From a bacterium (lineage in GTDB: Bacteria > Patescibacteriota > Minisyncoccia > Phycocordibacterales > Phycocordibacteraceae): DNA of 42,533 bases. Both the position numbers and the translations under genes were made by a program. This document shows, in pieces, positions 1-42,533 of this stretch. Location: contig JAJYQV010000037.1 of assembly GCA_021794425.1 (NCBI GenBank), forward strand, positions 1 through 42,533. The letters are read 5' to 3'. How positions within the stretch are numbered: position 1 is the first letter of the stretch; the number at the start of each line of letters is the position of its first letter. The notes beneath the pieces were generated by a model. That model was not told the origin of the DNA. It worked only from the letters and a program-made list of their open reading frames with translations, and did not search any database.

Positions 1-200
1 ACCTTTCTTTACATACGCGCGAAGCGCGCGGCGTGGCTCTACCACAATGGGCTTCACTGCGTGAAGCCCACCAAAATTTCTCTGAAACTAACCTAGTCTC
101 TGTTATTGCGGGCTACTCGGGATTCAACGTTTCAGCACCAAGCAACATAAGGGTATTCTAGCGCGTCCGAGGCAGCTTTCTCGAAGCTCCCGGGTCAGGG

Positions 201-521
201 TTAGGAAAAGCGGAACCAGGTCTGGCTCTCGGGGTTCACGCTGACAAACTCGGTATTAAGCCATTCAAAGGCTTGATGCTTCGGGCCATTCAGTGTGCTG
301 TCCTGGCTTGCGATCGTATTCGACTCAACCATGAGATCCTTCCCGGCCATGTGTGCGGCCTGCGACTGAAGCATGCCTGCGTAGAACGCCAGAGCTTTCT
401 GCCCGCCGTCTGCGCCCTTCACATAGCCCCAACGGATATAGCCCAGATCCCGGCCATCGAAGGTCTGGGTCAGATTGAAGTTGGCATCTTCCAGGGCGAT
501 GCTGAGTTCGGAGTCATCCAT
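201..521 (-). CDS. Hypothetical 106-aa protein, last gene of the S24/TM/TIR operon
   Basis: ORF 201..602 trimmed to the internal ATG (MDDSELSIAL...), 44 nt downstream of the TIR gene stop. No recognisable motif. Confidence 0.4.
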   Translation of the reverse strand: MDDSELSIALEDANFNLTQTFDGRDLGYIRWGYVKGADGGQKALAFYAGMLQSQAAHMAGKDLMVESNTIASQDSTLNGPKHQAFEWLNTEFVSVNPESQTWFRFS

Positions 522-565
522 ATGCGTATTGTATCTAGAATGAGACAAATGAGACACACTCCGCC

Positions 566-1045
566 CTACTTTCCACGAGCCCTCGCTGCTTCCTCGACCC
601 ACTTCCCAAGATTGTCTCGACCGTTGTCATTAACCCAGTCATAAATCTTCACGTAACTGGACAGCCAAGTACCATCGTTCAGCTTGATCCCATCGAAAGG
701 ACTTGCGCCCCAGTTATCGGTCGCCGAACGCTGGTCTTTCATGTTGTGGATGCGTACCCCGACAAGGCCGTTGCCGCGATTCCAGCTTTCGCGGATTTCG
801 TAGTCCACCCATGGACGAGTCGAGGTCTCCGCGCCAATCAGGACTACAGTAACCGAGGTATGACCGAGTTGATCCTTGATCCAGTTCTTGATCGCCTCAT
901 CGCCCTTGCGCTTGATTTCTTCCCACGCGACCGAGTCGATAACACCATACTCGTCTGCATCTGCGAGCAAATCGCTGTTGCGGACTTGTCCCGCACGCCA
1001 TGCGTCGCGCTCATAATGGAAGCTGAAAAATACTTTCCGTGCCAT
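566..1045 (-). CDS. TIR-like domain protein (ThsB / DUF1863 MTH538-like)
   Basis: 159 aa. The N-terminal KVFFSFHYERDAWRAGQVRN signature and the VVLIGAETSTRPWVDYEI segment are typical of the bacterial TIR-like (ThsB-type) fold family. Confidence 0.7.
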   Translation of the reverse strand: MARKVFFSFHYERDAWRAGQVRNSDLLADADEYGVIDSVAWEEIKRKGDEAIKNWIKDQLGHTSVTVVLIGAETSTRPWVDYEIRESWNRGNGLVGVRIHNMKDQRSATDNWGASPFDGIKLNDGTWLSSYVKIYDWVNDNGRDNLGKWVEEAARARGK

Positions 1046-1049
1046 AAGT

Positions 1050-1457
1050 TTAGGTGTTTAGGATAATAAGGAGCACAAGAACGTGAACCGCGAAAAGGCC
1101 GCCGTAAAAGAGGCGCATTGTGTCGGAGAATGCACAGGTATACCACGCGATTTTTGCACGATGAGACTTCGCGTCCATCGAGAAGTCGGCTTCCCCTTTG
1201 TGCTCAATTGCGTGTTCATAAAGCCTTATGTACGCGCGTTCCTGACCGAGGTAGTAGCTATCTAGGAGCCAAAAGAACGTGAGTACTGAAAGCGACACGA
1301 CAATATAAAGCCAGCTCGTCTCTTTGAACGAGAGCGCGAGCAGGGCGCTCACCAATGTCACAGCCCATCCCTTAAGGAGGAAAGAATTGCTCGCCATCCG
1401 ATTGATGGTGTTCTGAATGAATTCCAGGTGCTTTAGCTTTGAGTCGGTGGTGGCCAT
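1050..1457 (-). CDS. Small membrane protein with three predicted TM helices (possible SLATT-like effector)
   Basis: 135 aa. Hydrophobic stretches are FLLKGWAVTLVSALLALSF, WLYIVVSLSVLTFFWLL and LFYGGLFAVHVLVLLIIL. It lies 4 nt upstream of the TIR gene and 2 nt downstream of the S24 repressor gene. Confidence 0.6.
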   Translation of the reverse strand: MATTDSKLKHLEFIQNTINRMASNSFLLKGWAVTLVSALLALSFKETSWLYIVVSLSVLTFFWLLDSYYLGQERAYIRLYEHAIEHKGEADFSMDAKSHRAKIAWYTCAFSDTMRLFYGGLFAVHVLVLLIILNT

Positions 1458-1459
1458 AA

Positions 1460-2128
1460 TTATTTCGGCGTCGGCTTCTTCACCACGCTGATGACCTTGC
1501 CGCTTATCGTGAAGTCGTCGTCCTCATGCAGATAGATCGGCTCGTAGTCGTACGAGGAGTCGGCCTTGAGCACGACTTGTTCATTCGCGTCATCGCGAAT
1601 GAAACGCTTAATGGTCGCCTTATTGTCGATGATCGCTACAATGATGTCGTTATCCTTCGGCTCGGCGATTTTCGAGTCGACGATGACATAGTCGCCGTCC
1701 TCAATCTTGCGGCCGTCGATGTCGGCGCGATTCATCGAAGAACCATCGGCCTTAATCGCGTAGATACCGTCGGGCGAGCGTACTCCTGCAAGCTTGCTCG
1801 AGACGCGGAGAAATCCTTGATAGTTCGGTTCCGCAAAGATGGTCGCTGGGCCGCAATTCGCTGTGCCAATAATTGGGATGCGGAGGAGCGTCTTCGCCTT
1901 GTCCATGAGTCCTTTCGCCCATCCGGGGTTCTCCGCCCCTGCCTTGAGGACGCCACGCGGTCGGTCAATAAGAAGGAATCCCTTCTTCTGGAGCTGCATC
2001 AAATGATGCTTGATTTTCTGAGGTGAGGCATCAGTCGCGTCGATTTCCTGTGCCATCTCCCTCAGACTCATTTCGCCAAGGTTTTTCCTACGTGAAAGGG
2101 CGAGAAGTTGTTCTTGAATTGGGTGCAT
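1460..2128 (-). CDS. LexA/CI-type transcriptional repressor with S24 peptidase domain
   Basis: 222 aa. It has an N-terminal winged-helix LexA-like region, a cleavage-site-like AG, a catalytic Ser context (ADGSSM) and a Lys context (ATIKRF). It is the first gene of a 4-gene minus-strand operon. Confidence 0.8.
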   Translation of the reverse strand: MHPIQEQLLALSRRKNLGEMSLREMAQEIDATDASPQKIKHHLMQLQKKGFLLIDRPRGVLKAGAENPGWAKGLMDKAKTLLRIPIIGTANCGPATIFAEPNYQGFLRVSSKLAGVRSPDGIYAIKADGSSMNRADIDGRKIEDGDYVIVDSKIAEPKDNDIIVAIIDNKATIKRFIRDDANEQVVLKADSSYDYEPIYLHEDDDFTISGKVISVVKKPTPK

Positions 2129-2247
2129 TACATGATGTATACCATGGAATACCTAATGTCCGCAAGTCCATAAAACTTGACGGCTGTGGAGAGCAGGATT
2201 ACCCTATAGGAAGGTCGACCATTACCCGACCCTAACCCTTCCCCCGT

Positions 2248-2451
2248 ATGCCCGTACCAAAAGGAACCCGCAGTCGCAATGAAGATGGCCGTTGGCGCGA
2301 AGAACGCTCGGACGCCCTCGCGAAGAACCTTCGCAAGGACTATCCCGAGTTCAATCACGTGAACGGCAATACGAAGCTCGGTACCCTCAAGGAGAAATTC
2401 GACACCCCCTCCCTCGACGGCGTGCTCAAGGCACTTCGCAAAGAGCAATGA
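2248..2451 (+). CDS. Hypothetical small basic protein (67 aa)
   Basis: ORF with GC3-rich codon usage, divergent from the repressor gene. Its stop overlaps the next start (ATGA). Confidence 0.4.
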   Translation: MPVPKGTRSRNEDGRWREERSDALAKNLRKDYPEFNHVNGNTKLGTLKEKFDTPSLDGVLKALRKEQ

Positions 2452-2699
2452 TACGCGCCGATCAGTTCGTAGATGTGGGCGGCTTGATCTACTGCTTCTG
2501 CGACACGCCAATTGCGCGGCGAACGACGCGGCAAGAATTTGAACTCATCAAATTCCATCGCGGTCAGCCGGTGAAGACGCGGGTCGAGTACGGTGACCAA
2601 GCCAAACTCACGTGCGAGCAGTGCGGTTTCGGAGCGATCTTTCACAGCATCAAGGAATCGATAGGAGTGAGCGACGCCCTTAGCGTCTCTCTCGCCTAG
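2448..2699 (+). CDS. Hypothetical 83-aa protein with Cys pairs (CFC ... CEQC), possibly a zinc ribbon
   Basis: Internal ATG of ORF 2292..2699, forming an ATGA overlap with the upstream ORF. Followed by a strong terminator hairpin. Confidence 0.4.
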   Translation: MIRADQFVDVGGLIYCFCDTPIARRTTRQEFELIKFHRGQPVKTRVEYGDQAKLTCEQCGFGAIFHSIKESIGVSDALSVSLA

Positions 2700-2720
2700 C
2701 GATCAATCGAGCAAGTTCGG

Positions 2721-2778
2721 AACGCCCGAACAAGCGTTTGTGCCATCGGCACGAGCGTTTGTTCGGGCGTTTTCGTTT
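2721..2778 (+). terminator. Rho-independent terminator-like hairpin
   Basis: AACGCCCGAACAA (2721-2733) pairs with TTGTTCGGGCGTT (2759-2771). There is an inner GTGCC/GGCAC stem, followed by TTTTCGTTT. Confidence 0.6.
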
Positions 2779-2799
2779 ATCCCCTTAAACCAACTAATC

Positions 2800-4140
2800 A
2801 TGAATAACAAACTCAACATCGTATACGTGCCCATTACTTCCCTCCGTCACGCGGAATACAATCCGCGCGTCATCGACGACAGCACGAAGAAACCGGTGCG
2901 CGCGAGCATCGAGAAGCACGGCGTCGCCGACCCGATCGTCGCGAACGACGCGCCCGGCCGCGAAGGAGTCATCATCGGCGGCAATCTTCGGTATGAAGTT
3001 CTGAAGGATATGGGCCACGAAGAAGTGCCCGTCGTGTACATCACCATTACCGATCTCGAGAAGGAGAAAGACCTTTGCCTCCGCTTGAACAAGGCGGTCG
3101 GCGAATGGGACTTCGACCTCCTCAAGGAGTTCGACTCGTCCTTTCTCACCGAGGTCGGCTTCGGCAGCGAGGACCTCGACGATATCTTCCCAGCCGAGGA
3201 CAACCCCGAGAAATTTGATCTGGAGAAAGAACTCGAGAAGCTTGATATCACCGAGATCAAGGTGCAGAAAGGAGATATCTACGAAATCGATGGATCGAGG
3301 ATGATGTGTGGCGACTCGACCATCGAGGCCGACATGCTCACACTCATGGGCGATGCCCGTGCGGATATGTGCTTCACCGATCCGCCGTACATCCTCGACT
3401 ATCTCCACGGCAAGAAGAAAAAGAACGGCGAGGCCGTGACCGGCTTTGGCGCGAAGCGGGACCGCCGCTATCTTGAAACCGACTCCCTGCCTGACAACTT
3501 CACCGAGCTTTGGATGAGCAATGTGTCGAAGGTCGCGAAGCCGGACTTCCACATCGTCGTGTATGAGAACTGGAAGAACATCCGCACCATCTGGGGCGAG
3601 ATGGAGAAGTATTGGAAGGTGAAGAATATGCTCGTGTGGCATCTCCCGAATCGCAATCAGGGGTACGCTGGGAAGTACAAGCTTTTCAGCAAACACGACA
3701 TCGCGATGGTCGGCTCGTCGAATGAGGATGCAGAGAAACTGAACCTCGATAGCGAAGGCGAGCTTCTCGACAACGAGTACGAAGCGGCACTCTATGCCAT
3801 TTCGGGAAAACCGCACTGGGAGGGATATGAGAAAGGCAAGAAGATCCAGCCGACCGACTTCATCGAATATAAGGCCGCTGACCTTCAGTCCTCTGGTCAG
3901 GGCATCATCTTCGGCACCAAGCCGCTTGAGATCCTTATCCCGTACGTGAAGGTGCTCACGAAGCGCGATGACCTGATTGTGGAACCCTTCGGCGGAAGCG
4001 GGTCGACGCTCATCGCCTCAGTGAAGATGCACCGCCGTTGCTATCTCATGGAGAAGAGTCCCGTGTACGCTGAAGTCATAAAACGGCGTTGGGAGATGGA
4101 GACCGGGAAGAAGGCCGTTAAGATCCATGGTGCCGCCTGA
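2800..4140 (+). CDS. ParB-like nuclease domain fused to an N6/N4 DNA methyltransferase
   Basis: N-terminus: VPITSLRHAEYNPRVIDD ... IIGGNLRY (ParB/Sulfiredoxin-like). C-terminal half: motif IV FTDPPY and motif I EPFGGSGSTLIA (beta-class order). The start was taken at MNNKL because the longer ORF start (2740) lies inside the terminator hairpin. Confidence 0.8.
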   Translation: MNNKLNIVYVPITSLRHAEYNPRVIDDSTKKPVRASIEKHGVADPIVANDAPGREGVIIGGNLRYEVLKDMGHEEVPVVYITITDLEKEKDLCLRLNKAVGEWDFDLLKEFDSSFLTEVGFGSEDLDDIFPAEDNPEKFDLEKELEKLDITEIKVQKGDIYEIDGSRMMCGDSTIEADMLTLMGDARADMCFTDPPYILDYLHGKKKKNGEAVTGFGAKRDRRYLETDSLPDNFTELWMSNVSKVAKPDFHIVVYENWKNIRTIWGEMEKYWKVKNMLVWHLPNRNQGYAGKYKLFSKHDIAMVGSSNEDAEKLNLDSEGELLDNEYEAALYAISGKPHWEGYEKGKKIQPTDFIEYKAADLQSSGQGIIFGTKPLEILIPYVKVLTKRDDLIVEPFGGSGSTLIASVKMHRRCYLMEKSPVYAEVIKRRWEMETGKKAVKIHGAA

Positions 4141-4579
4141 TGACAAACAGAAATTTCTCGACGAACTCGAGAACCTGCCGATCGTCTCGGTAGTGTGCAA
4201 GCGCGCTGGTATCAGCAAAGCGACCATCTATCGCTGGGTTGAGGATGATGCTGACTTCAAGAAGAAGTACGACCGCTCGTTGAAACGCGGGCGGGATACA
4301 CTCGTCGACCATGCCGAAAGCAAGCTCGTGAAGATGGCCGACAAAGAACACTTCGGGGCGATCAAGATGATTCTCGAGGCGAACTCAAAGCGCTACTACC
4401 GACCACGCAAACCAGCTCCGTATCTTAAAGAGGCATTGCCTGTCCAAACCATACAGGTTCATGTGGTTGAGCCGCATGAATACCAGCGCGCACAGGAAGA
4501 GACGCGACGCGCGAATCAAATAAGGAGAGACGCGAGATCGAACCCCCTGACAGATCCATGGGACGAGGCATCGGCGTGA
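4127..4579 (+). CDS. Helix-turn-helix protein, phage terminase-small-subunit-like
   Basis: 150 aa with VVCKRAGISKATIYRWVEDDADFKKKY, typical of phage-derived HTH / small terminase N-termini. Overlaps the methylase gene by 14 nt. Confidence 0.55.
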   Translation: MVPPDDKQKFLDELENLPIVSVVCKRAGISKATIYRWVEDDADFKKKYDRSLKRGRDTLVDHAESKLVKMADKEHFGAIKMILEANSKRYYRPRKPAPYLKEALPVQTIQVHVVEPHEYQRAQEETRRANQIRRDARSNPLTDPWDEASA

Positions 4580-4582
4580 TAA

Positions 4583-5479
4583 CTAGCAACTTGGACTCAG
4601 TGTTTGGTTCGGATACTTCACAAGCAAGGCGTCGAGCGATGGGAACGACACCAGATACTTCGGACTGAGATTCTTCCATGCCGAGCATGAGGCGGGATAG
4701 TAGTACCTCGAGGATCCGTATGAAGATGTGTAGTATGCCGCGCTTGAAGTGTTGCTTACCTGAGTCGTTGCTGGCGTAGGCGTCGGAGCGACTTGAGGTG
4801 CTGGCGGAGGAACATCCGTGCCGTTCTTCCAGGCGAGATAGTACTTGAGCCAGTCGGTTGCAATCTCTGTCTGAGCGACGGCGACGGGTATCTTGTTACT
4901 GCATATCTGACTATGCAGATAATTCTCAAACGAGTCCTTCACGTGCGCGTTGTACTGGATCGAATATGACTCCGGAAAGAGATTCGAGATGTCATTACTC
5001 CCGCCAAGCTCGAGACTGATGATGTGATCGACTTCGTATCCGCTATGTTCCGACCATGGGATACCGTACTCAGCGAATACTTGCTGCTTCTCGCTGTCCG
5101 GTACATTACGAACGGTCTGCGTGTATCCTGAGACACAGATAACACTTGTGTCGGTCGTGAGGACTGCCCCAGGAGAGCAGTCAGGATCAGGGAGCGTTTG
5201 ATTAGCGACACATCCGCTCGTCTTCGTTCGGATACCGAAATGTGTCTGGGTTGGTGCGGTGTTCTGTACGACAGGCGAAGAAACAATGCTCTCAGGTTTT
5301 CGTATCGAAATAGATGCACTGTTTCCTACTTGGATATCGACGGATGTGCTCGCGGTTGCTGAGGAGGGAGATGTTGTCGCGGTAGTACTCAGCGAGTTCG
5401 ATGAATTTGCGGAAACTGCGAGTATGACCACCAGAAAAAATCCGCCAACAATCCAATATATCTTCCGTGTGTGCCTCAT
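4583..5479 (-). CDS. Membrane-anchored or secreted HNH-family nuclease
   Basis: N-terminal TM/signal anchor (IYWIVGGFFLVVILAV), a Ser/Thr-rich linker, an HNH core (GYEVDHIISLELGGSNDISNLFPE), a Pro/Thr linker, then a Tyr/Cys-containing C-terminal module (YYYPASCSAWKNL...). Confidence 0.65.
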   Translation of the reverse strand: MRHTRKIYWIVGGFFLVVILAVSANSSNSLSTTATTSPSSATASTSVDIQVGNSASISIRKPESIVSSPVVQNTAPTQTHFGIRTKTSGCVANQTLPDPDCSPGAVLTTDTSVICVSGYTQTVRNVPDSEKQQVFAEYGIPWSEHSGYEVDHIISLELGGSNDISNLFPESYSIQYNAHVKDSFENYLHSQICSNKIPVAVAQTEIATDWLKYYLAWKNGTDVPPPAPQVAPTPTPATTQVSNTSSAAYYTSSYGSSRYYYPASCSAWKNLSPKYLVSFPSLDALLVKYPNQTLSPSC

Positions 5480-5591
5480 GCCGCGTCAGGGTTAAGGGTA
5501 TAAGCCTGATGAACGAGTAGTACAAAGACTGTCACTGACCGTGGAACCGGGTCCAATTGCAGACCCTTGAAAAGAGACGCTCTCATGGGAA

Positions 5592-5942
5592 CTACCCGAG
5601 CAATTCCTTTTTCTTAGCGGCGAATTCTTCGTCGCTGATCATCCCCCTCTCTTTGAGAGATGCCAGTTTCTCTAAACTAGAGATGTTATCCGTCGCAGAT
5701 GCGACATTCGATCCATCTTTCGACCAGCCCACGATCAATAGTCCGTTCTTGTCTTTGAAGTTGCCCGTCGCGATCATGATGAAGTCGATGAGGGTCCAGA
5801 TGCCGAGGCCGCCGAGCGTGAAGAGCATCAGGAGGCCTGTGCCAATCTTGCCGACATAGAAACGGTGAATACCAAGACATCCGAGGAACAAAACTAGGAG
5901 GAGCGCTACTAGGCGCGACTTCTCCGATTTTCTCTGTGTCAT
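5592..5942 (-). CDS. TM2 domain protein with C-terminal SHOCT motif
   Basis: The LGCLGIHRFYVGKIGTGLLMLFTLGGLGIWTLIDFI pattern matches the TM2 domain. The C-terminal LEKLASLKERGMISDEEFAAKKKELL matches SHOCT. Confidence 0.75.
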   Translation of the reverse strand: MTQRKSEKSRLVALLLVLFLGCLGIHRFYVGKIGTGLLMLFTLGGLGIWTLIDFIMIATGNFKDKNGLLIVGWSKDGSNVASATDNISSLEKLASLKERGMISDEEFAAKKKELLG

Positions 5943-6294
5943 ATATTTCTGCTAGATGGTAAATCCATGTGGTACAGAAAACCCACCACATGGGTGAGGA
6001 CTTTCGCCCTCCATACCGGTTTCCCGATATGACCAGTCAAGGCAAGCCCCATATGATGGGTTTTCTAGCCTCGACTGGTTTTTTCGACCATGCCCAGAAA
6101 TTTCTCCCCGGGTTTAGGTCATTTTTATTCGTGTGTAGAACGTGTACATAATAGCTCGTTTTCAGCTATCGTTGTAGACCCTAGCTTAGTATTAGGGGTT
6201 TGCGAAGAGGGCCTGCCAACAGGCGGGGTCTCGTGTCGGTGGGATTCTCGGTATCGTCCGTCTATTTACACTGTGGATTATTTCATCCATAGTC

Positions 6295-6318
6295 AGTATA
6301 CCCCCTAAGGGGTATACT
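6295..6318. promoter_or_regulatory. Candidate CsoR operator
   Basis: AGTATACCCC-CTAA-GGGGTATACT is a 10-nt perfect inverted repeat with a GC tract flanked by AT, ending 8 nt before the csoR ATG. Confidence 0.55.
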
Positions 6319-6325
6319 TCATTGC

Positions 6326-6601
6326 ATGAAATATATGGATGAAGAAAGTAAAAATCGCGTCATTCGCCGACTCAAGCTGCTCGAAGGGCAGGTTCGCGGT
6401 CTCCAAAAACTGGTGGAGAACGATACGTACTGTATCGATGTCATCACGCAAACCTCGGCGGTGAAGCAGGGGCTGTCCAATGTCGAAGATATGCTCCTTG
6501 AAAACCATCTGGGCCACTGCGTACATCGCCAGATGCACTCCGGTCAGACCAAGAAAGCGAAGGAGGAAATTATCAAGGTATATAAGCTCAAGAGAAAATA
6601 A
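6326..6601 (+). CDS. csoR: CsoR/RcnR-family copper-sensing repressor
   Basis: 91 aa. The RLKLLEGQVRGLQKLVENDTYCIDVITQTSAV...HLGHC pattern (DUF156) includes the Cys/His/Cys ligand set. Confidence 0.85.
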   Translation: MKYMDEESKNRVIRRLKLLEGQVRGLQKLVENDTYCIDVITQTSAVKQGLSNVEDMLLENHLGHCVHRQMHSGQTKKAKEEIIKVYKLKRK

Positions 6602-6604
6602 TAT

Positions 6605-8908
6605 ATGGCAGAAAATATATACAAAGTAAAAGGAATGCACTGCGCGAGCTGCGTATCCCTCATTCAGAATAAGGTTGGCAAGATTCCCGGCGTTGAAAAT
6701 GTCTCAGTCGGCCTTTCGACAGAAAAGGCAAAGGTTGTGTTCAAGGATGCACCTGTCGCGCTTAATACCTTGAATTCCGCCATCTCCCCATTCGGGTACT
6801 CGTTTGAAGATACCGGCAAGACCGCCGCTCAAATGGGCATGTCGGAGATGGATCACGCACGCATGGATCATAGCCAGAGCGGAGAGAAGAACATGGCTCT
6901 CGAAATGAAGTTCATTCTCCCGATGGTTGTATTTTCTTTCGCCATGATGCTATGGGATGTATTGAGTCAAAATGGCATCGTCCCTGCGATGCCGGAAAAT
7001 GCGTACGAAGTATCCCATCATCTCATGCCGATATTCGCTTCCTTCGTTCTCTTCGGCATTGGTCGGAGATATATCAAGGCGACGTGGGTCTTCCTTAAGA
7101 CCGGGATCGCCAATATGGATACGCTCGTCGGTATCTCGACAATCGTCGCCTTTATATACTCCTTCGCAGTTACCGCATTTGAAAAACCTCTCTCCGGCCT
7201 CTTGGATGTCAGCTCCAATTTTTATGACGTAGTAATAATCGTCATCGGCCTTATCGCATTTGGCCAGTTCCTTGAAGCCAGGGCAAAAAGAAAGACTAAC
7301 GAGGCTCTCCAGAAACTCGCCGAGCTTACCAGCAAATCCGCGCTCGTCGAACGTGACGGCAAGGAGATGGAAATCCCCATCGAAAAAGTGGAAATCGGCG
7401 ATGTGGTTATTATCAAACCGAATGAGCGCGTGCCAATCGACGGCCGCGTGGTAAATGGCAACAGCAGTATCGACGAGTCGAACCTGACCGGTGAATCGGT
7501 GCCGGTGGATAAAGCCACCGGCGACATGGTATTTGCTGGTACACAGAATTTCCAAGGACTCATCAAAATCAAGGTAGAAAAAGACAGCAAGGATACGGCT
7601 CTCGCGCATATCATAAAGATCGTTGAGAACGCACAGAACTCCAAAGCTCCTATTGAAAGAATTGCAGATAAGATATCCGGTGTATTCGTGTATGTCGTTA
7701 TCGTGCTTGCAGTCTTTACCTTCGCCTCGTGGCTCATATTCGCACCGGGCACATTCGGCCTGACCAAAGCACTTGCTCTCGCTATTTCCTCAACGATGGC
7801 GGTACTCGTCATCGCGTGCCCCTGCTCACTAGGCCTTGCTACCCCGACGGCAATCATTACCGGAGTCGGGACCGGCGCACGTCGAGGCATCCTCATCAAG
7901 AACGCCGAGAGTCTCGAGAAACTCGCAAAAGTGAATGCCATCGTATTCGACAAAACTGGTACGCTTACCGAAAACAAATTGTCGATTGAGGGAATCTTCT
8001 GCGAAGATAAGAATCACGTCTGTGATGCGGAAGACAAGGAATTCAAGCGATCCATTGCATATTCCATGACCAAATCATCGAAGCATCCGGTGTCGGAAAG
8101 TGTTGCCGTTTGGCTTCGGGACTCAAGGGCAGAAGCAGTACGAGTCGAGAAAATCGAAGAGGTGCCAGGCAAGGGCGTCACTGCTGAATTCAAGGGAGAG
8201 AAGTATTACCTCGGCTCCATCGGATACATCTCCGAAGTCCTTGCTCGAAAGCCGGAGAAGGTCAGGGAGAATTTCGATATTGGTCGCTTCGAAAGCGGGC
8301 GCGAACTGTATCTCGCTAACTCGAAACAAGTACTCTCGCTGATCAAGATCCACGATACAATCAAAGCAACGGCGTCACAGGAGGTGGCAAAGCTCAGGAA
8401 GCTCGGTTTGAAAATCGTCATGGCGACCGGCGACAACAAGAAAATCGGAGAAGCCGTAGCCAAGCAGCTCGGCATCGACGAAGTGTTTGCCGAGGTAAAG
8501 CCAGAAGACAAGCTCAGAATCGTCAAAGACTTGCAGGGCAAAGGATTGAAGGTGGCGATGATCGGTGACGGGGTGAACGACTCGCCCGCACTCGCACAGG
8601 CAGACGTCGCAATCTCAATGAGCGATGGATCGGATATCGCCATCGAAAGCTCGGATATCGTGCTTCTGAATGGCGATATTGGGAAGGTCGCGGAGGCGGT
8701 GAATCTTGCGAAGAAAACGAATCGGACGGTCTGGCAGAATCTCATCTGGTCATTCGGCTACAATTCGATTGGTATTCCGGTTGCAGCGGGAATTCTCGTA
8801 CCGTTCTGGGGCTGGACGTTGAGTCCTGCCATTGCCGGAGCGATCATGGCATTCGAAAGCGTGACGGTCGTTATGAATTCGCTTCGTCTTAAGAATGCAA
8901 AACTATAA
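6605..8908 (+). CDS. copA: Copper-translocating P1B-type ATPase
   Basis: 767 aa with HMA motif GMHCASCV, TM CPC motif (ACPCSLGLATP), DKTGTLT and GDGVNDSPAL. Confidence 0.92.
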   Translation: MAENIYKVKGMHCASCVSLIQNKVGKIPGVENVSVGLSTEKAKVVFKDAPVALNTLNSAISPFGYSFEDTGKTAAQMGMSEMDHARMDHSQSGEKNMALEMKFILPMVVFSFAMMLWDVLSQNGIVPAMPENAYEVSHHLMPIFASFVLFGIGRRYIKATWVFLKTGIANMDTLVGISTIVAFIYSFAVTAFEKPLSGLLDVSSNFYDVVIIVIGLIAFGQFLEARAKRKTNEALQKLAELTSKSALVERDGKEMEIPIEKVEIGDVVIIKPNERVPIDGRVVNGNSSIDESNLTGESVPVDKATGDMVFAGTQNFQGLIKIKVEKDSKDTALAHIIKIVENAQNSKAPIERIADKISGVFVYVVIVLAVFTFASWLIFAPGTFGLTKALALAISSTMAVLVIACPCSLGLATPTAIITGVGTGARRGILIKNAESLEKLAKVNAIVFDKTGTLTENKLSIEGIFCEDKNHVCDAEDKEFKRSIAYSMTKSSKHPVSESVAVWLRDSRAEAVRVEKIEEVPGKGVTAEFKGEKYYLGSIGYISEVLARKPEKVRENFDIGRFESGRELYLANSKQVLSLIKIHDTIKATASQEVAKLRKLGLKIVMATGDNKKIGEAVAKQLGIDEVFAEVKPEDKLRIVKDLQGKGLKVAMIGDGVNDSPALAQADVAISMSDGSDIAIESSDIVLLNGDIGKVAEAVNLAKKTNRTVWQNLIWSFGYNSIGIPVAAGILVPFWGWTLSPAIAGAIMAFESVTVVMNSLRLKNAKL

Positions 8909-8913
8909 ATCAT

Positions 8914-9813
8914 ATGTCACACAATCACGCGCACCCTTCAAATTACAACACGGCCTTTGTTATAGGCTTGGTTCTGAACATTGCCTTTGTCGCTATCGAA
9001 CTTTGGTTCGGCTACATCTCTCATTCGCTCGCCCTTACCTCAGACGCGGTGCATAACCTGACCGACGTGTTTGGCTTGCTGATCGCCTGGACGGGCATCT
9101 GGTTTGAGACCCGGACACCGAGCAAAAAGCACACGTACGGTTACGGTAGAGGATCTATTCTGACGTCGCTGTTTAATGCGATTCTGATATTCGTAGCAGC
9201 AGGAGGTATTTTTGTAGAAGCGCTCCATCGCATCAATATCCCAGCCAGTGTCATGGGGAGCACGGTTATGTGGGTTGCTGCGGTCGGTATTGTCATAAAC
9301 GGCGTCACAGCCTTCTTATTCATGAGAGGGCGTAAGAGTGATATCAACATTCGTGGCGCATTCGTGCACATGGCCGCCGATGCCGGGGTATCTCTCGGCG
9401 TGGTCTTTGCCGGTCTTGCCATCACCCTTACGGGAATTGCTTGGATTGATCCTGTGGTAAGCATCATTATCGCCGGAGTAATTATCTTCACTACATGGTC
9501 ACTCATGAAAGAGTCCCTGAACCTCTCGTTCGACGCCGTTCCAGAGTCCATCGATCTGGACCAAGTAAAAAAATATCTTGAAGGTATTACAGGTGTTGTC
9601 GCGGTACACGATTTGCATATCTGGGCGATAAGCACGAAAGAGACTGGTCTGACCGCGCATCTTATTTATGAAGACATGCCCGTTCCGGATGAAGCTTTAC
9701 TTCAGGTGGCCGATGATTTGCGCGACAAATTTCAGATCGGTCATACCACCCTGCAGACCGAGAAAGATCGGACTGGTCGTTACTGCAAATTAGAGCCAGA
9801 CACAATCATTTAA
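8914..9813 (+). CDS. Cation diffusion facilitator family transporter (CzcD/ZitB-like)
   Basis: 299 aa with multiple TM helices, the metal-site motifs SDAVHNLTD and HMAADAGVS, and a C-terminal cytoplasmic domain. Confidence 0.85.
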   Translation: MSHNHAHPSNYNTAFVIGLVLNIAFVAIELWFGYISHSLALTSDAVHNLTDVFGLLIAWTGIWFETRTPSKKHTYGYGRGSILTSLFNAILIFVAAGGIFVEALHRINIPASVMGSTVMWVAAVGIVINGVTAFLFMRGRKSDINIRGAFVHMAADAGVSLGVVFAGLAITLTGIAWIDPVVSIIIAGVIIFTTWSLMKESLNLSFDAVPESIDLDQVKKYLEGITGVVAVHDLHIWAISTKETGLTAHLIYEDMPVPDEALLQVADDLRDKFQIGHTTLQTEKDRTGRYCKLEPDTII

Positions 9814-9816
9814 TTT

Positions 9817-10830
9817 ATGAAATCACTCACATTCCACGTTTCCGGTACCCATTGCGCCGCATGCAAAATCTTCATCGAAGATATTCTGGGTGAGCAGGAT
9901 TTCATCAAGAAGTCCAACGTTGATCTCAAAAAAGAAACAGTCACCATCGAAACCGACAGCGACCAGAACCCCGAAGTGATGGCAGAGGAGCTGACAGAGA
10001 AGATCAGGAAGAACGGCTACACTCTCTCGGTAGGGAAAAAGGTAGACGAGAAAAAACAAGATGATGTCATTTGGAAAGCAATCCCAATAGGACTGGCATT
10101 TCTCATTCTTTTCTTCATCCTGCAAAAGTCCGGCATTTTGAATCTCGGCATCGGTGGCACGACGACTCCGGCCACGAGCTTCGTCATTGGACTCATCGCG
10201 TCGGCATCAAGCTGCCTTGCGGTGGTTGGCGGTCTGATCCTATCCCTCTCCGCGAAAGTGGCCCAGGATGAAAGTACCAAAACAAGCAAGAAACAATTCG
10301 TGCTCTTTCATGGCGGAAGACTGTTTGGGTTCGCTATTCTCGGTGGCGTGCTCGGCCTCGTCGGTCAGGCGATTGGTGTCAGTTTTACCTTCTCGGCGAT
10401 CCTCGGCCTCATAGCTTCGAGCGTCATGATATTACTCGGGCTTAACCTCGTAGGGGTTCTCAAGAAAAACAAAGTTGCTCTGCCGACCGGAATATTCGCC
10501 CACTTCAGAAAAGTCGAGCATTCGACCTTCGCCCCGATTTTTATCGGCATCGGCACATTCTTCCTGCCATGCGGCTTCACGCAAGCGATGCAGGTCGCTG
10601 CGCTCTCAAGCGGCTCATTCGTGTCTGGACTTCTCATCATGCTGTCGTTCGCACTCGGGACCCTTCCAATGCTTGCACTCTTGTCTTTCGGATCGGTGTC
10701 CTTTGCACATTCCAAACATGCGCCACTCTTCTTCAAATCTGCAGGCATCGTTGTGATCGGTCTCGGTATCTTCGCACTTCTTGCCGGTCTCGCGGGGCTG
10801 GGTGTCATCCGTCCTTTATTTAACATTTAA
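9817..10830 (+). CDS. HMA domain fused to a TauE/SafE- or DsbD_2-like multi-TM permease
   Basis: N-terminal SGTHCAACKIF heavy-metal-associated motif, followed by about six glycine-rich TM helices. Confidence 0.65.
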   Translation: MKSLTFHVSGTHCAACKIFIEDILGEQDFIKKSNVDLKKETVTIETDSDQNPEVMAEELTEKIRKNGYTLSVGKKVDEKKQDDVIWKAIPIGLAFLILFFILQKSGILNLGIGGTTTPATSFVIGLIASASSCLAVVGGLILSLSAKVAQDESTKTSKKQFVLFHGGRLFGFAILGGVLGLVGQAIGVSFTFSAILGLIASSVMILLGLNLVGVLKKNKVALPTGIFAHFRKVEHSTFAPIFIGIGTFFLPCGFTQAMQVAALSSGSFVSGLLIMLSFALGTLPMLALLSFGSVSFAHSKHAPLFFKSAGIVVIGLGIFALLAGLAGLGVIRPLFNI

Positions 10831-10850
10831 TCTTTTAGTAAAATTACTTT

Positions 10851-11249
10851 ATGAACAAAACCGCTTCGATCATCATCACGCTCGCTCTTGTTGCCGGTCT
10901 CGGCATTGTCTTCCTTGGAGGATCGAAGGACGGTGCTCCGACCGCTTCAACGGGAACGGCTCAGAACGTCGAAATACGGGATGGTGTTCAGTACGTCACT
11001 ATCAATGCGAAAGCTGGATACTCACCAAAAGTTTCCAGTGCGAAAGCTGGTATCCCAACGAAGCTCATTGTAAAAACTAACGGCACGTATGACTGCTCGG
11101 CTTCTCTCGTGATTCGATCCATCGGCTATCAGAAAATACTTCCTCAAACCGGAGAGGACACAATCGACATTGGTACTCCAGTGGCCGGACAACCCCTGCA
11201 GGGGGTATGCGGTATGGGGATGTATAACTTTCTCGTAAATTTTAGTTGA
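10851..11249 (+). CDS. Cupredoxin-like domain protein with N-terminal anchor
   Basis: 132 aa with an N-terminal TM segment and a beta-rich domain ending ...QGVCGMGMYNFLV (Cys/Met ligand-like). Last gene of the metal operon. Confidence 0.5.
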   Translation: MNKTASIIITLALVAGLGIVFLGGSKDGAPTASTGTAQNVEIRDGVQYVTINAKAGYSPKVSSAKAGIPTKLIVKTNGTYDCSASLVIRSIGYQKILPQTGEDTIDIGTPVAGQPLQGVCGMGMYNFLVNFS

Positions 11250-11329
11250 GGTAGCAAGAGTTTATCAACTCCTCGGGCTCGTAGGACGCTCTGGACTCCT
11301 TAGAGGGGTTGCGTCATTCCTTGTACTGT

Positions 11330-12649
11330 ATGAACACAATACAAGCGCCGGTGGGGTTTCCGGCCAAGCAAATACAAGCCCCTGTGAAGGTTAGATACTG
11401 CCTCTATGCCCGTAAGAGCACCGAGAGCGAGGAACGGCAGGTGCTCTCCATTGAGAGCCAAGTAAAGGAAATGCTCCAGCTCGCGGAACGAGAAGGACTT
11501 GAGGTAGTCGCCATGAAGCGAGAGAGCCACTCGGCTAAGGAGACCGGCCAGCGACCCATCTTCAACGAGATAATTGAAGAGATCCAGAGCGGCAAGTACA
11601 ACGGCATCCTCACCTGGGCGGCAGACCGCATCAGCCGAAATGCGGGCGACCTGGGTCGCGTCGTCGATCTCATGGATGCAGGACACTTGCAAGAGATTCG
11701 GACATTCAGCCAAGGCTTCAGGAATAACCCGAACGAGAAGTTCCTCCTGACGATTCTCGGCGGGCAAGCCAAGCTTGAGAACGACAATCGAGGCATCAAT
11801 GTGAAGCGCGGACTACGAACACGCGTCGAGATGGGTCTGTGGCCGACCACACCGCCGACTGGGTACATTACCCAACACGACATGCTAAAGAAGTGTCAGG
11901 TCATCATCGACCCCGAGCGCGGCGAGATAGTGAAGAAGATGTTCGAGAAGATGGCGTACGAGAAATGGAGCGGACGGCGCATCCACCACTGGCTCAAGTT
12001 CGACCTAAACTTCAAGACGGTCGGCAAGAAAAACCTCGCACTCTCAAACATCTTCCGCACCCTCCAGAACCCCTTCTACTACGGCGTCTTCGAGTATCCG
12101 AAGAAAAGCGGCAACTGGTATCAGGGCAAGCACGAGCCGCTTATCTCGAAGGAACTGTTCGACCAAGTACAGCTTCAAATGAAGCGCGACAACATCGTGC
12201 GGCAGGGGCACGAGTTCGCCTTCACCAAGCTGATGACCTGCGGTAAGTGTGGATCAGGCATAAGCGCGGAAGAGAAGTACAAGCCCCTCAAGGACGGCAC
12301 GACTAAGCGTTACATCTACTACGGATGCGGACGCTCGAAGAACAAGACGTGTCACGCCAAGTATCTGCAGGAGGAGGCACTAGTAGAGCAGCTGATTTCG
12401 CTCCTTGATCAGATTGACTTCAATACACTTGGCATCGAGCAGAAGTTCGAGGACGAGCTAAAGCGCTTCAACAAGTTCCAGCGCGGAGTGCTGGGTATCG
12501 CAAATAAAGGCGCGACTCACGCCGATATTGACCTCAAGACCTACGCGAAGTACACGCTCAAGGAAGGCACGAATGAGGAGCGACGGGAACTGATGGGGTG
12601 CTTTAAGTCGAAGCTCAAGATTACGGAAGGGATCGTGACCATCGAATAG
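11330..12649 (+). CDS. Large serine recombinase (resolvase/invertase N-domain + recombinase domain + zinc ribbon)
   Basis: YARKSTESEERQVLSIESQ contains the catalytic Ser context. A recombinase domain follows, with a CGKCGS...CGRSKNKTC Cys cluster. The start was taken at the ATG; the ORF track extends to a TTG at 11309. Confidence 0.85.
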   Translation: MNTIQAPVGFPAKQIQAPVKVRYCLYARKSTESEERQVLSIESQVKEMLQLAEREGLEVVAMKRESHSAKETGQRPIFNEIIEEIQSGKYNGILTWAADRISRNAGDLGRVVDLMDAGHLQEIRTFSQGFRNNPNEKFLLTILGGQAKLENDNRGINVKRGLRTRVEMGLWPTTPPTGYITQHDMLKKCQVIIDPERGEIVKKMFEKMAYEKWSGRRIHHWLKFDLNFKTVGKKNLALSNIFRTLQNPFYYGVFEYPKKSGNWYQGKHEPLISKELFDQVQLQMKRDNIVRQGHEFAFTKLMTCGKCGSGISAEEKYKPLKDGTTKRYIYYGCGRSKNKTCHAKYLQEEALVEQLISLLDQIDFNTLGIEQKFEDELKRFNKFQRGVLGIANKGATHADIDLKTYAKYTLKEGTNEERRELMGCFKSKLKITEGIVTIE

Positions 12650-12661
12650 TAGATCGAAAAT

Positions 12662-12698
12662 TCAAATCCCGTCGCGGTTTAACCGCGACGGGATTTGA
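12662..12698. terminator. Bidirectional hairpin between the recombinase gene and tRNA-Ser
   Basis: TCAAATCCCGTCGCGG / CCGCGACGGGATTTGA form a 16-nt perfect inverted repeat with a 5-nt loop. Confidence 0.55.
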
Positions 12699-12747
12699 GC
12701 AACTTTAAACAAGGCTCTCGGGTCACACCGATACTAAAGTCTTCGGG

Positions 12748-12834
12748 CGGAGGCGGAGAGATTCGAACTCTCGAGACCCTTTCGAGCCTGCCGCCTTTCC
12801 AAGGCGGTGGAATAAACCGCTATCCGACGCCTCC
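12748..12834 (-). tRNA. tRNA-Ser(GGA)
   Basis: Hand-folded. Acceptor GGAGGCG/CGCCTCC, anticodon loop TTGGAAA, long variable arm, T-loop GTTCGAATC, discriminator G. CCA is not encoded. Confidence 0.85.
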
Positions 12835-12956
12835 AAGCGTACTGTCCTGTTATAGCAGAAAAACGCTCGGTTTTCACGCCTTCGTGCCGAGGAGCGCGGC
12901 GACGTGGGCTTTGACCGTCGGCCGCACTTTCGCTCGAAGACTCGCTCAGCGCTGCA

Positions 12957-13853
12957 CTAGGTACTCTTTTTAGGTCCAAGCAAAGCTTGGACCCTGCTTT
13001 GAACCGTCGGGTGGGTCGAGAAGAGGCGCTCGATCCAGTCGGAGGGCTTGGTGCCGAACGGGTCGCCGATGAAGAGGTGTGCGGTCGCATGGCTCGGGCG
13101 CTGCATCGGGCGGCCGTACGCTTCGATCTTCTGCAGCGCCGCAGCGAGGCCCTCCGGGTAGCGGGTGAGGAGCGCGCCCGAAGCGTCGGCGAGGAATTCG
13201 CGCTTGCGGGAGATGGCGAGCTGGATGAGCTGCGCGGCAAAGGGTGCCAAGATGATGCCCACGATCGTGAGGATGAGCGCGATCTGGCTGCCGCCCTCCC
13301 TATCGCGATTGCCGCCGCCGAAGAGCGACATGCGCAGGAAGAGGTCGGCGAGGATGGCGAGGAAGCCCGCGAGCACGACCGCGACCGTCATGAGCAGGAT
13401 GTCGCGATTCTTCACGTGGGAGAGCTCGTGCGCGATGACGCCCTCAAGCTCGTGGCGGCTCATCATGGCAAGGAGTCCTGAGGTCGCGCAGACAACCGCG
13501 TGCTCTTGGTCGCGGCCGGTGGCAAACGCGTTTGGCGCTGGGTCATCGATGACATAGAGTTTCGGCATCGGGAGGCCCGCGGTAATGGCGAGGTTCTCCG
13601 TGACCGTATAAAAATCAAAATACTTGTCGCGCGTGGCGGGATGCGCGTTTGTCATGCGGAGCACGACCTTGTCACTGTACCAATAGCTCCAGACATTCGT
13701 GAGGAGCGCGAAGAGCACGGCAGCGTAGAGGATACCGGGCGCATTGTAGTACCAAGAGACGCCGTACCCTACCGCGATGACGAGCACGAGGAAACCCAAC
13801 ATGAGGAGCCAGGTGCGGCGGAGATTCGCGGAACGCTCTGCGTATAGATTCAT
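12957..13853 (-). CDS. htpX: Zinc metalloprotease HtpX (M48 family)
   Basis: HELSHVKNRD HExxH motif with TM helices. The start was trimmed to MNLYAERSANLRRTW. Confidence 0.9.
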   Translation of the reverse strand: MNLYAERSANLRRTWLLMLGFLVLVIAVGYGVSWYYNAPGILYAAVLFALLTNVWSYWYSDKVVLRMTNAHPATRDKYFDFYTVTENLAITAGLPMPKLYVIDDPAPNAFATGRDQEHAVVCATSGLLAMMSRHELEGVIAHELSHVKNRDILLMTVAVVLAGFLAILADLFLRMSLFGGGNRDREGGSQIALILTIVGIILAPFAAQLIQLAISRKREFLADASGALLTRYPEGLAAALQKIEAYGRPMQRPSHATAHLFIGDPFGTKPSDWIERLFSTHPTVQSRVQALLGPKKST

Positions 13854-13914
13854 GGTGGTATGATACCAGAAAGTGCGGAGCGGCGCGGGGCTCTCCGTGG
13901 CCCCGCGCCGCACG

Positions 13915-14598
13915 TTACGCTCCCTGGTACATTTCAACGCGGTTGCGGCCGCCGGCCTTGGCGGCGTAGACTGCCCTGTCCGCGTGCTCTATCAAGTCTT
14001 GAACGCTCGCTGCTTCTGCTGAGGAAGCGACTCCGAAACTTCCGGTGATTCCGTTTTCTTTCAGGACAGGGTCTTCGTCTAACGCGGCGCGAAGTTTCTC
14101 TGCAACTGTCGCTCCCGATGCTGTTCCCGTATTTGGCAGGAGCGCGACAAACTCATCTCCGCCGTATCGTGCAAGAGTATCCTCTTCACGAAGCGCATGT
14201 TGGAGGCGACGTGCTGCCTCTCTCAATACGTCGTCGCCCCTAGCGTGACCGAACGTGTCATTCACTTCCTTGAAGTGATCCAGATCTATGAAGACGAGCA
14301 CTATCTCGGTGGGCGCCTTCGCGTTTTTCCGGCGCTCGTTTTCCTGGTTAAGCAGCTTGAACTCGTGTTCGAGTTTCGCGTTAAAGAATTTGCGCGTGTA
14401 GACTCCCGTGAGGTGATCAATGCCGTGCTCTTCTTCTTTTTTCTCGTGTTCTTTCTCTTGCTCTTCAATGTGCCACTCTAGGAGTCCTTTCTCTAAGTCT
14501 TGCATTTTGTTTTGGGCGGCAAGCTCCTCAACCGCCTTTTTCAAAGCTTCTTTCTCGTCGTCCGACCTTCCCGCACCGTACGATTTGGGGAATTCCAC
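13915..14598 (-). CDS. GGDEF-domain diguanylate cyclase with N-terminal coiled coil
   Basis: DHLTGVYTRKFF ... IDLDHFKEVNDTFGHARGD ... RYGGDEFVALLP. Confidence 0.85.
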   Translation of the reverse strand: MEFPKSYGAGRSDDEKEALKKAVEELAAQNKMQDLEKGLLEWHIEEQEKEHEKKEEEHGIDHLTGVYTRKFFNAKLEHEFKLLNQENERRKNAKAPTEIVLVFIDLDHFKEVNDTFGHARGDDVLREAARRLQHALREEDTLARYGGDEFVALLPNTGTASGATVAEKLRAALDEDPVLKENGITGSFGVASSAEAASVQDLIEHADRAVYAAKAGGRNRVEMYQGA

Positions 14599-14607
14599 GG
14601 CGCTTCG

Positions 14608-15168
14608 TTAAAACTGCACTTTCACCGGCTCTTTGGCCGCGGCGTCGGCGTCGGCGAGCTCGAAGAGGTCCATCTGCGAGAAGCCGAACTGGCCCGAAAT
14701 CAGGTTGTTCGGGAACGTCTGAATGGCCGTGTTGAATGCCATGACGGTCGTGTTGTAGAAACGGCGGGCGGCCTGGATCTTGTCCTCGGTGTCGCCGAGC
14801 TCGCGCTGGAGCTGGAGGAAGTTCTGGTTCGCCTTCAGGTCCGGATACGCTTCGGACACCGCGAAGAGCGACTTGAGGGTGCCCTCGAGCATGTTCTCGG
14901 CCTTTGCCTTGTCGGCGGTGCCCGTCGCGCCCATGGCAGCCGTGCGCGCGGCCGTCACGTCTTCAAAGACGGTCTTCTCGTGTGCGGCGTAGCCCTTCAC
15001 CGTCTCGACGAGGTTCGGGATGAGGTCGTAGCGGCGCTTGAGCTGCACGTCGATATCGGCCCACGCCTCCTTGGCGCGGTTCCGCAGGGTCACGAGGCCG
15101 TTGTAGGCGAAAATGAGCCAGAGCACGATAATAGCTAGCACTATAAGTACGGTGGTGGTTGTGGTCAT
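14608..15168 (-). CDS. lemA: LemA family protein
   Basis: N-terminal TM segment, then YNGLVTLRNRAKEAWADIDVQLKRRYDLIPNLVETVKGYA. The start was trimmed to MTTTTTV. Confidence 0.85.
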   Translation of the reverse strand: MTTTTTVLIVLAIIVLWLIFAYNGLVTLRNRAKEAWADIDVQLKRRYDLIPNLVETVKGYAAHEKTVFEDVTAARTAAMGATGTADKAKAENMLEGTLKSLFAVSEAYPDLKANQNFLQLQRELGDTEDKIQAARRFYNTTVMAFNTAIQTFPNNLISGQFGFSQMDLFELADADAAAKEPVKVQF

Positions 15169-15190
15169 ATGCCTCCAGTATACTACGGCT

Positions 15191-17644
15191 ATGCAATCTG
15201 GCGACCCCATCGAGAAGCACTTCCCGCGGATGAAGAGCGGCCAGAAGAAGGCGCTCGGGAAGCTCGGGATACGCACGCTCCGCGACCTCCTCTACCACTT
15301 CCCTGCCCGCTACGAGAACGCGGGCCCGACCGGCACGATCACGAGCGTGACCCCCGGCGCCGAGGTCACGCTCTTCGGCACAGTGAGGAAGCCCGACGTG
15401 CGCAAAGCTTGGAAGAGCCGCAAGCCGCTCGCCGAGGCGTGGCTCGAAGACAACTCCGGCAAGATAAAGATGATGTGGTTCTCCCAGCCCTACATCGCAA
15501 AAACGCTCCACGACGGCATGCACGTGCGCGTGACGGGGCGCATCGCGGGCGAGGGCGCAAAAGCATACCTCGCGAATCCGAAAATCGAGAAAAGTGCGAT
15601 CGAGCCCGGCAACCTCCATAATTCCCTCTTCGCCCGTACCGAGGATTTAAATGTTAAACATTTAAATCCGGAGGATGTGCGCGAGTCGCTCTTCAACACC
15701 CAAGTAGTTAGGACATCCGATGTCCTAACTTCTGAAGAAGGGCATCCGATGTTCACGGACGCGGCGCTGCACAGCGTGTATCCCGAGAGCAAGGGCGTCT
15801 CCTCGCTCTGGATCACCCACGCGGTGAAGAAGCTGTTTGAAGCGGGCGTGCACGAGAGGATCGAGGACCCGATTCCGGGCGACATCCTCGCGCGCTACAA
15901 GCTGCCCTCGCTCGCGAGTGCGCTCGTCTTCATACACGCGCCGCGCAAAAAGAGCGACGCGGACGCCGCGCGCAAACGCTTCGCGTTCGAGGAGATCTTT
16001 GCGCTCCAGGTGGTGATGCAGATGCGCCGGCGCGCGCACCTCGCCGAAGAGGCTCTCCCCGTCACCGTCGACCGGAAAGCACTCCAGGATTTCATCGCCT
16101 CGTACCCGTTCCCTGCCACCGACGCGCAGCTCTCCGCGATCGATTCGATCGTCTCCGACTTCGAGCAGCGTCACCCGATGCTCCGACTCCTCGAGGGCGA
16201 TGTGGGCTCGGGCAAGACCGCCGTTGCCGCCGCGACGGCATATCTGGTAGTTACTTCACTCCCTCCCAAAGTTCTCGAACGTGACAAAAAGCTTCCAGAT
16301 GCAAGGCGCGGGCAGGCGATTTCTGGAGGCGTACTGAAGGGTACGACGGAAGAAATCGACGGGGCCCGCAACGCAGCAGCTGGAGCTTTTGGGCATGTTC
16401 GAGGAGGGTACCTCCAGGTCGCATACTTGGTCCCGACCGAAATACTCGCCAAGCAGCACTTCTCGACCTTCGTCTCCTATTTCAAAGACCACCCGATCCC
16501 GATCGGCCTCATCACCGGCAATGAGTGCCGCGTCTTCCCGTCAAAGATCCGCTACGAAGAGTCCGCAAAGATCTCAAAGGCGGCGTTCAAGAAACGCGTC
16601 GCCGAGGGCACCATCCCCATCGTCATCGGCACCCACGCACTCGTCGAGAAGACGCTCACGTTCAAATACTTCGCGTACGCCATCATCGACGAGCAGCACC
16701 GGTTCGGCACGATGCACCGCCAGAAGCTCGCGACCAAGGGCGCGGTTGCACCCCAAGAGTACTTCCATTTTACTAACGCGGATGACCGCGAAGTAAAATG
16801 GGGCGCGCCGCACCTCCTCTCTATGACCGCGACGCCGATTCCCCGCACGCTCGCGCTCACCCTCTACGGCGACCTCGACCTCACGCTCCTCGACCAGATG
16901 CCCTCGGGGCGCAAACCCATCAAGACGGAAGTCCTCGGCCCCGAGAAGCGCGAGGAAGCGTATGCGCGCGTACGTGCCGAGCTCGTCGCGGGTCGCCAAG
17001 CCTACGTCATCTGCCCGCGCATCGACGAGCCCGATCCGACCAAAGAGCTCGCGCTCCAGGCGAAGTCGGTAGTCGCCGAGGCGGCACGTCTGAAAAAAGA
17101 GGTCTTTCCGCATGCGACCATCGGCATCCTCCACAGCAAGATGCGCCCTGCAGAAAAAGAAGAGGCGATGCAGAAATTCGAGAAGGGCGAGACGCAGATC
17201 CTCGTGGCCACTTCGGTGGTCGAGGTGGGCGTGAATGTGCCCAACGCGACGGTCATACTCATCGAGGGCGCCGAGCGCTTCGGGCTCGCCCAGCTCCACC
17301 AGCTGCGCGGCCGCGTCATCCGTTCAAATCACCAGGCGTACTGCTTTGCGCTCCCCGAGTCGTTCGGGCAAGCGACCAAAGACCGCATGAAAGCGTTCAC
17401 GCAGGCGAAGAACGGATTCGAGCTCGCCGAGTACGACCTCGGCCTGCGCGGCGCGGGCGAGCTCACCGGCGGCCGGCAGTGGGGCGTCTCCGACATCGCG
17501 ATGGAAGCCCTGAAGAACCTCAAGCTCGTCGAGGCCGCGCGCACCGAGGCAGCGAAACTGGTCGCAGTTGACCCCGACCTGCGCGCCCATCCGACGCTCG
17601 CGCTGCGCGCTCGCGCCGCCGACGCCGAGATGCACCTGGAATAA
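15191..17644 (+). CDS. recG: ATP-dependent DNA helicase RecG, unusually long because of in-frame insertions
   Basis: Wedge-domain N-terminus, GDVGSGKT, PTEILAKQH, DEQHRFG, MTATPIPRTL and QLHQLRGRVIR. The start was trimmed to MQSGDPIEKHF. Confidence 0.9.
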   Translation: MQSGDPIEKHFPRMKSGQKKALGKLGIRTLRDLLYHFPARYENAGPTGTITSVTPGAEVTLFGTVRKPDVRKAWKSRKPLAEAWLEDNSGKIKMMWFSQPYIAKTLHDGMHVRVTGRIAGEGAKAYLANPKIEKSAIEPGNLHNSLFARTEDLNVKHLNPEDVRESLFNTQVVRTSDVLTSEEGHPMFTDAALHSVYPESKGVSSLWITHAVKKLFEAGVHERIEDPIPGDILARYKLPSLASALVFIHAPRKKSDADAARKRFAFEEIFALQVVMQMRRRAHLAEEALPVTVDRKALQDFIASYPFPATDAQLSAIDSIVSDFEQRHPMLRLLEGDVGSGKTAVAAATAYLVVTSLPPKVLERDKKLPDARRGQAISGGVLKGTTEEIDGARNAAAGAFGHVRGGYLQVAYLVPTEILAKQHFSTFVSYFKDHPIPIGLITGNECRVFPSKIRYEESAKISKAAFKKRVAEGTIPIVIGTHALVEKTLTFKYFAYAIIDEQHRFGTMHRQKLATKGAVAPQEYFHFTNADDREVKWGAPHLLSMTATPIPRTLALTLYGDLDLTLLDQMPSGRKPIKTEVLGPEKREEAYARVRAELVAGRQAYVICPRIDEPDPTKELALQAKSVVAEAARLKKEVFPHATIGILHSKMRPAEKEEAMQKFEKGETQILVATSVVEVGVNVPNATVILIEGAERFGLAQLHQLRGRVIRSNHQAYCFALPESFGQATKDRMKAFTQAKNGFELAEYDLGLRGAGELTGGRQWGVSDIAMEALKNLKLVEAARTEAAKLVAVDPDLRAHPTLALRARAADAEMHLE
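15643..15669. repeat. AT-rich palindrome inside the recG coding sequence
   Basis: GGATTTAAATGTT-A-AACATTTAAATCC, with 13-nt perfect arms. Confidence 0.9.
15706..15730. repeat. Palindrome inside the recG coding sequence
   Basis: AGTTAGGACATC-C-GATGTCCTAACT, with 12-nt perfect arms. Confidence 0.9.
16261..16408. repeat. ~150-nt imperfect nested inverted repeat inside recG, between helicase motifs I and Ia
   Basis: The outer arms share CCCTCC, TCGAAC and AAAAGCT..CCAG (16261-16298 vs 16380-16408). Inner perfect pairs are CGATTTCT/AGAAATCG (16317-24/16351-58) and CGTAC/GTACG (16330-34/16341-45). Confidence 0.7.
16765..16801. repeat. 37-nt hairpin element inside recG
   Basis: CCATTTTACT-AA-CGCGG-ATGA-CCGCG-A-AGTAAAATGG. 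Confidence 0.85.
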
Positions 17645-17648
17645 CTAG

Positions 17649-17683
17649 TCCGCCCGCTTGGACTCGAACCAAGGACCGATCCG
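17649..17683 (-). tRNA. 3' half (positions 39-73) of a split or disrupted tRNA-Val(UAC)-like gene
   Basis: CGGAT CGGTC CTTGG TTCGAGT CCAAG CGGGCGG A. The acceptor strand is perfectly complementary to the 5' half at 17863-17869. Confidence 0.5.
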
Positions 17684-17731
17684 GTATACGTAGGCGTACG
17701 GCCATCGGCCTCGTTCGAAATAAAACTGGAG

Positions 17732-17807
17732 TGGTGGGCGTGCCTGGACTCGAACCAGGAACCGCAGAGGTATAAGCTCTGTGCTCTAACCATTGAGCTA
17801 CACGCCC
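17732..17807 (-). tRNA. tRNA-Ile(UAU), CCA encoded
   Basis: GGGCGTG TA GCTC AATGGTTA GAGC A CAGAG CTTATAC CTCTG CGGTT CCTGG TTCGAGT CCAGG CACGCCC A CCA. Confidence 0.85.
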
Positions 17808-17831
17808 AGTTTATTTCTCTCTCGCCCTCGC

Positions 17832-17869
17832 CCGTAAGCGGAGTGCTCTACCAACTGAGCTACGGGCGG
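17832..17869 (-). tRNA. 5' half (positions 1-38) of a split or disrupted tRNA-Val(UAC)-like gene
   Basis: CCGCCCG TA GCTC AGTTGGTA GAGC A CTCCG CTTACGG. No T-arm follows it. Confidence 0.5.
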
Positions 17870-17984
17870 ATGTGCTCATAGTATACCAACGCAAAGGGTA
17901 CGAACAGGCGCGTGGCCTCGCCATCTTCCTCGCATAATGGTATGGTGAAAAGCGGTTTTTGTTCAACATTGAAAAGGAAAAAAG

Positions 17985-18374
17985 ATGAAAATCGAATCGC
18001 CCTCCAGCGAGGGCTTCCAAAAAAAGCCTTCCGTTCGTTTGCAGTACACCTCTGGGGCTGTTGTGCTACAGCAGTCCCTCTTCACCGCGGCGAAAGACAT
18101 CTGCGATGGAGCCGCCACCGTGATCGACGCGCGCGGCGTGCCTATCCCAAGTGCGGCAATGGTGATTTGCCGCCGCGTGAGCAGCCGTGAGGGGGCAGGG
18201 GCAGGCGCCGTCCAAGCCGTTAAGGCGGGGGTCGACTTCTTCATCCTTCTAAGGGGGTTCATCAAAGAGCCACCCATTCCATCGAGTTCGTGCCGTCCTT
18301 CCGGGACGTGCCTCGACTCGGGGGATGATTGCGGCACTTGCTGCAATCGCGCGCGAACGCGCGCGGAGGAATAA
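17985..18374 (+). CDS. Hypothetical 129-aa protein with Cys-rich C-terminus
   Basis: ATG preceded by AAGGAAAAAAG and GC3-rich codons. It converges with ftsH on a shared bidirectional terminator. It has only a weak GAGAVQAVKA...RGF resemblance to SpoVS-type proteins. Confidence 0.4.
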   Translation: MKIESPSSEGFQKKPSVRLQYTSGAVVLQQSLFTAAKDICDGAATVIDARGVPIPSAAMVICRRVSSREGAGAGAVQAVKAGVDFFILLRGFIKEPPIPSSSCRPSGTCLDSGDDCGTCCNRARTRAEE

Positions 18375-18393
18375 AAAACAAAGGGAATATATT

Positions 18394-18423
18394 CCCAAAA
18401 CCCCGGCATCGCGTCCGGGGTTT
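18394..18423. terminator. Bidirectional rho-independent terminator (ftsH / 129-aa ORF)
   Basis: AAACCCCGG-catcgcgt-CCGGGGTTT, flanked by an A-run and a T-run. The adjacent GGGAATATATTCCC mini-palindrome is at 18383-18396. Confidence 0.7.
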
Positions 18424-18425
18424 GC

Positions 18426-20384
18426 TTATTTTTGCAACGGAGCGGCCGCGCGTATGTCCTCTTCCTTCTTCTTCGGCGTGATGCCGTTGAGCACCAGAAT
18501 CTTTTCGAAGCCATCGCGCTCAACCGTCTCTTTCTCCATGAGCTCTTTCGCGATGGCATCGAGCGCGCCGCGGTGTTCCCCTATGACCTTTGCCGCACGA
18601 GCCTTCCCTTCCTCGATGATGCGCGACACTTCCGCGTCGATCTCTGCCGCCACTTGCTCCGAGTACGGCTCGCGCCCAAGCTCGCGCTCGCCGAAGGCGA
18701 TGGGCCCGAGCTTGTCGCTCATGCCATAACGCGAGACCATGTCGCGCGCGAGCGCCGTGATGACTTGCAGGTCGTTGGAGGGCCCGGTCGTCACGTCGTC
18801 AAAGAGCATCTCTTCGGCCACGTACCCGCCAAGCGTCGCTGCGATGTCGTCGAGAAACTGTTTCTTCGATTGCATCTTACGGTCGTCAAACGGCAGCTTG
18901 AGCGTGTAGCCCGCCGCGCGGCCGCGGCTGATGATGGATATCTTGTGCACCGGGTCGGCATGCTCAAGCACCGAGGAGACGAGCGCGTGGCCGGCCTCGT
19001 GATACGCAGTGAGCTCTTTCTCTTTCTGCGAGAGCAGGTGCGACTTCCGCTCGGGGCCGAGCATCACCTTCTCGATGGAGCGGATGAGGTCATACTGGGT
19101 GACTTCTTTGCGATTATCACGCGCGGCGAGAATCGCGCCCTCGTTCATGAGGCTGTAGAGCTCGGCGCCCGAGAAGCCCGGCGTGCGCTCGGCAATGACG
19201 GAGAGCACCACATCCGGCCCGAGCGGCTTCTTGCGTGCGTGAATCTTGAGAATCTCCTCGCGATCGCGGCGATCGGGCAGATCAATGGTGACCCGCCGGT
19301 CGAAACGGCCGGGGCGCAGGAGCGCCGGGTCGAGCACGTCGGGGCGATTGGTCGCCGCCATCACGACGACTTTTTCGGTGGGCTCAAAGCCGTCCATCTC
19401 AACGAGAATCTGATTGAGCGTCTGCTCGCGCTCGTCGTTGCCGCCGCCCATGCCCGCGCCGCGCGTGCGCCCCACCGCGTCTATTTCGTCGACAAAGATG
19501 ATGGCCGGAGCCGCTTTCTTTGCCATCTGAAAGAGATCACGCACGCGCGAAGCGCCGACGCCGACGAACATTTCGACGAACTCCGAACCAGAAATAGAGA
19601 AGAACGGCACGCCCGCCTCGCCTGCGACGGCTCGGGCGAGCAACGTTTTTCCCGTGCCCGGCGCGCCCATGAGGATGATGCCCTTGGGGATCCGCGCGCC
19701 GATGTCGAGAAACTTCTTCGGGTTCTTGAGGAAATCGACGATCTCGAAGAGTTCTTCCTTTGCTTCGCGTGCGCCGGCAACGTCGGCAAATGTGACCCGC
19801 TGCGATGAGTCTGCGGGATCGGTGATGCGTGCCTTCGACTGGCCGAAGCTGAACGCCTGCATGCCCGCCCCCCGCACCTGCCGCGAGAGGAACCAGAACA
19901 GGAACGCGATAAAGAGAATCGGGATGAAAATCGGCGCGAGATTGAGGAACCAGAACTCGAAGCCCGACTGCCCCTGTATCGTGATAGCGACCTTGGCAAG
20001 CTCTTCCGGCGTGACGCCATAGGTCGCGAGCGTCTCGGGCAGGCCGGCCGACGGGTCTTTGCGCGACGTCTTCGCCGAGCCGTCAGCATAGGAGAGATTG
20101 AGCGCGTCGCCATTCACCGTGATCGCGCTCACCTTTCCTGCGGCGACGTCCGCCGCGACGGCAGAGAGCGGGATCTCCTTGTTTGGCTGCGCAACGCCCG
20201 TGATGAGCGAGTAGATGCTCATGAGAATAAGGAACGTGAGGATGGTCGTGGCGAGATTGCCGAAGAAAGACGGACCGCCAAAGAGCGCTTTCCACCCGCG
20301 GCGCTTCACACGTTTCGGGAGGCCCGCCACCGGCGGCAGTGCGCCTTTCTTCTTTCTCGGCTTTCTCGGAGATGCGGTTGGCAT
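18426..20384 (-). CDS. ftsH: ATP-dependent zinc metalloprotease FtsH
   Basis: 652 aa with two N-terminal TM segments, Walker [12 protein letters not shown], an AAA+ SRH region and the HEAGHA zinc motif. Confidence 0.95.
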
Positions 20385-20407
20385 GAAAGATACTATACTC
20401 TATAAGT

Positions 20408-20851
20408 ATGACCCTCGTCGAATACAAAAAGGCATTCCTCCGGTTTGCGCCGGTCGAAACGTTTGCCGCCGGCATCGAGCTTACCGGCGGCGAAGTGAAG
20501 GCGCTCCGGCAGAAGCTCGGGAGCCTCGACGGCGCGCGCGTGGTGGTGCGCGGCGGCGAAGCGTTCATCGTGGGGCTTACCATCCCGCCCTACCAGGCCG
20601 CGAACACTCAGAAGGGCTACGACAGCGAGCGCCCGCGCCGCCTGCTCCTCACGAAGAAAGAGCTCGCGCACCTCGCCGCCGAAGAATCAAAGAAAGGATT
20701 GACAATCGTACCTTTTGAGTTGTATACTGCTGGCAGGCTCGTGAAGGCAAAGATTGCGATCGTGCGCGGCAAAGGCAAAGCCGACCGCCGCGAAGACCTG
20801 AAGAAGCGCGATGCTTCGCGAGAAACCGCACGTGTTTTGAAAAATCGTTAG
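20408..20851 (+). CDS. smpB: SsrA-binding protein SmpB
   Basis: 147 aa with ...ETFAAGIELTGGEVKALR...RPRRLLLTKKEL...LVKAKIAIVRGKG. tmRNA lies immediately downstream. Confidence 0.9.
   Translation: MTLVEYKKAFLRFAPVETFAAGIELTGGEVKALRQKLGSLDGARVVVRGGEAFIVGLTIPPYQAANTQKGYDSERPRRLLLTKKELAHLAAEESKKGLTIVPFELYTAGRLVKAKIAIVRGKGKADRREDLKKRDASRETARVLKNR
20699..20728 (+). promoter_or_regulatory. Sigma70-like promoter consensus inside the 3' end of smpB (candidate ssrA promoter)
   Basis: TTGACA (20699-20704), 18-nt spacer, TATACT (20723-20728). It lies about 260 nt upstream of the tmRNA 5' end. Confidence 0.3.
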
Positions 20852-20988
20852 CCTGGAGCCGGCAATTCGTAAAAAGAGGGTAAGACTTGGCCTAGCGGCC
20901 CGGAGCGCACTCTTTTTTGGATTGCCGGCGAAGGGTGTACGCAGATCATTCGCCCAAAGCACAACTTAGAGATAAGATATGTTTTAGG

Positions 20989-21394
20989 GGGGGTGACCGG
21001 CTTTGACGGTCTGTCCTTTGAAAGACGTGCGACGCCGTGCATGCTCACCCACCACGTAAATCTGCGTGAGCAACGAAACTTGCCAAGAACACTCTTGCAA
21101 GCGTGGAGTCTCCGTACTTCGGTATGAAGGACTTCGCGTTCGCTCCCGCCTTCGCCTAACCGCGCCAGGCCGGACGACGTCTGTACCCTTGAGTTCCCTC
21201 AGTTGAGGATACAGGCGGAGTAATCTGAAGGATCGCTTACTCGCCTCCCGCCGAGAATAGCTAAATAAGGGATCGGGCAGGAATGGTTTCGTCGACGTTC
21301 CGCGCATCCTGCCTCAGACTCTAACGCCGACTACGCGTCGTAGACTCTCTTTCATAGCCAGATTCGGACGGGAGTTCAACTCTCCCCACCTCCA
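20989..21394 (+). ncRNA. ssrA: tmRNA (SsrA)
   Basis: The 5' end GGGGGTGACCGGCTTTGACGG and the 3' end GGACGGGAGTTCAACTCTCCCCACCTCCA form a tRNA-Ala-like acceptor with a G3:U70 pair. An internal reading frame ends ...FAFAPAFA-TAA. Confidence 0.85.
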
Positions 21395-21402
21395 CTCGAT
21401 TC

Positions 21403-21436
21403 GCCCGAGGTCCGCTCACGCGGGCCTCGGGCTTTT
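21403..21436 (+). terminator. Rho-independent terminator after ssrA
   Basis: GCCCGAGGTCCGC-tcac-GCGGGCCTCGGGC followed by TTTT. Confidence 0.75.
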
Positions 21437-21449
21437 GTATACTGCCTGC

Positions 21450-22004
21450 ATGAAGCTTAAGCCGCTGCCGAAATCATGGTTTGCCGGAGATGCGGTGGCG
21501 CTCGCGCCCAAGCTGCTCGGGAAGATAGTGAAGAGGGGCGCGTGCGTCGGTCGTATCGTCGAGACGGAGGCCTACACGACCGACGCGGCGAGCCACGGCG
21601 CAAAAGTGACAGCCCGGAGCGCACCCATGCGCGAGACCTACGGCCACTGGTACGTCTACTTCACCTACGGCATGCACTGGTGCGCGAACGTGACGACGAA
21701 CGAGGGCGGCACGGGTGCCGTGCTCATCCGCGCGGTCGAGCCGCTCGAAGGCCTCGCGCTCATGAAGCGCCGACGAAAGACTGATGTCGTGCAGAACCTT
21801 GCGAACGGCCCTGCGAAATTCTGTCAGGCCTTCGGCATCACGGGCAAGGACAATGCCGCGGCGCTCGGCGGCGACTTCGCCATCTACGACGCGCCCGAGC
21901 TCGCGCCGGAAGAGATCGGCACCTCCTCGCGCATCGGCATCACCGTCGGCACCGAGCTCCCCTGGCGCTTCTTCGTGAAAGGCAATGAGTTCGTGAGCGG
22001 CTAG
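21450..22004 (+). CDS. DNA-3-methyladenine glycosylase (Mpg/AAG family)
   Basis: LLGKIV...GRIVETEAY...YVYFTYGMHWCANV...GAVLIRAVEP. The start was trimmed to MKLKPL. Confidence 0.85.
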   Translation: MKLKPLPKSWFAGDAVALAPKLLGKIVKRGACVGRIVETEAYTTDAASHGAKVTARSAPMRETYGHWYVYFTYGMHWCANVTTNEGGTGAVLIRAVEPLEGLALMKRRRKTDVVQNLANGPAKFCQAFGITGKDNAAALGGDFAIYDAPELAPEEIGTSSRIGITVGTELPWRFFVKGNEFVSG

Positions 22005-23158
22005 CGCACGCTCCGGTAGCCGCCGGGGACGCCGTCCTTGGAGAGGACGATCTGCCAGAGACTGAGGTCACGCGCACGGAACACGCCGGCAAACGCGAGC
22101 AGATAGTATTTCCACATGCGATAGAACCGGTCGCCCTGGTGCGCGGCATCCTCGCCGGGCGAGGCATACTTCGCGCGGAGCGCGGGCCACGCAGCGTCAA
22201 AATTAGAAAACCACGCCATGAGCGTCTTGTCATAATCGGCACCGAAGTTGTGCCAGTCTTCCATGACGAAGAGCCCTTCGACGGCTCTCCCGATCTGCGC
22301 CACCGAGGGCAGCATGCCGTTCGGGAAGATGTACTTGTCTACCCATGGATCCCCGGCGTGCACGGAGATGTTCCCGCCGATAGTGTGGAGCAGGAAGAGC
22401 CCGTCGTCCGCAAGGCAGCGGCGCGCCACCTCGAAATACTCACGATAGTTCTTGACGCCCACGTGCTCGAACATGCCGAGCGAGACGATGTGATCGAACG
22501 GCTCGTCGACGTCGCGGTAATCCTGCACGCGGATCTCGACGTGAAGCCCTGTGCAGTTCTCGCGCCCGAGCGCGGCCTGCTCTTTCGAGATGGTGATGCC
22601 GACCACCTCGGCGCCGTAGCGCTCCGCGGCGAACTTCGCGAAGCTCCCCCACCCGCAGCCGATGTCGAGCACTCGGTCCCCCGCCTTGAGGCCGATCTTG
22701 CGGCACACGAGGTCGAGCTTCTGCACTTGCGCGTCGTCGAGGTCTTTGGCCGGCGTGGTCGGCGAGCTCCAGTAGCCGCAGGTGTAGACGAGTGCGTGGT
22801 CGAGCATGGCTTCGTAGAGGTCGTTGCCGAGATCGTAGTGCGCTTCGCCCACCTGGAACGCGCGCGCTTTCGACTGCCGGTTCGTGAGCATCGTCCGCAC
22901 CAAGAACCAGGCGAGCGAGAGGTTCTTGGTGACGCGGTCCGGCAAGCGCCCGCGAATGACTTTTTCCATGAACTGGTCGACCGCCCCGGCGTCCCACCAT
23001 CCATCCATGTACGCTTCGCCTAGACCGAGCGAGCCGTGCCGCACCACGCGCGCGAAGAGCCGCTCGTCGTGCACAACGATATCCTGCGGGCGAGCGCCGC
23101 CGATCACTATATCGGCATTTTTAAGGAGAGTATCGAAAAAAGCGCGCGCAGAAGTCAT
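22001..23158 (-). CDS. cfa: Cyclopropane-fatty-acyl-phospholipid synthase-like SAM methyltransferase
   Basis: 385 aa with GEAYMDGWWD, SAM motif VLDIGCGWGSF and a C-terminal CFA-synthase-like region. Confidence 0.85.
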   Translation of the reverse strand: MTSARAFFDTLLKNADIVIGGARPQDIVVHDERLFARVVRHGSLGLGEAYMDGWWDAGAVDQFMEKVIRGRLPDRVTKNLSLAWFLVRTMLTNRQSKARAFQVGEAHYDLGNDLYEAMLDHALVYTCGYWSSPTTPAKDLDDAQVQKLDLVCRKIGLKAGDRVLDIGCGWGSFAKFAAERYGAEVVGITISKEQAALGRENCTGLHVEIRVQDYRDVDEPFDHIVSLGMFEHVGVKNYREYFEVARRCLADDGLFLLHTIGGNISVHAGDPWVDKYIFPNGMLPSVAQIGRAVEGLFVMEDWHNFGADYDKTLMAWFSNFDAAWPALRAKYASPGEDAAHQGDRFYRMWKYYLLAFAGVFRARDLSLWQIVLSKDGVPGGYRSVR

Positions 23159-23271
23159 ACTTCCCCACTATACTGCGGAAGAAAGCAGTAGGGAGACGGT
23201 CGGTCCGTGCCCTGTGGAGAATCGCAGCCTCTGCAAAACACGATCCTCGAGCGAGCGGCCGGGAGGACGTA

Positions 23272-25056
23272 TTAGCGGCGGGCTTTCGCGCGGTCGTTCT
23301 CGGTGAGGAACTGCTTACGCAGGCGCACCGACTTCGGCGTGATCTCGAGGTACTCATCCTCGCCGATGATCTCAAGGCCGCGCTCGATCGTGAGCTCATA
23401 AGGCGGAGTGAGGTAGATAGCTTCGTCGTTGCCGGAGGAACGCATATTAGAAAGTTGCTTGCCCTTGGTCGGGTTGACCATCATCTCCTCGCCTTTGCTC
23501 GTGTTGCCGATGACTTGTCCCTCATACACTTCAGTCGCCGGATGTATGTAAAGCTGACCGCGATCCTGGAGGTTCCAGAGTGAGAAACCGAGCGTCTTGC
23601 CGGTAGCCATCGAGATCATCGAGCCGACGGCGCGGCGGCGGATCTCGCCGGCGTAGGGCTCGAAGCCGACGAAGCGCGACGATAGGATGCCCTCGCCTTT
23701 CGTGTCGATGACGAACACGTTCTTGTAGCCGAGCAGCCCGCGCGTCGGACCGAGGAGCGTCAGGCGTACGGTGTTCTCATGCTGCACGAGATTCTGGAGC
23801 ACGAACGCGCGCTGGCCGAGCTTCTCGATGATCGCGCCCTGGAATTCGGTCGGGGTGTCGATGGTGACTTCCTCGAACGGCTCCTTTTTCACGCCGTCCT
23901 CCTCGCGGGTGATGACCTGCGGCTGGCTCACCTGAAGCTCGTACCCCTCGCGGCGCATGTTCTCGAGCAAGACCGCGATGTGGAGCTCTCCGCGTCCGCT
24001 CACGTGGAACGAATCAGAATTACTGAAATCGACCTTGAGACCCACGTTCACCTCAAGCTCTTTCAAAAGCCGATCGCGGATCTGGCGCGAGGTGACGAAC
24101 TTGCCTTCTTTACCGGCAAACGGCGAATTGTTCACCAGGAAATCAAGCGCGATGGTCGGCTCATCCACGGCGATGGCTGGCAAGGGCGTCGCCGACTCGT
24201 CGGTGGTGAGGGTCTCGCCGATGAAGATGTCCGGGAGGCCGGCCACCATGACGATATCGCCGGCGAGTGCCTCGGCGGCCTCGACGCGCTCAAGCCCCTT
24301 GAAGGTGAAAATCTTGGTCGTCTTGCCGGGAATCGTCTCGCCGGAGACGGTCTTCAGGAAGACTGGCTGATTCGGCTTCAGGGTGCCCTGGTACACGCGG
24401 GCGACGGCCATGCGCCCGAGGAAGTTGTCATAGGCGAGATTGAACGGCTGCGCCATCAAAGTTGCGGAAGCGTCTGCATTCTTGTTTGCCGGCGGAACCT
24501 TCTCGAGGATGAGCTCAAGAAGCGGCGTAATGTCTTTGCGTTCGTCCTCAAGATTCTTCATCGCGAAGCCGTCGCGGCCGACCGCGTAGATGACCGGGAA
24601 ATCGCATTGTTCGTCGCTCGCACCGAGCTCCATGAAGAGCTCGAGCACCTGGTCGTGCGCCTTGTGTGCATCAGCGGCAGGCTTGTCGATCTTATTGAGA
24701 ACGACGATTGGCTTGAGGCCCAGCTCGAGCGACTTCTTCAAGACGAAGCGCGTCTGCGGCATCGGCCCCTCCTGCGCGTCCACGACTAGGAGGACCGAGT
24801 CGATTGAGCGCAGCACACGCTCCACCTCGCTGCCGAAGTCGGCGTGGCCCGGCGTGTCGACGATGTTGATCTTGGTGCTTTTGTACTCGACGGCCGCGTT
24901 CTTGGCGTAGATAGTGATGCCACGCTCGCGCTCGAGCGCATTGCTGTCCATCGAGGTGCCCTCCGCAGCCGCGCCCGTCTGCTTGAGGATGGCGTCGGTG
25001 AGCGCCGTCTTCCCGTGGTCGACGTGCGCGATAATAGCGATGTTGCGTATTTCCAT
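23272..25056 (-). CDS. typA: Translational GTPase TypA/BipA
   Basis: 594 aa with [16 protein letters not shown] and NKIDK, plus EF-G-like domains. Confidence 0.93.
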
Positions 25057-25243
25057 AAAATAAAATGGCCCTCCCGCACCCCAAGTTTCGCATCGACCTG
25101 TGGCCGTGCGCTTCGCGCAATTCGAAACTTAGCGTGCGAGCCCGAGGGCTAATGCATTAAATATATAACAAATAACCGCGAATGCAAGACCCTCATAAGA
25201 TAAGGCCCGCGAGCGGGCCTTATGGCAAAGTTTCTTATAGTTA

Positions 25244-25477
25244 TTATAGGATGCGCGCGGCTTCAGCGATGAGCGCAGCGAGGCTTTCCTTCGCCGACTC
25301 AGGAGCCGGGGCTAGCTGAAGCGCGGTTTTGCCATCTTCCTGGGGGTGTCGGCCTTCCCGCTCCTCCTGGCGCAGGAAAGTGCCCTTGCAGGTTTCTTGG
25401 CAGACAGCGATTCTTCCGTTGTTGAATGTCGCGATTGGCCGCGCAGTCGGTTTTTTGCAAACAGCACAGAGCTTCAT
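25244..25477 (-). CDS. Hypothetical 77-aa protein with a CxxC...C...C cluster
   Basis: Strong RBS (GGAGAAGGAGA) 7 nt upstream of the ATG. The ATAAGGCCCGC/GCGGGCCTTAT hairpin (25200-25223) lies downstream. Confidence 0.5.
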   Translation of the reverse strand: MKLCAVCKKPTARPIATFNNGRIAVCQETCKGTFLRQEEREGRHPQEDGKTALQLAPAPESAKESLAALIAEAARIL

Positions 25478-25622
25478 TTTTTTCTCCTTCTCCCGAAACC
25501 CGGGGATGGACGCGGGCGACGGTGCCCAAACAACACCTCGGGCACCCTACACCCGCGCGAGCAACGCTGCAACTCTCAGTCTAGAGCATGTCTCAAAACC
25601 CTCCCCGAGCGAGGGGTCTTAA

Positions 25623-27005
25623 CTAGAAGAGCGTCACGATAGCGGCTGCACCAGAGACGACCATGATAACGATGGTTGCCCATCCGAAAAATGACGCGAA
25701 CTTCCCGTTCGCGTGCTCGCCCATGATGCGCGTGTTGCCCGAAAGCCGCACGACGAAGTAGAGGATGATCGGCGCGATGACGCCGTTGGCGACGGCTGCG
25801 TAGATGAGCCCTTTGATCGGGTCGAGGTGCATAAACTCCGCGATGACGCCGATGATGAGCGAGATGATGATGACGCCGTAAAAGGCATGCGCCTGCTTCA
25901 GTTTGCGGTAGAGGCCATAGCGCCAACCGAAGCTTTCCGCGATGGCGTAAGCAGTCGACCCGGCGAAGACCGGAATCGCGAGCATGCCCGTGCCGACGAT
26001 GCCGAGTGCGAAGATGACGTACGCGAGCTGCCCGAACGGCTTGAGCGCGAGCGCGGCTTGGTCGGCCGTGGCGATATTCGTCACTCCGTGAGCGTAGAGC
26101 GTACCCGCGCATGCAGCGAAGATGAAGAAAGAGACGAGATTGGAGAAGGCCATGCCGCTCCACACATCGGTCTGCATGCTCTTAATAGCCTGCGGCGTCG
26201 CGTACGCTCGTCGCTTCGCGATACTGGTCTCGCCATGCAAGATGTCTTCCTCGACTTCCTGCGAGGCCTGCCAGAAAAAGAGGTAGGGCGAGATGGTCGT
26301 GCCCAGGACCGCGCAGATGAGGAATATCTGATCGCTCGAGAACGTGAGCGAGGGGACGAACGTGTGGTAGAGAACGTCCGCCCAATCGAGATGCACGACG
26401 AGCGCGACGACGACGTAGGAAAGGAGCGCGAAGGTCAGGTACTTCAGGTAGCGGGCATAGCTCGCGTAACTCACGAAGATCTGGAGCAAGAGACTCACTA
26501 CCGCGAAGAAGACCGTGAGCAGCTCGAAGTTGACGCTCGGCAACAAGAGCCGCGTAGCCGCCGCCATCGCGCCAAGGTCTGCGGCGATGTTGAGCGTGTT
26601 AGCAAAGAAGAGGAGCACGGTTGAGAGGTAGAGCGCCTTCGCCGAGAAATGCTTCTTGATGTTTGCGGCGAGCCCCTGGCCGCTCACGATCCCGATGCGC
26701 GCGCACATCTCTTGCACGACCGACATGAACGGATAGGTGAAGAGCGAAAGCCAGATGAGCTGCAAGCCATACTGCGCGCCGGCTTGCGAGTAGGTGGCGA
26801 TGCCGGACGGATCGTCGTCGGCAGCGCCGGTGGTAAGCCCGGGCCCGAGCGTCTTCCAATACCGCTCGGCACCCTTGAGCGGCTTCGCATTCACGAACGC
26901 CTGCTCCTCCTTCTCGACGAAGACGATCGTCTCCTCAAGCGCCTTCGCCGGCGCCTTGAATGCCTCCTCGACTTCCTTCTTGAGCTTCTTTTCTTTCTCG
27001 GTCAT
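25623..27005 (-). CDS. mntH: Nramp-family divalent metal transporter (MntH-like)
   Basis: GPGLTTGAADDDPSGIATYSQAGAQYG motif with about 11 TM helices. The start was trimmed to MTEKEKK. Confidence 0.85.
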   Translation of the reverse strand: MTEKEKKLKKEVEEAFKAPAKALEETIVFVEKEEQAFVNAKPLKGAERYWKTLGPGLTTGAADDDPSGIATYSQAGAQYGLQLIWLSLFTYPFMSVVQEMCARIGIVSGQGLAANIKKHFSAKALYLSTVLLFFANTLNIAADLGAMAAATRLLLPSVNFELLTVFFAVVSLLLQIFVSYASYARYLKYLTFALLSYVVVALVVHLDWADVLYHTFVPSLTFSSDQIFLICAVLGTTISPYLFFWQASQEVEEDILHGETSIAKRRAYATPQAIKSMQTDVWSGMAFSNLVSFFIFAACAGTLYAHGVTNIATADQAALALKPFGQLAYVIFALGIVGTGMLAIPVFAGSTAYAIAESFGWRYGLYRKLKQAHAFYGVIIISLIIGVIAEFMHLDPIKGLIYAAVANGVIAPIILYFVVRLSGNTRIMGEHANGKFASFFGWATIVIMVVSGAAAIVTLF

Positions 27006-27039
27006 GATGCGCCTATCATACCGCACTGACGGGCCACAA

Positions 27040-27078
27040 GCGGAAGACGCGCGCCGCGCAGCGGCGCGCGTCTTCCGC
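27040..27078 (-). terminator. Long GC-rich hairpin after the ABC-F gene
   Basis: GCGGAAGACGCGCGCCGC-gca-GCGGCGCGCGTCTTCCGC, with 18-nt perfect arms. The right arm touches the ABC-F stop codon. Confidence 0.6.
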
Positions 27079-28610
27079 TATCTCTCCAGATCGAGCACGT
27101 CGTCGATGCGGATCTGCTCGACGAAGTCGGGGACGTGGCTGACGAGGATCATCGCGCCCTCGTACTGGTCGAGCGCCTTCGCTATGACCGGCAGGTGGCG
27201 GAAGTTGATGTGGTTGGTCGGCTCGTCGAGGATGAGGAGTCCCGGCTGCTCGAGCACGAGCGAGGCGAAGGCAACGAGCCCCTTCTGCCCTTCCGAGAGG
27301 CTGCCTATCTTCGTGTATATGGTGTCGCCCGTGATGAGGAAGCTCGCGGCGACACGACGCAGGCGCTGTTCATCCGGCTGGCCCATGACCGCCTGGAGCG
27401 CGTCAAAGACGGTCGCATCGAAATCGAGCGTCGAGAAGTCCTGGCGGTAGTAGCCCACCTTCACACCCTCGGTGATGGTCGCGCCCTCGGCCGCACCCTT
27501 CGCGATGGCTTCGAGGAGCGTACTCTTGCCGATGCCGTTGGGGCCTTTCAGGAGCAGGTGATTGTTCTTGCGCAATTCGATGTTTGCCTTCTTCACCACG
27601 AGCTTGCCCTTCGTCCCGAGCACCGAGTAGCTCGTGAGCGCGAAGACGACGCCGGAGAGGTCCTCTTGCGCGGGAATGGTGAACGGCCGGATGGTCTTGT
27701 CTTCTTTGCGCACGTCGACTTTCGCCTCCTCCATCTCTTCGGCCTCGGTGCGCATCTTCTTGGCCACGAGGCGCATCTTGCCGCCCTTCTGCGCGAAGAA
27801 GTTCGCCTTGTCCTTGTTCTCCTGAATCTTCTTGGCGAGCTGCGCGTTCTTCCTATTCTCCTTCTCGATGCGGATGAGGATTTCGCGCTGCACGTCGTGA
27901 TAGTTGCCGGGGTACTGCTCGATCTTCCTCGTGAAGACGTCGAGATAAAGCACGCCGGTGGTAAAGGCGTTCAGGAAGTCTGCATCATGCGAAATGACGA
28001 CCACGGTCTTGTCATAGTCGACGAGAAACTTGGTGAGATGCTCAATGCCGGCCTTGTCGAGATTGTTCGTCGGCTCGTCGAGCAAGAGCAGGTCCGGGTC
28101 CTGAATGAGGGCCGACGCCAAGAGGAGCCGCGCCTGCTGCCCGCCCGAGAAGCTCTTCACGATGCGATCATGCAGCTTTTCATGGTGCTTGAGGTTGACC
28201 ACCTCAAGCACTTTATCGATACGCGGGTCAATGTCATAGACTGCGTGGCCCGCCGAAGCTTCAGCGTAGGAGGCGAAGAAGTCGCGCACGGTGAGCTCCA
28301 TCTTCTCGCGCGGGATCACCTGCGAGGCGAGCGCGACCTTCATGCCGTGCGCGCGGTTGATATCGCCGTCGGTCACTGCGCGCTCGCCCGTCATGAGCGA
28401 GAAGAGCGTCGACTTGCCCGCGCCGTTCTGCCCCATGACCGCCATCTTCATGCCGCGGCGCAGCGTGAAAGAAGCCTCGTCGAGGATCGGCTTGTTGTGC
28501 GACCAATTTCTCTTGCCCGTACTCGGGCTTAGAGAAATGGAAGTGTCCGTATGGACCCCGTATTCGAACGAAACCTCGTCGAAATTGATAATGCTCTCAT
28601 CCCGTGCCAT
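27078..28610 (-). CDS. ABC-F family ATPase (two ABC cassettes, no TM domain)
   Basis: GQNGAGKST / LSGGQQARLLLA / LLLDEPTNNLD in the first cassette; GPNGIGKST / LSEGQKGLVAFA / LILDEPTNHI in the second. Confidence 0.9.
   Translation of the reverse strand: MARDESIINFDEVSFEYGVHTDTSISLSPSTGKRNWSHNKPILDEASFTLRRGMKMAVMGQNGAGKSTLFSLMTGERAVTDGDINRAHGMKVALASQVIPREKMELTVRDFFASYAEASAGHAVYDIDPRIDKVLEVVNLKHHEKLHDRIVKSFSGGQQARLLLASALIQDPDLLLLDEPTNNLDKAGIEHLTKFLVDYDKTVVVISHDADFLNAFTTGVLYLDVFTRKIEQYPGNYHDVQREILIRIEKENRKNAQLAKKIQENKDKANFFAQKGGKMRLVAKKMRTEAEEMEEAKVDVRKEDKTIRPFTIPAQEDLSGVVFALTSYSVLGTKGKLVVKKANIELRKNNHLLLKGPNGIGKSTLLEAIAKGAAEGATITEGVKVGYYRQDFSTLDFDATVFDALQAVMGQPDEQRLRRVAASFLITGDTIYTKIGSLSEGQKGLVAFASLVLEQPGLLILDEPTNHINFRHLPVIAKALDQYEGAMILVSHVPDFVEQIRIDDVLDLER
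28503..28540. repeat. 38-nt hairpin element inside the ABC-F coding sequence
   Basis: CCAATTTCTCTTGCCCG-tact-CGGGCTTAGAGAAATGG has an AT-rich outer stem and a GCCCG/CGGGC inner stem. It encodes part of an extra ...ISLSPSTGKRNW... segment upstream of the first Walker A. Confidence 0.75.
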
Positions 28611-28691
28611 ATATAGGAATCACCCTACCGTATTTTGCATACAAATGAAAACCCGCGCCTATGGCGCGGGGTAAAGCGAAGTCTAAAGTTT

Positions 28692-29312
28692 TCAACTTGC
28701 ACGCAGAGCGGCTGGGTAGAAGTCGTACCAATCACCGTCGAGCCAGAATAGGACCAAACCCCAAGCGTCGCCGTTCCAGGAAAGGCCACGAACGTACAAG
28801 CAGTTATCGCGGTTGCGATACACCGTACCCCAGAAGAAAATGTGGCGAGCAAGACCACTTTCGTCTTTCTTCCAACCCTCGGGAATGAGCTCGGGGTGTG
28901 CGAGCAGGAAATCAAGCAGGTTGGCGTTGAAGACGGGCTTACCTGCGAGTACCTTACGGAGCTTATGGCCCCGGATGCCGTTCTTCTGACCCGCTACGAC
29001 AAAGCCGACTTCGACCTGGGCGGGATCGAACTTCCACAGCCCGCCCTTCTGGTGTTCGTCAATGACAGTGCCTTCTTTCTCCCACTGATTGAACGGCGCG
29101 GCGTCGAGGTCAACAATGACGTGCTCGACCTGTTTGAAGGCAGCGTAGCCCGTCAAGACGTCGTAGAGACCATCGAGAACGCATTCATTATGGCAAAGCT
29201 TATGAAAGAGTTCGGGAGTAAACTTCCTCCCATCACCCATCCGATTCATTGCCATTTCCAGTTCGTGACTTCGTGCGCCACTGATTACAAACCCGTCTTC
29301 TTTCGTCGACAT
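28692..29312 (-). CDS. Hypothetical 206-aa Trp-rich protein
   Basis: Long ORF with host-like codon usage and no motif I can place (FFWGTVYRNRDNCLYVRGLSWNGDAWGLVLFWLDGDWY). Confidence 0.55.
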   Translation of the reverse strand: MSTKEDGFVISGARSHELEMAMNRMGDGRKFTPELFHKLCHNECVLDGLYDVLTGYAAFKQVEHVIVDLDAAPFNQWEKEGTVIDEHQKGGLWKFDPAQVEVGFVVAGQKNGIRGHKLRKVLAGKPVFNANLLDFLLAHPELIPEGWKKDESGLARHIFFWGTVYRNRDNCLYVRGLSWNGDAWGLVLFWLDGDWYDFYPAALRAS

Positions 29313-29385
29313 GTTCGTTCTCCTTGCGTTTGCAACACGTTCTTGCGAACTCGTTGCGCGCTAGCGGGCCTTACCTCAGTGCGGG

Positions 29386-29440
29386 GGTTTGCCATAGCAG
29401 AAAACGGCCTACAATAAGCCCCTTTCTGCTATGGCAAACC
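29386..29440. repeat. 18-nt perfect inverted repeat in a divergent intergenic region
   Basis: GGTTTGCCATAGCAGAAA (29386-29403) and TTTCTGCTATGGCAAACC (29423-29440), with a 19-nt spacer. Confidence 0.9.
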
Positions 29441-29592
29441 GTGCAAGTTGAAGTCAAAGAACCGCGTTGTTTCTGTTATAATAGTATAGCACACTATATG
29501 TGTGATTGTCAATAGACCTCCGTAATCCACAGGTGCCCCCGGAAACCGCACTGGTACCATTCCCCTATTAGCCATCGATAGCCCGTTACCCC

Positions 29593-30213
29593 ATGGAATC
29601 AATCATTACCTCACTCAATTGGCGCGAAGCGACCAAAGCGTTCGACCCCGAGAAGAAGCTCTCCGCAGAGCAGCTCGACACGCTCCTCGAAGCAGCCCGC
29701 CTCGCGCCATCTTCCTACGGCCTCCAGCCGTGGAACTTCGTCGTCGTCACCGACCCCGAAGTGCGCGCGAAGCTGCGCGAGGCTTCGTGGGGCCAAGCGC
29801 AGGTGACCGACGCCTCGCACCTCATCGTGCTCGCCGCAAAGACCCCGAGCGATGCGCTCGTCGACGAATACATCGCCGACATCGCAGAGACGCGCGGCGT
29901 CACGACCGAGTCGCTCGACGGCTTTTCTCAGATGATGAAGGGCATGCTCGCGGGCCTCGACGAGGCCGCGCGACTCACTTGGGCCAAGAAGCAGGTCTAC
30001 CTCGCGCTCGGAGTGCTCGCCACCGCCGCGGCCGAGCTGCGTATCGACGGCTGCCCGATGGAAGGGTTCGACGCAGGCAAGTACGACGAGATCCTCGGGC
30101 TCACCGAGCTCGGTCTCTCTGCGACCGTACTCTTCCCGGTCGGCTTCCGCGCCGCCGACAACGGCATGACGAAGGTCCGCTTCCCGAAAGAGAAGCTCGT
30201 CATTGAGAAGTAG
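29593..30213 (+). CDS. NAD(P)H nitroreductase family protein
   Basis: RRATKAFD-like N-terminus (WREATKAFDPEK), APSSYGLQPWNFVVV and a C-terminal PKEKLV. Confidence 0.85.
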   Translation: MESIITSLNWREATKAFDPEKKLSAEQLDTLLEAARLAPSSYGLQPWNFVVVTDPEVRAKLREASWGQAQVTDASHLIVLAAKTPSDALVDEYIADIAETRGVTTESLDGFSQMMKGMLAGLDEAARLTWAKKQVYLALGVLATAAAELRIDGCPMEGFDAGKYDEILGLTELGLSATVLFPVGFRAADNGMTKVRFPKEKLVIEK

Positions 30214-30221
30214 GCGAGCCG

Positions 30222-30345
30222 GCGCGCGTGATGCCGTTTGCGATAGGCTGCAGACAGGGCGCGACACGTCTGCGCGGCCTTGCGGAGCCGACAAAGACGT
30301 GTCGGGGAACCCGCGCAGCCGGCAAGCAAACGGCATCACGCGCGC
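30222..30345. repeat. 124-nt nested hairpin element
   Basis: The outer 20-nt perfect arms are GCGCGCGTGATGCCGTTTGC (30222-30241) and GCAAACGGCATCACGCGCGC (30326-30345). The inner arms are CGACACGTCT (30262-71) and AGACGTGTCG (30295-304). Confidence 0.9.
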
Positions 30346-30354
30346 TACACGACC

Positions 30355-30394
30355 GGAAACGCGCGGCGGGCCCTCGGGCCCGCCGCGCGTTTCC
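30355..30394 (+). terminator. Long GC-rich hairpin, putative terminator
   Basis: GGAAACGCGCGGCGGGCCC-tcg-GGCCCGCCGCGCGTTTCC. The downstream U-tract is weak. Confidence 0.5.
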
Positions 30395-30427
30395 TATTCC
30401 GCGCGAAGGCGTGTAGAGTGCCCATAT

Positions 30428-31192
30428 ATGAAAGCCCCGAAAAAGAAGCCGGAGCAGCCCGTCGAAAGCGAGTGGCCGATGCGCCTCAACAAGTACCTCG
30501 CGAAGGATGGCGTCGCCACGCGCCGCAGAGCCGATGAGCTCATCGCCCGCGGGCAGGTGCGGGTGAACGGCGTGGTCGCGACGCTCGGCGACAAAGTGAC
30601 CGAATCTGACACCGTCGAAGTAGTCGGCAAAGCGTCACCGAAAAAGTTCCTCTACTTCGCCTACCACAAGCCCGTGGGCGTCATCACCCACTCGCCCCAA
30701 CTCGGCGAGGACGACATCAAGCTCCGCATCACCAAAAAAGGCGCGTCAGCGAGCGAAATGAGCGATGTCTTCCCCATCGGCCGGCTCGACAAAGACTCAA
30801 GCGGTCTCATCATCTTGACCAACGACGGACGCATCACCGACCGGCTCCTCTCCCCGCGCTACGAGCACGACAAAGAGTACCGCGTGCGCACGCTTGAGCC
30901 GCTCCGGCAGAGCTTCAAAAAGACGATGGAAGCGGGCGTCAACATCGAGGGCTACACGACCGCACCCTGCACCGTGCACAAGACCGGCCCCAAGAGCTTC
31001 ACCATCACGCTCACCGAGGGCAAGAAGCATCAGATCCGCCGCATGGTCGCTGCGCTCCACAACCAGGTCGTCGAGCTCAAGCGCACGCGCATCCTCAATA
31101 TCCGTCTCGAAGACCTCAAGCCCGGCACCTGGCGCCCCATCACCGGCAGCGAGCTTGCCGCTTTTCTCTCCGAAATCGGCATGAAAGACTGA
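30428..31192 (+). CDS. Pseudouridine synthase, RsuA/RluB family
   Basis: S4 domain (RLNKYLAKDGVATRRRADELIARGQVRVNG) and catalytic motif PIGRLDKDSSGLIILTNDG. The start was trimmed to MKAPKKK (ATG at 30428). Confidence 0.88.
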   Translation: MKAPKKKPEQPVESEWPMRLNKYLAKDGVATRRRADELIARGQVRVNGVVATLGDKVTESDTVEVVGKASPKKFLYFAYHKPVGVITHSPQLGEDDIKLRITKKGASASEMSDVFPIGRLDKDSSGLIILTNDGRITDRLLSPRYEHDKEYRVRTLEPLRQSFKKTMEAGVNIEGYTTAPCTVHKTGPKSFTITLTEGKKHQIRRMVAALHNQVVELKRTRILNIRLEDLKPGTWRPITGSELAAFLSEIGMKD

Positions 31193-31227
31193 CTGAAGGG
31201 AGCCGCGAGAGGCCCCCGAGCAGGGGC

Positions 31228-31256
31228 TTGACAAATTTCAATATATAGTATACATT
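31228..31256 (+). promoter_or_regulatory. Sigma70-like promoter upstream of the GNAT-like gene
   Basis: TTGACA (31228-33), 17-nt spacer, TACATT (31251-56). A GGTCGGGGCAG/CTGCCCCGACC hairpin (31272-31295) and an AGGAGG RBS follow. Confidence 0.4.
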
Positions 31257-31330
31257 TGTTTTAGGTTTGGAGGTCGGGGCAGGACTGCCCCGACCCCCTT
31301 GTGACCATTTGAAAGAAGGAGGAAGATATC

Positions 31331-31909
31331 ATGGCCCTTATTGTTGTTCGCACCGCAGAGCGCTTCGATCTCAACAAGGTCGCAGAGCTCAGAGCAGCCG
31401 CTTACGGCGCCCGCGGGTATTGCCCCCGGGAAACGGGGGCAAAAGAACAACATTTAAGTGCCCCTTCTTCTTCCATCGTCCTCGTCGCAGAGAAAAACGA
31501 CGAGATCGTTGGGACCATTTCGGTCCTGAGCGGGAAGGAAACCCCCGCTGACAAAGCATTCCCGGAAGAAATGACTGGTGTTCGTTCCGAATCGGGGCGA
31601 ATCATCAGCTACGGCTCTTTCGCCGTAAAGACGGGAATGTGGGAAGGGTCCGTCGGCCTCGCCCTCATTCGAGAGGCGTTGTCGATAACCGACACAGATG
31701 TCGGCACAGCGGCAATCATCACGAATCCGAGACATTCTTTGTTCTACAAAGCCCTCGGTTTCGAGAAAATTGTACACTGCCCCGGTGTGCCGGAGCTCCT
31801 CGGAGCCCCTGCCGACCTGATGGTCTCGCGGGGCGAATCGTTTCAAGATTTACTCAGGCGGGCCCGGACGGGGATTCCACTGTACGAAAGAAAAAGAAGG
31901 GGGTGTTAA
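31331..31909 (+). CDS. GNAT-fold acyltransferase, FeeM / N-acyl amino acid synthase-like
   Basis: 192 aa with ...IVGTISVL...GSFAV...ITNPRHSLFYKALGFEKI, reminiscent of the FeeM-type family. The RBS is AGGAGG. Confidence 0.45.
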   Translation: MALIVVRTAERFDLNKVAELRAAAYGARGYCPRETGAKEQHLSAPSSSIVLVAEKNDEIVGTISVLSGKETPADKAFPEEMTGVRSESGRIISYGSFAVKTGMWEGSVGLALIREALSITDTDVGTAAIITNPRHSLFYKALGFEKIVHCPGVPELLGAPADLMVSRGESFQDLLRRARTGIPLYERKRRGC

Positions 31910-31970
31910 ACTCCCTCACCTCAAGGCGCCGCACTCACCTGTGGCGCCTTTGTATTTCAACACCCGCTCC

Positions 31971-32567
31971 TCAATCCTCCGCAAAAATCTCCCGCAGGAG
32001 CGCGTCGCGTTCTTTCGGCGTGACTTCCGTCGCCGAGTACGGCACAACCGTCGCTTCATGCGCAGCTTCTTTGATGCTGCGCATTTGCGCCGAGGTCTCT
32101 TTCTGATTGAGCTTGTCTACCTTGTTTGCAATGATGAGATACGGATGTTCCTTTTCGCGCAGCACGCGAATCATCTCGCTGTCGAAGTCGGTCAGTCCCG
32201 CTTTCGCGTCGAGTATGATGACGACCTTGCTCACGGCCGCATCCGAATACATGAGATACCAGAGGATGAGTTTCTCGATGCTCTCTTTCTCTTTCGGCGA
32301 TCGCTTGGCGTAGCCGTAGCCCGGCAGGTCGACGAAATAGCACTTCTTATTATTGATGCCGAAGAAATTGATCTCGGTCGTCTTGCCGGGCCGATTACTC
32401 GTCTTCACCAGGTCTTTCCGGTTCACGAGCGAGTTGATCGTACTCGACTTGCCCACATTAGAGCGGCCGACAAACGCATATTCCGGCACGCCGTCGTAGA
32501 GGATGTCATCCGTCCCAATGATCCCCTTCAGGAACTCCGCCGAATTGATCTTGGTGATGTTGCTCAT
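31971..32567 (-). CDS. engB: Ribosome biogenesis GTPase YihA/EngB
   Basis: GRSNVGKSSTIN, DLPGYG and NKVDK. Confidence 0.9.
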   Translation of the reverse strand: MSNITKINSAEFLKGIIGTDDILYDGVPEYAFVGRSNVGKSSTINSLVNRKDLVKTSNRPGKTTEINFFGINNKKCYFVDLPGYGYAKRSPKEKESIEKLILWYLMYSDAAVSKVVIILDAKAGLTDFDSEMIRVLREKEHPYLIIANKVDKLNQKETSAQMRSIKEAAHEATVVPYSATEVTPKERDALLREIFAED

Positions 32568-32656
32568 TATTCAAACACTACCCTACTCCGCGATTTTTGC
32601 GAGCCAGCATCGCATATTCTAGCAGGATAGCCCTTCCTCGCAGCTGGTCCTCGCTC

Positions 32657-33181
32657 TCAGTACTTACGACTGTCGTACGCCCAGTGGAGGAGCGCCTGGC
32701 GCTGACGCGGCCGGCACGAGCCGCCGCCCTTCCGGCAGTTCTTCTTCACCTGCGCCACGTGCCGCGCCATCGCCCGCCAGCGCTTGATCTGCCGTGCGTC
32801 CTCCTCTGGCAGCCGACGGCCCAGGAAGTAGCGGCAGTACCACTGAAACCATCCGCGCGGGTCGTGCGCCTCGTTTATCCAGCCTTTCGCCCGCCACACC
32901 GAGAGCGGCTGCGACGCGTTCACGCCGAAGTAGTTGAGCGCCGCATCGTGCACGAAGCTGCCGGGCTCCTGGAACTTTGCTTTCGCGAACCAGCTCTTGG
33001 GGAACTCGTCGCCACAATCGCGCATGTACACCCCGCCGAAGACCCCGAGCGCGAGCATCTCGCGCGGCGAGAGCTCGGGCTTAAATTGCGGATCAAAGCC
33101 GCGCCCTGCGGGCGCGGCCAGCACATACCGATACCCACGCTGCATCGTATCGTTCACCACCACAGTCTTCATGCTCTTCAT
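32657..33181 (-). CDS. Conserved-looking hypothetical protein (174 aa)
   Basis: The GVFGGVYMRD...DPRGWFQWYCRYFLGRRLPEEDARQIKRW motif block looks like a conserved family, but I cannot name it. Confidence 0.55.
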   Translation of the reverse strand: MKSMKTVVVNDTMQRGYRYVLAAPAGRGFDPQFKPELSPREMLALGVFGGVYMRDCGDEFPKSWFAKAKFQEPGSFVHDAALNYFGVNASQPLSVWRAKGWINEAHDPRGWFQWYCRYFLGRRLPEEDARQIKRWRAMARHVAQVKKNCRKGGGSCRPRQRQALLHWAYDSRKY

Positions 33182-33392
33182 TCTACCTTGTCCACACCTA
33201 GGGCGCGTTCCACAGCTTGCCTATAGCTGATCAAAAAAATGAGGGCCCCGCAGGACCCCCACTCAAGTCATCACTCCTCATTCACGCCGCTTTTCGTTCT
33301 GCTGCATGGAACCAGCCAAGCGGGATCCGCGCCGCGGCCAGAGCCCGCAAACGTTTGGCCTCGCCCAATCGCAGCATCACTTCAAAACAGGT

Positions 33393-34295
33393 TTAGCCGA
33401 TGTCGTCGTCAAAGAAGTCTTCGTCTAGCTGCTTAGCGGTATACATGGTCTTGGGTTGGACACCAATATCGTAGCGATACATCAAGTCGACAAGCACAGC
33501 GCCGTCAATGAGTTTAATGGCATGGTCGGCGTCCTTCGCTTTCGCGATGGCCGAATCATCAAACGACGACGTGGTAACGAAAATGCCCTTCTTGGTTCCG
33601 CGGCTCATCGCGCCGATAAATTCGCGAATGAGTGGCTCGCGTACTTTATTATCCTGCGCGTATCGTTTTGCCTGGATAAATATCTTCTCAAAACCGAGCG
33701 AGTCCTGGTTGATGATGCCGTCGATACCTCCATCGCCCGACTTTGCAGTTACAGTAAAATCACCATACCCCATTTTACTAAAGAGTTGACCAACGATGCG
33801 TTCAAAGAAATAAGGGTCAACGGCTCGAAGCTTTTCGAGCAGATCATCTTTCACTTGGTTCTCAAGCGAGGTGATGCCAGTGTCAATCAAGTCTTCGGGC
33901 GAGTCGTTTCCGTCTTCTGCCTCGGCCACAGCACTCGATTCTGCCTTGCGCGAGTGCCGGTTTTTGAGAAAGTCTTCGTCATGCAGAAGCTCGGTGATGC
34001 TTAGACGCCCGGCGGCGAGCGCCTTGCGCCCCTTCTCGGTAATTTGTACCATCGCGCGCTCCGGCTGCGATACAAATTCGCCCTGCTTCAAGTACGCTTT
34101 AGCCCACCCAATACGATTGAGCAATAGTGGATCGCCGCTTTTGGTCATGCGAGTGAGGAGCTCTTCCGGCAGGTCGCTATAGAACTGATCGCGTACTCGT
34201 TTGCGCAAGTCATTGTAGTGCCAGAGCTTGCCGTCGCTGAGCACCTGCAAAATCGGAAGAAACGTCTCGTGATACTTCGGCATCGCTCGTGTCAT
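33393..34295 (-). CDS. mrr: Mrr-family type IV restriction endonuclease
   Basis: N-terminal Mrr_N winged helix (YHETFLPILQVLSDG...) and C-terminal Mrr_cat (FERIVGQLFSKMGY...GDGGIDGII...IFIQAKRY). Confidence 0.88.
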   Translation of the reverse strand: MTRAMPKYHETFLPILQVLSDGKLWHYNDLRKRVRDQFYSDLPEELLTRMTKSGDPLLLNRIGWAKAYLKQGEFVSQPERAMVQITEKGRKALAAGRLSITELLHDEDFLKNRHSRKAESSAVAEAEDGNDSPEDLIDTGITSLENQVKDDLLEKLRAVDPYFFERIVGQLFSKMGYGDFTVTAKSGDGGIDGIINQDSLGFEKIFIQAKRYAQDNKVREPLIREFIGAMSRGTKKGIFVTTSSFDDSAIAKAKDADHAIKLIDGAVLVDLMYRYDIGVQPKTMYTAKQLDEDFFDDDIG

Positions 34296-34326
34296 GAGCC
34301 TATTAGATCACTTTTGATCTTGCTGC

Positions 34327-34375
34327 GCAAAGGCTTCGTGGAGAATGGATTGTTTGAGGGTGGTGAGGTCAGCTT
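34327..34375. repeat. Direct repeat copy 1 (fossil coding fragment ...ADLTTLKQSILHEAFAQ)
   Basis: About three-quarters identical to 34719-34767, including a 17-nt identical core GCAAAGGCTTCGTGGAG. Confidence 0.85.
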
Positions 34376-34392
34376 GGTAAGTTTGAATACGC

Positions 34393-34704
34393 TTACGCGA
34401 CAAAAAATTCCACGATATCGCCGTCGAAGAGCGGCGAGTGCGGCTTTGGCGGAAGCCCGTTGATGGTGAGTTTCAGGGCACCCGGAGGGTATTGCTTCTC
34501 AATCTCCGGATGCGACTCGAAGACGCTCTGCAACAGGAAGAGGAACGTACCGCCCTCGCCCATCCACATCATCTCCTCCGCTTTCCCGGTGATGCGCTGG
34601 AGCGCGTCGTCGTACCGTATCGTCAGGCGCATCGGCGTCGGCACCCCCGGCATCTTGCGCATCTCCTCGACCATCCGTTGCATCTCCTCTTCGTTCATAC
34701 CCAC
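34393..34704 (-). CDS. MoaD/ThiS-like beta-grasp protein lacking a C-terminal Gly-Gly
   Basis: The MRLTIRYDDALQRITGKAEE...EGGT...LL...HPE...LTINGLPPKPHSPLFDGDIVEFFVA pattern mirrors MoaD/ThiS spacing. There is a 24-aa acidic/Met-rich N-terminal extension. Confidence 0.5.
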   Translation of the reverse strand: MGMNEEEMQRMVEEMRKMPGVPTPMRLTIRYDDALQRITGKAEEMMWMGEGGTFLFLLQSVFESHPEIEKQYPPGALKLTINGLPPKPHSPLFDGDIVEFFVA

Positions 34705-34718
34705 ATTCTACCCCGCCC

Positions 34719-34767
34719 GCAAAGGCTTCGTGGAGGAGGGACTGCGTGAGGGCGGCGAGGGCGGCTT
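34719..34767. repeat. Direct repeat copy 2 (fossil coding fragment ...AALAALTQSLLHEAFAG)
   Basis: Lies immediately 3' of the res stop codon and is out of frame with res. Confidence 0.85.
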
Positions 34768-37379
34768 TAAATTCGAAACTGCTCGAAGACTTCCTCAAAC
34801 GCTTCGTTGTCATCGTGCTTGAAGAACGGCAAACCGATGACTTTGTACTGTTCGTTCTCGAAAAGCGTTTCCACCTTTCCTTCTGCCGCAATTTCCTTCA
34901 AGAAGTCTTCTTTCCACTGGTCTTGCTTCACGAGGTGTGCGCCTTTGGGCTCGATGAAGAGCTGATGCACAATCGCCTGCTTGCTTCCCTTCTCGCGCAA
35001 GAAAAGCACGAAGTCCGGCTCGACACGCGCGCCGTCAGAGAAACGATAAATCGGAAAGAGTCGCTCGTTGCGCAGGAGTCGCACGTCTTCATATCGCTGT
35101 TCCAAATCCGCCATGGCGTCGTGTATGAAATGCACGAGCTCTTTTTCCTCTCGCGTGCCGTAGTTTTCATCGTAGACATACCAGTCTTTCTTTGAGAGGT
35201 CGAGCTGAAGCGAAGACGTGCGCGCCGCGCGCATCGGCACGCCGAATTCTTGGTCGCCTCCTTCGCTCACGGCGACCTTGATATGCTTATCCCGTACGAC
35301 TTTGTGAATCGGCCTGGGCAAAAACTCTTTCGTGCCCTCGTACTCGCCGGTATTGTTGGTCACGAGCTGTTCAATCTGTCGCAGCGCCTCTAGGGCGGCC
35401 TGAAGCACCTCGCTGCGAGTCACCGCTACCACGTCTTGAAGCTCGCCGCGCACGGCTATCGTCGCTCCGCCGAGGTATGCCTCGGCCGTAATGAACTCCT
35501 GCACAGAAGCCAGATGCGGGAAGAAGCGCGACAAAGAATCAAATCGGTAAAACGGCAGACGGCTGAGCGCTTCACGCCAGAGTGCCGCGTCAATCGGCGT
35601 AGTGTCCCGGCTCGTTTTCTCGCGCACCACCTGAGCTCCCGCTTCTTTGAAAACGGCAACATCGCTCCCGCCGCCGCGTTGCAAGTCAAAGACGAATCGC
35701 TGGGGAATACCCGGCACGTCTTTGAGCCCCTTGATGTGCTTCCGGCCGGTCGAGCGTTTCTCGTTCAGGAACACCTGCCCCGTCTTCCAAAATGCCGTTT
35801 TCTTGATCCCTTCTTTCACTTGTATGTCGTACTCGCGCAGGTCCTCGGGCTTCGCCATCGCGCCCGTCTTCACGAGCGCATTCTTGATCTCGGCGATGTA
35901 CCGCGAATCGTATTTCGAGTGATAGTGCAGCTGCTCCAGGATCCGCAGCTCGTTCCCGGTGTCCTCGTCATACTTGCGCACGAAGCGGTCCTCGTCATCT
36001 GCCGAGAGCGAAAACGGCCAGTAGCGCGCACCGCGCCCGACGAGCTGCGCCTCGGCCATCGTCGCCGGCGAGATCGTGCGCCCGCCCGACTGCCGCGTCT
36101 CGTAGAGGCGCACGATGTCGAAGAGATTGAGCACATCCCACCCCTCGTTCAGCTTGTCGACCGCAAATATGGCGCGGACGCGATTATGCTTCTCCTCAAG
36201 AGAATTCACCTCGAGCTGTTTCTGCTCCGAGTCGTCTTTCGAGTTGACCGACCGGCATTTCTCCGGATCGAAGTCGTCTTTGATCTCGCGCGCCAGGTCA
36301 GACAGCGTGATGTGTTTCTCGTCGAAAAATGCGAACGCGTCTGCGAGCGCCGGCTGGTCGTCAGACGCCTTCGGCCGTAGCGCTTTTATCGTAGACGCTT
36401 TGAGGGTGCGCACGGCCTCATGGAATGCCGCCTCGAAATCCTTTGAATCCTGAATGGACTTCGATTTGAAAAGTACCACCGGCTTCAGCTGTAGGCCATG
36501 GTGCTCGGCCACTTTCCGGCGATACTGCGAAAGCACGACGGCACTGAGCGCCCGATCCATCGGGTCCAAGTTCCGCCCGGCGATCTCTATCTCTTTCGAG
36601 AATCCATCGGAGCGGAATTGGGCGAGATCGTAGCGGTAGATGAGCTTGTCTTCGTACTTCTTGGCAATGTCTGCATTCTGCGTATCGATGGTCGCCGTAA
36701 ATTCAAGCATCACGTTGCGCGGATTCTTGCGGAGCACGCGAGTAATCGTCCCCTCCCAGGTCTGCCGCTCTATCTCTTCGTCTACCGAGGGCTTCCCGGC
36801 CCGTGTGAGCGCGTTCACGTGATGCGCTTCGTCCGAGAGGAACACAACGTCGCGGTCGTCAAAATCTTCCTCGGTGAGCACGTTTTCCCGCGGTGCGTTC
36901 ATGCGCGCATGAAGCCCCTGGATGGTCGTGAAGAGGATGTTGATGCCGTCCGGATCGGTCGAGCTGAAGTTCTCTACCGCGCGCACTGCCACTTCCCGGC
37001 CGCTCACCTCGATCTTATCTGCGAAGAGGTATTTGCTCGACTGCGGGTTGAGGAAGTTGTCGCGGGTCTTCTTGATGATGTTCGTGCTGTTTACGAAAAA
37101 CACGAAATTGCGATATCCGAGTTTATAGAGGTGCACTATCGCCCCCGCCATCACGAGCGTCTTGCCCGAGCCGGTCGCCATGTTGAAGAGCAGATGCACG
37201 GGTGTCTGCCGGCCATGGTACTCGCCCAAGTAAAACTCCAGCCGCCCGAGTGCCTCCTTCTGATACTCACGCAGCACCCGCCCCGATGCCAAGCTTGCCG
37301 CCACGCCCTCCGGCACTCGGCTCTTGAAATAACCGTCTCCGAGCGCCCGCGTCAATGAGTCAAAATCTTGGTAGAGCAT
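34767..37379 (-). CDS. res: Type III restriction enzyme Res subunit (SF2 helicase + PD-(D/E)xK nuclease)
   Basis: MATGSGKT Walker A, SDEAHH, and a C-terminal EPDFVLF...IEPKG nuclease-like motif. The start was trimmed to MLYQDFDSL, 1 nt after the rhuM stop. Confidence 0.85.
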   Translation of the reverse strand: MLYQDFDSLTRALGDGYFKSRVPEGVAASLASGRVLREYQKEALGRLEFYLGEYHGRQTPVHLLFNMATGSGKTLVMAGAIVHLYKLGYRNFVFFVNSTNIIKKTRDNFLNPQSSKYLFADKIEVSGREVAVRAVENFSSTDPDGINILFTTIQGLHARMNAPRENVLTEEDFDDRDVVFLSDEAHHVNALTRAGKPSVDEEIERQTWEGTITRVLRKNPRNVMLEFTATIDTQNADIAKKYEDKLIYRYDLAQFRSDGFSKEIEIAGRNLDPMDRALSAVVLSQYRRKVAEHHGLQLKPVVLFKSKSIQDSKDFEAAFHEAVRTLKASTIKALRPKASDDQPALADAFAFFDEKHITLSDLAREIKDDFDPEKCRSVNSKDDSEQKQLEVNSLEEKHNRVRAIFAVDKLNEGWDVLNLFDIVRLYETRQSGGRTISPATMAEAQLVGRGARYWPFSLSADDEDRFVRKYDEDTGNELRILEQLHYHSKYDSRYIAEIKNALVKTGAMAKPEDLREYDIQVKEGIKKTAFWKTGQVFLNEKRSTGRKHIKGLKDVPGIPQRFVFDLQRGGGSDVAVFKEAGAQVVREKTSRDTTPIDAALWREALSRLPFYRFDSLSRFFPHLASVQEFITAEAYLGGATIAVRGELQDVVAVTRSEVLQAALEALRQIEQLVTNNTGEYEGTKEFLPRPIHKVVRDKHIKVAVSEGGDQEFGVPMRAARTSSLQLDLSKKDWYVYDENYGTREEKELVHFIHDAMADLEQRYEDVRLLRNERLFPIYRFSDGARVEPDFVLFLREKGSKQAIVHQLFIEPKGAHLVKQDQWKEDFLKEIAAEGKVETLFENEQYKVIGLPFFKHDDNEAFEEVFEQFRI

Positions 37380-37380
37380 G

Positions 37381-38421
37381 TTACTTCTTCTTGTGCCGTG
37401 TCGGCTGCGGCGCTTGCGCTTCTGACAATCCTTCCGCCTTTTCGATAAACTTATCAAAGTCCGAGACGATACGCTGAGTCTTGTCGAACGCAGCGTACTC
37501 CTCGTGCGCCTTGCGCTCCGCCTGGTCGTGAGAGACCGACCCCTTACCATCGAGTACCCGGTACTCGTTGAACGCGAGGAATTTATTTACCGACTCTGCA
37601 AGCGCTTCCATCGTGAAGACCGTCTGGCCCTCGATGAGCCGCTCGATGTAGTCGAAGTAGCCGGACACGGTGCGCTCGAGCCGCTTGATGTCCGCCTCGG
37701 GCAGGTAGTTCTTGGCGATAGCCGCGTCGGATTTGAGAATCCGGCCATCCGGCGCGTGCTTCCAGGTAGCGAGTCCCATGTTGGCCTTACTCCGGTCGGC
37801 ACCCGCATAAATGAGCTCAGCGGCTGTGCGACCCGAGATGGCATAGTGGAACTTGTTCTGCACCATCGCGTAGAAGTTTTTCGTGAGATCTGATGCCGGA
37901 TCGTAGTCGATACTGCACTCGGCAAAGATATCCGTGATCTGCTGATAGATGCGCCGCTCGCTCGCGCGGATGGAACGCACGCGCTCAAGAAGCTCGCGGA
38001 AGTAGTCCTGTCCGAGGCGGGTGCCGTTCTTCAAGAGTTCGTCGTCGAGCGCGAAACCCTTGATGATGTAGTCGCGCAGCACCGTCGTGGCCCACTTACG
38101 GAAGTGGGTCGCCTGGATGGAGTTGACGCGGTATCCCACCGAGATGATGGCGTCGAGATTGTAAAATTGCGTCTCGTATGACTTGCCGTCTGCGGCAGTT
38201 GTTCGAATTTTTCGAATAACTGAATCTTCTTGTAACTCGCCATTCTTTATGGTTTCTTTGAGATGGTAGTTGACCGTGTTGACCTCCACTCCGAACACCT
38301 CCGCCATCCGCTTCTGCGTGAGCCAGACCGTCTCGTCTTGCACCAGCACCTCGACCGCCACCGCCCCCTCGGGCGACTTATAGAGCACGAACGTCTTTTC
38401 TTTTGCCGGCGTTTTTTTCAT
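37381..38421 (-). CDS. rhuM: RhuM-family (Virulence_RhuM) protein
   Basis: ETVWLTQKRMAEVFGVEVNTVNYHLKE...YNLDAIISVGYRVNSIQATHFRKWATTVLRDYIIKGFALDDELLK is the canonical RhuM N-terminal block. Confidence 0.8.
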   Translation of the reverse strand: MKKTPAKEKTFVLYKSPEGAVAVEVLVQDETVWLTQKRMAEVFGVEVNTVNYHLKETIKNGELQEDSVIRKIRTTAADGKSYETQFYNLDAIISVGYRVNSIQATHFRKWATTVLRDYIIKGFALDDELLKNGTRLGQDYFRELLERVRSIRASERRIYQQITDIFAECSIDYDPASDLTKNFYAMVQNKFHYAISGRTAAELIYAGADRSKANMGLATWKHAPDGRILKSDAAIAKNYLPEADIKRLERTVSGYFDYIERLIEGQTVFTMEALAESVNKFLAFNEYRVLDGKGSVSHDQAERKAHEEYAAFDKTQRIVSDFDKFIEKAEGLSEAQAPQPTRHKKK

Positions 38422-38882
38422 ATGTGAGGATGTTCGTTATCCGCTTTCACCTCGAGCCGCTCGACACCGTATTCCTCGAACTCCTCGGACCATTTCGCTT
38501 CGAGCTCCCACACCCGCTCGACCCGTTCTTCGTGCGACATGACGGCCCGGAGCGCCGGCGTCGTCATGCGCTCAAAGTCGCGCTCGGCGAGCACTTCGCC
38601 AAGCTCTTCCCACATCGTGTGATCGTCATACCGCTCGATGAGCGCGCGAGTCGTCGGCTCGTCGTCCATATCGTAGGTGGCGTGATAGCCGATTCGTTCG
38701 TCGTAGCCGACAAATTTCTCGAACCCCGCCTCCTTGGCAAAAGAGAAGATATGATTGCGTACGGCTTTTATCCCTTCATCCATCTCCATATCCGCTTCGC
38801 AGATAGCGTTCGCCATCCAGTCGGCCATATAGGTCGCCCGCATCAGGTCCCAGTATTGCTCTCTAGTCAGCTCGATTTTCAT
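38418..38882 (-). CDS. Hypothetical strongly acidic 154-aa protein
   Basis: By my count about 39 Asp/Glu versus about 18 Lys/Arg. There is a 4-nt ATGA overlap with rhuM. Confidence 0.55.
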   Translation of the reverse strand: MKIELTREQYWDLMRATYMADWMANAICEADMEMDEGIKAVRNHIFSFAKEAGFEKFVGYDERIGYHATYDMDDEPTTRALIERYDDHTMWEELGEVLAERDFERMTTPALRAVMSHEERVERVWELEAKWSEEFEEYGVERLEVKADNEHPHI

Positions 38883-39123
38883 AGCAAGTTTGTTATATCA
38901 TTCCTCTTCGGCATACACCCGCGCACAACTTTAGCCGACTTATGCACACCCCGCACGCGGCAATTGATGCCGTGCCACGATTGTGCTACTCTCTGGGTAG
39001 GAGCATGCAATAATAGCTTTTTGAGCGCTTTGGTGTTCCCTCGGAGTATCCGAGGCATGGATTGAGTAATCAAGCCATAAAACCGAAGGATGTCGCCCAA
39101 GGAGACGCTGCTTCTACCAAAAG

Positions 39124-39143
39124 AGATCTGCGCACGCAGGTCT
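39124..39143. terminator. Bidirectional terminator after DUF3800
   Basis: AGATCTGCG-ca-CGCAGGTCT hairpin flanked by AAAAG and TTTTTTG. Confidence 0.6.
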
Positions 39144-39174
39144 TTTTTGCTTTGTGGATGCGACACGAGAGCGT

Positions 39175-39825
39175 TCATACGGCAAAAAATTCCTGCCCCT
39201 CCGCCAAAAGATTGTTCTTGAGCGCCTTATAGTACTCGTCTCCAGACGGCCCGGCTTCATGATAGCGCGCGAGCGCTCCGGCAATCCAATCGACAATCTG
39301 CATGTTCGCATTTGCTGTCGAATCGACCATTTCGACTTGCACCAACGTGCCCGGCGCGCAGTGCGGCGCAAGCCGGGCAATGATAGCCTCTTCAAATTCG
39401 CCTTTCTTCATTCCCTTCAAAGATCGCCGGTCACAAAAGACATGCACGAGCAAATCGTCTTGCGGCAGATATTGCTCAAGAATATCTCCGACGATATTGG
39501 TATACAGGACACCGCTATCGATCTTCTGCTTCTTTGTCCGGTACGTCGCAGGAATATTCTTGCGCAAAAGATACCCATAGCGGACGCGCACGTCGAGACG
39601 CGCGATATGCTTGAGTGTTCGCAGACGTAATGCCTCGTCAATGCCGGCGGCAGACCACTTGATCTCGCTCTGGAACCGCATACGGCGCGGGAACTTTGAC
39701 CGGAACCATGAACGCATCGCTTTGTCCGTGCGGCGCTGCTCGCCGACGGTAAAGGTGGCGACCACAAAATACTGTTCGTGATTGTGTTTGGTAAAGTTGC
39801 CGCTCTCGTCGAGAAAGATGTACAT
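39175..39825 (-). CDS. DUF3800 family protein
   Basis: N-terminal MYIFLDESGNF and C-terminal VDSTANANMQIVDWIAGAL match DUF3800 hallmarks. The start was trimmed from 39843. Confidence 0.65.
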   Translation of the reverse strand: MYIFLDESGNFTKHNHEQYFVVATFTVGEQRRTDKAMRSWFRSKFPRRMRFQSEIKWSAAGIDEALRLRTLKHIARLDVRVRYGYLLRKNIPATYRTKKQKIDSGVLYTNIVGDILEQYLPQDDLLVHVFCDRRSLKGMKKGEFEEAIIARLAPHCAPGTLVQVEMVDSTANANMQIVDWIAGALARYHEAGPSGDEYYKALKNNLLAEGQEFFAV

Positions 39826-39827
39826 AG

Positions 39828-39941
39828 TTAAGTGTCGCTGCACTTCAGGGCTACCACGCCCTCCGGCACCCGGCTTTTGAAAAAGTCGGGCCCGTTTACA
39901 TCCAGCGACGAATCAAATTTTTGATAGAGAGATTGGGACAT
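39828..39941 (-). pseudogene. Truncated 5' remnant of a second type III res gene (37 codons)
   Basis: MSQSLYQKFDSSLDVNGPDFFKSRVPEGVVALKCSDT* aligns with the Res N-terminus MLYQDFDSLTRALGDGYFKSRVPEGVAASL. The 16-nt string CCACGCCCTCCGGCAC occurs in both copies. The ATG is 4 nt after the upstream stop. Confidence 0.75.
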
Positions 39942-39945
39942 AGAT

Positions 39946-41112
39946 TTATTTTCCTTTCAGGAGATTATTTAGGCCGTGCCGCGCTCTCTCTATCAGATCA
40001 TCATAGGTCAAGATCTCAATCCAGTGCGTATACGCCATGAATCTTCGCAGACGTTTCGGGTCAGCGTTAACTGCTGTTTTGGTACCGGTACCATTTTGAA
40101 TCTCCCGGCGACCGATTAATAAGAATCCTTTTGGGCGGTAATAATTACCGCGTGTGTCGGTCAGGATTTCTTTTGAAGTCTCGTCGTCGTTTTGTTGTCG
40201 ATATTCACTGTAATAATACTCGAGATACCCGGTAAGTTGCCCTATTGCCTCACTAAGCTTGCGCGATGCAAATTGACGTCCTTGCGTATCCTCACGAAAA
40301 AGTTCCTCGGATGGAAGCTTTATCTCGAGTACGTCACTCATTCCGTCAATTCGTTTGAGTCTTGCGTCAGGAATGCCAGCTTCTCCTGCTCCCCTAACAT
40401 CCAGGGTCTCGTACTCGGGACCAAATATCCACGGCATCTTCCTCAATTCCGTCTGAATATCAGCAACCTCTTTTATACCTTTCTCGCCTATCAACTTTTC
40501 AAAAGAGTCCAGTGCGGATAATTTTTCTTCTATCTTCTCATGCGAAAGCCCTTTCTTTATCAACTCGGGTATATCTAAATCCGAACGAAGCAGCCCTTCG
40601 CTATATATAAAATTCACGATGTCTTTGCCCTTATCAGTGGCAAGTATGGTCTTCAATTGTTTTACTGTGTCTTCGTCCGCGTTTATTTGTGTAGACTCTA
40701 TTTGAAGCTTTTTCGCATCAATGCTAGGTAAATCAAGACTGCTGAGAAATTTGAAAAGACCAAATATTTTTTGGTAGGAAAGATACGGCAATTTCAACCC
40801 CTCCGTTCCATCGTAAATAAATTCTCTTTTCCGATTATACTTATACTTCGTAATCAGCACGTCTTCTATTTCTCCATGTTTTTTAATGTAGGTAAATCGA
40901 ATCTTGTATCTAGTTGGCGCTAAAATAGCATCCACTTCACGCGGACTTCCATCTTCATATCGAGTGATGACTGAAAAATACTTCCCCGCATCACTTTTCT
41001 TAAATGGGTCTACAAGAAGAGTGTCTACGTCACGATTGATCGTGTACTTCGGATCCTCTGGATCGAAGTATTCGTTTTGAGTAAAATCTCCCACTTCATT
41101 AGTCCCGTCCAT
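39946..41112 (-). CDS. Shedu-like (DUF4263, SduA-type) PD-(D/E)xK nuclease
   Basis: The C-terminal block PWIFGPEYETL...GIPDARL...SDVLEIKLPSEELF...AIGQLTGYLEYY...PKGFLLIGRR fits the DUF4263 pattern. The N-terminal ~230 aa are unassigned, and G+C is low. Confidence 0.6.
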   Translation of the reverse strand: MDGTNEVGDFTQNEYFDPEDPKYTINRDVDTLLVDPFKKSDAGKYFSVITRYEDGSPREVDAILAPTRYKIRFTYIKKHGEIEDVLITKYKYNRKREFIYDGTEGLKLPYLSYQKIFGLFKFLSSLDLPSIDAKKLQIESTQINADEDTVKQLKTILATDKGKDIVNFIYSEGLLRSDLDIPELIKKGLSHEKIEEKLSALDSFEKLIGEKGIKEVADIQTELRKMPWIFGPEYETLDVRGAGEAGIPDARLKRIDGMSDVLEIKLPSEELFREDTQGRQFASRKLSEAIGQLTGYLEYYYSEYRQQNDDETSKEILTDTRGNYYRPKGFLLIGRREIQNGTGTKTAVNADPKRLRRFMAYTHWIEILTYDDLIERARHGLNNLLKGK

Positions 41113-42533
41113 AAAATTCTTTGTTTAGCTTTTTGTCGGCCGGGGAGACATGGTAGGTGACGTCTTCTATCTCGCTCTTGTTCACATAGAGCTGGTTGTA
41201 GTCGAGGGACTCGAGGATGAAGCGCTTTTGATCGACGAGGGGGAGGGCGGCAAAATCTTTTGCCTCTTTGTTGAATTCCTTCATGTCGAGCTTGTAGCTC
41301 AAGAAGCCCTTCTCTTGTATCTCGTCCCAAACTTTCGCAAGCTCTTTCGCGTCCTTTGCCTTTTCAACCTTCTCTTTGAAGACCTGATTGAGCGGCATCA
41401 GCTCAGTGTAGACAAAAGAATCCTTCGATCCACACAACTCGAGCGCCTTAACAACGCGCGGAACAGTACAGAACTGCACATAGCCCATCTGCTCTGCAAG
41501 AATAAATTTCCTATTCCCGCCGTCCTTATTCAGCTCGATCACTGCATGCGCCGTAGTGCCACTCCCGCCAAAGAAGTCGAGAACGATGGCATCTTTGTCC
41601 TCCCCAACAACAGCGTGAAGACAATCATAGACATTCCACAACGACTTTGGGAAATCAAATTTGCAACTTGGAACTAGCTTCCGCACAATTTTCGTCCCAT
41701 ACTCATTCGCGTCATACCGCGGGTCTTCCCAAACAGTTCGATATACACCGAAGTCTTTACCTATTTCAATTTCGTATCCCGTCTTCGTGTGTTTTGCTTG
41801 CAAGAGTCCTTTGATGTCATCGGCACTCTGACGTGCGTAACGCCATTTTCTCTCAATTCCATTTTTGTCTATCGGATATACATAATACTCCTCACCTCTT
41901 TTCTCAGTCTGACATTGTGGATGCTGACTATCCGGCAGCACTTCACCGAAGCCTACAATCTGATCGTCCTTAACAATTACTGGATAAAAACAATTCTTTG
42001 CATCTGCCCGCGACGATTCACCGCCCCAATTTCTGAAGTTGGACAGACTTATCTCTTCTTCCTCAATCTTTCTACTTCCTATAGTCTTTAGCCCTTTTGG
42101 AATAACAAAGAGTGCGTATTCGTGCACATACGAGAAGTTGGTACCTTGTACCCCGCGAGGGTTGTGCACAATCGTGATGCAGTGGATTTCATATCCCGCA
42201 AACATTTCCTTCAACAGCAAAGTGAGGGCTGCTTGTTCATTCTCATCAATCGCAACAATCATCGCCCCCTCTTTCATCAAGAGCTTCTTTGCGACTTCAA
42301 GACGATTGCGCATGAAGGTGAGCCATGTCGATTCGTTGAAATTATTATTGTAGGCGAAAGTGTTCGACTTGCTGTCAGGATTATACGGCGGGTCGATGTA
42401 AATGAGCTTTACCTTGCCGGCGAAGCGGGCTTTGAGTGAGTGGAGGGCGAGGAGGTTGTTGCCCTTCACGATGAGGTTGTCTTTGATATCGCCGTTCTCG
42501 TCGGTCTTGAAGCCGTCGAGCGGGTGCTCGCCC
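41099..42533 (-). CDS. mod: Type III restriction-modification Mod methyltransferase (N-terminus beyond the window)
   Basis: The frame stays open to the window edge (...DNLIVKGNNLLALHSLK). It has motif IV IYIDPPYN followed by motif I FFGGSGTTAHAV, and low G+C. Confidence 0.85.
   Translation of the reverse strand, partial: GEHPLDGFKTDENGDIKDNLIVKGNNLLALHSLKARFAGKVKLIYIDPPYNPDSKSNTFAYNNNFNESTWLTFMRNRLEVAKKLLMKEGAMIVAIDENEQAALTLLLKEMFAGYEIHCITIVHNPRGVQGTNFSYVHEYALFVIPKGLKTIGSRKIEEEEISLSNFRNWGGESSRADAKNCFYPVIVKDDQIVGFGEVLPDSQHPQCQTEKRGEEYYVYPIDKNGIERKWRYARQSADDIKGLLQAKHTKTGYEIEIGKDFGVYRTVWEDPRYDANEYGTKIVRKLVPSCKFDFPKSLWNVYDCLHAVVGEDKDAIVLDFFGGSGTTAHAVIELNKDGGNRKFILAEQMGYVQFCTVPRVVKALELCGSKDSFVYTELMPLNQVFKEKVEKAKDAKELAKVWDEIQEKGFLSYKLDMKEFNKEAKDFAALPLVDQKRFILESLDYNQLYVNKSEIEDVTYHVSPADKKLNKEFYGRD

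What the first reader, a model, noticed from the sequence alone, without database searches (positions are those of the whole stretch)
201..2128. S24/LexA-type repressor heads an operon with a 3-TM protein, a ThsB-like TIR protein and a 106-aa unknown: a Thoeris-like module with no ThsA
Four minus-strand ORFs are packed with gaps of 2, 4 and 44 nt, so they are almost certainly co-transcribed. The TIR-like protein carries the FFSFHYERD... signature of ThsB-type TIRs.

No SIR2/SLOG or Macro (ThsA-type) partner is present. Instead it is paired with a 135-aa three-helix membrane protein, a plausible pore or membrane-disrupting effector that may be SLATT-like, and with an unassignable 106-aa protein.

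Placing such a module directly behind an autocleavable S24 repressor suggests derepression by DNA damage or RecA*, which would be an unusual control logic for a TIR defence or abortive-infection module. The operon sits on a mobile element.
Basis: partly seen in the sequence, partly recalled or inferred. Interest (0 to 1): 0.7.

Follow-up and report, generated by a model that had tools for sequence, protein, structure and literature searches.

The report
Type V Thoeris behind LexA-like repressor
The membrane-protein/TIR gene pair is a type V Thoeris anti-phage system, a kind described and tested in 2025, and here it rides as cargo behind the self-cleaving LexA-like repressor of a mobile island, while the 106-aa gene is not part of it.

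Summary
Four minus-strand ORFs sit at 201-2128 with gaps of 2, 4 and 44 nt.

The 135-aa 3-TM protein is 43% identical (E 2e-34, full length) to ThsF. ThsF is the effector of the type V Thoeris system of B. thuringiensis DAR 81934, which was verified experimentally (Yirmiya et al., bioRxiv Dec 2025). The TIR protein is a ThsB with the catalytic Glu (E83). The pair also matches PADLOC candidate PDC-M50 A and B. ThsF homologues have a TIR gene next to them in 73 of 77 informative loci. The "Thoeris without ThsA" reading is therefore right, but the system is already known, and it is not SLATT.

The 106-aa ORF is a real but rare protein. It is absent from all 80 ThsF loci and occurs elsewhere without Thoeris, so it belongs to the island backbone.

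The S24 protein is a full-length LexA-like repressor with C92-G93, S131 and K174. Its close orthologues almost never precede ThsF. They head variable cargo (CBASS, Shedu, another TIR system) or sit beside recA. They share a leaderless promoter placed back-to-back with a strong divergent promoter, a lambda cI-rexAB-like layout.

Induction by DNA damage is possible but unproven. The one mildly new point is that LexA-like genes recur next to ThsF (16 of 80 loci).

The parts
1460..2128 (-). LexA-like repressor: N-terminal winged helix plus C-terminal S24 self-cleaving peptidase; first gene of the operon
   Evidence: Pfam Peptidase_S24 8.6e-21 and LexA_DNA_bind 6.5e-05. NCBIfam lexA model 1.7e-22 over residues 21-218, but 80 bits is below the 110.95 cut-off. 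S131 and K174 align with the UmuD Ser/Lys dyad. C92-G93 lies at the LexA/UmuD cleavage position (position inferred). 97 full-length relatives at 42-84% identity were found in metagenomes.
1050..1457 (-). ThsF, the three-helix membrane effector of type V Thoeris
   Evidence: 43% identity, E 2e-34, full length, to the gene next to the verified ThsB of B. thuringiensis DAR 81934 (L095:3773-4198). hhalign probability 100%. PADLOC PDC-M50A 6e-43. phrog_19896 1e-35. Three hydrophobic helices. More than 2200 relatives with a strongly conserved N-terminal KHLEFIQxTINRMAxNSFLLKGW motif.
566..1045 (-). ThsB, the TIR-domain sensor and signal synthase of type V Thoeris
   Evidence: Pfam ThsB_TIR 8.3e-26. 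PADLOC ThsB 9e-66 and PDC-M50B 3.7e-62. phmmer 2e-73 to TIR 2709899069, listed as 'DUF2270 - Type V' in Table S1 of the preprint. E83 aligns with the YEI Glu of B. cereus ThsB (PDB 6LHY/9B7D), residue 85 by my count.
201..521 (-). 106-aa protein of unknown function; probably co-transcribed, but an island backbone gene and not a Thoeris component
   Evidence: No family hit. 0 of 80 ThsF loci carry a homologue. It is a rare family of about 100-aa proteins. Homologues lie directly beside a ParB-methylase gene with no Thoeris (L177-L180), or beside a Shedu-like gene and a serine recombinase (L181-L183). The AF2 model has pLDDT 76 and no fold match.
2129..2247 (.). Control region with back-to-back divergent promoters, including the conserved motif GTCAAGTTTTATGGA at 2167-2181 (-)
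   Evidence: The motif lies at -53/-54 from the start codon in 42 of 47 orthologue upstream regions. Read on the other strand it is the -35 (TTGACA) of a divergent promoter with a TATACT -10 in 32 of 38 distinct regions. A rightward promoter ends about 6 nt before the ATG in 28 of 38, which implies a leaderless mRNA. In the window the divergent promoter reads TTGACG-17-TACCCT. A palindrome (GTATnCCATGGnATAC on the minus strand; reported arms 2130-2159, 83% complementary) lies just upstream of the ATG.
2248..2699 (+). Two small divergent genes (67 aa, and an 83-aa protein with CxC...CxxC cysteines) that travel with the repressor module
   Evidence: Both are present with the module in two different flanking contexts (L083, L084). 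Homologues lie upstream of S24 orthologues in L099, L127, L135 and L159. No family hits.
213..228 (-). Terminator-like hairpin at the end of the operon
   Evidence: Consensus scan only. Weak evidence.

Best explanation
Genes 1050-1457 and 566-1045 are a type V Thoeris anti-phage system, thsF then thsB.

By homology with the tested system, the mechanism is as follows. ThsB (TIR, catalytic E83) detects infection and converts NAD+ into a cyclic ADP-ribose signal. That signal is 3'cADPR in the verified B. thuringiensis system and is not known for this ThsB clade. The 135-aa three-helix protein ThsF is predicted in the preprint to form a ring in the membrane with positively charged pockets between subunits. 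It binds the signal and damages the membrane, which stops the cell and the phage.

The pair is cargo in the immunity operon of an integrative island that lies next to tRNA-Ser. It sits directly behind a LexA-like self-cleaving repressor and is almost certainly co-transcribed with it, from a weak leaderless promoter. That promoter is back-to-back with a divergent promoter that drives the island's other genes. The system is therefore made whenever the repressor is made, that is, while the island is quiescent (the lambda cI-rexAB arrangement).

If the repressor also represses its own promoter, as LexA does, RecA-triggered cleavage would raise expression further.

Shown: homology, gene order, co-localisation, catalytic residues and promoter architecture. 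Inferred: the signal molecule, the oligomer, co-transcription, the operators and the direction of autoregulation.

The 106-aa gene is an island gene of unknown function.
For: - ThsF identity: (43% identity, E 2e-34, to the effector gene of the verified system; both hit PDC-M50A).
- Published function of type V. These cover defence in B. subtilis, infection-dependent 3'cADPR, toxicity of added 3'cADPR, inhibition by Tad1, three TM helices and an AF3 heptamer.
- ThsB.
- Co-localisation of ThsF with TIR genes of several Pfam types: 73 of 77 loci. It is also seen on plasmids, where matched hits include 40 vs 43 records in Klebsiella and 36 vs 36 in Escherichia.
- Operon packing.
- Island context: serine recombinase next to tRNA-Ser, and G+C rising from 0.52 to 0.61 at about 13 kb. 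The identical module occurs in two different flanks.
- The repressor is not dedicated to Thoeris: only 1 of 69 close orthologue loci has ThsF downstream. The others carry CBASS, Shedu, TIR+8xMP, unknown genes, or chromosomal neighbours including recA.
- Conserved leaderless promoter and divergent promoter.
Against: - Pfam DUF2270, the label the preprint gives ThsF, does not hit the window protein or its relatives significantly (one hit at E 0.058). No Pfam hit is on record for the verified ThsF either, so the label seems to come from a more sensitive method.
- This ThsB belongs to a different TIR clade from the two verified type V ThsB proteins. In addition, one verified type V system was not activated by 3'cADPR. 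The signal is therefore uncertain.
- Nothing here shows transcription, repressor binding or cleavage.
- The window's own rightward promoter is poor by consensus.
- LexA-like genes of at least three subfamilies lie next to ThsF in 16 of 80 loci. That is more than a pure hitch-hiking model predicts and hints at a real regulatory tie.
Confidence: 0.8

Rival explanations
1. The LexA-like protein is a dedicated damage-responsive switch for the toxic system. It represses its own operon tightly, and RecA bound to single-stranded DNA (from phage replication or DNA damage) triggers self-cleavage and induces thsF-thsB. It is analogous to CapH/CapP control of CBASS (recalled from my own knowledge, not checked here).
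For: - The cleavage site, Ser and Lys are intact.
- LexA-family repressors normally repress their own gene (established knowledge).
- A palindrome lies just upstream of the start codon, about where the -10 of a leaderless promoter would fall.
- LexA-like genes lie next to ThsF in 16 of 80 loci, from several subfamilies, with co-directional gaps as small as 4-39 nt.
- Close orthologues head other cell-killing systems with 3-9 nt gaps: CBASS in L097 and L152, Shedu in L122.
Against: - The repressor is inside the operon, so basal expression of the system tracks that of the repressor.
- The best-conserved cis element is the -35 of the divergent promoter, not an operator over the repressor's own promoter.
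- The verified type V systems work from their native promoters without such a regulator.
- There are no expression or cleavage data.
Confidence: 0.3
2. The S24 gene is simply the organism's own LexA, and thsF-thsB landed beside it by chance, with no functional link.
For: Orthologues at 60-65% identity sit divergent from recA, or near XerC/D-like recombinase genes, in what look like chromosomal contexts.
Against: - The gene lies inside the low-G+C island.
- It moves together with thsF-thsB in two different flanking contexts (L083, L084).
- The closest orthologue (84%, L097) lies in another element, with a gene I read by eye as ArdC-like upstream (not scanned) and CBASS behind it.
- The 2-nt gap argues for one transcript.
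Confidence: 0.07
3. The roles are reversed. The membrane protein senses infection or envelope stress, and the TIR protein is an NAD+-depleting effector rather than a signal synthase.
For: Some bacterial TIR proteins act as NADase effectors in other systems. The signal for this ThsB clade is unknown.
Against: - In the verified type V system the TIR alone makes 3'cADPR on infection. Added 3'cADPR is toxic only to cells carrying the system, and the Tad1 sponge blocks defence.
- ThsF pairs with TIRs of many unrelated clades. That fits a common receptor-effector fed by interchangeable signal producers.
Confidence: 0.05

Closest known systems
Type V Thoeris (ThsB + ThsF), Yirmiya et al., bioRxiv 10.64898/2025.12.03.692087; verified systems from B. 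thuringiensis DAR 81934 and Bacillus sp. 1NLA3E
   Same: Both are two-gene TIR plus 3-TM-effector operons. The window effector is 43% identical over its full length to the verified ThsF. The window TIR is 2e-73 to a TIR listed as type V in their Table S1.
   Different: - The gene order here is thsF then thsB. In B. thuringiensis it is thsB then thsF.
- The ThsB belongs to a different TIR clade, nearer to type I ThsB of B. cereus.
- A LexA-like gene heads the operon here. The preprint does not mention LexA or S24.
PADLOC candidate system PDC-M50 (PADLOC-DB v2.0.0)
   Same: Both genes hit its models: PDC-M50A 6e-43 and PDC-M50B 3.7e-62. The verified ThsF hits PDC-M50A too.
   Different: PDC-M50 was a guilt-by-association candidate with no named function. 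No paper in the searched library mentions it.
Lambda immunity region (PRM-cI-rexA-rexB, divergent from PR-cro)
   Same: Both have an S24 self-cleaving repressor translated from a leaderless mRNA, a back-to-back divergent promoter, and a two-gene abortive-infection system with a membrane component co-transcribed downstream. The window side rests. The lambda side is established knowledge.
   Different: There is no sequence relationship. The repressor here has a LexA-type winged helix rather than the lambda CI domain. The island has no recognisable virion genes in the 12.7 kb seen. The operators and the sign of autoregulation are unknown.
Regulators that travel with many defence systems (CapW/BrxR WYL proteins; CapH/CapP of CBASS)
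   Same: In each case a conserved regulator gene sits at the head of variable defence cargo. Orthologues of this S24 protein precede CBASS, Shedu and TIR systems.
   Different: The protein family is different (LexA-like S24). I found no paper describing such a role. PMC9122601 describes the WYL family (listed; only title and abstract seen).

Membership tests
Type V Thoeris | Effector homologous to ThsF of a verified system | tested here: met
   BLASTP gives 43% identity, E 2e-34, over residues 5-130, to L095:3773-4198. That gene lies directly downstream of the 100%-identical verified ThsB. hhalign probability 100%.
Type V Thoeris | Effector has three membrane-spanning helices | tested here: met
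   Hydropathy peaks at 25-44, 47-70 and 113-135, in both the window protein and the B. thuringiensis ThsF. The AF2 model has long helices at 3-46, 49-85 and 112-134, mean pLDDT 83.5.
Type V Thoeris | TIR-domain gene adjacent in the same operon | tested here: met
   4-nt gap on the same strand. The same holds in 73 of 77 informative homologous loci.
Type V Thoeris | TIR catalytic glutamate | tested here: met
   E83 in WVDYEI aligns with the Glu of WVRYEI in B. cereus ThsB (6LHY/9B7D), residue 85 by my count. That E85 is the catalytic residue comes from my own knowledge.
Type V Thoeris | Effector annotated as Pfam DUF2270 (PF10028) | tested here: inconclusive
   There is no significant PF10028 hit for the window protein or for 8 relatives (best E 0.058). 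No Pfam hit is on record for the verified ThsF itself. The label is therefore not reproducible with HMMER and is not a usable criterion.
Type V Thoeris | Infection-dependent cyclic ADPR signal, signal-triggered toxicity, phage protection | not testable with these tools
   This needs experiments. It is published only for the Bacillus systems.
Type V Thoeris | Ring-shaped homo-oligomer with positively charged pockets | not tested
   No multimer prediction is available. The monomer has no PDB fold match (best E 1.1).
Type I Thoeris | SIR2-SLOG ThsA effector | tested here: not met
   No SIR2 or SLOG domain appears in any of the 14 island proteins scanned between 201 and 12649.
Type II Thoeris | Effector with TM helices plus a Macro domain | tested here: not met
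   The protein is only 135 aa and has no Macro hit.
Type VII Thoeris / SLATT effectors | SLATT domain | tested here: not met
   No SLATT family hit at E up to 1. The only weak Pfam hit is DUF3278 (24.2 bits, below the 26.6 cut-off).
PADLOC PDC-M50 | Adjacent genes matching models A and B | tested here: met
   PDC-M50A 6e-43; PDC-M50B 3.7e-62.
LexA/S24 self-cleaving repressors | S24 domain with Ser-Lys dyad | tested here: met
   Peptidase_S24 8.6e-21. S131 (GSSM) and K174 (IKRF) align with the GDSM and VKKL motifs of UmuD.
LexA/S24 self-cleaving repressors | N-terminal DNA-binding winged helix | tested here: inconclusive
   LexA_DNA_bind 23.1 bits against a 23.7 cut-off. The lexA model aligns over residues 21-218. 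The N-terminus is highly conserved among orthologues.
LexA/S24 self-cleaving repressors | Ala-Gly or Cys-Gly cleavage site before the S24 domain | tested here: inconclusive
   ANC92-G93P is in the expected place. It was assigned by eye against LexA VAAGEP and UmuD C24-G25 (my own knowledge) and is not covered by the printed alignments.
LexA/S24 self-cleaving repressors | Bona fide LexA (NCBIfam equivalog cut-off) | tested here: not met
   TIGR00498 gives 80 bits against a cut-off of 110.95. I therefore call it LexA-like, not LexA.
LexA/S24 self-cleaving repressors | RecA*-stimulated self-cleavage and operator binding | not testable with these tools
   Requires biochemistry.

The most novel reading that the evidence does not exclude
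LexA-like S24 repressors form a portable, damage-responsive 'head gene' for cell-killing defence cassettes. One orthologous repressor, with its compact divergent-promoter switch, is reused in front of type V Thoeris, CBASS, Shedu and TIR+8xMP systems. Unrelated LexA-like genes, including LexA-methyltransferase fusions in candidate-phyla-radiation (CPR) bacteria, have independently become neighbours of ThsF. If these repressors really gate expression through RecA-triggered cleavage, this would be a third general class of defence-system regulator, beside the WYL (CapW/BrxR) and CapH/CapP classes. It would tie abortive-infection systems directly to the SOS signal.
Probability: 0.3. Interest if true: 0.55.

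Novelty: new member of a known kind. Interest (0 to 1): 0.3.

Why it matters
The main value of this check is negative. A module that looked like an undescribed "Thoeris without ThsA" is a type V Thoeris system, published and tested in 2025 and already catalogued by PADLOC as PDC-M50. It should not be pursued as a new defence system.

Three smaller points may be useful.
- This copy extends type V Thoeris to a ThsB clade and gene order different from the verified ones, so the signal molecule may differ.
- The effector family cannot be found with the Pfam model named in the preprint (DUF2270). Annotation pipelines that rely on Pfam will miss it.
- LexA-like repressor genes recur at the head of Thoeris, CBASS and Shedu cassettes. 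This suggests a testable link between the SOS signal and expression of abortive-infection systems, which I did not find described.

Tried and rejected
- SLATT or another known membrane-effector family for the 135-aa protein: no Pfam or NCBIfam hit beyond a sub-threshold DUF3278 match. Foldseek against the PDB gave nothing (best E 1.1).
- Pfam DUF2270 as a membership criterion: it fails even for close relatives of the verified ThsF, so I used direct homology to the verified gene instead.
- Table S3 of the preprint, to confirm type V calls in named genomes: the stored file is cut and did not contain the species I searched for.
- The 106-aa protein as a Thoeris accessory or an anti-Thoeris sponge: no family hit, no co-occurrence with ThsF, and no fold match in the PDB or in viral structures.
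- DNA-level relatives among phages and plasmids: none, or only short TIR matches.
- Close relatives of the S24 protein in viral contigs: none. ThsF does occur on 17 viral contigs, but only 1 of the 17 (L196) has a LexA-like neighbour.
- The conserved TGTCAAG motif as a LexA operator: it is better explained as the -35 of a divergent promoter. I could not define operators. The motif occurs only once in the window.
- Host taxonomy: cluster look-up of three host proteins returned no names.
- Literature on LexA/S24 control of defence systems: two searches found nothing relevant.
Full report
**1. Observation**

The four minus-strand ORFs are present exactly as described.
- S24/LexA-like: 1460-2128, 222 aa.
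- Hydrophobic protein: 1050-1457, 135 aa.
- TIR protein: 566-1045, 159 aa, beginning MARKVFFSFHYERD.
- Small ORF: 201-521, 106 aa from its ATG.

The intergenic gaps are TT (2 nt), ACTT (4 nt) and 44 nt. A consensus scan finds no promoter-like or terminator-like site between the genes. It finds a terminator-like hairpin at 213-228 on the minus strand, at the end of the last ORF.

The start of the S24 gene at MHPIQE (222 aa) is supported by orthologues that conserve the protein from that residue. An automatic caller chose M20 instead. The ATG start of the 106-aa ORF is the one its homologues share.

**2. Identity of the TM-TIR pair**

Family searches gave the following.
- The TIR protein matches Pfam ThsB_TIR (8.3e-26) and PADLOC ThsB (9e-66).
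- The 135-aa protein matches PADLOC candidate PDC-M50A (6e-43), and the TIR protein also matches PDC-M50B (3.7e-62).
- The 135-aa protein has no significant Pfam or NCBIfam family.

A full-text search led to the preprint of Yirmiya et al. (bioRxiv 10.64898/2025.12.03.692087, December 2025). It defines Thoeris types V-XI. Type V is ThsB plus ThsF, an effector with three membrane-spanning helices that the authors label DUF2270.

Two Bacillus type V systems protected B. subtilis from phages. For the B. thuringiensis DAR 81934 system the preprint reports the following.
- The TIR protein made 3'cADPR on infection.
- Added 3'cADPR was toxic to cells that carried the system.
- The Tad1 sponge blocked defence.
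- AlphaFold3 modelled ThsF as a heptameric ring with positively charged pockets between protomers.

Table S1 of the preprint lists a TIR (2709899069) labelled "DUF2270 - Type V". It is 2e-73 to the window TIR.

To test the effector directly, I searched with the TIR sequence of the verified B. thuringiensis system and recovered the identical protein (P0121). I then fetched its locus (L095). The gene immediately downstream (L095:3773-4198, 141 aa) is the verified ThsF.
- The window protein is 43% identical to it over residues 5-130 (E 2e-34).
- A profile of 34 window-protein relatives matches it with probability 100%.
- It hits the same PDC-M50A models.

Both proteins have three hydrophobic helices at equivalent positions. 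E83 of the window TIR aligns with the Glu of the YEI motif (residue 85 by my count) of B. cereus ThsB, PDB 6LHY/9B7D. This residue is known as catalytic from my own knowledge.

The pair is therefore a type V Thoeris system.

**3. Co-localisation**

The ThsF family is large and spans many phyla. There are more than 2200 relatives in the protein collection and 431 in one-genome-per-species contigs.

In the 80 loci fetched, a TIR-family gene lies beside the ThsF gene on the same strand in 73. Three of the remaining seven are cut by a contig end. The partner TIRs belong to several clades and Pfam models: ThsB_TIR, TIR_2 and CAP12-PCTIR_TIR. They include close relatives of both verified type V ThsB proteins.

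On plasmids, hits to ThsF and to the B. thuringiensis-type ThsB occur in matching numbers and side by side. ThsF also occurs on 17 IMG/VR viral contigs and has its own PHROG.

The Pfam model DUF2270 does not detect the family. Nor is any Pfam hit on record for the verified ThsF.

**4. The 106-aa ORF**

It encodes a real protein.
- It has 14 full-length relatives of about 100 aa among 1.84 billion representatives.
- The alignment has many invariant residues.
- The AF2 model has pLDDT 76.

None of the 80 ThsF loci contains a homologue. Its homologues occur in two other settings.
- In L177-L180 a 67%-identical copy lies directly divergent from a ParB-methyltransferase gene like the window's. No repressor, ThsF or ThsB lies between them.
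- In L181-L183 a 49%-identical copy lies between a Shedu-like (SduA_C) gene and a serine recombinase.

It has no family hit and no structural match. I conclude that it is a backbone gene of this kind of integrative element, flanking a slot where defence cargo is inserted. It is not a Thoeris component.

**5. The island**

Positions 1 to about 12.7 kb have lower G+C than the next 26 kb (0.48-0.55 against about 0.57-0.64). The stretch ends with a large serine recombinase (11309-12649) next to tRNA-Ser (12745-12835).

It carries the following genes.
- A ParB-N6/N4 methyltransferase.
- A small-terminase-like HTH protein.
- An HNH protein.
- A TM2-SHOCT protein.
- A heavy-metal efflux cluster.

The identical block [83-aa, 67-aa genes] <-> [S24, thsF, thsB, 106-aa gene] is found with two different sets of flanking genes (L083, L084). 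It therefore moves as a unit.

**6. The repressor**

The 222-aa protein matches Peptidase_S24 (8.6e-21). It matches the LexA model over almost its whole length, but below the equivalog cut-off. S131 and K174 align with the catalytic Ser and Lys of UmuD. ANC92-G93P occupies the place of the LexA Ala-Gly and UmuD Cys-Gly cleavage sites; this assignment was made by eye.

Ninety-seven metagenomic stretches encode full-length relatives at 42-84% identity. Among 69 fetched loci with room downstream, only one (L160) has ThsF after the repressor gene. The neighbours are otherwise very diverse: 220 clusters among 334 neighbouring ORFs.

Some loci look chromosomal, with recA divergent in six or seven and an XerC/D-like recombinase gene in nine.

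In others the repressor gene is followed within 3-9 nt by defence genes.
- L097 (84% identical repressor): a type III-like CBASS with cyclase, HORMA, TRIP13 and an endonuclease.
- L152: a SAVED-HNH effector plus a cyclase.
- L122: a Shedu nuclease.
- L127: a TIR gene plus an 8xMP membrane protein. Here the same ParB-methylase, terminase-like and 83-aa genes lie upstream as in the window.

The repressor is therefore not a dedicated Thoeris gene. It is the conserved head of a variable cargo slot.

**7. Control region**

In 42 of 47 orthologue upstream regions, including the window (2167-2181, minus strand), the sequence TGTCAAGTWTTAMGGA lies 53-54 nt before the start codon.

Read on the opposite strand, its invariant part is a TTGACA -35 hexamer. 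In 32 of 38 distinct regions a TATACT-like -10 follows it at 16-18 nt, which gives a near-consensus divergent promoter. In 28 of 38 there is also a promoter toward the repressor gene whose -10 ends about 6 nt before the ATG. That implies a leaderless mRNA.

The window has TTGACG-17-TACCCT for the divergent promoter, a poor match for the repressor-side promoter, and a palindrome just upstream of the start codon.

This is the geometry of the lambda PRM/PR region: back-to-back promoters, a leaderless cI message, and rexA-rexB co-transcribed behind cI (established knowledge).

The layout favours the view that thsF-thsB are expressed together with the repressor while the island is quiescent. It does not exclude LexA-style negative autoregulation, which would raise expression after RecA-triggered cleavage. 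I could not identify operators.

**8. A recurring neighbourhood**

Viewed from the ThsF side, 16 of 80 loci have a LexA-like gene next to the ThsF gene.
- Eight are co-directional and upstream, with gaps from -26 to 546 nt. They come from at least two subfamilies only distantly related to the window's repressor.
- Eight are divergent. Six of these are LexA-DNA methyltransferase fusion proteins in CPR (Patescibacteria) genomes.

I judge that this is far more than chance adjacency would give for a family with a few members per genome. It could still reflect a shared preference for mobile-element immunity regions. The type V preprint does not mention LexA or S24. Two literature searches found no description of LexA-like regulators of defence systems.

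**9. Verdict**

- The module is a Thoeris system whose effector is a small membrane protein.
- It is a known type (V; PDC-M50).
- It is not SLATT.
- It does not include the 106-aa protein.
- Its link to the S24 repressor is best read as cargo in a mobile element's immunity operon.

Novelty is low: a new member of a known kind. The residual interest lies in the recurrent LexA-like head genes of defence cassettes.

Noticed in passing
L012:4483-5904, L018:1070-2935, L025:934-2511, L028:1890-3530, L030:1478-3058, L040:4346-5941 (all minus strand in locus coordinates): Single ORFs of 473-621 aa in CPR (Saccharibacteria, Nomurabacteria, Paceibacteria) MAGs. By eye they fuse a LexA-like winged helix and S24 domain to a DNA methyltransferase; the C-terminal parts were not scanned against Pfam. 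Each lies divergent, 20-99 nt, from a ThsF gene. A self-cleaving repressor fused to a methylase is an odd architecture.
   Followed up: partly
L097:3968-7832; L152:4001-7683; L122:4001-6304; L127:4001-5595: Close orthologues (62-84% identity) of the window's S24 repressor are followed within 3-9 nt by other defence cassettes (in L122 and L152 a 69-81-aa ORF comes first). These are CBASS with HORMA/TRIP13, SAVED-HNH plus cyclase, Shedu, and a TIR gene plus an 8xMP membrane protein.
   Followed up: partly
window 2129-2247, and upstream regions of L097-L166: Conserved back-to-back promoter pair. A near-consensus divergent promoter (TTGACA-17-TATACT) faces away from a promoter that leaves the S24 mRNA leaderless.
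   Followed up: yes
window 2723-2769 (+): A 20-bp-stem hairpin followed by T-rich sequence lies just after the 83-aa gene. It overlaps the longest-ORF start of the ParB-methyltransferase gene. It may be a terminator or attenuator between the small divergent genes and the rest of the island.
   Followed up: no
window 34767-42469 (-): A second defence cluster lies at the right end of the window: PDC-S05 (37381-38421, E 4e-147), a Shedu SduA gene (39946-41112) and a type III methyltransferase (41099-42469). G+C drops to 0.42-0.46 after 40 kb. The 927-aa ORF at 34767-37550 was not examined.
   Followed up: partly
window 6326-11249 (+): Heavy-metal cargo on the same island: a CsoR-like metal repressor (91 aa), a P-type ATPase with an HMA domain, a cation-diffusion facilitator, an HMA-DsbD_2 protein and a cupredoxin-like protein.
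   Followed up: no
window 17732-17807 (-): A tRNA-Ile with anticodon TAT was called by ARAGORN. By my recollection this anticodon is uncommon in bacteria. Not examined further.
   Followed up: no
L046:5992-6411; L127:5008-5595: One ThsF relative gives a weak hit to Pfam 8xMP, the octameric membrane protein family (E 0.009). A true 8xMP protein (2.6e-43) follows a TIR gene in L127. ThsF and the preprint's '3TM' effectors may be distantly related small oligomeric membrane proteins.
   Followed up: no
L181:1492-3953 (also L182, L183): A homologue of the 106-aa protein sits in a four-gene row behind a Shedu-like SduA_C gene, together with two other small ORFs (105 and 127 aa), next to a serine recombinase. 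In L181 a retron/DGR-like RVT_1 plus bAvd region lies beyond the recombinase.
   Followed up: no
L001:3254-4258 (-) (Haladaptatus salinisoli plasmid NZ_CP085331.1): An archaeal (haloarchaeal) plasmid carries a thsB-thsF pair. The TIR gene is 70% identical at the DNA level to the window's over 262 nt, and a HIT-domain gene lies next door. Three haloarchaeal plasmids carry ThsF homologues (Haladaptatus, Halorussus, Halorhabdus); a thsB-thsF pair was confirmed only in Haladaptatus.
   Followed up: partly

What the first reader, a model, noticed from the sequence alone, without database searches (positions are those of the whole stretch)
15643..15730. Two perfect AT-richer palindromes embedded in frame in the recG wedge-domain region
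Two palindromes lie 36 nt apart inside a G+C-rich essential-type gene: GGATTTAAATGTT-A-AACATTTAAATCC (13-nt arms) and AGTTAGGACATC-C-GATGTCCTAACT (12-nt arms). They fall exactly where the protein has extra residues (...EDLNVKHLNPEDVRESLFNTQVVRTSDVLTSEEGH...) relative to the usual short link before the conserved VYP motif.

The reading frame is preserved. This resembles Rickettsia-palindromic-element-type insertions that are tolerated inside proteins.
Basis: seen in the sequence. Interest (0 to 1): 0.65.

Follow-up and report, generated by a model that had tools for sequence, protein, structure and literature searches.

The report
Hairpin mobile elements translated inside recG
The two palindromes are real; at least the second is a copy of a small selfish hairpin DNA element, widespread in ultra-small (Patescibacteria) bacteria, that sits in frame inside housekeeping genes and is read as extra loop residues in the repair helicase RecG.

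Summary
There are perfect palindromes at 15643-15669 and 15706-15730, in frame. They lie in the wedge-to-helicase linker of a Patescibacteria (Minisyncoccia/Paceibacterota) recG. That linker is 49 aa here against 13-14 aa in most orthologues.

Palindrome 2 is the first unit of a doublet of a 15-nt core, GGACATC[C/G]GATGTCC. They occur across many Patescibacteria classes and several other phyla, often several per genome, and 120 of 126 are in inverted orientation.

About 47 doublets lie in frame inside intact genes, in all three reading frames. Confirmed hosts include RecG, LigA, UvrA, TopA, PolA, LeuRS, TsaD, GatB, LepA and GlyA. In one Paceibacterota locus a Y1/HUH (RAYT-like) transposase gene is flanked by this same hairpin. 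This is therefore a REP/REPIN-type element behaving like Rickettsia palindromic elements.

The recG linker is a recurrent landing pad. Different lineages carry at least five different palindrome families at this one site.

Palindrome 1 shares the architecture and the site, and is 27/27 identical in a 78%-identical orthologue. No copy was found outside recG, so its mobility is unproven.

I found no published description.

The parts
15191..17644 (+). recG coding sequence, 817 aa from M27 (the ORF opens at 15113). It is the host gene of the insertions.
   Evidence: ORF. Pfam RecG_wedge/DEAD/Helicase_C/RecG_dom3_C. PDB 1GM5 at E=1e-109. P0001 (817 aa) and orthologue starts.
15632..15769 (+). Expanded wedge-to-helicase linker, 46 codons after the first SLF up to LHSVYP. 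Most orthologues have 13-14 aa here by the definition, under which the window's linker is 49 aa.
   Evidence: Alignment A1, linker table, 1GM5 alignment gap.
15605..15631 (+). First copy of the conserved P[ED]DVHxSLF motif (PGNLHNSLF). It is closest to the lineages that carry the A-type cassette.
   Evidence: 22/27 identical to L172 and 19/27 to L001, but only 15/27 to copy 2.
15643..15669 (+). Palindrome 1 (A-type cassette): GGATTTAAATGTT-A-AACATTTAAATCC, translated DLNVKHLNP. Only one of its six frames is free of stop codons.
   Evidence: It is 27/27 identical in L001 (P0005), whose recG is 78% identical overall. It is decayed in L172 (P0081). No copy was found outside recG.
15668..15694 (+). 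Second copy of the conserved motif (PEDVRESLF). It marks the junction of the two linker cassettes.
   Evidence: 23/27 identical to the nearest relative, L169 (P0002). Mosaic identity profile.
15706..15730 (+). Palindrome 2, unit 1 of the B-type doublet: AGTTAGGACATC-C-GATGTCCTAACT (core GGACATCCGATGTCC at 15711-15725), translated VRTSDVLT.
   Evidence: The extended 21-mer TTAGGACATC[CG]GATGTCCTAA recurs in non-recG loci L098, L100, L107 and L112. The core doublet family is described.
15740..15754 (+). Degenerate unit 2 of the doublet, GGGCATCCGATGTTC (2 mismatches to the core). It starts 29 nt after the unit 1 core starts and is read in a different frame, as GHPMF.
   Evidence: L002 has the same 29-nt spacing with an intact unit 2, and L003 has 26-nt spacing. 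L170 carries this unit alone.
16256..16417 (+). Second in-frame insertion in recG (net about 47 aa): an approximately 145-nt long-hairpin element of RPE size. It lies outside the finding's coordinates but is the same phenomenon.
   Evidence: RNA fold -74 kcal/mol, z = -5.4. DNA relatives at the same recG site in L005, at a different recG site in L170, and intergenic in L171 and L006.
16739..16804 (+). Third in-frame insertion (APQEYFHFTNADDREVKWG), with a 10-nt-arm hairpin CCATTTTACT...AGTAAAATGG.
   Evidence: Sequence. Shared with P0068/L007 at the same site. A related hairpin lies intergenic in L137.

Best explanation
The two palindromes are short hairpin-forming repeat elements of the REP/REPIN type. 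They are lodged in, and translated as part of, the permissive linker between the wedge domain and the first helicase domain of RecG.

Shown:
- Palindrome 2 plus the degenerate unit at 15740-15754 is one copy of a dispersed family. The family is built from a 15-nt core, GGACATC[C/G]GATGTCC.
- The core usually occurs as an inverted doublet and has no stop codon in any of its six frames.
- Copies lie between genes, at gene ends, and in frame inside many conserved genes, in all three reading frames. The DNA, not the peptide, is therefore the conserved unit.

Inferred:
- The family is spread by a RAYT-like Y1/HUH tyrosine transposase. Such an enzyme recognises the hairpin on single-stranded DNA. 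One such gene is flanked by this very hairpin in a Paceibacterota relative.
- In gene-dense, ultra-small genomes, copies survive only where they do no harm, such as surface linkers. Only copies whose length and frame keep the host gene open are retained.
- The insert is probably neutral for RecG.

The recG linker is a recurrent landing pad. Different lineages carry at least five unrelated palindrome families at this one site.

The window's arrangement is a mosaic. An A-type cassette (palindrome 1, like L001) and a B-type cassette (palindrome 2, like L002) sit in tandem in a P0002-like backbone. The P[ED]DVHxSLF motif is duplicated at the junction. This points to recombination between diverged linker alleles (inferred).

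Palindrome 1 has the same nested palindrome-of-palindromes architecture and the same site. It is assigned to this class only by analogy.
For: Insertion status:
- Orthologues with the minimal linker lack any hairpin (L008).
- The eight linker DNAs examined carry long, near-perfect palindromes of the form X c X' l X c' X'. These are 33 nt in L005 and 49 nt in L006 and L007.
- The closest relative, L169, has a different 19-nt palindrome, read from the sequence.

Dispersal of the palindrome 2 family:
- Hits fall in Saccharibacteria, Kaiser-, Moran-, Falkow-, Yanofsky-, Jorgensen- and Nomurabacteria and Paceibacterota. They also fall in Chloroflexota, Bacteroidota, Lewinella, Methylomirabilis and Gammaproteobacteria.
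- Several copies occur per genome: DATEBU01 on 4 contigs, RCNO01 with at least 10 copies, and CAWEXP01 with a recG copy (L038) plus another contig (L100).
- 120 of 126 doublets are inverted.

In-frame copies:
- 47 of 126 doublets lie inside long ORFs. They are read as xTSDV, GH[PR]MS or DI[GR]CP.
- Hosts reach the NCBIfam equivalog/subfamily cut-offs as TsaD, LigA, UvrA, TopA, LeuRS, PolA, GatB and GlyA. LepA is the best hit but falls below its cut-off because the ORF is cut at a locus end.
- In LigA the element is an exact 11-residue insertion relative to 3JSL and 1B04.

Transposase link:
- In L071 a gene with Pfam Y1_Tnp at 33 bits (cut-off 23) is homologous to the L003 genes (E=7e-27).
- It is flanked by CACTTGGACATCGAATGTCCAAGTG and TACTTGGACATTCGATGTCCAAGTG and carries an in-frame copy inside itself. 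A canonical doublet lies 3.7 kb away.
- The L003 and L041 Y1 genes have NF047646 'REP-associated tyrosine transposase' as their only NCBIfam hit. The scores are below the cut-off. Each gene is flanked by its own palindromes.

Stem maintenance:
- Stems are kept through compensatory changes. AAGTTGGACATC...GATGTCCAACTT in L170 corresponds to AAGTCGGACATC...GATGTCCGACTT in L002.
- GGGAAAGTC-A-GACTTTCCC in L006 corresponds to GGGAAGGTC-A-GACCTTCCC in L100.

Mosaic structure.
Against: - No second copy of either palindrome, and no Y1 transposase homologue, is present in the 42.5-kb window. None lies in the roughly 20-kb flanks of recG in L001-L008. Copy number in the source genome is therefore unknown and local density is low.
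- No copy of palindrome 1 was found outside recG anywhere searched.
- The window's two B units both have centre C (direct orientation) and the second is degenerate. The typical inverted doublet is not seen here.
- REPs are by definition extragenic.
- The transposase link rests on one locus with a centre-variant hairpin (14/15 match to the core). No activity was tested.
- Next to palindrome 1 in L172, a new palindrome appears to be made from local sequence. Local palindrome formation therefore also operates at this site.
- The NCBIfam RAYT matches are below the curated cut-off.
Confidence: 0.72

Rival explanations
1. The palindromes were made locally and are not mobile. Fold-back priming or strand switching during replication or repair copies adjacent linker sequence in inverted orientation. 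This builds and perfects palindromes at a site that tolerates length change. Sharing between lineages would reflect descent or homologous recombination of recG alleles.
For: - The palindromes are perfect, with 1-3-nt loops and no G-T pairs, and they have a nested X c X' l X c' X' form.
- In L172 a 10-nt-arm palindrome, ATCCTGAAAT-N7-ATTTCAGGAT, seems to be built from sequence that stands alone in L001.
- Palindrome 1 is known only from recG.
- The linker is a mosaic of alleles.
Against: - For palindrome 2 this is excluded as the sole origin. The same core doublet, and even the same 21-mer, occurs in more than 100 unrelated loci and genes.
- At 22% GC, palindrome 1 is unlike the surrounding 60% GC gene.
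- A 13-nt arm plus a 1-nt loop is not a multiple of three.
Confidence: 0.15
2. The hairpins are functional cis-elements of recG itself and are selected for structure rather than sequence. Possible roles are an mRNA hairpin that slows translation between the wedge and helicase domains, a hairpin that controls mRNA stability, or a DNA cruciform.
For: - Different sequences form hairpins at the same position in many lineages.
- Compensatory changes keep the stems.
- The predicted folds are strong.
Against: - About two thirds of close orthologues have the minimal linker (73 of 116 at 10-11 aa by the measure). The one minimal-linker DNA examined has no hairpin.
- The same elements occur in unrelated genes, in all frames, and between genes.
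- Stems are perfect at the DNA level, without G-U pairs.
- Rfam finds nothing here.
Confidence: 0.08
3. The palindromes are a sequencing or assembly artefact, such as a chimeric hairpin read or adapter remnant.
For: - Palindromes can arise from amplification chimeras.
- The window comes from a metagenome assembly.
Against: - The same DNA is found at the same site in independent assemblies from different projects and sources: NCBI MAGs, JGI, ENA and Logan.
- The reading frames are intact and the variation between lineages is lineage-specific.
- No literature hit or known adapter matches the core.
Confidence: 0.02

Closest known systems
REP / REPIN elements with their RAYT (REP-associated tyrosine, Y1/HUH) transposases (Nunvar 2010; Bertels & Rainey 2011, PMC3116915; PMC3337134)
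   Same: - Units are 15-25-nt palindromes.
- Units are typically paired in inverted orientation with a short spacer (120 of 126).
- Copies are dispersed within genomes, and many lie at gene ends or between genes.
- A Y1_Tnp gene is flanked by the cognate hairpin (L071), and other Y1 genes are flanked by their own hairpins (L003, L041).
   Different: - About a third of the sampled copies are intragenic and translated in frame, which contradicts the 'extragenic' definition.
- Local copy density appears low.
- The same core occurs across several phyla.
- The Y1 proteins match the NCBIfam RAYT model only below its cut-off.
- The Y1 genes themselves carry an in-frame copy of their own hairpin.
Rickettsia palindromic elements (RPE; Ogata et al. 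2000, as summarised in PMC10969869)
   Same: - Palindromic selfish DNA is inserted in frame into unrelated housekeeping genes.
- It is read through as extra peptide at structurally permissive positions.
- The hosts are bacteria with reduced genomes.
   Different: - RPEs are about 100-150 bp and are confined to Rickettsia, and no transposase partner is known for them.
- The units here are 15-27 nt (doublet about 45 nt) and are linked to a Y1 transposase.
- No sequence relationship was tested.
- The neighbouring 145-nt element at 16256-16417 is the closer analogue in size.
Intragenic MITE-like repeats that create in-frame fusions (intragenic ERIC, pneumococcal BOX, Coxiella QMITE1; reviewed in PMC10969869)
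   Same: Small non-autonomous repeats are occasionally found inside ORFs and add peptide segments.
   Different: - Those elements have terminal inverted repeats and target-site duplications, and they derive from DDE-type IS elements.
- Here the whole unit is a hairpin.
- The only direct repeat, TC[C/G]CTCTTC, is explained by duplication of a conserved protein motif.

Membership tests
REP/REPIN-RAYT system | Short (about 20-35 nt) palindromic unit able to form a stem-loop | tested here: met
   There are 13-nt and 12-nt perfect arms. The fold z-scores are -6.2 for DNA and -5.4 for RNA.
REP/REPIN-RAYT system | Many dispersed copies of the same unit within one genome | tested here: inconclusive
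   - Met for the palindrome 2 family in relatives: DATEBU01 on 4 contigs, RCNO01 with at least 10 copies, CAWEXP01 with recG plus another contig.
- In the window's own 42.5 kb only the recG copy exists. The rest of the source genome was not available.
- For palindrome 1, no second copy was found anywhere.
REP/REPIN-RAYT system | Two units in inverted orientation separated by a short spacer (REPIN) | tested here: inconclusive
   - At family level, 120 of 126 doublets are inverted. Spacer lengths peak at 5, 13, 21 and 26 nt.
- The window's own doublet has both centres as C, which is direct orientation, and its second unit is degenerate.
REP/REPIN-RAYT system | A Y1/HUH transposase gene (RAYT) flanked by the cognate units | tested here: inconclusive
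   - Met in relative L071. A Y1_Tnp gene is flanked on both sides by CTTGGACAT-CGA/TCG-ATGTCCAAG, a 14/15 match to the core.
- No Y1 homologue is present in the window.
- NF047646 matches for the L003 and L041 proteins are below the cut-off, and L071 has no match.
REP/REPIN-RAYT system | Extragenic location | tested here: not met
   The window copies, and about 47 of 126 family copies, are inside ORFs and in frame.
REP/REPIN-RAYT system | Binding and cleavage of the single-stranded hairpin by the RAYT | not testable with these tools
   This needs a biochemical assay.
Rickettsia palindromic elements (RPE) | In-frame insertion into unrelated protein-coding genes with read-through | tested here: met
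   The palindrome 2 family lies in RecG, LigA, UvrA, TopA, PolA, LeuRS, TsaD, GatB, LepA and GlyA. Translation itself was not tested.
Rickettsia palindromic elements (RPE) | Element length of about 100-150 bp | tested here: not met
   The units are 25-27 nt and the doublet is about 45 nt. Only the separate element at 16256-16417 is of this size.
Rickettsia palindromic elements (RPE) | Sequence membership in RPE families; Rickettsia lineage | not tested
   No RPE sequences were available for comparison. The organism is a Patescibacteria member according to the names attached to its orthologues.
MITE (derivative of a DDE-type IS) | Terminal inverted repeats bounding a non-palindromic core, plus a target-site duplication | tested here: not met
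   - The whole unit is a hairpin.
- The 8/9-nt direct repeat TC[C/G]CTCTTC around palindrome 1 belongs to a duplicated conserved motif. The two copies have diverged to 15/27 identity, so this is not a fresh duplication.

The most novel reading that the evidence does not exclude
A cross-phylum family of translatable REPIN-like hairpin elements has adapted to gene-dense, ultra-small genomes by living inside coding sequences. The family has the 13-15-nt core GACATC-S-GATGTC, which is free of stop codons in all six frames. The elements colonise surface linkers of housekeeping genes, notably DNA-metabolism genes. The RecG wedge-helicase linker serves as a shared landing pad for at least five palindrome families. 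The Y1 (RAYT-like) transposase genes themselves carry in-frame copies of their own hairpin. If so, 'extragenic' would not be an intrinsic property of REP-type elements, and these elements would be a general source of loop insertions in Patescibacteria proteins.
Probability: 0.5. Interest if true: 0.75.

Novelty: new variant of a known kind. Interest (0 to 1): 0.66.

Why it matters
Patescibacteria proteins carry many unexplained lineage-specific insertions, and their genomes have almost no intergenic space. The results suggest that REP/REPIN-type hairpin elements, possibly moved by a Y1 transposase, persist there by being translated in frame inside essential genes.

That would do three things:
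- It would give a concrete source for such insertions.
- It would extend the Rickettsia RPE phenomenon to a second, unrelated group of reduced-genome bacteria, this time with a candidate mobilising enzyme.
- It would challenge the view that REPs are strictly extragenic.

There are practical consequences as well. The elements are markers for strain-level recombination, because the recG linker cassettes are mosaic. They can also mislead homology modelling and gene calling, since short spurious ORFs are called on intergenic copies.

Tried and rejected
- **In-window search.** Looking for further copies of the palindromes and of the other two recG inserts found nothing beyond chance 9-12-mers.
- **Viral scan.** The 15-nt core gave 27 single hits in viral contigs, a chance-level result.
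- **Metagenome scan for palindrome 1.** The pattern TTTAAATGTTWAACATTTAAA gave 13 hits. All were in AT-rich non-recG DNA without the GGA/TCC flanks, so they are chance matches.
- **Word-index protein search with the 54-aa ins2 peptide.** It returned no candidates even though P0001 and P0003 contain the peptide, so the search was wasted.
- **Full HMMER search with the ins2 peptide.** It gave three low-complexity false positives. It also gave two short ORFs that led to genuine intergenic DNA copies.
- **AlphaFold2 on the 18-sequence alignment.** The model was too poor to use (mean pLDDT 48.7, pTM 0.30). The claim that the linker is a surface loop therefore rests only on the alignment to 1GM5.
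- **Rfam.** No family matches the insert region.
- **Other long perfect palindromes in the window** (12662-12698, 27039-27079, 30355-30394 and others). All are unique. The three named ones lie at or between ORF ends in the ORF list and are probably terminators, and none is repeated in any fetched locus.
- **Rejected ideas.**
  - A protein-level motif is excluded because the same DNA is read in three frames.
  - A DNA uptake sequence is unlikely because density is far too low and single units are rare: 7 singles against 126 doublets.
  - Integron attC and CRISPR do not fit the architecture.
Full report
**1. Observation**

The sequence at 15643-15669 is GGATTTAAATGTT-A-AACATTTAAATCC. The sequence at 15706-15730 is AGTTAGGACATC-C-GATGTCCTAACT. 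Both are perfect palindromes, and they lie 36 nt apart.

Neither has another match with up to 3 mismatches in the window, and none is expected in shuffled sequence. The window holds 11 perfect hairpins with arms of at least 10 nt, against 0-1 in shuffles. The 130-nt region folds far better than shuffles, with z = -6.2 as DNA and -5.4 as RNA.

Both palindromes lie in frame in ORF 15113..17644(+). This ORF is RecG by Pfam and by similarity to T. maritima RecG 1GM5 (E=1e-109). Orthologues start at M27, which is position 15191. Names attached to the closest proteins place the organism in Patescibacteria, in Minisyncoccia/Paceibacterota near Kaiserbacteria.

**2. The residues are extra**

Against 1GM5, the query spends 79 residues where the Thermotoga protein has 30, between the wedge domain and the helicase region.

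Among 120 close orthologues the stretch after H.SLF is 13-14 aa in most and 49 aa in the window, measured up to the last 2 residues before the [YF]xES motif. With tighter bounds, SLF to [YFH]P[IVM]Y, it is 10-11 aa in 73 of 116.

The window's RecG is 817 aa against a typical 721 aa. It has two further insertions, at 16256-16417 and 16739-16804.

**3. The same DNA recurs at this site in relatives, and it is the DNA that is conserved**

- The peptide DLNVKHLNPE also occurs in P0005/P0006. Variants of VRTSDVLTSExGHPMS occur in 13 of the 116 orthologues parsed, besides the window.
- I fetched the DNA of these orthologues.
- Palindrome 1 is 27/27 identical in L001, although the two recG genes are only 78% identical overall.
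- Palindrome 2 is the first unit of a tandem pair of a 15-nt core, GGACATC[C/G]GATGTCC.
- The second unit is degenerate in the window (GGGCATCCGATGTTC at 15740-15754). It is intact in L002 and L003, and it occurs alone in L170.
- The two units are read in different frames, as RTSDV and as GHPM. No protein-level constraint can therefore explain their conservation.

**4. The linker is a palindrome hotspot**

- Every long linker whose DNA I examined is a near-perfect palindrome with a 1-3-nt loop and a nested form, X c X' l X c' X'.
- The sequences differ between lineages: 33 nt in L005, 49 nt in L006, 49 nt in L007, and two hairpins in L003.
- L008, with the minimal linker, has no hairpin.
- L169, the closest relative, carries a different 19-nt palindrome, GTGAAGGTC-G-GACCTTCAC. 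I read this from the sequence.
- Peptide families in the 120 orthologues suggest at least five palindrome families at this one site.

**5. Dispersal of the palindrome 2 family**

I scanned one genome per species for two cores within 2-32 nt of each other. The pattern has 24 specified bases plus two C/G positions, so essentially no chance matches are expected.

- The hits span many Patescibacteria classes. They also include Chloroflexota, Bacteroidota, Lewinella, Methylomirabilis and Gammaproteobacteria MAGs.
- Several copies occur per genome on different contigs. DATEBU01 has 4 contigs, and RCNO01 has at least 10 copies.
- The Kaiserbacteria MAG CAWEXP01 has the recG copy (L038) and another copy on a different contig (L100).
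- 120 of 126 doublets are in inverted orientation.
- The window's extended 21-mer, TTAGGACATC[CG]GATGTCCTAA, occurs in four non-recG loci.
- A scan of viral contigs with the single core gave only chance-level single hits.

**6. In-frame copies in other genes**

- 47 of 126 doublets lie inside ORFs that extend at least 60 aa on both sides. They are read as xTSDV, GH[PR]MS or DI[GR]CP. From the translations, two or three of these ORFs look spurious (L046, L116).
- Nine hosts were checked. Eight reach the NCBIfam cut-offs as TsaD, LigA, UvrA, TopA, LeuRS, PolA, GatB and GlyA. For the ninth, LepA is the best hit but below its cut-off, because the ORF is cut at a locus end.
- Four further hosts are RecG.
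- In LigA the element is an exact 11-residue insertion relative to solved structures.
- The core has no stop codon in any of the six frames. The extended unit with TTAG/CTAA flanks is open in only one frame, and that is the frame used in the window.

**7. Transposase link**

- L003, the genome of P0079, has two Y1_Tnp genes. One lies next to recG. Each is flanked by its own palindromes, which have the same nested architecture.
- Among the 120 doublet loci, two carry a homologue.
- In L071 the Y1_Tnp gene is flanked 20 nt upstream and 12 nt downstream by CTTGGACAT-CGA/TCG-ATGTCCAAG. This is a 14/15 match to the core, with the same flanks as a canonical doublet 3.7 kb away. The gene also contains an in-frame copy, read as LGHRMSKL.
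- The L003 and L041 proteins hit only NF047646, 'REP-associated tyrosine transposase', and below its cut-off.
- This arrangement is what defines REP-RAYT systems (abstracts listed).
- No Y1 homologue lies in the window.

**8. Palindrome 1**

- It has the same architecture: two ATTTAAAT mini-palindromes around GTTAAAC. It occupies the same site.
- Its GC content is 22% in a 60% GC gene.
- I found it only in recG of the window and of L001, and decayed in L172.
- Five of its six frames contain stop codons.
- In L172 a new palindrome next to it seems to be built from local sequence. Local inverted duplication therefore also acts at this site.
- Its status as a mobile element is unproven.

**9. Why there are two palindromes side by side**

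- The conserved motif P[ED]DVHxSLF occurs twice. The first copy is PGNLHNSLF at 15605-15631, and the second is PEDVRESLF at 15668-15694.
- The two copies are only 15/27 identical to each other.
- Copy 2 is 23/27 identical to the nearest relative, L169. Copy 1 is closest to lineages that carry the A-type cassette.
- Binned identity shows a P0002-like backbone. The bin 15611-15670 is 88% identical to L001, and the bin 15671-15730 is 82% identical to L002.
- I infer that two diverged linker cassettes were joined in tandem by recombination.

**10. Other insertions in the same gene**

- The 16256-16417 insert folds into a long hairpin of about 145 nt (-74 kcal/mol, z = -5.4).
- It has DNA relatives at the same recG site in L005, at a different recG site in L170, and in intergenic DNA in L171 and L006. 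It is the closest analogue of a Rickettsia palindromic element in size.
- The 16739-16804 insert is shared with L007. A related hairpin lies upstream of a membrane-protein gene in L137.

**11. Comparison with known systems, and novelty**

- The elements work like REP/REPIN-RAYT systems: hairpin units, inverted doublets, dispersal, and a Y1 gene flanked by the unit.
- They behave like RPEs in that they are read through in frame in housekeeping genes of a reduced genome (PMC10969869).
- They fail the 'extragenic' criterion for REPs and the size criterion for RPEs.
- Full-text searches found no paper containing the core sequence. Among the top-ranked results, none linked RAYT, REPIN, REP or MITE elements with Patescibacteria.
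- I therefore rate this as a new variant of a known kind.

**12. Limits**

- Only 42.5 kb of the source genome was visible.
- The core's conservation across phyla is partly a result of searching for an exact core.
- No transposase activity, transcript or protein data were available.
- The structure model was unusable.

Noticed in passing
window 16256-16417: This is a second in-frame insertion in recG (net about 47 aa). It is an approximately 145-nt long-hairpin element. DNA relatives occur at the same recG site (L005), at a different recG site (L170/P0013), and in intergenic DNA (L171 3796-3894; L006 4774-4878). Short spurious ORFs of 51-52 aa are called on intergenic copies.
   Followed up: partly
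window 16739-16804: This is a third in-frame insertion (APQEYFHFTNADDREVKWG) with a 10-nt-arm hairpin. It is shared with P0068/L007 at the same site. A related hairpin lies upstream of a membrane-protein gene in L137 at about 2030-2110.
   Followed up: partly
L071 2418-2442; L003 13391-13405: The RAYT-like Y1 transposase genes themselves carry an in-frame copy of their own flanking hairpin, ahead of the HUH motif in the L071 protein.
   Followed up: no
loci L036-L155 (hosts of the core doublet): DNA-metabolism genes are conspicuous among the in-frame hosts. They are RecG x4, LigA x3, DnaE (which also carries an intein), UvrA, TopA and PolA. Enrichment was not tested statistically.
   Followed up: no
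L172 (P0081) recG linker: The right arm of palindrome 1 has decayed. Immediately downstream is a new 10-nt-arm palindrome, ATCCTGAAAT-N7-ATTTCAGGAT, built on sequence that is unpaired in L001. This hints at local inverted duplication at the hotspot.
   Followed up: partly
window 5996-6120 (-) and 38999-39115 (+): Two Rfam matches are above gathering score: LOOT RNA at 93 bits and DUF3800-V RNA at 61 bits. Both are orphan RNA motifs of unknown function.
   Followed up: no
window 17732-17807 (-): A tRNA-Ile with a TAT anticodon lies directly downstream of recG. A tmRNA lies at 20989-21397 (+), next to smpB-type synteny in relatives.
   Followed up: no
window 1-13000 and 40000-42533: GC content shifts along the window. 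It is about 0.50-0.54 in the first 13 kb, about 0.60 from 13 to 39 kb, and 0.42-0.46 in the last 2.5 kb. This may reflect islands or acquired DNA.
   Followed up: no
window 12662-12698, 27039-27079, 30355-30394: Three very long perfect palindromes (18-19-nt arms, 1-3-nt loops) lie between genes. They are unique in the window and in all fetched loci. They are probably terminators, but their stems are unusually long and perfect.
   Followed up: partly
L005 7874-8233 and 6273-6902: In a relative, the neighbourhood of recG holds a bAvd/23S_rRNA_IVP-type gene, which is a marker of diversity-generating retroelements, and a LAGLIDADG endonuclease gene.
   Followed up: no

What the first reader, a model, noticed from the sequence alone, without database searches (positions are those of the whole stretch)
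16261..16408. ~150-nt nested imperfect hairpin inserted in frame between RecG helicase motifs I and Ia
Between GDVGSGKT and PTEILA, RecG proteins normally have about 20 residues. Here there are about 50 extra (TSLPPKVLERDKKLPDARRGQAISGGVLKGTTEEIDGARNAAAGAFGHVRGG).

The DNA encoding them folds into a long imperfect inverted repeat. The outer arms are 16261-16298 and 16380-16408. The inner perfect pairs are CGATTTCT/AGAAATCG and CGTAC/GTACG.

An insertion at the heart of the ATPase domain that keeps the frame open suggests one of three things: a tolerated palindromic mobile element, an intervening sequence removed at the RNA level, or an intein-free protein insertion.
Basis: partly seen in the sequence, partly recalled or inferred. 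Interest (0 to 1): 0.7.

Follow-up and report, generated by a model that had tools for sequence, protein, structure and literature searches.

The report
Mobile hairpin element inside recG gene
A roughly 130-base hairpin-forming piece of selfish DNA sits in frame inside the RecG helicase gene of a tiny groundwater-type (Patescibacteria) bacterium and adds about 43 amino acids to a loop; related copies sit in other essential genes and between genes, much like the "coding palindromes" known from Rickettsia.

Summary
Window 16261-16408 is a long imperfect hairpin (RNA MFE z = -4.1) inside recG, between motif I and motif Ia. It replaces 7 residues found in 117 of 120 close orthologues with 49-50 residues.

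It is one copy of a dispersed palindromic element family of about 130-138 nt in Paceibacteria/Kaiserbacteria-like Patescibacteria. I found related copies:
- in frame at a second recG site;
- in frame in cysS;
- in frame but reversed in fmt;
- in intergenic spacers (rpsB-tsf, atpE-atpF, downstream of nrdB, upstream of prfA).

The hairpin is kept by compensatory changes: 22 of 39 pairs change on both sides, and 0 of 500 shuffles reach this. In the insert, synonymous sites are 4-7 times less diverged than in the rest of recG, while the peptide is less conserved. The constraint is therefore on the nucleic acid, not the protein.

The three recG alleles with the insert are not sister lineages, and they share a synonymous flank tract. 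This points to lateral spread into the same site.

Best reading: a tolerated, translated, Rickettsia-RPE-like selfish palindrome. This is a new family in a new phylum, and how it moves is unknown. Removal at the RNA level is not excluded but has no support.

The parts
15113..17644 (+). recG ORF. The database gene call starts at the inner Met, 15191. All RecG domains and helicase motifs are intact, and this gene hosts the element.
   Evidence: ORF list. Pfam RecG_wedge, DEAD, Helicase_C and RecG_dom3_C. 1GM5 match with E = 1.4e-109. 7326 homologues, the best of them Patescibacteria/Paceibacteria RecG.
16205..16219 (+). Helicase motif I (Walker A, GSGKT), upstream of the insertion.
   Evidence: Translation and alignment.
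16238..16264 (+). Upstream flank tract GCA TAT CTG GTA GTT ACT TCA CTC CCT. All three insert-bearing alleles share its synonymous codon choices (and A->V), and all insert-free alleles lack them. It is probably DNA co-transferred with the element.
   Evidence: Codon alignment of six recG genes. Third-position identity in the 15 upstream codons is 53-57% with filled alleles against 21-29% with empty ones, although the window is overall closest to an empty allele.
16270..16407 (+). The palindromic element as delimited by covariance model R1 (138 nt). The full hairpin, with its outermost 6-bp stem, spans 16261-16408. The net insertion relative to empty alleles is 129 nt.
   Evidence: CM match of 142.5 bits, E = 1e-39. 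Fold. Empty-site comparison.
16274..16298 (+). 5' arm of the basal/outer stem. Its sequence varies between copies but stays complementary to 16380-16403.
   Evidence: In helices 1-2, 13 of 17 pairs change on both sides.
16380..16403 (+). 3' arm of the basal/outer stem.
16303..16372 (+). Conserved apical core: AGGCGCGGG..CGATTTCT..CGTAC-loop-GTACG..AGAAATCG..CCCGCAAC. It is nearly identical in copies from different genomes and sites. In the cysS copy its inner stem is replaced by a different, still complementary sequence.
   Evidence: Invariant columns. cysS copy GCAACTC/GAGTTGC and CGTAT/ATACG. In helix 4, 8 of 10 pairs change on both sides.
16262..16411 (+). In-frame translation of the insert: 50 codons, PPKVLERDKK...HVRGGY.
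16433..16450 (+). Helicase motif Ia (PTEILA), downstream of the insertion.

Best explanation
The hairpin is one copy of a small, non-autonomous palindromic (selfish) DNA element family of Paceibacteria-type Patescibacteria. It is about 130-138 nt long. It has a conserved apical core and a basal stem whose sequence drifts while its pairing is kept.

This copy landed in frame in recG, in the loop between the Walker A helix and the strand that carries motif Ia. It is most likely transcribed and translated with the gene, adding a poorly constrained surface loop of about 43 extra residues to an otherwise intact RecG.

Shown:
- membership of a dispersed family;
- in-frame copies in other genes and in the opposite orientation;
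- intergenic copies;
- conservation of the structure by compensatory change;
- constraint at the nucleotide level rather than the peptide level;
- sporadic, non-monophyletic presence at the same recG site, with a shared flank tract.

Inferred:
- the insert is translated and tolerated because it sits in a distal loop;
- the element moves or is recognised as a folded single strand, the 'DARRG'-sense strand;
- the recG allele spread between lineages by homologous recombination or by site-specific re-insertion.

The enzyme that mobilises it is unknown.
For: 1. The hairpin is real and far beyond chance.

2. Only 3 of 120 close RecG orthologues carry the insert at this site. P0013 carries a related element at a different recG site, between motifs II and III.

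3. DNA-pattern and HMM searches found further copies:
- in frame in cysS of a Ca. Kaiserbacteria MAG, where query residues 232-279 face 9 residues of a solved CysRS;
- in frame but reverse-oriented in fmt;
- intergenic in rpsB-tsf, atpE-atpF, downstream of nrdB, and upstream of prfA and of a membrane-protein gene;
- as 40-105-aa orphan 'ORFs'.
Two contigs hold two copies each (L004, L007).

4. On 10 copies, 92.6% of cells are paired and 22 of 39 pairs change on both sides (0 of 500 shuffles reach this). Slid controls give 35-46% paired.

5. Insert versus the rest of recG, three pairs of alleles:
- amino-acid identity 73.5% against 78%;
- nucleotide identity 85% against 75%;
- dS 0.21-0.27 against 1.06-1.56;
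- dN/dS 0.34-0.68 against 0.09-0.16.

6. Intergenic copies have a 1-nt shorter loop that breaks the 'DARRG' frame, so what is conserved is the DNA and not the peptide.

7. The forward strand folds better than its complement in 9 of 9 copies. G.T outnumbers A.C by 34 to 8 cells.

8. In an NJ tree of 120 RecG proteins the three insert-bearing proteins never cluster (0 of 100 bootstraps). P0001 pairs with insert-free P0002 (100 of 100). Filled alleles share a 27-nt synonymous flank tract.

9. The same insert is present in three independent assemblies, so it is not an assembly artefact.
Against: - Copy number is low. Model R1 finds no second copy in the 42.5-kb window or in 22 kb of L001 and L013. 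A strict core pattern hit only 4 contigs among 185,579 species genomes and 2 metagenome contigs. This is not a high-copy repeat like RPEs.
- There are no conserved terminal inverted repeats. No consistent target-site duplication or target motif was seen.
- No transposase is associated with it. The window has only a large serine recombinase 4 kb away.
- Translation of the insert is not demonstrated.
- Both AlphaFold models were too poor to place the loop (pLDDT 49 and 59).
- The low dS could partly reflect recent lateral transfer rather than structural constraint.
- The alignment used for pair counting was fitted to the structure.
Confidence: 0.75

Rival explanations
1. The hairpin is a functional structured RNA, or a single-stranded DNA signal, that the host uses. 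Examples would be an RNA processing or stability element, a protein-binding hairpin, or a small RNA gene. Under this view it has been recruited in several places and is kept by selection for that function rather than by selfish spread.
For: - Strong covariation with a highly conserved apical core.
- Strand asymmetry of folding.
- Several intergenic copies lie inside operons: rpsB-tsf, atpE-atpF and a pilus operon.
- Synonymous sites in the recG copy are 4-7 times less diverged than in the rest of the gene.
Against: - Copies lie in both orientations relative to host transcription (forward in recG, cysS and L008; reverse in fmt, rpsB-tsf, atpE-atpF, nrdB and prfA). No single mRNA-level role fits all of them.
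- There is no promoter-like or terminator-like signal in or next to the window copy.
- There is no Rfam family match.
- 117 of 120 orthologous recG genes do without it.
- This reading is not exclusive of a mobile origin.
Confidence: 0.12
2. The insert is an intervening sequence that never reaches the protein. The long hairpin would be excised from the mRNA and the ends rejoined, or the ribosome would bypass it as in T4 gene 60 or mitochondrial byp elements.
For: - It is a compact, stable hairpin that brings the two flanks together. Pairing even extends into the flanks (ATCTGG 16242-16247 / CCAGGT 16414-16419), with a compensatory change in L001.
- The peptide is poorly conserved.
Against: - All independent coding insertions (recG site 1, recG site 2, cysS, fmt) are multiples of three with no stop codon, while intergenic copies carry frame-breaking indels.
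- There is no in-frame stop or take-off/landing codon pair as bypassing needs (sequence).
- There is no intron or ribozyme match in Rfam.
- No bacterial mRNA hairpin-excision and ligation pathway is established (background knowledge).
- Caveat: there is an ascertainment bias toward in-frame copies, and most frames of the element are open anyway.
Confidence: 0.04
3. The insert is an ordinary lineage-specific protein loop or domain, selected for a protein function in RecG. Its hairpin potential would be incidental.
For: The frame is kept, and the insert has persisted through the divergence of P0003 and P0004, which are 86% identical.
Against: - The same DNA occurs in unrelated genes, in the reverse frame (fmt) and in non-coding DNA.
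- The nucleotide sequence is more conserved than the peptide, with dN/dS 3-6 times that of the rest of the gene.
- The hairpin is kept by compensatory changes.
- The host-gene phylogeny is discordant with presence of the insert.
Confidence: 0.05
4. The insert is an assembly or chimera artefact of a metagenome contig.
For: The window is evidently a metagenome-assembled contig.
Against: The same insert at the same codon is found in three independent assemblies from different sources (the window's ENA contig, NCBI GCA_028866135.1 and ENA ERZ27245777). They differ by 12-15% at the nucleotide level.
Confidence: 0.01

Closest known systems
Rickettsia palindromic elements (RPE-1 to RPE-10; Ogata et al. 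2000, as summarised in PMC10969869 and PMC3767692)
   Same: - They are 100-150-bp palindromic elements.
- They are found both between genes and inserted in frame in unrelated housekeeping genes without destroying the ORF.
- Each element encodes a conserved peptide in one frame.
- Orthologues can carry the insert at the same locus.
- The hosts are small-genome, host-dependent bacteria.
- The mobilising mechanism is unknown.
   Different: - The host phylum is different (Patescibacteria), and no sequence relation was tested or is expected.
- Copy number here is low: 0-2 copies per 2-42 kb of held DNA, against tens to hundreds per Rickettsia genome.
- Here the apical core is conserved while the basal stem covaries.
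- Presence at the recG site is phylogenetically patchy, with a shared flank tract, which suggests lateral spread into one site.
Bacterial MITEs (for example Correia/NEMIS, ERIC, Nezha, BOX)
   Same: They are small, non-autonomous, inverted-repeat elements. They are often transcribed as hairpins and occasionally give in-frame fusions (PMC10969869).
   Different: MITEs are defined by conserved terminal inverted repeats matching a parent IS, and by target-site duplications. Here the termini are the most variable part, no consistent duplication was seen, and no parent IS was found.
REP/BIME elements with RAYT transposases; IS200/IS605 ends; integron attC sites (single-strand hairpin substrates)
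   Same: In these, structure rather than sequence is conserved, and the folded single strand of one particular strand is the active form. The covariation and the forward-strand folding bias fit that logic.
   Different: - REPs are 20-40 nt and extragenic.
- attC sites conserve their ends and vary their centre, which is the opposite of this element.
- No Y1 transposase, RAYT or integron integrase is present in the window. The association was not tested genome-wide.
Translational bypass elements (T4 gene 60 gap; mitochondrial byp elements of Magnusiomyces)
   Same: They are short structured inserts inside essential coding sequences that do not inactivate the gene.
   Different: Those are not translated, and they need a stop codon plus matched take-off and landing codons. 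This insert is an open, in-frame multiple of three with no stop codon.

Membership tests
RPE-like 'coding palindromes' (as a functional kind) | A palindromic element of about 100-150 bp able to fold into a long hairpin. | tested here: met
   130-138 nt; MFE z = -4.09; all 10 copies fold alike.
RPE-like 'coding palindromes' (as a functional kind) | Copies inserted in frame in unrelated protein-coding genes without breaking the ORF, plus copies in intergenic DNA. | tested here: met
   recG site 1, recG site 2, cysS and fmt (reverse orientation); intergenic in rpsB-tsf, atpE-atpF, nrdB 3' and prfA 5'.
RPE-like 'coding palindromes' (as a functional kind) | Many dispersed copies per genome. | tested here: inconclusive
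   One copy in the 42.5-kb window and none in two further 22-kb loci. Two copies each on L004 (2.3 kb) and L007. No complete genome could be scanned.
Rickettsia RPE families proper (RPE-1...RPE-10) | Sequence similarity to an RPE consensus; a Rickettsia or Wolbachia host. | not tested
   No RPE consensus sequences were at hand. The host is Patescibacteria according to the RecG hits, so membership is not claimed.
MITE | Conserved terminal inverted repeats shared with a parent IS. | tested here: not met
   The termini are the least conserved part of the element. No IS with matching ends was found in the held DNA. The IS110 gene near the L012 cysS has no element copy at its ends.
MITE | A target-site duplication of fixed length. 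| tested here: inconclusive
   There is a possible 8-9-bp direct repeat GCNCCCGC at the L002 site. No consistent duplication was seen at the other nine sites.
REP/BIME-RAYT | 20-40-nt palindromes, extragenic, with a RAYT (Y1 transposase) gene in the genome. | tested here: not met
   The element is 130+ nt and intragenic. No Y1_Tnp domain was found among 21 window proteins scanned. The genome-wide presence of a RAYT gene could not be tested.
Intein | At least about 130 aa, with an N-terminal Cys/Ser/Thr, a C-terminal His-Asn, and a Cys/Ser/Thr at the +1 position. | tested here: not met
   The insert is 49-50 aa. It starts PPK and ends RGGY, followed by L. Pfam finds no intein or Hint domain.
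Group I / group II intron or other known self-processing RNA | A match to the ribozyme covariance models. | tested here: not met
   Rfam at gathering threshold finds nothing here. The permissive search returns only chance hits, with E at least 0.07 and scores far below gathering.
Programmed translational bypass (gene 60 type) | A stop codon after the take-off codon and a matching landing codon. | tested here: not met
   There is no stop codon in frame anywhere in the insert.
Integron attC | Conserved R''/R' ends with a variable centre; an adjacent integrase and cassette array. | tested here: not met
   The pattern is the opposite (conserved centre, variable ends) and there is no integrase.

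The most novel reading that the evidence does not exclude
The element is a new kind of structure-dependent mobile hairpin. It would be recognised as a folded single strand (DNA or RNA) through its conserved apical core. It would re-invade the same codon of recG in unrelated lineages, a 'homing'-like behaviour without an encoded endonuclease. It may prefer targets resembling GCS-ACC..AAR-GGY..ATY-GCS, which recG sites 1 and 2 share. Alternatively, it is removed from the mRNA by an unknown hairpin-excision route.

Either way it would reveal an undescribed mobility or processing mechanism in the minimal genomes of Patescibacteria. It would also explain why their essential proteins carry so many small palindromic inserts.
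Probability: 0.15. Interest if true: 0.8.

Novelty: new variant of a known kind. Interest (0 to 1): 0.55.

Why it matters
In-frame 'coding palindromes' have essentially been a curiosity of Rickettsia and Wolbachia. Finding an unrelated family with the same behaviour in Patescibacteria suggests that tolerance of selfish hairpins inside essential genes recurs in reduced genomes. Patescibacteria are another lineage of tiny, host-dependent cells.

The finding has practical and mechanistic consequences:
- It affects annotation. Orphan 40-100-aa 'genes' and odd insertions in housekeeping proteins of candidate-phyla MAGs may be such elements.
- It offers a natural experiment on which helicase loops tolerate 40-50 extra residues.
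- The strong covariation, strand bias and patchy same-site distribution give a concrete handle for finding the still unknown machinery that moves such elements.

Tried and rejected
- Word-indexed protein search with the 4-peptide alignment returned nothing, not even the window's own protein, so that index is unsuitable for 50-aa queries. The exhaustive HMMER search was used instead.
- Scan of viral contigs for the core pattern: 0 hits.
- Both AlphaFold2 runs were too poor to say where the loop sits. The 14-sequence alignment gave pLDDT 49.4 and the 120-sequence alignment gave 59.1; the insert itself scored about 25-38, but so did much of RecA domain 1. No fold search was made.
- I considered that the 57-nt mini-hairpin at recG site 2 (16753-16812) is a deletion derivative of the main element. 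Local alignment scores are within the shuffle range, so this is rejected.
- Test for a replication-strand bias using local GC skew: 8 of 10 loci (6 of 8 independent sites) are negative. This is not significant and is confounded by gene strand.
- Search for a common target motif or duplication at the junctions of 10 copies: none is evident.
- Inverted repeat 11930-12060, inside the serine recombinase gene, does not fold beyond chance (z = -0.04).
- Attempts to extend beyond the window through terminal ORFs failed because the ORF starts differ from the recorded gene calls. P0130 and P0022 had no retrievable DNA.
- Open-frame statistics: most of the six frames of the element are open in most copies. 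Frame openness alone therefore cannot separate 'translated' from 'removed'.
- IS110 transposase next to the L012 cysS: no element copy at its ends, so it is treated as coincidental.
Full report
**1. The observation**

It is a nested, imperfect inverted repeat with these arms:
- outermost arms CCCTCC 16261-16266 / GGAGGG 16403-16408;
- outer arms 16274-16298 / 16380-16403;
- inner pairs GCGCGGGC 16306-16313 / GCCCGC 16364-16369;
- CGATTTCT 16317-16324 / AGAAATCG 16351-16358;
- CGTAC 16330-16334 / GTACG 16341-16345.

As RNA, the 181-nt stretch around it folds at -75.8 kcal/mol. Two hundred dinucleotide shuffles give -58.9 +/- 4.1 (z = -4.09), and none folds as well.

The region lies in frame in an 843-codon ORF (15113-17644). 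That ORF is a complete RecG:
- it carries the wedge, DEAD, Helicase_C and RecG_dom3_C domains;
- it matches T. maritima RecG 1GM5 at E = 1.4e-109.

In the 1GM5 alignment, query residues 373-434 face chain residues 407-418, so about 50 residues are extra.

**2. The organism and the normal state of the gene**

The best RecG hits are from Patescibacteria MAGs variously named Paceibacterota, Minisyncoccota, Parcubacteria or Kaiserbacteria.

Across the 120 closest orthologues, 117 have seven residues at this position (consensus KGRIAGT). Only three have 44-49 residues in the aligned segment: the window's own protein P0001, P0003 and P0004. At the DNA level, all three replace the seven residues with 49-50, a net gain of 43 codons or 129 nt.

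**3. It is one copy of a dispersed element family**

- A fourth RecG (P0013) carries a recognisably related stretch at a different place, between motif II (DEQH) and motif III (SMTAT). Its peptide is ...DARRGKSVSRGVRGGTTRETDGARNAADEDF....
- A core DNA pattern found further copies in species-representative genomes and in metagenome contigs.
- An exhaustive HMMER search with the peptide profile against 1.84 billion representative proteins gave 13 hits. Most are 41-105-aa orphan 'proteins', meaning the element translated where it lies between genes. One hit is a cysteinyl-tRNA synthetase.

Reading the contexts gives the following:
- In frame in cysS of a Candidatus Kaiserbacteria MAG (OGG73089.1). 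About 47 residues face 9 residues of a solved CysRS.
- In frame in fmt but in the opposite orientation, so a different peptide is made. Similarity to solved Fmt stops at the element.
- Between rpsB and tsf, where it supplies the last codons and the stop of rpsB.
- Between atpE and atpF.
- Between convergent nrdB and pilin genes.
- Upstream of prfA and of a membrane-protein gene.
- Inside a pilus operon.

Contigs L004 (2.3 kb) and L007 each hold two copies. A covariance model built from nine copies (R1) finds no second copy in the 42.5-kb window, or in L001 and L013. Copy number is therefore low.

**4. What is conserved is the folded nucleic acid, not the peptide**

All copies fold into the same long hairpin. 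The apical roughly 70 nt is almost invariant between genomes. The basal stem differs in sequence from copy to copy, even between the two copies on L004, but stays complementary.

The divergent cysS copy replaces the inner stem CGATTTCT/AGAAATCG with GCAACTC/GAGTTGC, and CGTAC/GTACG with CGTAT/ATACG.

On the model-based alignment of ten copies:
- 92.6% of cells are standard pairs;
- 22 of 39 pairs show changes on both sides;
- the covariation score is 0.40, against 0.16 +/- 0.02 in shuffles (0 of 500 reach it);
- sliding the partners by 1-3 columns gives 35-46% pairing.

The caveat is that this alignment was fitted to the structure. The independent MAFFT alignment already gave 14 compensated pairs.

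Intergenic copies have a loop 1 nt shorter, which breaks the 'DARRG' reading frame.

For the three recG alleles that share the insert:

| Measure | Insert | Rest of recG |
|---|---|---|
| Amino-acid identity | 73.5% | 78% |
| Nucleotide identity | 85% | 75% |
| dS | 0.21-0.27 | 1.06-1.56 |
| dN | 0.09-0.14 | 0.10-0.17 |
| dN/dS | 0.34-0.68 | 0.09-0.16 |

The identity rows are for the window against L001. The dS, dN and dN/dS rows span all three pairs.

The sense ('DARRG') strand folds more stably than its complement in 9 of 9 copies, whichever way the host gene runs. On that strand, G.T pairs outnumber A.C mismatches by 34 to 8 cells, or 17 to 8 columns. This is suggestive of folding as a single strand of fixed polarity, but it is not decisive.

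**5. Patchy distribution at the same site**

In a neighbour-joining analysis of 719 well-aligned columns:
- P0001 pairs with insert-free P0002 (88.9% identity; 100 of 100 bootstraps);
- the nearest relative of P0003 is insert-free P0047 (90.5%);
- the nearest relative of P0004 is insert-free P0067 (89%);
- the three insert-bearers never form a clade (0 of 100).

The empty alleles all keep the conserved KGRIAGT, which the filled alleles lack. Many precise losses are therefore implausible.

The three filled alleles also share a 27-nt upstream tract of synonymous, AT-richer codon choices (GCA TAT NTG GTR GTT ACT TCN CTM CCT, window 16238-16264) that no empty allele has. They likewise share a TTR leucine codon downstream.

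The simplest reading is that the element plus a short flank moved between lineages by homologous recombination. The alternative is repeated site-specific insertion.

The native sequences of recG sites 1 and 2 resemble each other (A-T-(SLP)-K-G-x-I-A). This hints at a target preference, but no common motif or duplication is visible at the other sites.

**6. Why it is probably tolerated**

Both recG insertion sites are loops that run from a helix into the next beta strand of RecA-like domain 1: after the Walker A helix, and after the motif II helix. In the RecA/Rossmann-type fold these loops lie on the edge of the sheet opposite the nucleotide-binding edge. This is inference from the fold topology and the 1GM5 alignment.

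All helicase motifs are intact, and the rest of the gene is under strong purifying selection (dN/dS about 0.1).

Two AlphaFold2 attempts gave low-confidence models (pLDDT 49 and 59). The insert was modelled as coil with pLDDT 24-38. Structural placement remains unverified.

**7. Alternatives**

- Rfam has no family here, and only chance-level hits appear in a permissive search. There are no promoter-like or terminator-like signals in or beside the element.
- An intein is excluded by size and by the lack of intein motifs.
- Ribosomal bypassing would need a stop codon, and there is none.
- Removal at the RNA level cannot be excluded without transcripts. All independent coding copies keep the frame, but most frames of the element are open anyway, and in-frame copies are easier to find.
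- A host-beneficial RNA role is possible for some intergenic copies. It is hard to reconcile with the use of both orientations.

**8. Comparison with what is known**

The closest analogue is the Rickettsia palindromic element. RPEs are 100-150 bp, palindromic, frequent, and inserted in frame in unrelated genes without destroying them, with orthologues sharing the insert (PMC10969869, PMC3767692).

This element behaves the same way but differs in several respects:
- it is in another phylum;
- it has a low copy number;
- it has a conserved core with a covarying basal stem;
- it shows a homing-like patchy distribution.

It fails the defining MITE features (conserved terminal repeats matching a parent IS) and the REP/RAYT features. 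Full-text searches found no description of such elements in Patescibacteria or the Candidate Phyla Radiation.

I therefore file it as a new variant of a known kind, not as an RPE.

**9. Wider pattern in the same gene**

The window's recG has three more in-frame hairpin mini-insertions:
- 15643-15669;
- 15703-15754;
- about 16753-16812.

Relatives carry other palindromes in the same loops. For example, L013 carries a 23-bp-arm perfect palindrome, and the motif VRTSDVLTSE.GHPM occurs in ten or more orthologues.

The L013 copy of the site-2 mini-insert differs from the window's by a compensatory change (TTTTACT/AGTAAAA against TTTTTCT/AGAAAAA). It is flanked by a 10-bp direct repeat, TCGCACCACA.

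Palindrome invasion of surface loops thus seems to be a general habit of these genomes.

Noticed in passing
window 15643-15669: A perfect 13-bp-arm palindrome, GGATTTAAATGTT-A-AACATTTAAATCC, lies in frame in recG and encodes EDLNVKHLNPE. It is AT-rich in a GC-rich gene. The same peptide motif occurs in P0005 and P0081. It is unique in the window.
   Followed up: partly
window 15703-15754: Two copies of a GGACATCCGATGTCC-like palindrome lie in frame in recG and encode VVRTSDVLTSEEGHPM. The motif VRTSDV..GHPM recurs in at least 10 of 120 RecG orthologues, in the same variable loop after HNSLF. That loop ranges from 12 to 48 residues.
   Followed up: partly
window 16753-16812 (hairpin core 16768-16800): A 57-nt in-frame hairpin insert lies between recG motifs II and III and encodes QEYFHFTNADDREVKWG. 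P0068/L013 has the same insert with a compensatory stem change and a flanking 10-bp direct repeat, TCGCACCACA. It has no significant similarity to the main element.
   Followed up: yes
L013 recG, codons after SLF (locus gene 10001-12280): A perfect 23-bp-arm palindrome, GTAAAGAGGTCAAACCTCTTTAC-CAA-GTAAAGAGGTTTGACCTCTTTAC, lies in frame (SKEVKPLYQVKRFDLFT). It sits in the same RecG loop that holds other palindromes in other lineages.
   Followed up: no
window 30222-30345 and 30355-30394: Two extremely stable intergenic hairpins: 20-bp perfect arms 84 nt apart, then 19-bp perfect arms. Together they fold at -136.6 kcal/mol (z = -8.5). They lie between a nitroreductase gene and a pseudouridine-synthase-like gene. 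This may be another palindromic element family.
   Followed up: partly
window 2721-2771, 12662-12698, 27039-27079, 29386-29440: Further long, near-perfect hairpins with 18-26-nt arms and 1-3-nt loops, mostly at gene ends. They are probably terminators or more palindromic elements.
   Followed up: no
window 5996-6120 (-), 38999-39115 (+), 20989-21397 (+): Rfam matches above the gathering scores: LOOT RNA, DUF3800-V RNA and tmRNA.
   Followed up: no
window 17732-17807 (-): A tRNA-Ile with anticodon TAT (UAU) lies directly downstream of recG. ARAGORN did not report the tmRNA that Rfam found.
   Followed up: no
window 6605-12835: A probable integrated island: heavy-metal P-type ATPase, cation-efflux (CDF) protein, HMA-DsbD protein, then a large serine recombinase (11309-12649) abutting tRNA-Ser (12745-12835).
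   Followed up: no
window 33393-42469 and 2740-4140: A defence-type gene cluster: Mrr restriction endonuclease, a 927-aa ResIII helicase, Shedu SduA and an N6/N4 DNA methylase. Elsewhere there is a ParB_N-methylase fusion.
   Followed up: no
L012 9999-11066: An IS110-family transposase gene lies 350 bp downstream of the cysS gene that carries an element copy. No element copy is found at its ends.
   Followed up: partly
recG site 1 versus site 2 (window about 16250-16270 and about 16730-16755; empty alleles in L010 and L011): The native sequences at the two recG insertion sites resemble each other (GCS ACC..AAR GGY..ATY GCS; A-T-(SLP)-K-G-x-I-A). In both filled alleles the upstream Ala-Thr became Val-Thr (GTK ACT). 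This may reflect a target preference or ectopic recombination.
   Followed up: partly
RecG relatives P0022, P0042, P0080 (site 1): A short extra PPKGP(L/I)RGE lies at the very site of the large insert. It starts with the same PPK as the filled alleles. It may be a footprint or another mini-palindrome. No DNA could be retrieved for P0022, and the other two were not looked up.
   Followed up: no

What the first reader, a model, noticed from the sequence alone, without database searches (positions are those of the whole stretch)
17649..17869. Two halves of a tRNA-Val(UAC)-like gene flank an intact tRNA-Ile(UAU): nested or split tRNA arrangement
On the minus strand, 17869-17832 encodes tRNA positions 1-38 (acceptor CCGCCCG, D-arm, anticodon arm CTCCG CTTAC..). 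There is no T-arm after it. About 146 nt downstream, 17683-17649 encodes positions 39-73 (CGGAT, variable loop, T-arm, acceptor CGGGCGG, discriminator A).

The two acceptor strands are perfectly complementary over 7 of 7 positions. Joining after C36 to the AC that precedes CGGAT gives a canonical Val loop, CTTACAC.

The intervening DNA contains a complete tRNA-Ile(UAU). That tRNA is itself bracketed by a 10-12-nt inverted repeat, GAAATAAACTGG ... CCAGTTTTATTTC.

Three explanations are possible:
- a tRNA gene disrupted by a miniature IR-flanked element carrying a tRNA;
- a tRNA nested in an unconventional anticodon-loop intervening sequence;
- a genuinely split tRNA.

The interval is far too short for a group I intron. 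One weakness is that the reconstructed anticodon stem has a C27/U43 mismatch.
Basis: partly seen in the sequence, partly recalled or inferred. Interest (0 to 1): 0.75.

Follow-up and report, generated by a model that had tools for sequence, protein, structure and literature searches.

The report
tRNA gene nested inside tRNA gene
In this candidate-phyla-radiation bacterium, the tRNA-Ile(UAU) gene is split in its anticodon by a small structured insertion that carries a complete second tRNA-Ile(UAU) gene; related genomes have the same kind of insertion, and no known class of tRNA intron or mobile element fits it.

Summary
Two tRNA halves at 17835-17869 and 17649-17686 (minus strand) flank an intact tRNA-Ile(UAU).

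Related Paceibacteria/Kaiserbacteria genomes carry an uninterrupted tRNA-Ile(UAU) at the same recG-ftsH locus. It has the same C1-G72 acceptor stem, T-arm and discriminator. The halves join as CTTA|TAC, which gives anticodon UAU, not Val(UAC).

The 148-nt insert (17687-17834) belongs to a recurring family found in more than 20 independent loci. The family architecture is helix P1, a GA-rich rod, helix P2 with the cargo tRNA at its tip, and a hairpin P3 that ends exactly at the 3' junction. The helices covary between loci. No Rfam family, group I core or bulge-helix-bulge motif matches.

Filled and empty sites occur in sister genomes, and some loci are nested more than once. Across 13 loci the inner tRNA stems are always fully paired, whereas the outer halves are intact in about half of the loci and decayed in the rest.

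- **Best reading (0.55):** a mobile structured element that disrupts the resident gene and supplies its own replacement tRNA.
- **Main rival (0.3):** a new class of spliced bacterial tRNA intron.

Only RNA data can decide between them.

The parts
17880..17888 (-). Extended -10-like box TGgTATACT, ending 11 nt upstream of outer tRNA position 1. It is the only promoter-like element for the whole unit.
   Evidence: Read directly from the sequence. Similar TGnTAnnnT-type boxes sit at the same distance upstream of plain and nested tRNA-Ile genes in relatives. The -35/-10 consensus scan found no site in 17550-18450, so this rests on inspection only.
17835..17869 (-). Outer tRNA-Ile(UAU) 5' exon, positions 1-35, ending CTTA (C32 U33 U34 A35).
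   Evidence: Homologous to the 5' part of intact tRNA-Ile(UAU) genes at this locus in relatives.
17829..17834 (-). P1 5' strand, CGGGCG, the first 6 nt of the insert.
   Evidence: Pairs with UGGCCG at 17699-17704 (5 of 6). The same positional helix is seen with different sequences in L057, L195, L048, L090, L179, L140 and L148.
17817..17828 (-). J5', purine-rich strand AGGGCGAGAGAG, carrying the family motif GCGAG/GAGAG.
   Evidence: The motif recurs in all copies. It can form G-C pairs alternating with tandem G.A pairs opposite J3'; this pairing is inferred from the sequence.
17806..17816 (-). P2 5' strand (leader), AAATAAACT plus the first two G of the inner tRNA.
   Evidence: The leader/trailer helix covaries between loci, for example GGAACAAAAGCGC/GCGCTTTTGTTCC in L057 and a 21-bp helix in L090.
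17732..17807 (-). Inner (cargo) tRNA-Ile(UAU), 73 nt, plus encoded CCA at 17732-17734.
   Evidence: ARAGORN. Rfam tRNA model 73.6 bits. All 21 stem pairs are standard in all 13 aligned loci.
17718..17729 (-). P2 3' strand (trailer), CCAGTTTTATTT.
17705..17717 (-). J3' strand CGAACGAGGCCGA, carrying the family motif CGA(A/G)CGAG.
   Evidence: The motif is conserved across copies.
17699..17704 (-). P1 3' strand, UGGCCG, immediately 5' of P3.
17687..17698 (-). P3 hairpin UACG-CCUA-CGUA, whose last nucleotide is the last nucleotide of the insert.
   Evidence: A hairpin ending exactly at the junction, beginning UA and ending UA, is found with covarying stems in 10 of 13 loci. Fisher-combined shuffle p is about 5e-10.
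17649..17686 (-). Outer tRNA-Ile(UAU) 3' exon, positions 36-73, starting TAC (U36 A37 C38), with discriminator A73 and no encoded CCA.
   Evidence: Joined to the 5' exon it is called tRNA-Ile(tat) by ARAGORN.

Best explanation
**What it is.** The two halves are the resident tRNA-Ile(UAU) gene of a Paceibacteria/Kaiserbacteria-like (candidate phyla radiation) genome. It has been split between A35 and U36 of the anticodon by a 148-nt insertion. The insertion belongs to a family of small structured elements built as follows:
- a helix P1 at the 5' end;
- a purine-rich rod, J5' opposite J3';
- a helix P2;
- a terminal hairpin P3.

In this copy the tip of P2 carries a complete second tRNA-Ile(UAU) gene.

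**How it most likely works.**
1. The whole unit is transcribed from the outer gene's promoter.
2. The cargo tRNA is released by ordinary end processing: RNase P at its 5' end and trimming at its 3' end. CCA is encoded.
3. The cargo tRNA then decodes AUA.
4. The outer halves are most likely not rejoined. They are a disrupted gene that stays recognisable for a while and then decays.

The element therefore tolerates its own insertion into an essential gene by bringing a replacement. Over time the cargo tRNA becomes the resident gene and can be invaded again.

**Shown here:** the insertion site; the family architecture with covariation; scattered (polyphyletic) distribution; filled and empty sister sites; multi-layer nesting; strict conservation of the inner tRNA against relaxed conservation of the outer.

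**Inferred:** single transcript; processing enzymes; lack of splicing.

**Unknown:** how the element moves.
For: **(1) The outer gene is an orthologue of tRNA-Ile(UAU).**
- Almost every recG-linked locus in 80 related genomes has a tRNA-Ile(UAU).
- Many of these are intact, with the same acceptor stem, T-arm and discriminator as the window's halves.
- L057's joined exons equal L061's intact tRNA 75/75. L005's equal those of L038 and L047 75/75. L002's match L039's 74/75.

**(2) The element moves or turns over.**
- Nested loci are scattered over the RecG tree.
- L057 (filled) is sister to L061 (empty).
- L005 and L048 have almost identical RecG but different arms and different cargo tRNAs.
- L179 carries a second, older layer, and L122 and L137 are composite.
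- A tRNA type that is cargo in one genome (GCGCCCT in L048) is the invaded outer gene in another (L002).

**(3) Selection differs between inner and outer.**
- The inner tRNA stems are 100% paired in 13 loci (273 cells). The outer stems are 84-97% paired, with 23 unpaired cells.
- L003's outer gene carries four uncompensated changes relative to its sister L011, including C33 and an 8-nt loop.
- Outer halves are partly or wholly lost in L029, L048, L037, L001, L068, L140, L160, L181 and L184.

**(4) The cargo matches the target.** Every anticodon-loop copy seen carries a tRNA-Ile(UAU). Copies of the core without a tRNA exist (L033, L040, L183, L146, L056). They lie only where the neighbouring tRNA stays intact, or in intergenic DNA. 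A scan for interrupted tRNA-Ile 5' halves found none without a cargo tRNA.

**(5) Single transcript.** The only promoter-like box lies upstream of the outer 5' half, and the 27-nt leader leaves no room for another.
Against: - **Junction structure.** The family keeps a precise RNA-like structure at both junctions. P1 starts at the first inserted nucleotide. P3 ends at the last. P1' abuts P3, so the two junctions lie side by side. The helices covary and contain more G.U than A.C mismatches, by an informal count made by eye and not computed. A dead insertion would not need this. Under this explanation the structure has to serve mobility or cargo-tRNA maturation, and neither is shown.
- **Intact outer exons.** Eight of 13 copies with both junctions, including the window's, still give a perfect or near-perfect tRNA-Ile when joined. 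Some are identical to intact tRNAs of other species. That requires either recent insertion in each case or purifying selection.
- **Compensated differences.** Some differences between outer exons of related elements are compensatory, for example 7-66 between the window and L005, and 13-22 in L169.
- **No enzyme.** No transposase, recombinase or endonuclease has been linked to the element.
- **Search bias.** The searches were anchored on a recG neighbour or on the cargo tRNA. Interrupted genes without cargo would therefore be under-sampled.
Confidence: 0.55

Rival explanations
1. It is a genuine intron of a new, non-group-I bacterial class. The precursor is cut at the two UA|N junctions, which P1 and P3 place side by side. 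The cutting could be done by a host endoribonuclease followed by an RtcB-type ligase, or by catalysis in the GA-rich core. The exons are then joined into a working outer tRNA-Ile(UAU), while the cargo tRNA is released from the excised intron. One transcript would yield two tRNAs. The intron would home into tRNA-Ile(UAU) anticodon loops, including that of its own cargo.
For: - The architecture is anchored to the junctions and covaries: P1 starts at the first intron nucleotide and P3 ends at the last. Per-locus shuffle p values are 0-0.08 in 10 of 13 loci, and the Fisher-combined p is about 5e-10.
- Both junctions always follow UA. The exon junction sequences CTTA and TAC are invariant or nearly so in alignment A1.
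- Eight of 13 outer genes are still callable as tRNA-Ile after joining.
- Exons of some copies are identical to intact orthologues.
- Some stem differences between outer exons are compensatory.
- In L122 the core closes P2 with a small loop and holds the tRNA in P3. This shows the core is a unit that does not depend on the cargo.
Against: - A self-sufficient intron has no need to carry a tRNA of the same identity as its host gene, yet every anticodon-loop copy does.
- The outer genes decay in about half of the loci, whereas the inner tRNA shows no unpaired stem position in the 13 aligned loci.
- L003 and L169 share a junction variant, TCAC. Joining at the usual sites would give an 8-nt loop, yet this variant is found with exons of two different host types.
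- The non-tRNA part is only about 75 nt and matches no ribozyme or intron model.
- In L033, L040 and L183 the core lies antisense to the neighbouring tRNA gene. That is hard to reconcile with a purely co-transcriptional role.
Confidence: 0.3
2. It is a DNA-level miniature element moved in trans by a transposase or recombinase. Candidates are an enzyme of the single-strand HUH/IS200-IS605 type that recognises hairpins and a short target, or a recombinase that crosses over at TA. On this reading the conserved helices are single-stranded-DNA recognition structures, not RNA structures. This refines the best explanation and does not replace it.
For: - TA (or TATA) flanks both ends of every anticodon-loop copy: CT-TA-[element]-TA-TAC.
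- Cores occur in either orientation relative to neighbouring tRNA genes and also in intergenic DNA.
- P1' sits immediately 5' of the foot of the P3 hairpin and pairs with the sequence at the left end. In cores placed at tRNA ends it pairs with the flanking repeat.
- Empty sites are seamless.
Against: - There are no terminal inverted repeats.
- The flanking repeat length varies (2, 4 or 9 nt).
- The right-end hairpin contains the junction, rather than lying 8-10 nt inside the element as in IS608 (that comparison is from my own knowledge).
- No transposase gene was found next to any copy.
- The window holds only one copy.
- The large serine recombinase at 11309-12649 sits at the edge of a separate island next to tRNA-Ser, and nothing links it to this element.
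Confidence: 0.25
3. It is a split or intron-containing tRNA-Val(UAC), as the first reader proposed (join CTTAC+AC).
For: - ARAGORN calls the CTTAC+AC join tRNA-Val(tac).
- The first inserted nucleotide is C in most copies of this subfamily, so CTTAC is conserved.
Against: - Intact orthologues at the same locus read CTTATAC.
- Filled and empty pairs define the join as CTTA|TAC.
- In other subfamilies the first inserted nucleotide is A or T (L090, L148, L122).
- The CTTA+TAC join is called tRNA-Ile(tat).
Confidence: 0.03

Closest known systems
Group I introns in bacterial tRNA anticodon loops (cyanobacterial tRNA-Leu(UAA) and tRNA-fMet, Azoarcus tRNA-Ile(CAU), Agrobacterium tRNA-Arg). A review (PMC4033280) names group I, with a mention of group II, introns as the only significant structural variation known in otherwise uniform bacterial tRNA genes.
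   Same: An intervening sequence inside the anticodon loop of a bacterial tRNA gene, with conserved secondary structure and a patchy, mobile-looking distribution.
   Different: - No group I core: the non-tRNA part is about 75 nt and has no Rfam hit.
- The insert ends in A, not G.
- P1 does not place a U.G pair at the 5' junction.
- It carries a tRNA gene.
- Splicing has not been shown.
Archaeal tRNA introns that host another RNA (the box C/D sRNA in the tRNA-Trp intron) and mobile tRNA introns of Thermoproteales. The mobile introns are from a meeting report (PMC10714607) citing Fujishima et al. 2010; the tRNA-Trp example is from my own knowledge.
   Same: A second functional RNA lies inside a tRNA intervening sequence, and intron-like segments move between tRNA genes.
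   Different: - Those introns are defined by a bulge-helix-bulge motif cut by the EndA endonuclease. That motif cannot be drawn here.
- The host here is a bacterium.
- The hosted RNA here is a full tRNA of the same identity as the host gene.
Split and tri-split tRNAs of Nanoarchaeum and Caldivirga (split tRNAs listed in the review PMC4033280; tri-split tRNAs described in PMC10714607).
   Same: A 5' half and a 3' half with complementary extra sequences (here P1 and P2) that could hold the halves together.
   Different: - Here the halves lie 148 nt apart on one strand behind one promoter-like box, so they are not separate genes.
- Intact orthologues show that this is a secondary disruption, not an ancestral split gene.
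Integrative elements (phages, genomic islands) that insert into tRNA genes and carry a copy of the displaced part, so that the gene stays intact (my own knowledge).
   Same: The logic of bringing a replacement for the target that is disrupted, and the specificity for a tRNA gene.
   Different: - This element is 148 nt with no integrase.
- It brings a whole tRNA gene, not the displaced 3' part.
- The result is nesting, not a restored gene plus a flanking repeat.
Bacterial miniature inverted-repeat elements that duplicate TA, such as Correia elements and IS630-derived elements (my own knowledge).
   Same: Size of about 100-150 bp, no coding capacity, TA at both ends, and the ability to fold into a long hairpin.
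   Different: - No terminal inverted repeats: the pairing is between the 5' end and a subterminal segment, followed by a separate hairpin.
- One copy in 42 kb.
- Strict association with tRNA genes.
- tRNA cargo.

Membership tests
Group I intron | Conserved catalytic core (P3-P9; smallest known about 200 nt) detectable with the Rfam intron model | tested here: not met
   cmscan with permissive E-values on the window region and on seven nested loci returned only tRNA and chance hits. The insert minus the tRNA is about 75 nt.
Group I intron | 5' splice site after a U paired with G in P1, and a 3'-terminal G | tested here: not met
   Whichever of the permitted boundaries is chosen, the insert ends in ...GTA...ATA or T, not G, in nearly all copies. 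The nucleotide before the 5' junction is A35.
Group I intron | Location in the anticodon loop of a bacterial tRNA gene | tested here: met
   The insertion lies between A35 and U36.
Archaeal/eukaryal protein-spliced tRNA intron | Bulge-helix-bulge: two 3-nt bulges holding the splice sites, separated by a 4-bp helix | tested here: not met
   I threaded the motif onto the junction by hand. The 5' junction follows four unpaired loop nucleotides and abuts P1. The 3' junction abuts the last pair of P3 and is followed by three unpaired nucleotides. No 4-bp exon-intron helix between opposed bulges can be drawn (sequence; folds).
Archaeal/eukaryal protein-spliced tRNA intron | A splicing endonuclease (EndA) and a ligase encoded in the genome | not testable with these tools
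   Only 42.5 kb of the genome is available.
Split tRNA (Nanoarchaeum type) | Halves encoded as separate genes with their own promoters, joined in trans | tested here: not met
   The halves lie 148 nt apart on the same strand, with one promoter-like box upstream of the 5' half. The 3' half has no upstream box of its own.
tRNA-Val(UAC) | Anticodon UAC in a 7-nt loop, and orthology to Val tRNAs | tested here: not met
   Intact orthologues and filled/empty site pairs give CTTATAC, which is Ile(UAU).
Integrase-mediated island in a tRNA gene | An integrase gene within the element, and a direct repeat of the tRNA 3' part at the far end | tested here: not met
   The element is 148 nt with no ORF, and only TA is repeated. 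The nearby serine recombinase at 11309-12649 borders a different island at tRNA-Ser.
TA-duplicating miniature inverted-repeat element | Terminal inverted repeats and a TA target duplication; many dispersed copies | tested here: inconclusive
   TA at both ends is present. Terminal inverted repeats are absent, because P1 pairs the 5' end with a segment 12 nt or more from the 3' end. No second copy was found in the window.
IS200/IS605-derived hairpin element | Subterminal hairpins, a guide sequence next to the hairpin foot, a fixed short target on the left flank, no duplication, and a Y1 transposase in the genome | tested here: inconclusive
   A fixed left flank (C/T)TA and a guide-like P1' at the foot of P3 are present. 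However, the hairpin contains the right junction, flanking repeats of 2-9 nt occur, and the presence of a transposase cannot be tested.

The most novel reading that the evidence does not exclude
The element is the first member of a new class of bacterial tRNA intron that is neither group I nor bulge-helix-bulge. A core of about 70 nt, made of a GA-rich rod plus a hairpin, brings the two UA|N junctions side by side. It is then excised and the exons ligated, either by its own catalysis or by a host endonuclease with an RtcB-type ligase. This would yield two tRNA-Ile(UAU) molecules from one transcript. The intron would home into tRNA-Ile(UAU) anticodon loops, including that of its own cargo, which would explain the multi-layer nesting.
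Probability: 0.3. Interest if true: 0.95.

Novelty: categorically new. Interest (0 to 1): 0.82.

Why it matters
- **It breaks a long-standing rule.** Bacterial tRNA genes are described as structurally uniform, with group I (rarely group II) introns as the only interruption (PMC4033280). This is a recurrent, structured interruption of another kind, with a full tRNA gene nested in the anticodon loop of its own isoacceptor gene.
- **If it is not spliced,** it is a new selfish strategy: an element that can sit in an essential single-copy gene because it carries the replacement. It would also be a mechanism for serial turnover of a tRNA gene by nesting.
- **If it is spliced,** it is a new splicing system in bacteria.
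- **A practical consequence.** Standard tRNA finders report only the inner gene, so such loci go unnoticed in annotations of candidate-phyla-radiation genomes.
- **The question is testable.** The outer and inner anticodon stems differ, so one tRNA-sequencing data set from a sample that holds this organism can settle it.

Tried and rejected
- **The arms are decayed halves of an older outer tRNA.** Rejected. Local alignment of the arms to tRNA halves is no better than shuffled arms.
- **Known RNA family.** No Rfam match to the arms at E up to 10 in the window region, or up to 1 in seven other nested loci.
- **Bulge-helix-bulge motif.** It cannot be drawn at the junctions (threaded by hand).
- **ARAGORN intron mode.** It does not detect the split gene. 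Its one intron call in the loci, a tRNA-Ser in L074, lies inside recG and is a false positive.
- **Cores without cargo interrupting tRNA-Ile 5' halves.** None among 200 loci.
- **Loose descriptor searches for further cores.** These had high background: 105 hits against 69 in reversed sequence, and 46 against 31. Only hits with full architecture were used (L056, L146, L033, L040, L183).
- **Covariance model of the tRNA-less core.** MAFFT could not align the four examples in register, so I did not build the model.
- **Viral contig scan.** The cargo tRNA 3' end gave no hits.
- **Exact-protein look-up of RecG.** It found nothing, probably because the start codon call differs. FtsH worked.
- **Consensus promoter scan.** No -35/-10 site in 17550-18450. 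The promoter assignment rests on an extended -10 box seen by eye.
- **Literature.** Seven full-text searches found no description of nested tRNAs or of non-group-I tRNA introns in these bacteria.
Full report
**1. The observation**

On the minus strand the window reads as follows:
- TGgTATACT, an extended -10-like box (17888-17880);
- 10 nt of spacer;
- CCGCCCG TA GCTC AGTTGGTA GAGC A CTCCG CTTA (17869-17835);
- a 148-nt insert (17834-17687);
- TAC CGGAT CGGTC CTTGG TTCGAGT CCAAG CGGGCGG A (17686-17649).

The insert contains a complete tRNA-Ile(UAU) at 17807-17735, followed by an encoded CCA. ARAGORN finds this tRNA and Rfam scores it at 73.6 bits. ARAGORN does not call the outer gene even with introns of up to 300 nt allowed.

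The acceptor strands of the two halves pair 7 of 7, and the anticodon stem pairs 4 of 5 (C27/U43). The inverted repeat around the inner tRNA is present. The identical 243-nt stretch (window 17648-17890) occurs in contigs from two other samples, and the surrounding 5.4 kb differs by only 1-2 mismatches. This excludes an assembly artefact.

**2. Organism and context**

The locus lies between recG (15113-17644, + strand) and ftsH (18426-20384, - strand). The 80 closest RecG relatives among species-representative genomes (62-73% identity) are metagenome-assembled genomes. Most are labelled Paceibacterota, Kaiserbacteria, Parcubacteria or Patescibacteria, that is, the candidate phyla radiation; some carry only a generic 'bacterium' or a Saccharibacteria label.

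In nearly all of them ARAGORN finds a tRNA-Ile(UAU) next to recG, in either orientation.

**3. Identity of the outer gene**

In many relatives that tRNA is uninterrupted. It reads CCGCCCc TA GCTC AGyTGGTTA GAGC A TCGAG CTTATAC CTCGA GGGTC CTTGG TTCGAGT CCAAG gGGGCGG A. This has the unusual C1-G72 acceptor stem, the T-arm and the A73 of the window's halves. The outer gene is therefore the resident tRNA-Ile(UAU).

The sequence alone allows several boundaries, because TA is present at both ends. Filled and empty pairs settle the join as CTTA|TAC:
- L057's exons joined this way are 75/75 identical to the intact tRNA of its sister genome L061.
- L005's exons equal the intact tRNAs of L038 and L047.
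- L002's exons differ by one base from L039's tRNA.

With this join, ARAGORN calls the window's outer gene tRNA-Ile(tat). The Val(UAC) reading is therefore rejected.

**4. The arrangement recurs**

Among the 80 recG loci, ten are nested or carry remnants of nesting:
- L002, L005 and L057 have outer exons that rejoin into a tRNA-Ile; L002's carries one T-stem mismatch.
- L003 has a damaged outer gene.
- L029 and L048 have a decayed 5' half.
- L037 and L068 have lost the 3' side.
- L001 has lost the 5' side.

A metagenome scan with the cargo tRNA's 3' end gave mostly ordinary tRNA-Ile(GAU) genes. It also gave further nested loci: L090, L122, L137, L140/L189, L148, L160, L169, L179, L181, L184 and L195.
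- L090 has a quite different outer tRNA-Ile(UAU), with its own acceptor stem and T-arm.
- L179 has a second, older 3'-half remnant, and a leader/trailer helix around its outer tRNA. It is therefore nested twice.

**5. Architecture of the insert**

All copies share the following order:

5' exon ...CUUA | P1 5' strand - J5' (GCGAG/GUGAG/GAGAG) - P2 5' strand - cargo tRNA - P2 3' strand - J3' (CGA(A/G)CGAG) - P1 3' strand - hairpin P3 (begins UA, ends UA) | UAC... 3' exon.

P1 starts at the first inserted nucleotide. P1' abuts P3, and P3 ends at the last inserted nucleotide. The two junctions therefore lie next to each other.

The helices differ in sequence between loci but keep their positions:

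| Helix | Examples |
|---|---|
| P1 | CGGGCG/UGGCCG (window, L005), CCGGCG/UGCCGG (L057), CGGGCG/UGCACG (L195), CAACC/GGAUG (L048), AAACUGG/CCAGUUU (L090), CAAU/AUUG (L179), UAAUUUCA/UGGAAUUA (L140), UAAAAUC/GAUUUUA (L148) |
| P3 | UACG/CGUA (window), UAUG/CAUA (L005), UAUGC/GCAUA (L057), UACC/GGUA (L048), UAUCGCAC/GUGCGAUA (L029), UAUGGCCC/GGGCCAUA (L090) |

A positional test against shuffled arms found the P1+P3 arrangement in 10 of 13 loci. Per-locus p values were 0-0.08. The Fisher-combined p was about 5e-10 over all 13 loci and also over nine distinct sequences.

I folded the arms without constraints, with the tRNA replaced by GAAA. This recovers the P1-J-P2 rod in most loci and P3 in eight. 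J5' and J3' can pair as G-C pairs alternating with tandem G.A pairs; that pairing is inferred.

No Rfam family matches the arms. The arms are not detectably derived from tRNA halves.

**6. Evidence for mobility and turnover**

On a RecG neighbour-joining tree the nested loci are scattered.
- L057 (filled) is sister to L061 (empty).
- L003 (nested) is sister to L011 (intact).
- L005 and L048 have almost identical RecG. Their inserts differ entirely, in both the arms and the cargo tRNA (GGGCGTG type against GCGCCCT type).

The GCGCCCT-type tRNA is cargo in L048, the invaded outer gene in L002, and a plain resident gene in L039 and L056. This fits a cycle: invasion, decay of the outer gene, the cargo becoming the resident, and then renewed invasion.

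**7. Selection on inner and outer genes**

I counted stem pairs on the alignment of 13 nested units.

| Gene | Helix | Cells forming a standard pair |
|---|---|---|
| Inner tRNA | all four helices | 100% (273 cells) |
| Outer tRNA | acceptor | 91% |
| Outer tRNA | D | 94% |
| Outer tRNA | anticodon | 84% |
| Outer tRNA | T | 97% |

The outer gene has 23 unpaired cells in all.

Joined outer exons are still called tRNA-Ile in 8 of 13 loci. They are abnormal in three and unrecognisable in two. Relative to L011, L003's outer gene has U33C, an extra C in the loop and two uncompensated stem changes.

In the window the outer gene is complete, with one mismatch (C27/U43).

**8. The core also exists without cargo**

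- In L122 the core closes P2 with a 12-nt loop, and the tRNA, with its own leader/trailer helix, sits in the P3 loop.
- In L033, L040 and L183 a core without a tRNA lies antisense, immediately upstream of a plain tRNA-Ile(UAU). It is flanked by a 9-nt direct repeat equal to tRNA positions 1-9.
- In L146 a core follows the 3' end of a tRNA-Val(GAC). It is flanked by a repeat of the 3' acceptor strand, with which its P1' pairs.
- In L056 a core stands alone upstream of recG, behind a TAGTATACT box.

In every tRNA-associated case the neighbouring tRNA remains intact. No core without cargo was seen interrupting a tRNA. These variants are not explained. They show that the core is a modular unit that associates with tRNA genes in several ways.

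**9. Mechanism**

*Shown:* the insertion site, the family architecture, mobility or turnover, and the asymmetric conservation of inner and outer genes.

*Inferred:*
- The unit is one transcript, because the only promoter-like box is upstream of the outer 5' half. The consensus scan found no canonical promoter.
- The cargo tRNA is released by RNase P and 3' trimming.

*Best reading (0.55).* The outer gene is disrupted and not rejoined, and the cargo tRNA replaces it. Three observations favour this:
- the cargo always has the identity of the target;
- only outer genes decay;
- cores without cargo avoid disrupting tRNAs.

*Main rival (0.3).* The insert is a genuine intron of a new class. Three observations favour this:
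- the junction-anchored, covarying structure;
- the invariant UA|N junctions;
- the many intact outer exons.

How the element moves is unknown. TA at both ends and the hairpin-plus-guide arrangement suggest a DNA-level, possibly single-strand, reaction. No enzyme can be assigned.

**10. Comparison with known systems**

A review of tRNA gene diversity describes bacterial tRNA genes as uniform and names group I (with a mention of group II) introns as the only significant exception (PMC4033280). Seven full-text searches found no report of nested tRNAs or of such introns in these bacteria.

The defining features were tested for each of these:
- group I introns;
- bulge-helix-bulge introns;
- split tRNAs;
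- integrase-borne islands;
- TA-duplicating miniature elements;
- IS200/IS605-derived hairpin elements.

In each case at least one defining feature was either not met or inconclusive (see the membership table). I therefore rate the element as lying outside the known kinds. The mechanism remains unproven.

**11. Verdict**

- Interest is 0.82.

Noticed in passing
window 20989-21397 (+): A tmRNA gene (Rfam 104 bits) that ARAGORN did not report. It lies just downstream of an smpB-like ORF at about 20408-20851; SmpB is called at the matching position in L201.
   Followed up: partly
window 5996-6120 (-) and 38999-39115 (+): Matches above the gathering score to two orphan structured RNA families, LOOT RNA (93 bits) and DUF3800-V RNA (61 bits).
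   Followed up: no
window 1-12850: A lower-GC block (about 0.48-0.55, against about 0.60 for the core) ends at tRNA-Ser(GGA) 12745-12835. Next to the tRNA is a large serine recombinase (11309-12649: Resolvase, Recombinase and Zn_ribbon_recom domains). Upstream are a cation-efflux protein, an HMA/DsbD_2 protein and a cupredoxin-like protein. This looks like an integrated metal-resistance island.
   Followed up: partly
window 15113-17644 (+): RecG is 843 aa as an ORF (817 aa in the gene call of L201). Relatives align over about 720-760 codons, so the window's protein seems to carry roughly 80-100 extra residues.
   Followed up: no
L033 ~4380-4490, L040 ~3266-3345, L183 ~3500-3570: A core without a tRNA (J5' GAGUGAGG, P2 hairpin, J3' CGCCGAACGAG, P3) lies antisense, directly upstream of a plain tRNA-Ile(UAU). 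It is flanked by a 9-nt direct repeat equal to tRNA positions 1-9.
   Followed up: partly
L146 4851-4930 (+): A core without a tRNA follows the 3' end of a tRNA-Val(GAC). It is flanked by a direct repeat of the 3' acceptor strand CCGCCCA, and its P1' (UGGGCG) pairs with that repeat.
   Followed up: partly
L056 ~625-722 (+): A free-standing core in the intergenic region upstream of recG, directly behind a TAGTATACT promoter-like box. It may be an independent small RNA or a 5' UTR insertion.
   Followed up: no
L110 ~2500-2540, L094 ~5658-5700, L180/L196 downstream of the tRNA: Perfect palindromes built on CGTCGTTCG-CGAACGACG lie next to tRNA 5' ends, with the acceptor strand duplicated. In L110 this is at a tRNA-Ile(GAU). 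They may be related small hairpin elements.
   Followed up: no
L002, L003 outer 3' exons: Parts of the outer 3' exon are identical to the cargo tRNA's 3' half, and this creates stem mismatches with the outer 5' exon. It suggests gene conversion between the inner and outer copies.
   Followed up: no
window 40001-42533: GC content drops to 0.42-0.46 at the right end of the window.
   Followed up: no

What the first reader, a model, noticed from the sequence alone, without database searches (positions are those of the whole stretch)
39828..39941. Duplicated res 5' end marks a recombination junction that split the type III system
Four nt after the Shedu-like stop there is an ATG opening a 37-codon frame, MSQSLYQKFDSSLDVNGPDFFKSRVPEGVVALKCSDT*. 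It is clearly homologous to the N-terminus of the full-length Res at 37379 (MLYQDFDSLTRALGDGYFKSRVPEGVAASL).

Both DNA copies share the 16-nt string CCACGCCCTCCGGCAC. Similarity ends just beyond it, where the remnant runs into DUF3800.

The low-GC mod/Shedu-like unit therefore once continued into its own res. That res was truncated, and a DUF3800/acidic/RhuM/res block of different composition now follows. The present mod and res may not be a cognate pair.
Basis: seen in the sequence. Interest (0 to 1): 0.65.

Follow-up and report, generated by a model that had tools for sequence, protein, structure and literature searches.

The report
Leftover res gene start, reused for recombination
The 37-codon frame is a genuine leftover of the start of a type III restriction gene, sitting at an old recombination joint inside a restriction-modification operon packed with extra defence genes; sister strains carry the same joint with different upstream genes, so this is an ordinary but instructive recombination scar.

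Summary
Window 39828-39941 (- strand) is an intact 37-codon ORF, 4 nt after the Shedu stop and 2 nt before the DUF3800 start. It is a real Res N-terminus: tblastn E=4e-7 against the resident Res, and 86% identity over 28 aa to Res P0114. Four independent assemblies reproduce it.

Sister-strain contigs L098 and L099 hold the same chromosomal locus, the same DUF3800-acidic ORF-RhuM-res block and the same joint. They differ upstream. They carry a KAP-NTPase instead of Shedu, another mod target-recognition domain (TRD), and a stub whose first 79 nt copy the resident res (92%).

The truncation joint therefore formed once and is shared. The stub's 5' part travels with the upstream cargo by homologous crossover inside that block.

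The mod-res gap is a recurrent cargo slot: 22 of 75 related loci carry inserts. No other surveyed locus has a second res start. The stub is a recombination scar and a working homology arm. There is no evidence of a peptide function. Moderate-to-low interest; new member of a known kind.

The parts
41099..42533 (-). Type III mod (methyltransferase). It is cut by the window end; the full gene is 637 aa in L002. It is a mosaic of a host-like N-terminal third, an imported TRD and a conserved C-terminal region.
   Evidence: Pfam N6_N4_Mtase. TypeIII_RM_meth plus N6_N4_Mtase on the full gene in L002. PADLOC MTase_III. GC3 by segment. Against L009 mod, the N and C ends are conserved and the centre is unrelated.
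39946..41112 (-). Shedu-like nuclease (SduA_C). This is the left cargo of the mod-res slot and overlaps the mod stop by 14 nt.
   Evidence: Pfam SduA_C 9e-16. PADLOC SduA. GC3 0.42. Replaced by a KAP_NTPase gene in L098 and L099.
39828..39941 (-). res 5' stub: an intact 37-codon ORF. This is the finding.
39883..39941 (-). Allele-specific 5' part of the stub. It is a 'type 2' res start and travels with Shedu.
   Evidence: 82-87% nt identity to the res 5' ends of L009 and L011. Unrelated to the corresponding part of the L098 stub. Five synonymous differences between window and L002.
39854..39882 (-). 29-nt conserved block encoding FKSRVPEGV. It is one copy of the direct repeat and the point where homology to sister strains L098 and L099 resumes. 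It is the inferred crossover site.
   Evidence: Repeat D2. blastn boundary at window 39882. Only 2 mismatches in the next 1000 nt.
39826..39853 (-). Tail after the illegitimate joint, unrelated to res. It supplies the in-frame TAA and a 2-nt spacer before the DUF3800 ATG.
   Evidence: Alignment of stubs against res 5' ends: similarity stops after GGCGTGG. No similarity to anything in about 95 loci.
39175..39825 (-). DUF3800 gene, first gene of the right cargo block.
   Evidence: Pfam DUF3800 2e-12. PADLOC PDC-M04A, weak.
38418..38882 (-). Acidic 154-aa ORF with no family hit. It overlaps the RhuM start by 4 nt.
   Evidence: Homologs lie next to res in L011 and L095.
37381..38421 (-). RhuM-family gene. 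Its stop is 1 nt before the res ATG.
   Evidence: Pfam Virulence_RhuM 6e-102. PADLOC PDC-S05. A RhuM in the same position in L090.
34767..37379 (-). Full-length type III res (870 aa).
   Evidence: Pfam ResIII. PADLOC REase_III 6e-145. Full-length alignment to more than 100 Res proteins.
37301..37379 (-). First 79 nt of res: the second arm of the duplication that brackets the right cargo block.
   Evidence: The L098 stub is 92% identical to this stretch, with all differences in codons 1-26 synonymous.

Best explanation
The ORF is a stub: the start of a type III res gene, from the ATG to the first base of codon 27 in resident-res numbering. It is fused at an illegitimate joint to ~25 nt of unrelated sequence, which closes the frame 2 nt before DUF3800.

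Structure. The stub and the first 79 nt of the full res form a direct duplication. This duplication brackets a 2.5-kb cargo block (DUF3800, acidic ORF, RhuM) inside the mod-res gap of one type III R-M operon.

Origin (inferred). The structure is what one insertion event would leave. The incoming DNA was anchored by homology in res. The other end was joined illegitimately, either by homology-facilitated illegitimate recombination of a linear fragment or by single-crossover integration of a circularised fragment.

Shown. The joint is shared by sister strains, so it formed once.

Later exchange (junction shown, mechanism inferred). The segment from inside mod to the stub (TRD, mod 3' end, left cargo, first ~59 nt of the stub) was exchanged between lineages by homologous recombination. 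The right-hand crossover lay in the 29-nt conserved block of the stub. This gave a Shedu + 'type 2' stub allele (this window) and a KAP-NTPase + 'type 1' stub allele (L098, L099).

Most likely order. The type-1 stub is original and the window's chimeric stub is secondary.

Present role (inferred). The stub is not a restriction subunit. It is a scar that still works in cis as a homology arm for swapping the left cargo. It could also allow pop-out of the right cargo, restoring an intact res. It probably passes ribosomes from the upstream cargo gene to DUF3800 by stop-start coupling.
For: Stub is a Res N-terminus.

Same joint, different 5' part, in L098 and L099. These hold the same chromosomal locus: flanks are 99.7% identical and the right block is 96.6%.

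Sharp boundary at window 39882. Upstream identity is 52%, about random. Downstream there are 2 mismatches in 1000 nt.

The L098 stub is 92% identical to the resident res over 79 nt, and similarity ends exactly at the joint.

The block is resident-type: 28/29 to L098 res, against 22/26 plus a 3-nt gap to L009 res.

The left boundary of the swap lies inside mod. L005 combines Shedu with the L098-type TRD end, so the modules assort independently.

L092 has a res 92% identical whose homology to the window starts 3 nt before the ATG, behind a different gene. The res start is therefore a recurrent recombination boundary.

The mod-res gap is a recurrent cargo slot. 22 of 75 related loci carry 347-2880 nt there, including RhuM, an acidic-ORF homolog, DUF3800 and toxin-antitoxin-like genes.

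Genes are packed stop-to-start, and no convincing terminator was predicted on the - strand between mod and res.
Against: - The order of events is not proven. The 4 nt after the block (TAGC) match L009's type-2 res, so truncation of a type-2 res followed by import of the KAP/type-1 allele remains possible.
- Both left cargos are equally low in GC3 (0.42 and 0.43), so composition does not give polarity.
- No donor locus (mod-Shedu-res, or DUF3800 with its original upstream sequence) was found.
- A 29-nt crossover tract is near the lower limit for RecA-type recombination (own knowledge).
- Only two allele classes were seen.
- Transcription, translation of the stub and R-M activity are untested.
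- All differences in the res-like part of the stubs are synonymous. This could instead mean selection on the peptide.
Confidence: 0.78

Rival explanations
1. An ancestral mod-Shedu-res(type 2) operon was hit in place by the DUF3800-acidic-RhuM-res(type 1) block, truncating Shedu's own res. The KAP-NTPase/type-1 stub allele of L098 arose later by homologous replacement.
For: The window stub is type 2 over its first ~59 nt. Its 'VVA' after the block matches P0114.
Against: The block next to the joint is resident-type and contains a GGC codon absent from P0114's gene. The L098 stub matches the resident res over the whole 79 nt, right up to the joint, which this order would leave as coincidence.
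Confidence: 0.2
2. The stub encodes a small functional peptide, for example a Res N-terminal mimic that modulates Mod-Res assembly, and it is kept by purifying selection.
For: The ORF is intact with a Shine-Dalgarno-like AAAGGA upstream in all three allelic versions. There are 5 of 5 synonymous differences between window and L002, and 5 of 5 differing codons (6 nt) are synonymous between the L098 stub and L098 res in codons 1-26. The unrelated tail carries 2 nonsynonymous polymorphisms.
Against: Polarising with a second res shows that most of those changes lie on the branches of functional res genes. Only 2 codons are assignable to the stub branch. The window/L002 differences form a 7% patch between otherwise identical flanks, which is typical of recombination with another functional res start. 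No other locus among about 90 keeps such a peptide. No family hit.
Confidence: 0.06
3. Chance similarity or a chimeric assembly.
For: None beyond the short length of the DNA match to the resident res (29 nt).
Against: E=4e-7 to 3e-12 at protein level against a window-wide search. 82-87% nt identity to other res starts. The junction is reproduced in L002, L003, L005 and L006 from different samples, and its tail in L098 and L099.
Confidence: 0.01

Closest known systems
Type III restriction-modification operons (mod followed by res, EcoP15I-like organisation; own knowledge)
   Same: Mod has TypeIII_RM_meth and N6_N4_Mtase domains. Res is an 870-aa ResIII helicase-nuclease. Both are on the same strand with mod first. 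In 53 of 75 relatives the two genes abut.
   Different: Here 3.7 kb lie between mod and res: four accessory genes plus a res stub. No sequence-level hit of this Res to any solved structure.
Accessory defence genes embedded in R-M loci: prrC inside the type IC EcoprrI locus (PMC12707154), and Shedu genes found within type I-IV R-M loci (bioRxiv 10.1101/2023.08.10.552793: 602 of 5,499 Shedu genes)
   Same: Shedu, RhuM (PADLOC candidate PDC-S05), DUF3800 and, in the sister strain, a KAP NTPase sit between the R-M subunit genes. The closest Shedu relatives sit between hsdS and hsdR of type I operons.
   Different: Two separate cargo sets lie in one type III slot, divided by a res stub. Functional linkage between the cargo and the R-M enzyme is untested.
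Sequential displacement arrays with orphan modules in T6SS effector-immunity clusters and rhs/CDI loci, proposed to arise by homology-facilitated illegitimate recombination (PMC5361080; HFIR in E. coli: PMC3240628)
   Same: Incoming DNA is anchored by a conserved gene segment. An illegitimate joint forms at the other end. The displaced gene pieces are retained and can recombine again.
   Different: Here a 5' gene start, not a 3' toxin tip or an immunity gene, is retained. The locus is an R-M operon. The mechanism is inferred from the end product only.
Allelic shuffling of target-recognition domains in type III mod genes (phasevarion modA alleles; own knowledge, not checked in the library)
   Same: Conserved mod N- and C-terminal regions flank an unrelated central TRD in L002 against L009 and L098. 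The closest full-length Mods (same TRD, 72-75%) pair with distant Res proteins (44-56%).
   Different: No simple-sequence repeats or phase variation were examined. The swap here also carries downstream cargo.

Membership tests
Type III R-M system (whole locus) | Mod with a type III methyltransferase domain set | tested here: met
   PF12564 plus PF01555 on the full-length gene in L002. PF01555 on the window part. PADLOC MTase_III 9e-131.
Type III R-M system (whole locus) | Full-length Res (helicase plus C-terminal nuclease region) | tested here: met
   870 aa. PF04851 1e-29. PADLOC REase_III over residues 3-861. 100% coverage alignments to relatives. The nuclease motif was not inspected separately.
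Type III R-M system (whole locus) | mod and res adjacent in one operon | tested here: inconclusive
   Same strand with stop-start packing. However, 3.7 kb and a 292-nt intergenic gap lie between them, and no transcription data exist.
Type III Res protein (the 37-codon ORF itself) | Homology to the Res N-terminus | tested here: met
   E=4e-7 to the resident Res. 86% to P0114 over 28 aa.
Type III Res protein (the 37-codon ORF itself) | Helicase and nuclease domains present | tested here: not met
   Only 26-31 res-derived codons, then an unrelated tail and a stop. No other res fragment in the window.
Shedu (SduA) | SduA_C / DUF4263 nuclease domain | tested here: met
   PF14082 9e-16. Several PADLOC SduA models.
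Product of homology-facilitated illegitimate recombination or single-crossover integration | One homologous end, one non-homologous joint, duplicated anchor segment | tested here: met
   A 79-nt direct duplication of the res start brackets the cargo. Similarity stops abruptly at GGCGTGG.
Product of homology-facilitated illegitimate recombination or single-crossover integration | Microhomology at the illegitimate joint, judged against the donor sequence | not testable with these tools
   No donor with the original sequence upstream of DUF3800 was found.

The most novel reading that the evidence does not exclude
The res stub is not just tolerated but maintained. On this reading it is a cis-acting docking arm that splits the mod-res slot into two independently exchangeable sub-slots. 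New defence cargo can then be swapped in from any related type III locus without touching res. The stub also acts as a translational coupler for the downstream cargo, and its direct repeat allows reversible pop-out of the right block.
Probability: 0.12. Interest if true: 0.55.

Novelty: new member of a known kind. Interest (0 to 1): 0.33.

Why it matters
The locus gives a nucleotide-level example of how defence genes accumulate and are exchanged inside a restriction-modification operon. The conserved ends of mod and res act as recombination arms, and a 29-nt conserved block appears to have sufficed. A failed or one-sided exchange leaves a gene stub that goes on serving as an arm. For annotation, the 37-codon ORF should be marked as a res fragment, not a gene. 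The mod-to-res stretch should be read as one operon-embedded defence islet: Shedu or KAP-NTPase, then DUF3800, an acidic ORF and RhuM. It does not reveal a new kind of system.

Tried and rejected
- **In-situ recent tandem duplication as origin of the window's own stub:** rejected for the window allele. Only 27/29 nt match the resident res, whereas other res starts match at 82-87%. The idea was revived for the L098 allele.
- **Uninterrupted mod-Shedu-res relative:** none found. The genome scan gave one type I locus. The closest Shedu homologs sit in type I or type II contexts. None of about 90 type III loci contain this Shedu.
- **Second res starts in other loci:** none in L009-L091.
- **Mod phylogeny as a test of cognacy:** uninformative. 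Full-length similarity follows the TRD, which is mosaic. The Res body tree is star-like at 66-76% and does not follow the N-terminal type.
- **Composition as a test of which allele is older:** uninformative, since KAP GC3 is 0.43 and Shedu 0.42.
- **Other gene remnants in the tail or in the 292-nt DUF3800-acidic spacer:** none found.
- **Solved structure for mapping the N-terminal peptide:** no hit.
- **Promoter and terminator scan:** at background level.
- **Window mod ORF:** The ORF listing gives it a GTG start at 42469. The frame in fact runs off the window end.

Full report
**1. What is in the window**

All relevant genes lie on the minus strand, in this order:
- mod, 41099 to beyond 42533. 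It runs off the window end and is 637 aa in the strain variant L002.
- A Shedu-like gene, 39946-41112.
- The 37-codon ORF, 39828-39941.
- A DUF3800 gene, 39175-39825.
- A 292-nt spacer.
- An acidic 154-aa ORF, 38418-38882.
- A RhuM-family gene, 37381-38421.
- A full-length type III res, 34767-37379, 870 aa.
- About 470 nt further on, an Mrr-type gene, 33393-34295.

The genes are packed stop-to-start:
- mod and Shedu overlap by 14 nt.
- The Shedu stop is 4 nt before the ORF's ATG.
- The ORF's stop is 2 nt before the DUF3800 ATG.
- The acidic ORF and RhuM overlap by 4 nt.
- The RhuM stop is 1 nt before the res ATG.

The rest of the window is ordinary chromosome: RecG, FtsH, TypA, a pseudouridine synthase and transporters. 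GC3 there is about 0.8.

**2.

The ORF reads MSQSLYQKFDSSLDVNGPDFFKSRVPEGVVALKCSDT*. A tblastn of the first 45 residues of the resident Res against the whole window finds it with E=3.9e-7 (17 of 27 identical). The next best hit has E=0.19.

More telling, other full-length Res proteins of the same clade start almost like the ORF. P0114 begins MPSQLLYQKFDSSLDVNGTNFFKSRVPEVVA, which is 86% identical over 28 aa (E=3e-12). P0116 is 72% over 29 aa. At DNA level the ORF is 82.5% identical over 80 nt to the res start in L009 and 87.5% over 64 nt to that in L011.

The clade has two styles of N-terminus:
- 'Type 1', MLYEDFDSLTRT..., found in the resident Res and most relatives.
- 'Type 2', M.SQ.LYQKFDSSLDVNG..., found in P0114, P0116 and the ORF.

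These styles do not follow the tree of the rest of the protein, which is star-like at 66-76% identity.

The junction is not an assembly artefact. Contigs from four other samples (L002, L003, L005, L006) span it.

**3. The mod-res gap is a recurrent cargo slot**

I collected 83 related loci. In 53 of the 75 that hold both genes, mod abuts res. In 22 there are 347-2880 nt between them. The window's 3.7 kb is the largest gap seen.

Cargo found elsewhere in this slot includes:
- a RhuM gene directly upstream of res (L090);
- homologs of the acidic ORF (L011, L095);
- DUF3800 (L095);
- toxin-antitoxin-like pairs;
- a 934-aa protein;
- a GHKL-ATPase-like gene (L092);
- several proteins of unknown function.

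In L092 the res is 92% identical to the window's. Homology begins 3 nt before the ATG and ends about 80 nt after the stop. The res start is therefore a recurrent recombination boundary.

Shedu genes inside R-M loci of types I-IV have been reported (bioRxiv 10.1101/2023.08.10.552793). The closest relatives of this Shedu sit between hsdS and hsdR of type I operons.

No locus other than this one has a second res start.

**4. The decisive comparison**

The exact DUF3800 protein also occurs on L098 (a 70-kb contig from another sample) and on L099. These contigs hold the same chromosomal locus. The flanks are 99.7% identical to window 28813-33170. The DUF3800-acidic-RhuM-res block is 96.6% identical to window 39882-34768.

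Upstream, however, they differ in three ways:
- A KAP-NTPase gene replaces Shedu.
- The mod TRD is different.
- The stub reads MLYQDFDSLTRALGDGYFKSRVPEGVVAPKCSDT*.

The first 79 nt of that stub are 92% identical to the resident res start. All differences in codons 1-26 are synonymous. Similarity ends inside codon 27, after GGCGTGG, and the same tail as in the window follows.

Between the window and L098, sequence upstream of window 39882 is unrelated (52% identity). From 39882 onward there are 2 mismatches in 1000 nt. Position 39882 is the first base of the 29-nt block.

On the left, L002 and L098 are 100% identical up to about mod codon 90. They are then 90-98% identical, lose similarity in the TRD, and are 93.5% identical in the last 310 nt of mod. 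L005 combines the Shedu allele with the L098-type end of the TRD, so TRD and cargo assort independently.

**5. Interpretation**

The truncation joint (res nt 79 fused to the tail) is shared by both alleles, so it arose once.

The stub and the res start form a direct duplication that brackets the 2.5-kb right cargo. Two routes would leave this product: homology-facilitated illegitimate recombination of a linear fragment anchored in res, or single-crossover integration of a circularised fragment. I cannot tell these apart because no donor was found.

One of the two stub alleles must be secondary. It would have been made by homologous replacement of the segment from inside mod to the stub, with the right-hand crossover in the 29-nt block.

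I favour the type-1 stub as original, at roughly 0.6 against 0.25. Two points support this. The block itself is resident-type: 28/29 to L098 res, with a GGC codon that L009's gene lacks. The L098 stub also matches the resident res right up to the joint.

Composition does not help, because both left cargos are equally low in GC3.

**6. Is the peptide functional?**

The ORF is intact, with an AAAGGA upstream, in all three allelic versions. All differences in the res-derived part are synonymous: five between window and L002, and five codons between the L098 stub and L098 res. The tail has two nonsynonymous polymorphisms.

Polarising with a second res shows that most of these changes lie on the branches of functional res genes. 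Only two codons can be assigned to the stub branch.

The window/L002 differences form a 7% patch between otherwise identical flanks: no differences in the 1167-nt Shedu gene and one in DUF3800. That pattern fits repeated recombination with functional res starts better than selection on the peptide. I give a peptide function about 6%.

Stop-start spacing makes it plausible that the stub relays ribosomes from the upstream cargo to DUF3800, which has no obvious ribosome-binding site of its own. This is an inference from sequence.

**7. Comparison with what is known**

Three things are already established:
- Accessory defence genes embedded in R-M loci, such as prrC in EcoprrI (PMC12707154) and Shedu in R-M loci (bioRxiv 10.1101/2023.08.10.552793).
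- TRD shuffling in type III mod genes (own knowledge).
- Retention of displaced gene pieces after one-sided recombination, as in orphan arrays in T6SS and rhs loci with HFIR proposed as the mechanism (PMC5361080, PMC3240628).

This locus is a clear new instance in a type III operon, with the unusual detail that a 5' gene stub divides the slot and has been used as a crossover site. It is not a new kind of system.

**8. Verdict**

- Novelty: new member of a known kind.
- Interest is about 0.33.

Noticed in passing
window 34326-34375 and 34718-34767; ORF 34393-34704 (-): A 50-nt direct repeat (82%) brackets a small minus-strand ORF between the res stop and the Mrr start. The ORF is about 61% identical in translation (tblastx) to an 86-aa ORF downstream of res in L092. 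In one frame the repeat reads ..QS(L/I)LHEAFA.., which from memory resembles the conserved end of type I HsdS proteins. That resemblance was not tested.
   Followed up: partly
window 33170-34768 versus L098 15062-16297: The stretch downstream of res, including the Mrr-type (type IV) restriction gene, is absent from the sister strain. That strain has a 105-aa ORF and a Peptidase_S49 gene there. This is a second variable module, flanking res on its 3' side.
   Followed up: partly
window 38418-38882 (-): The acidic 154-aa ORF has no family hit. It shows 15 nonsynonymous against 16 synonymous differences between window and L002, concentrated in codons 78-106. Homologs lie next to res in L011 (32%) and L095 (46%). 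It overlaps the RhuM start by 4 nt, so it may be a partner of RhuM.
   Followed up: partly
L005 1-41 versus L098 8017-8057 and L002: One strain variant combines the Shedu cargo with the L098-type end of the mod target-recognition domain. TRD and cargo therefore recombine independently within the conserved mod 3' region.
   Followed up: partly
L001 9959-11062; L007 746-1894; L008 2958-4133: The closest relatives of this Shedu protein (42-57% identity) sit between hsdS and hsdR of type I R-M operons. Many homologs come from candidate-phyla-radiation-type metagenome bins.
   Followed up: partly
window 17732-17807 (-): ARAGORN calls a tRNA-Ile with anticodon TAT, an uncommon way to read AUA in bacteria.
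   Followed up: no
window 38883-39174: The 292-nt spacer between DUF3800 and the acidic ORF is identical in window, L002 and L098 apart from one base. It contains a perfect 6-bp hairpin (CCTCGG..CCGAGG). No gene remnant, promoter or terminator match was found there. The 99-codon ORF that the ORF listing reports at this position (38879-39178) has no family hit.
   Followed up: partly
L092 1-441: A res 92% identical to the window's is preceded by a different cargo gene whose C-terminus looks like a GHKL/HATPase domain. This was judged by eye, with no domain search.
   Followed up: no
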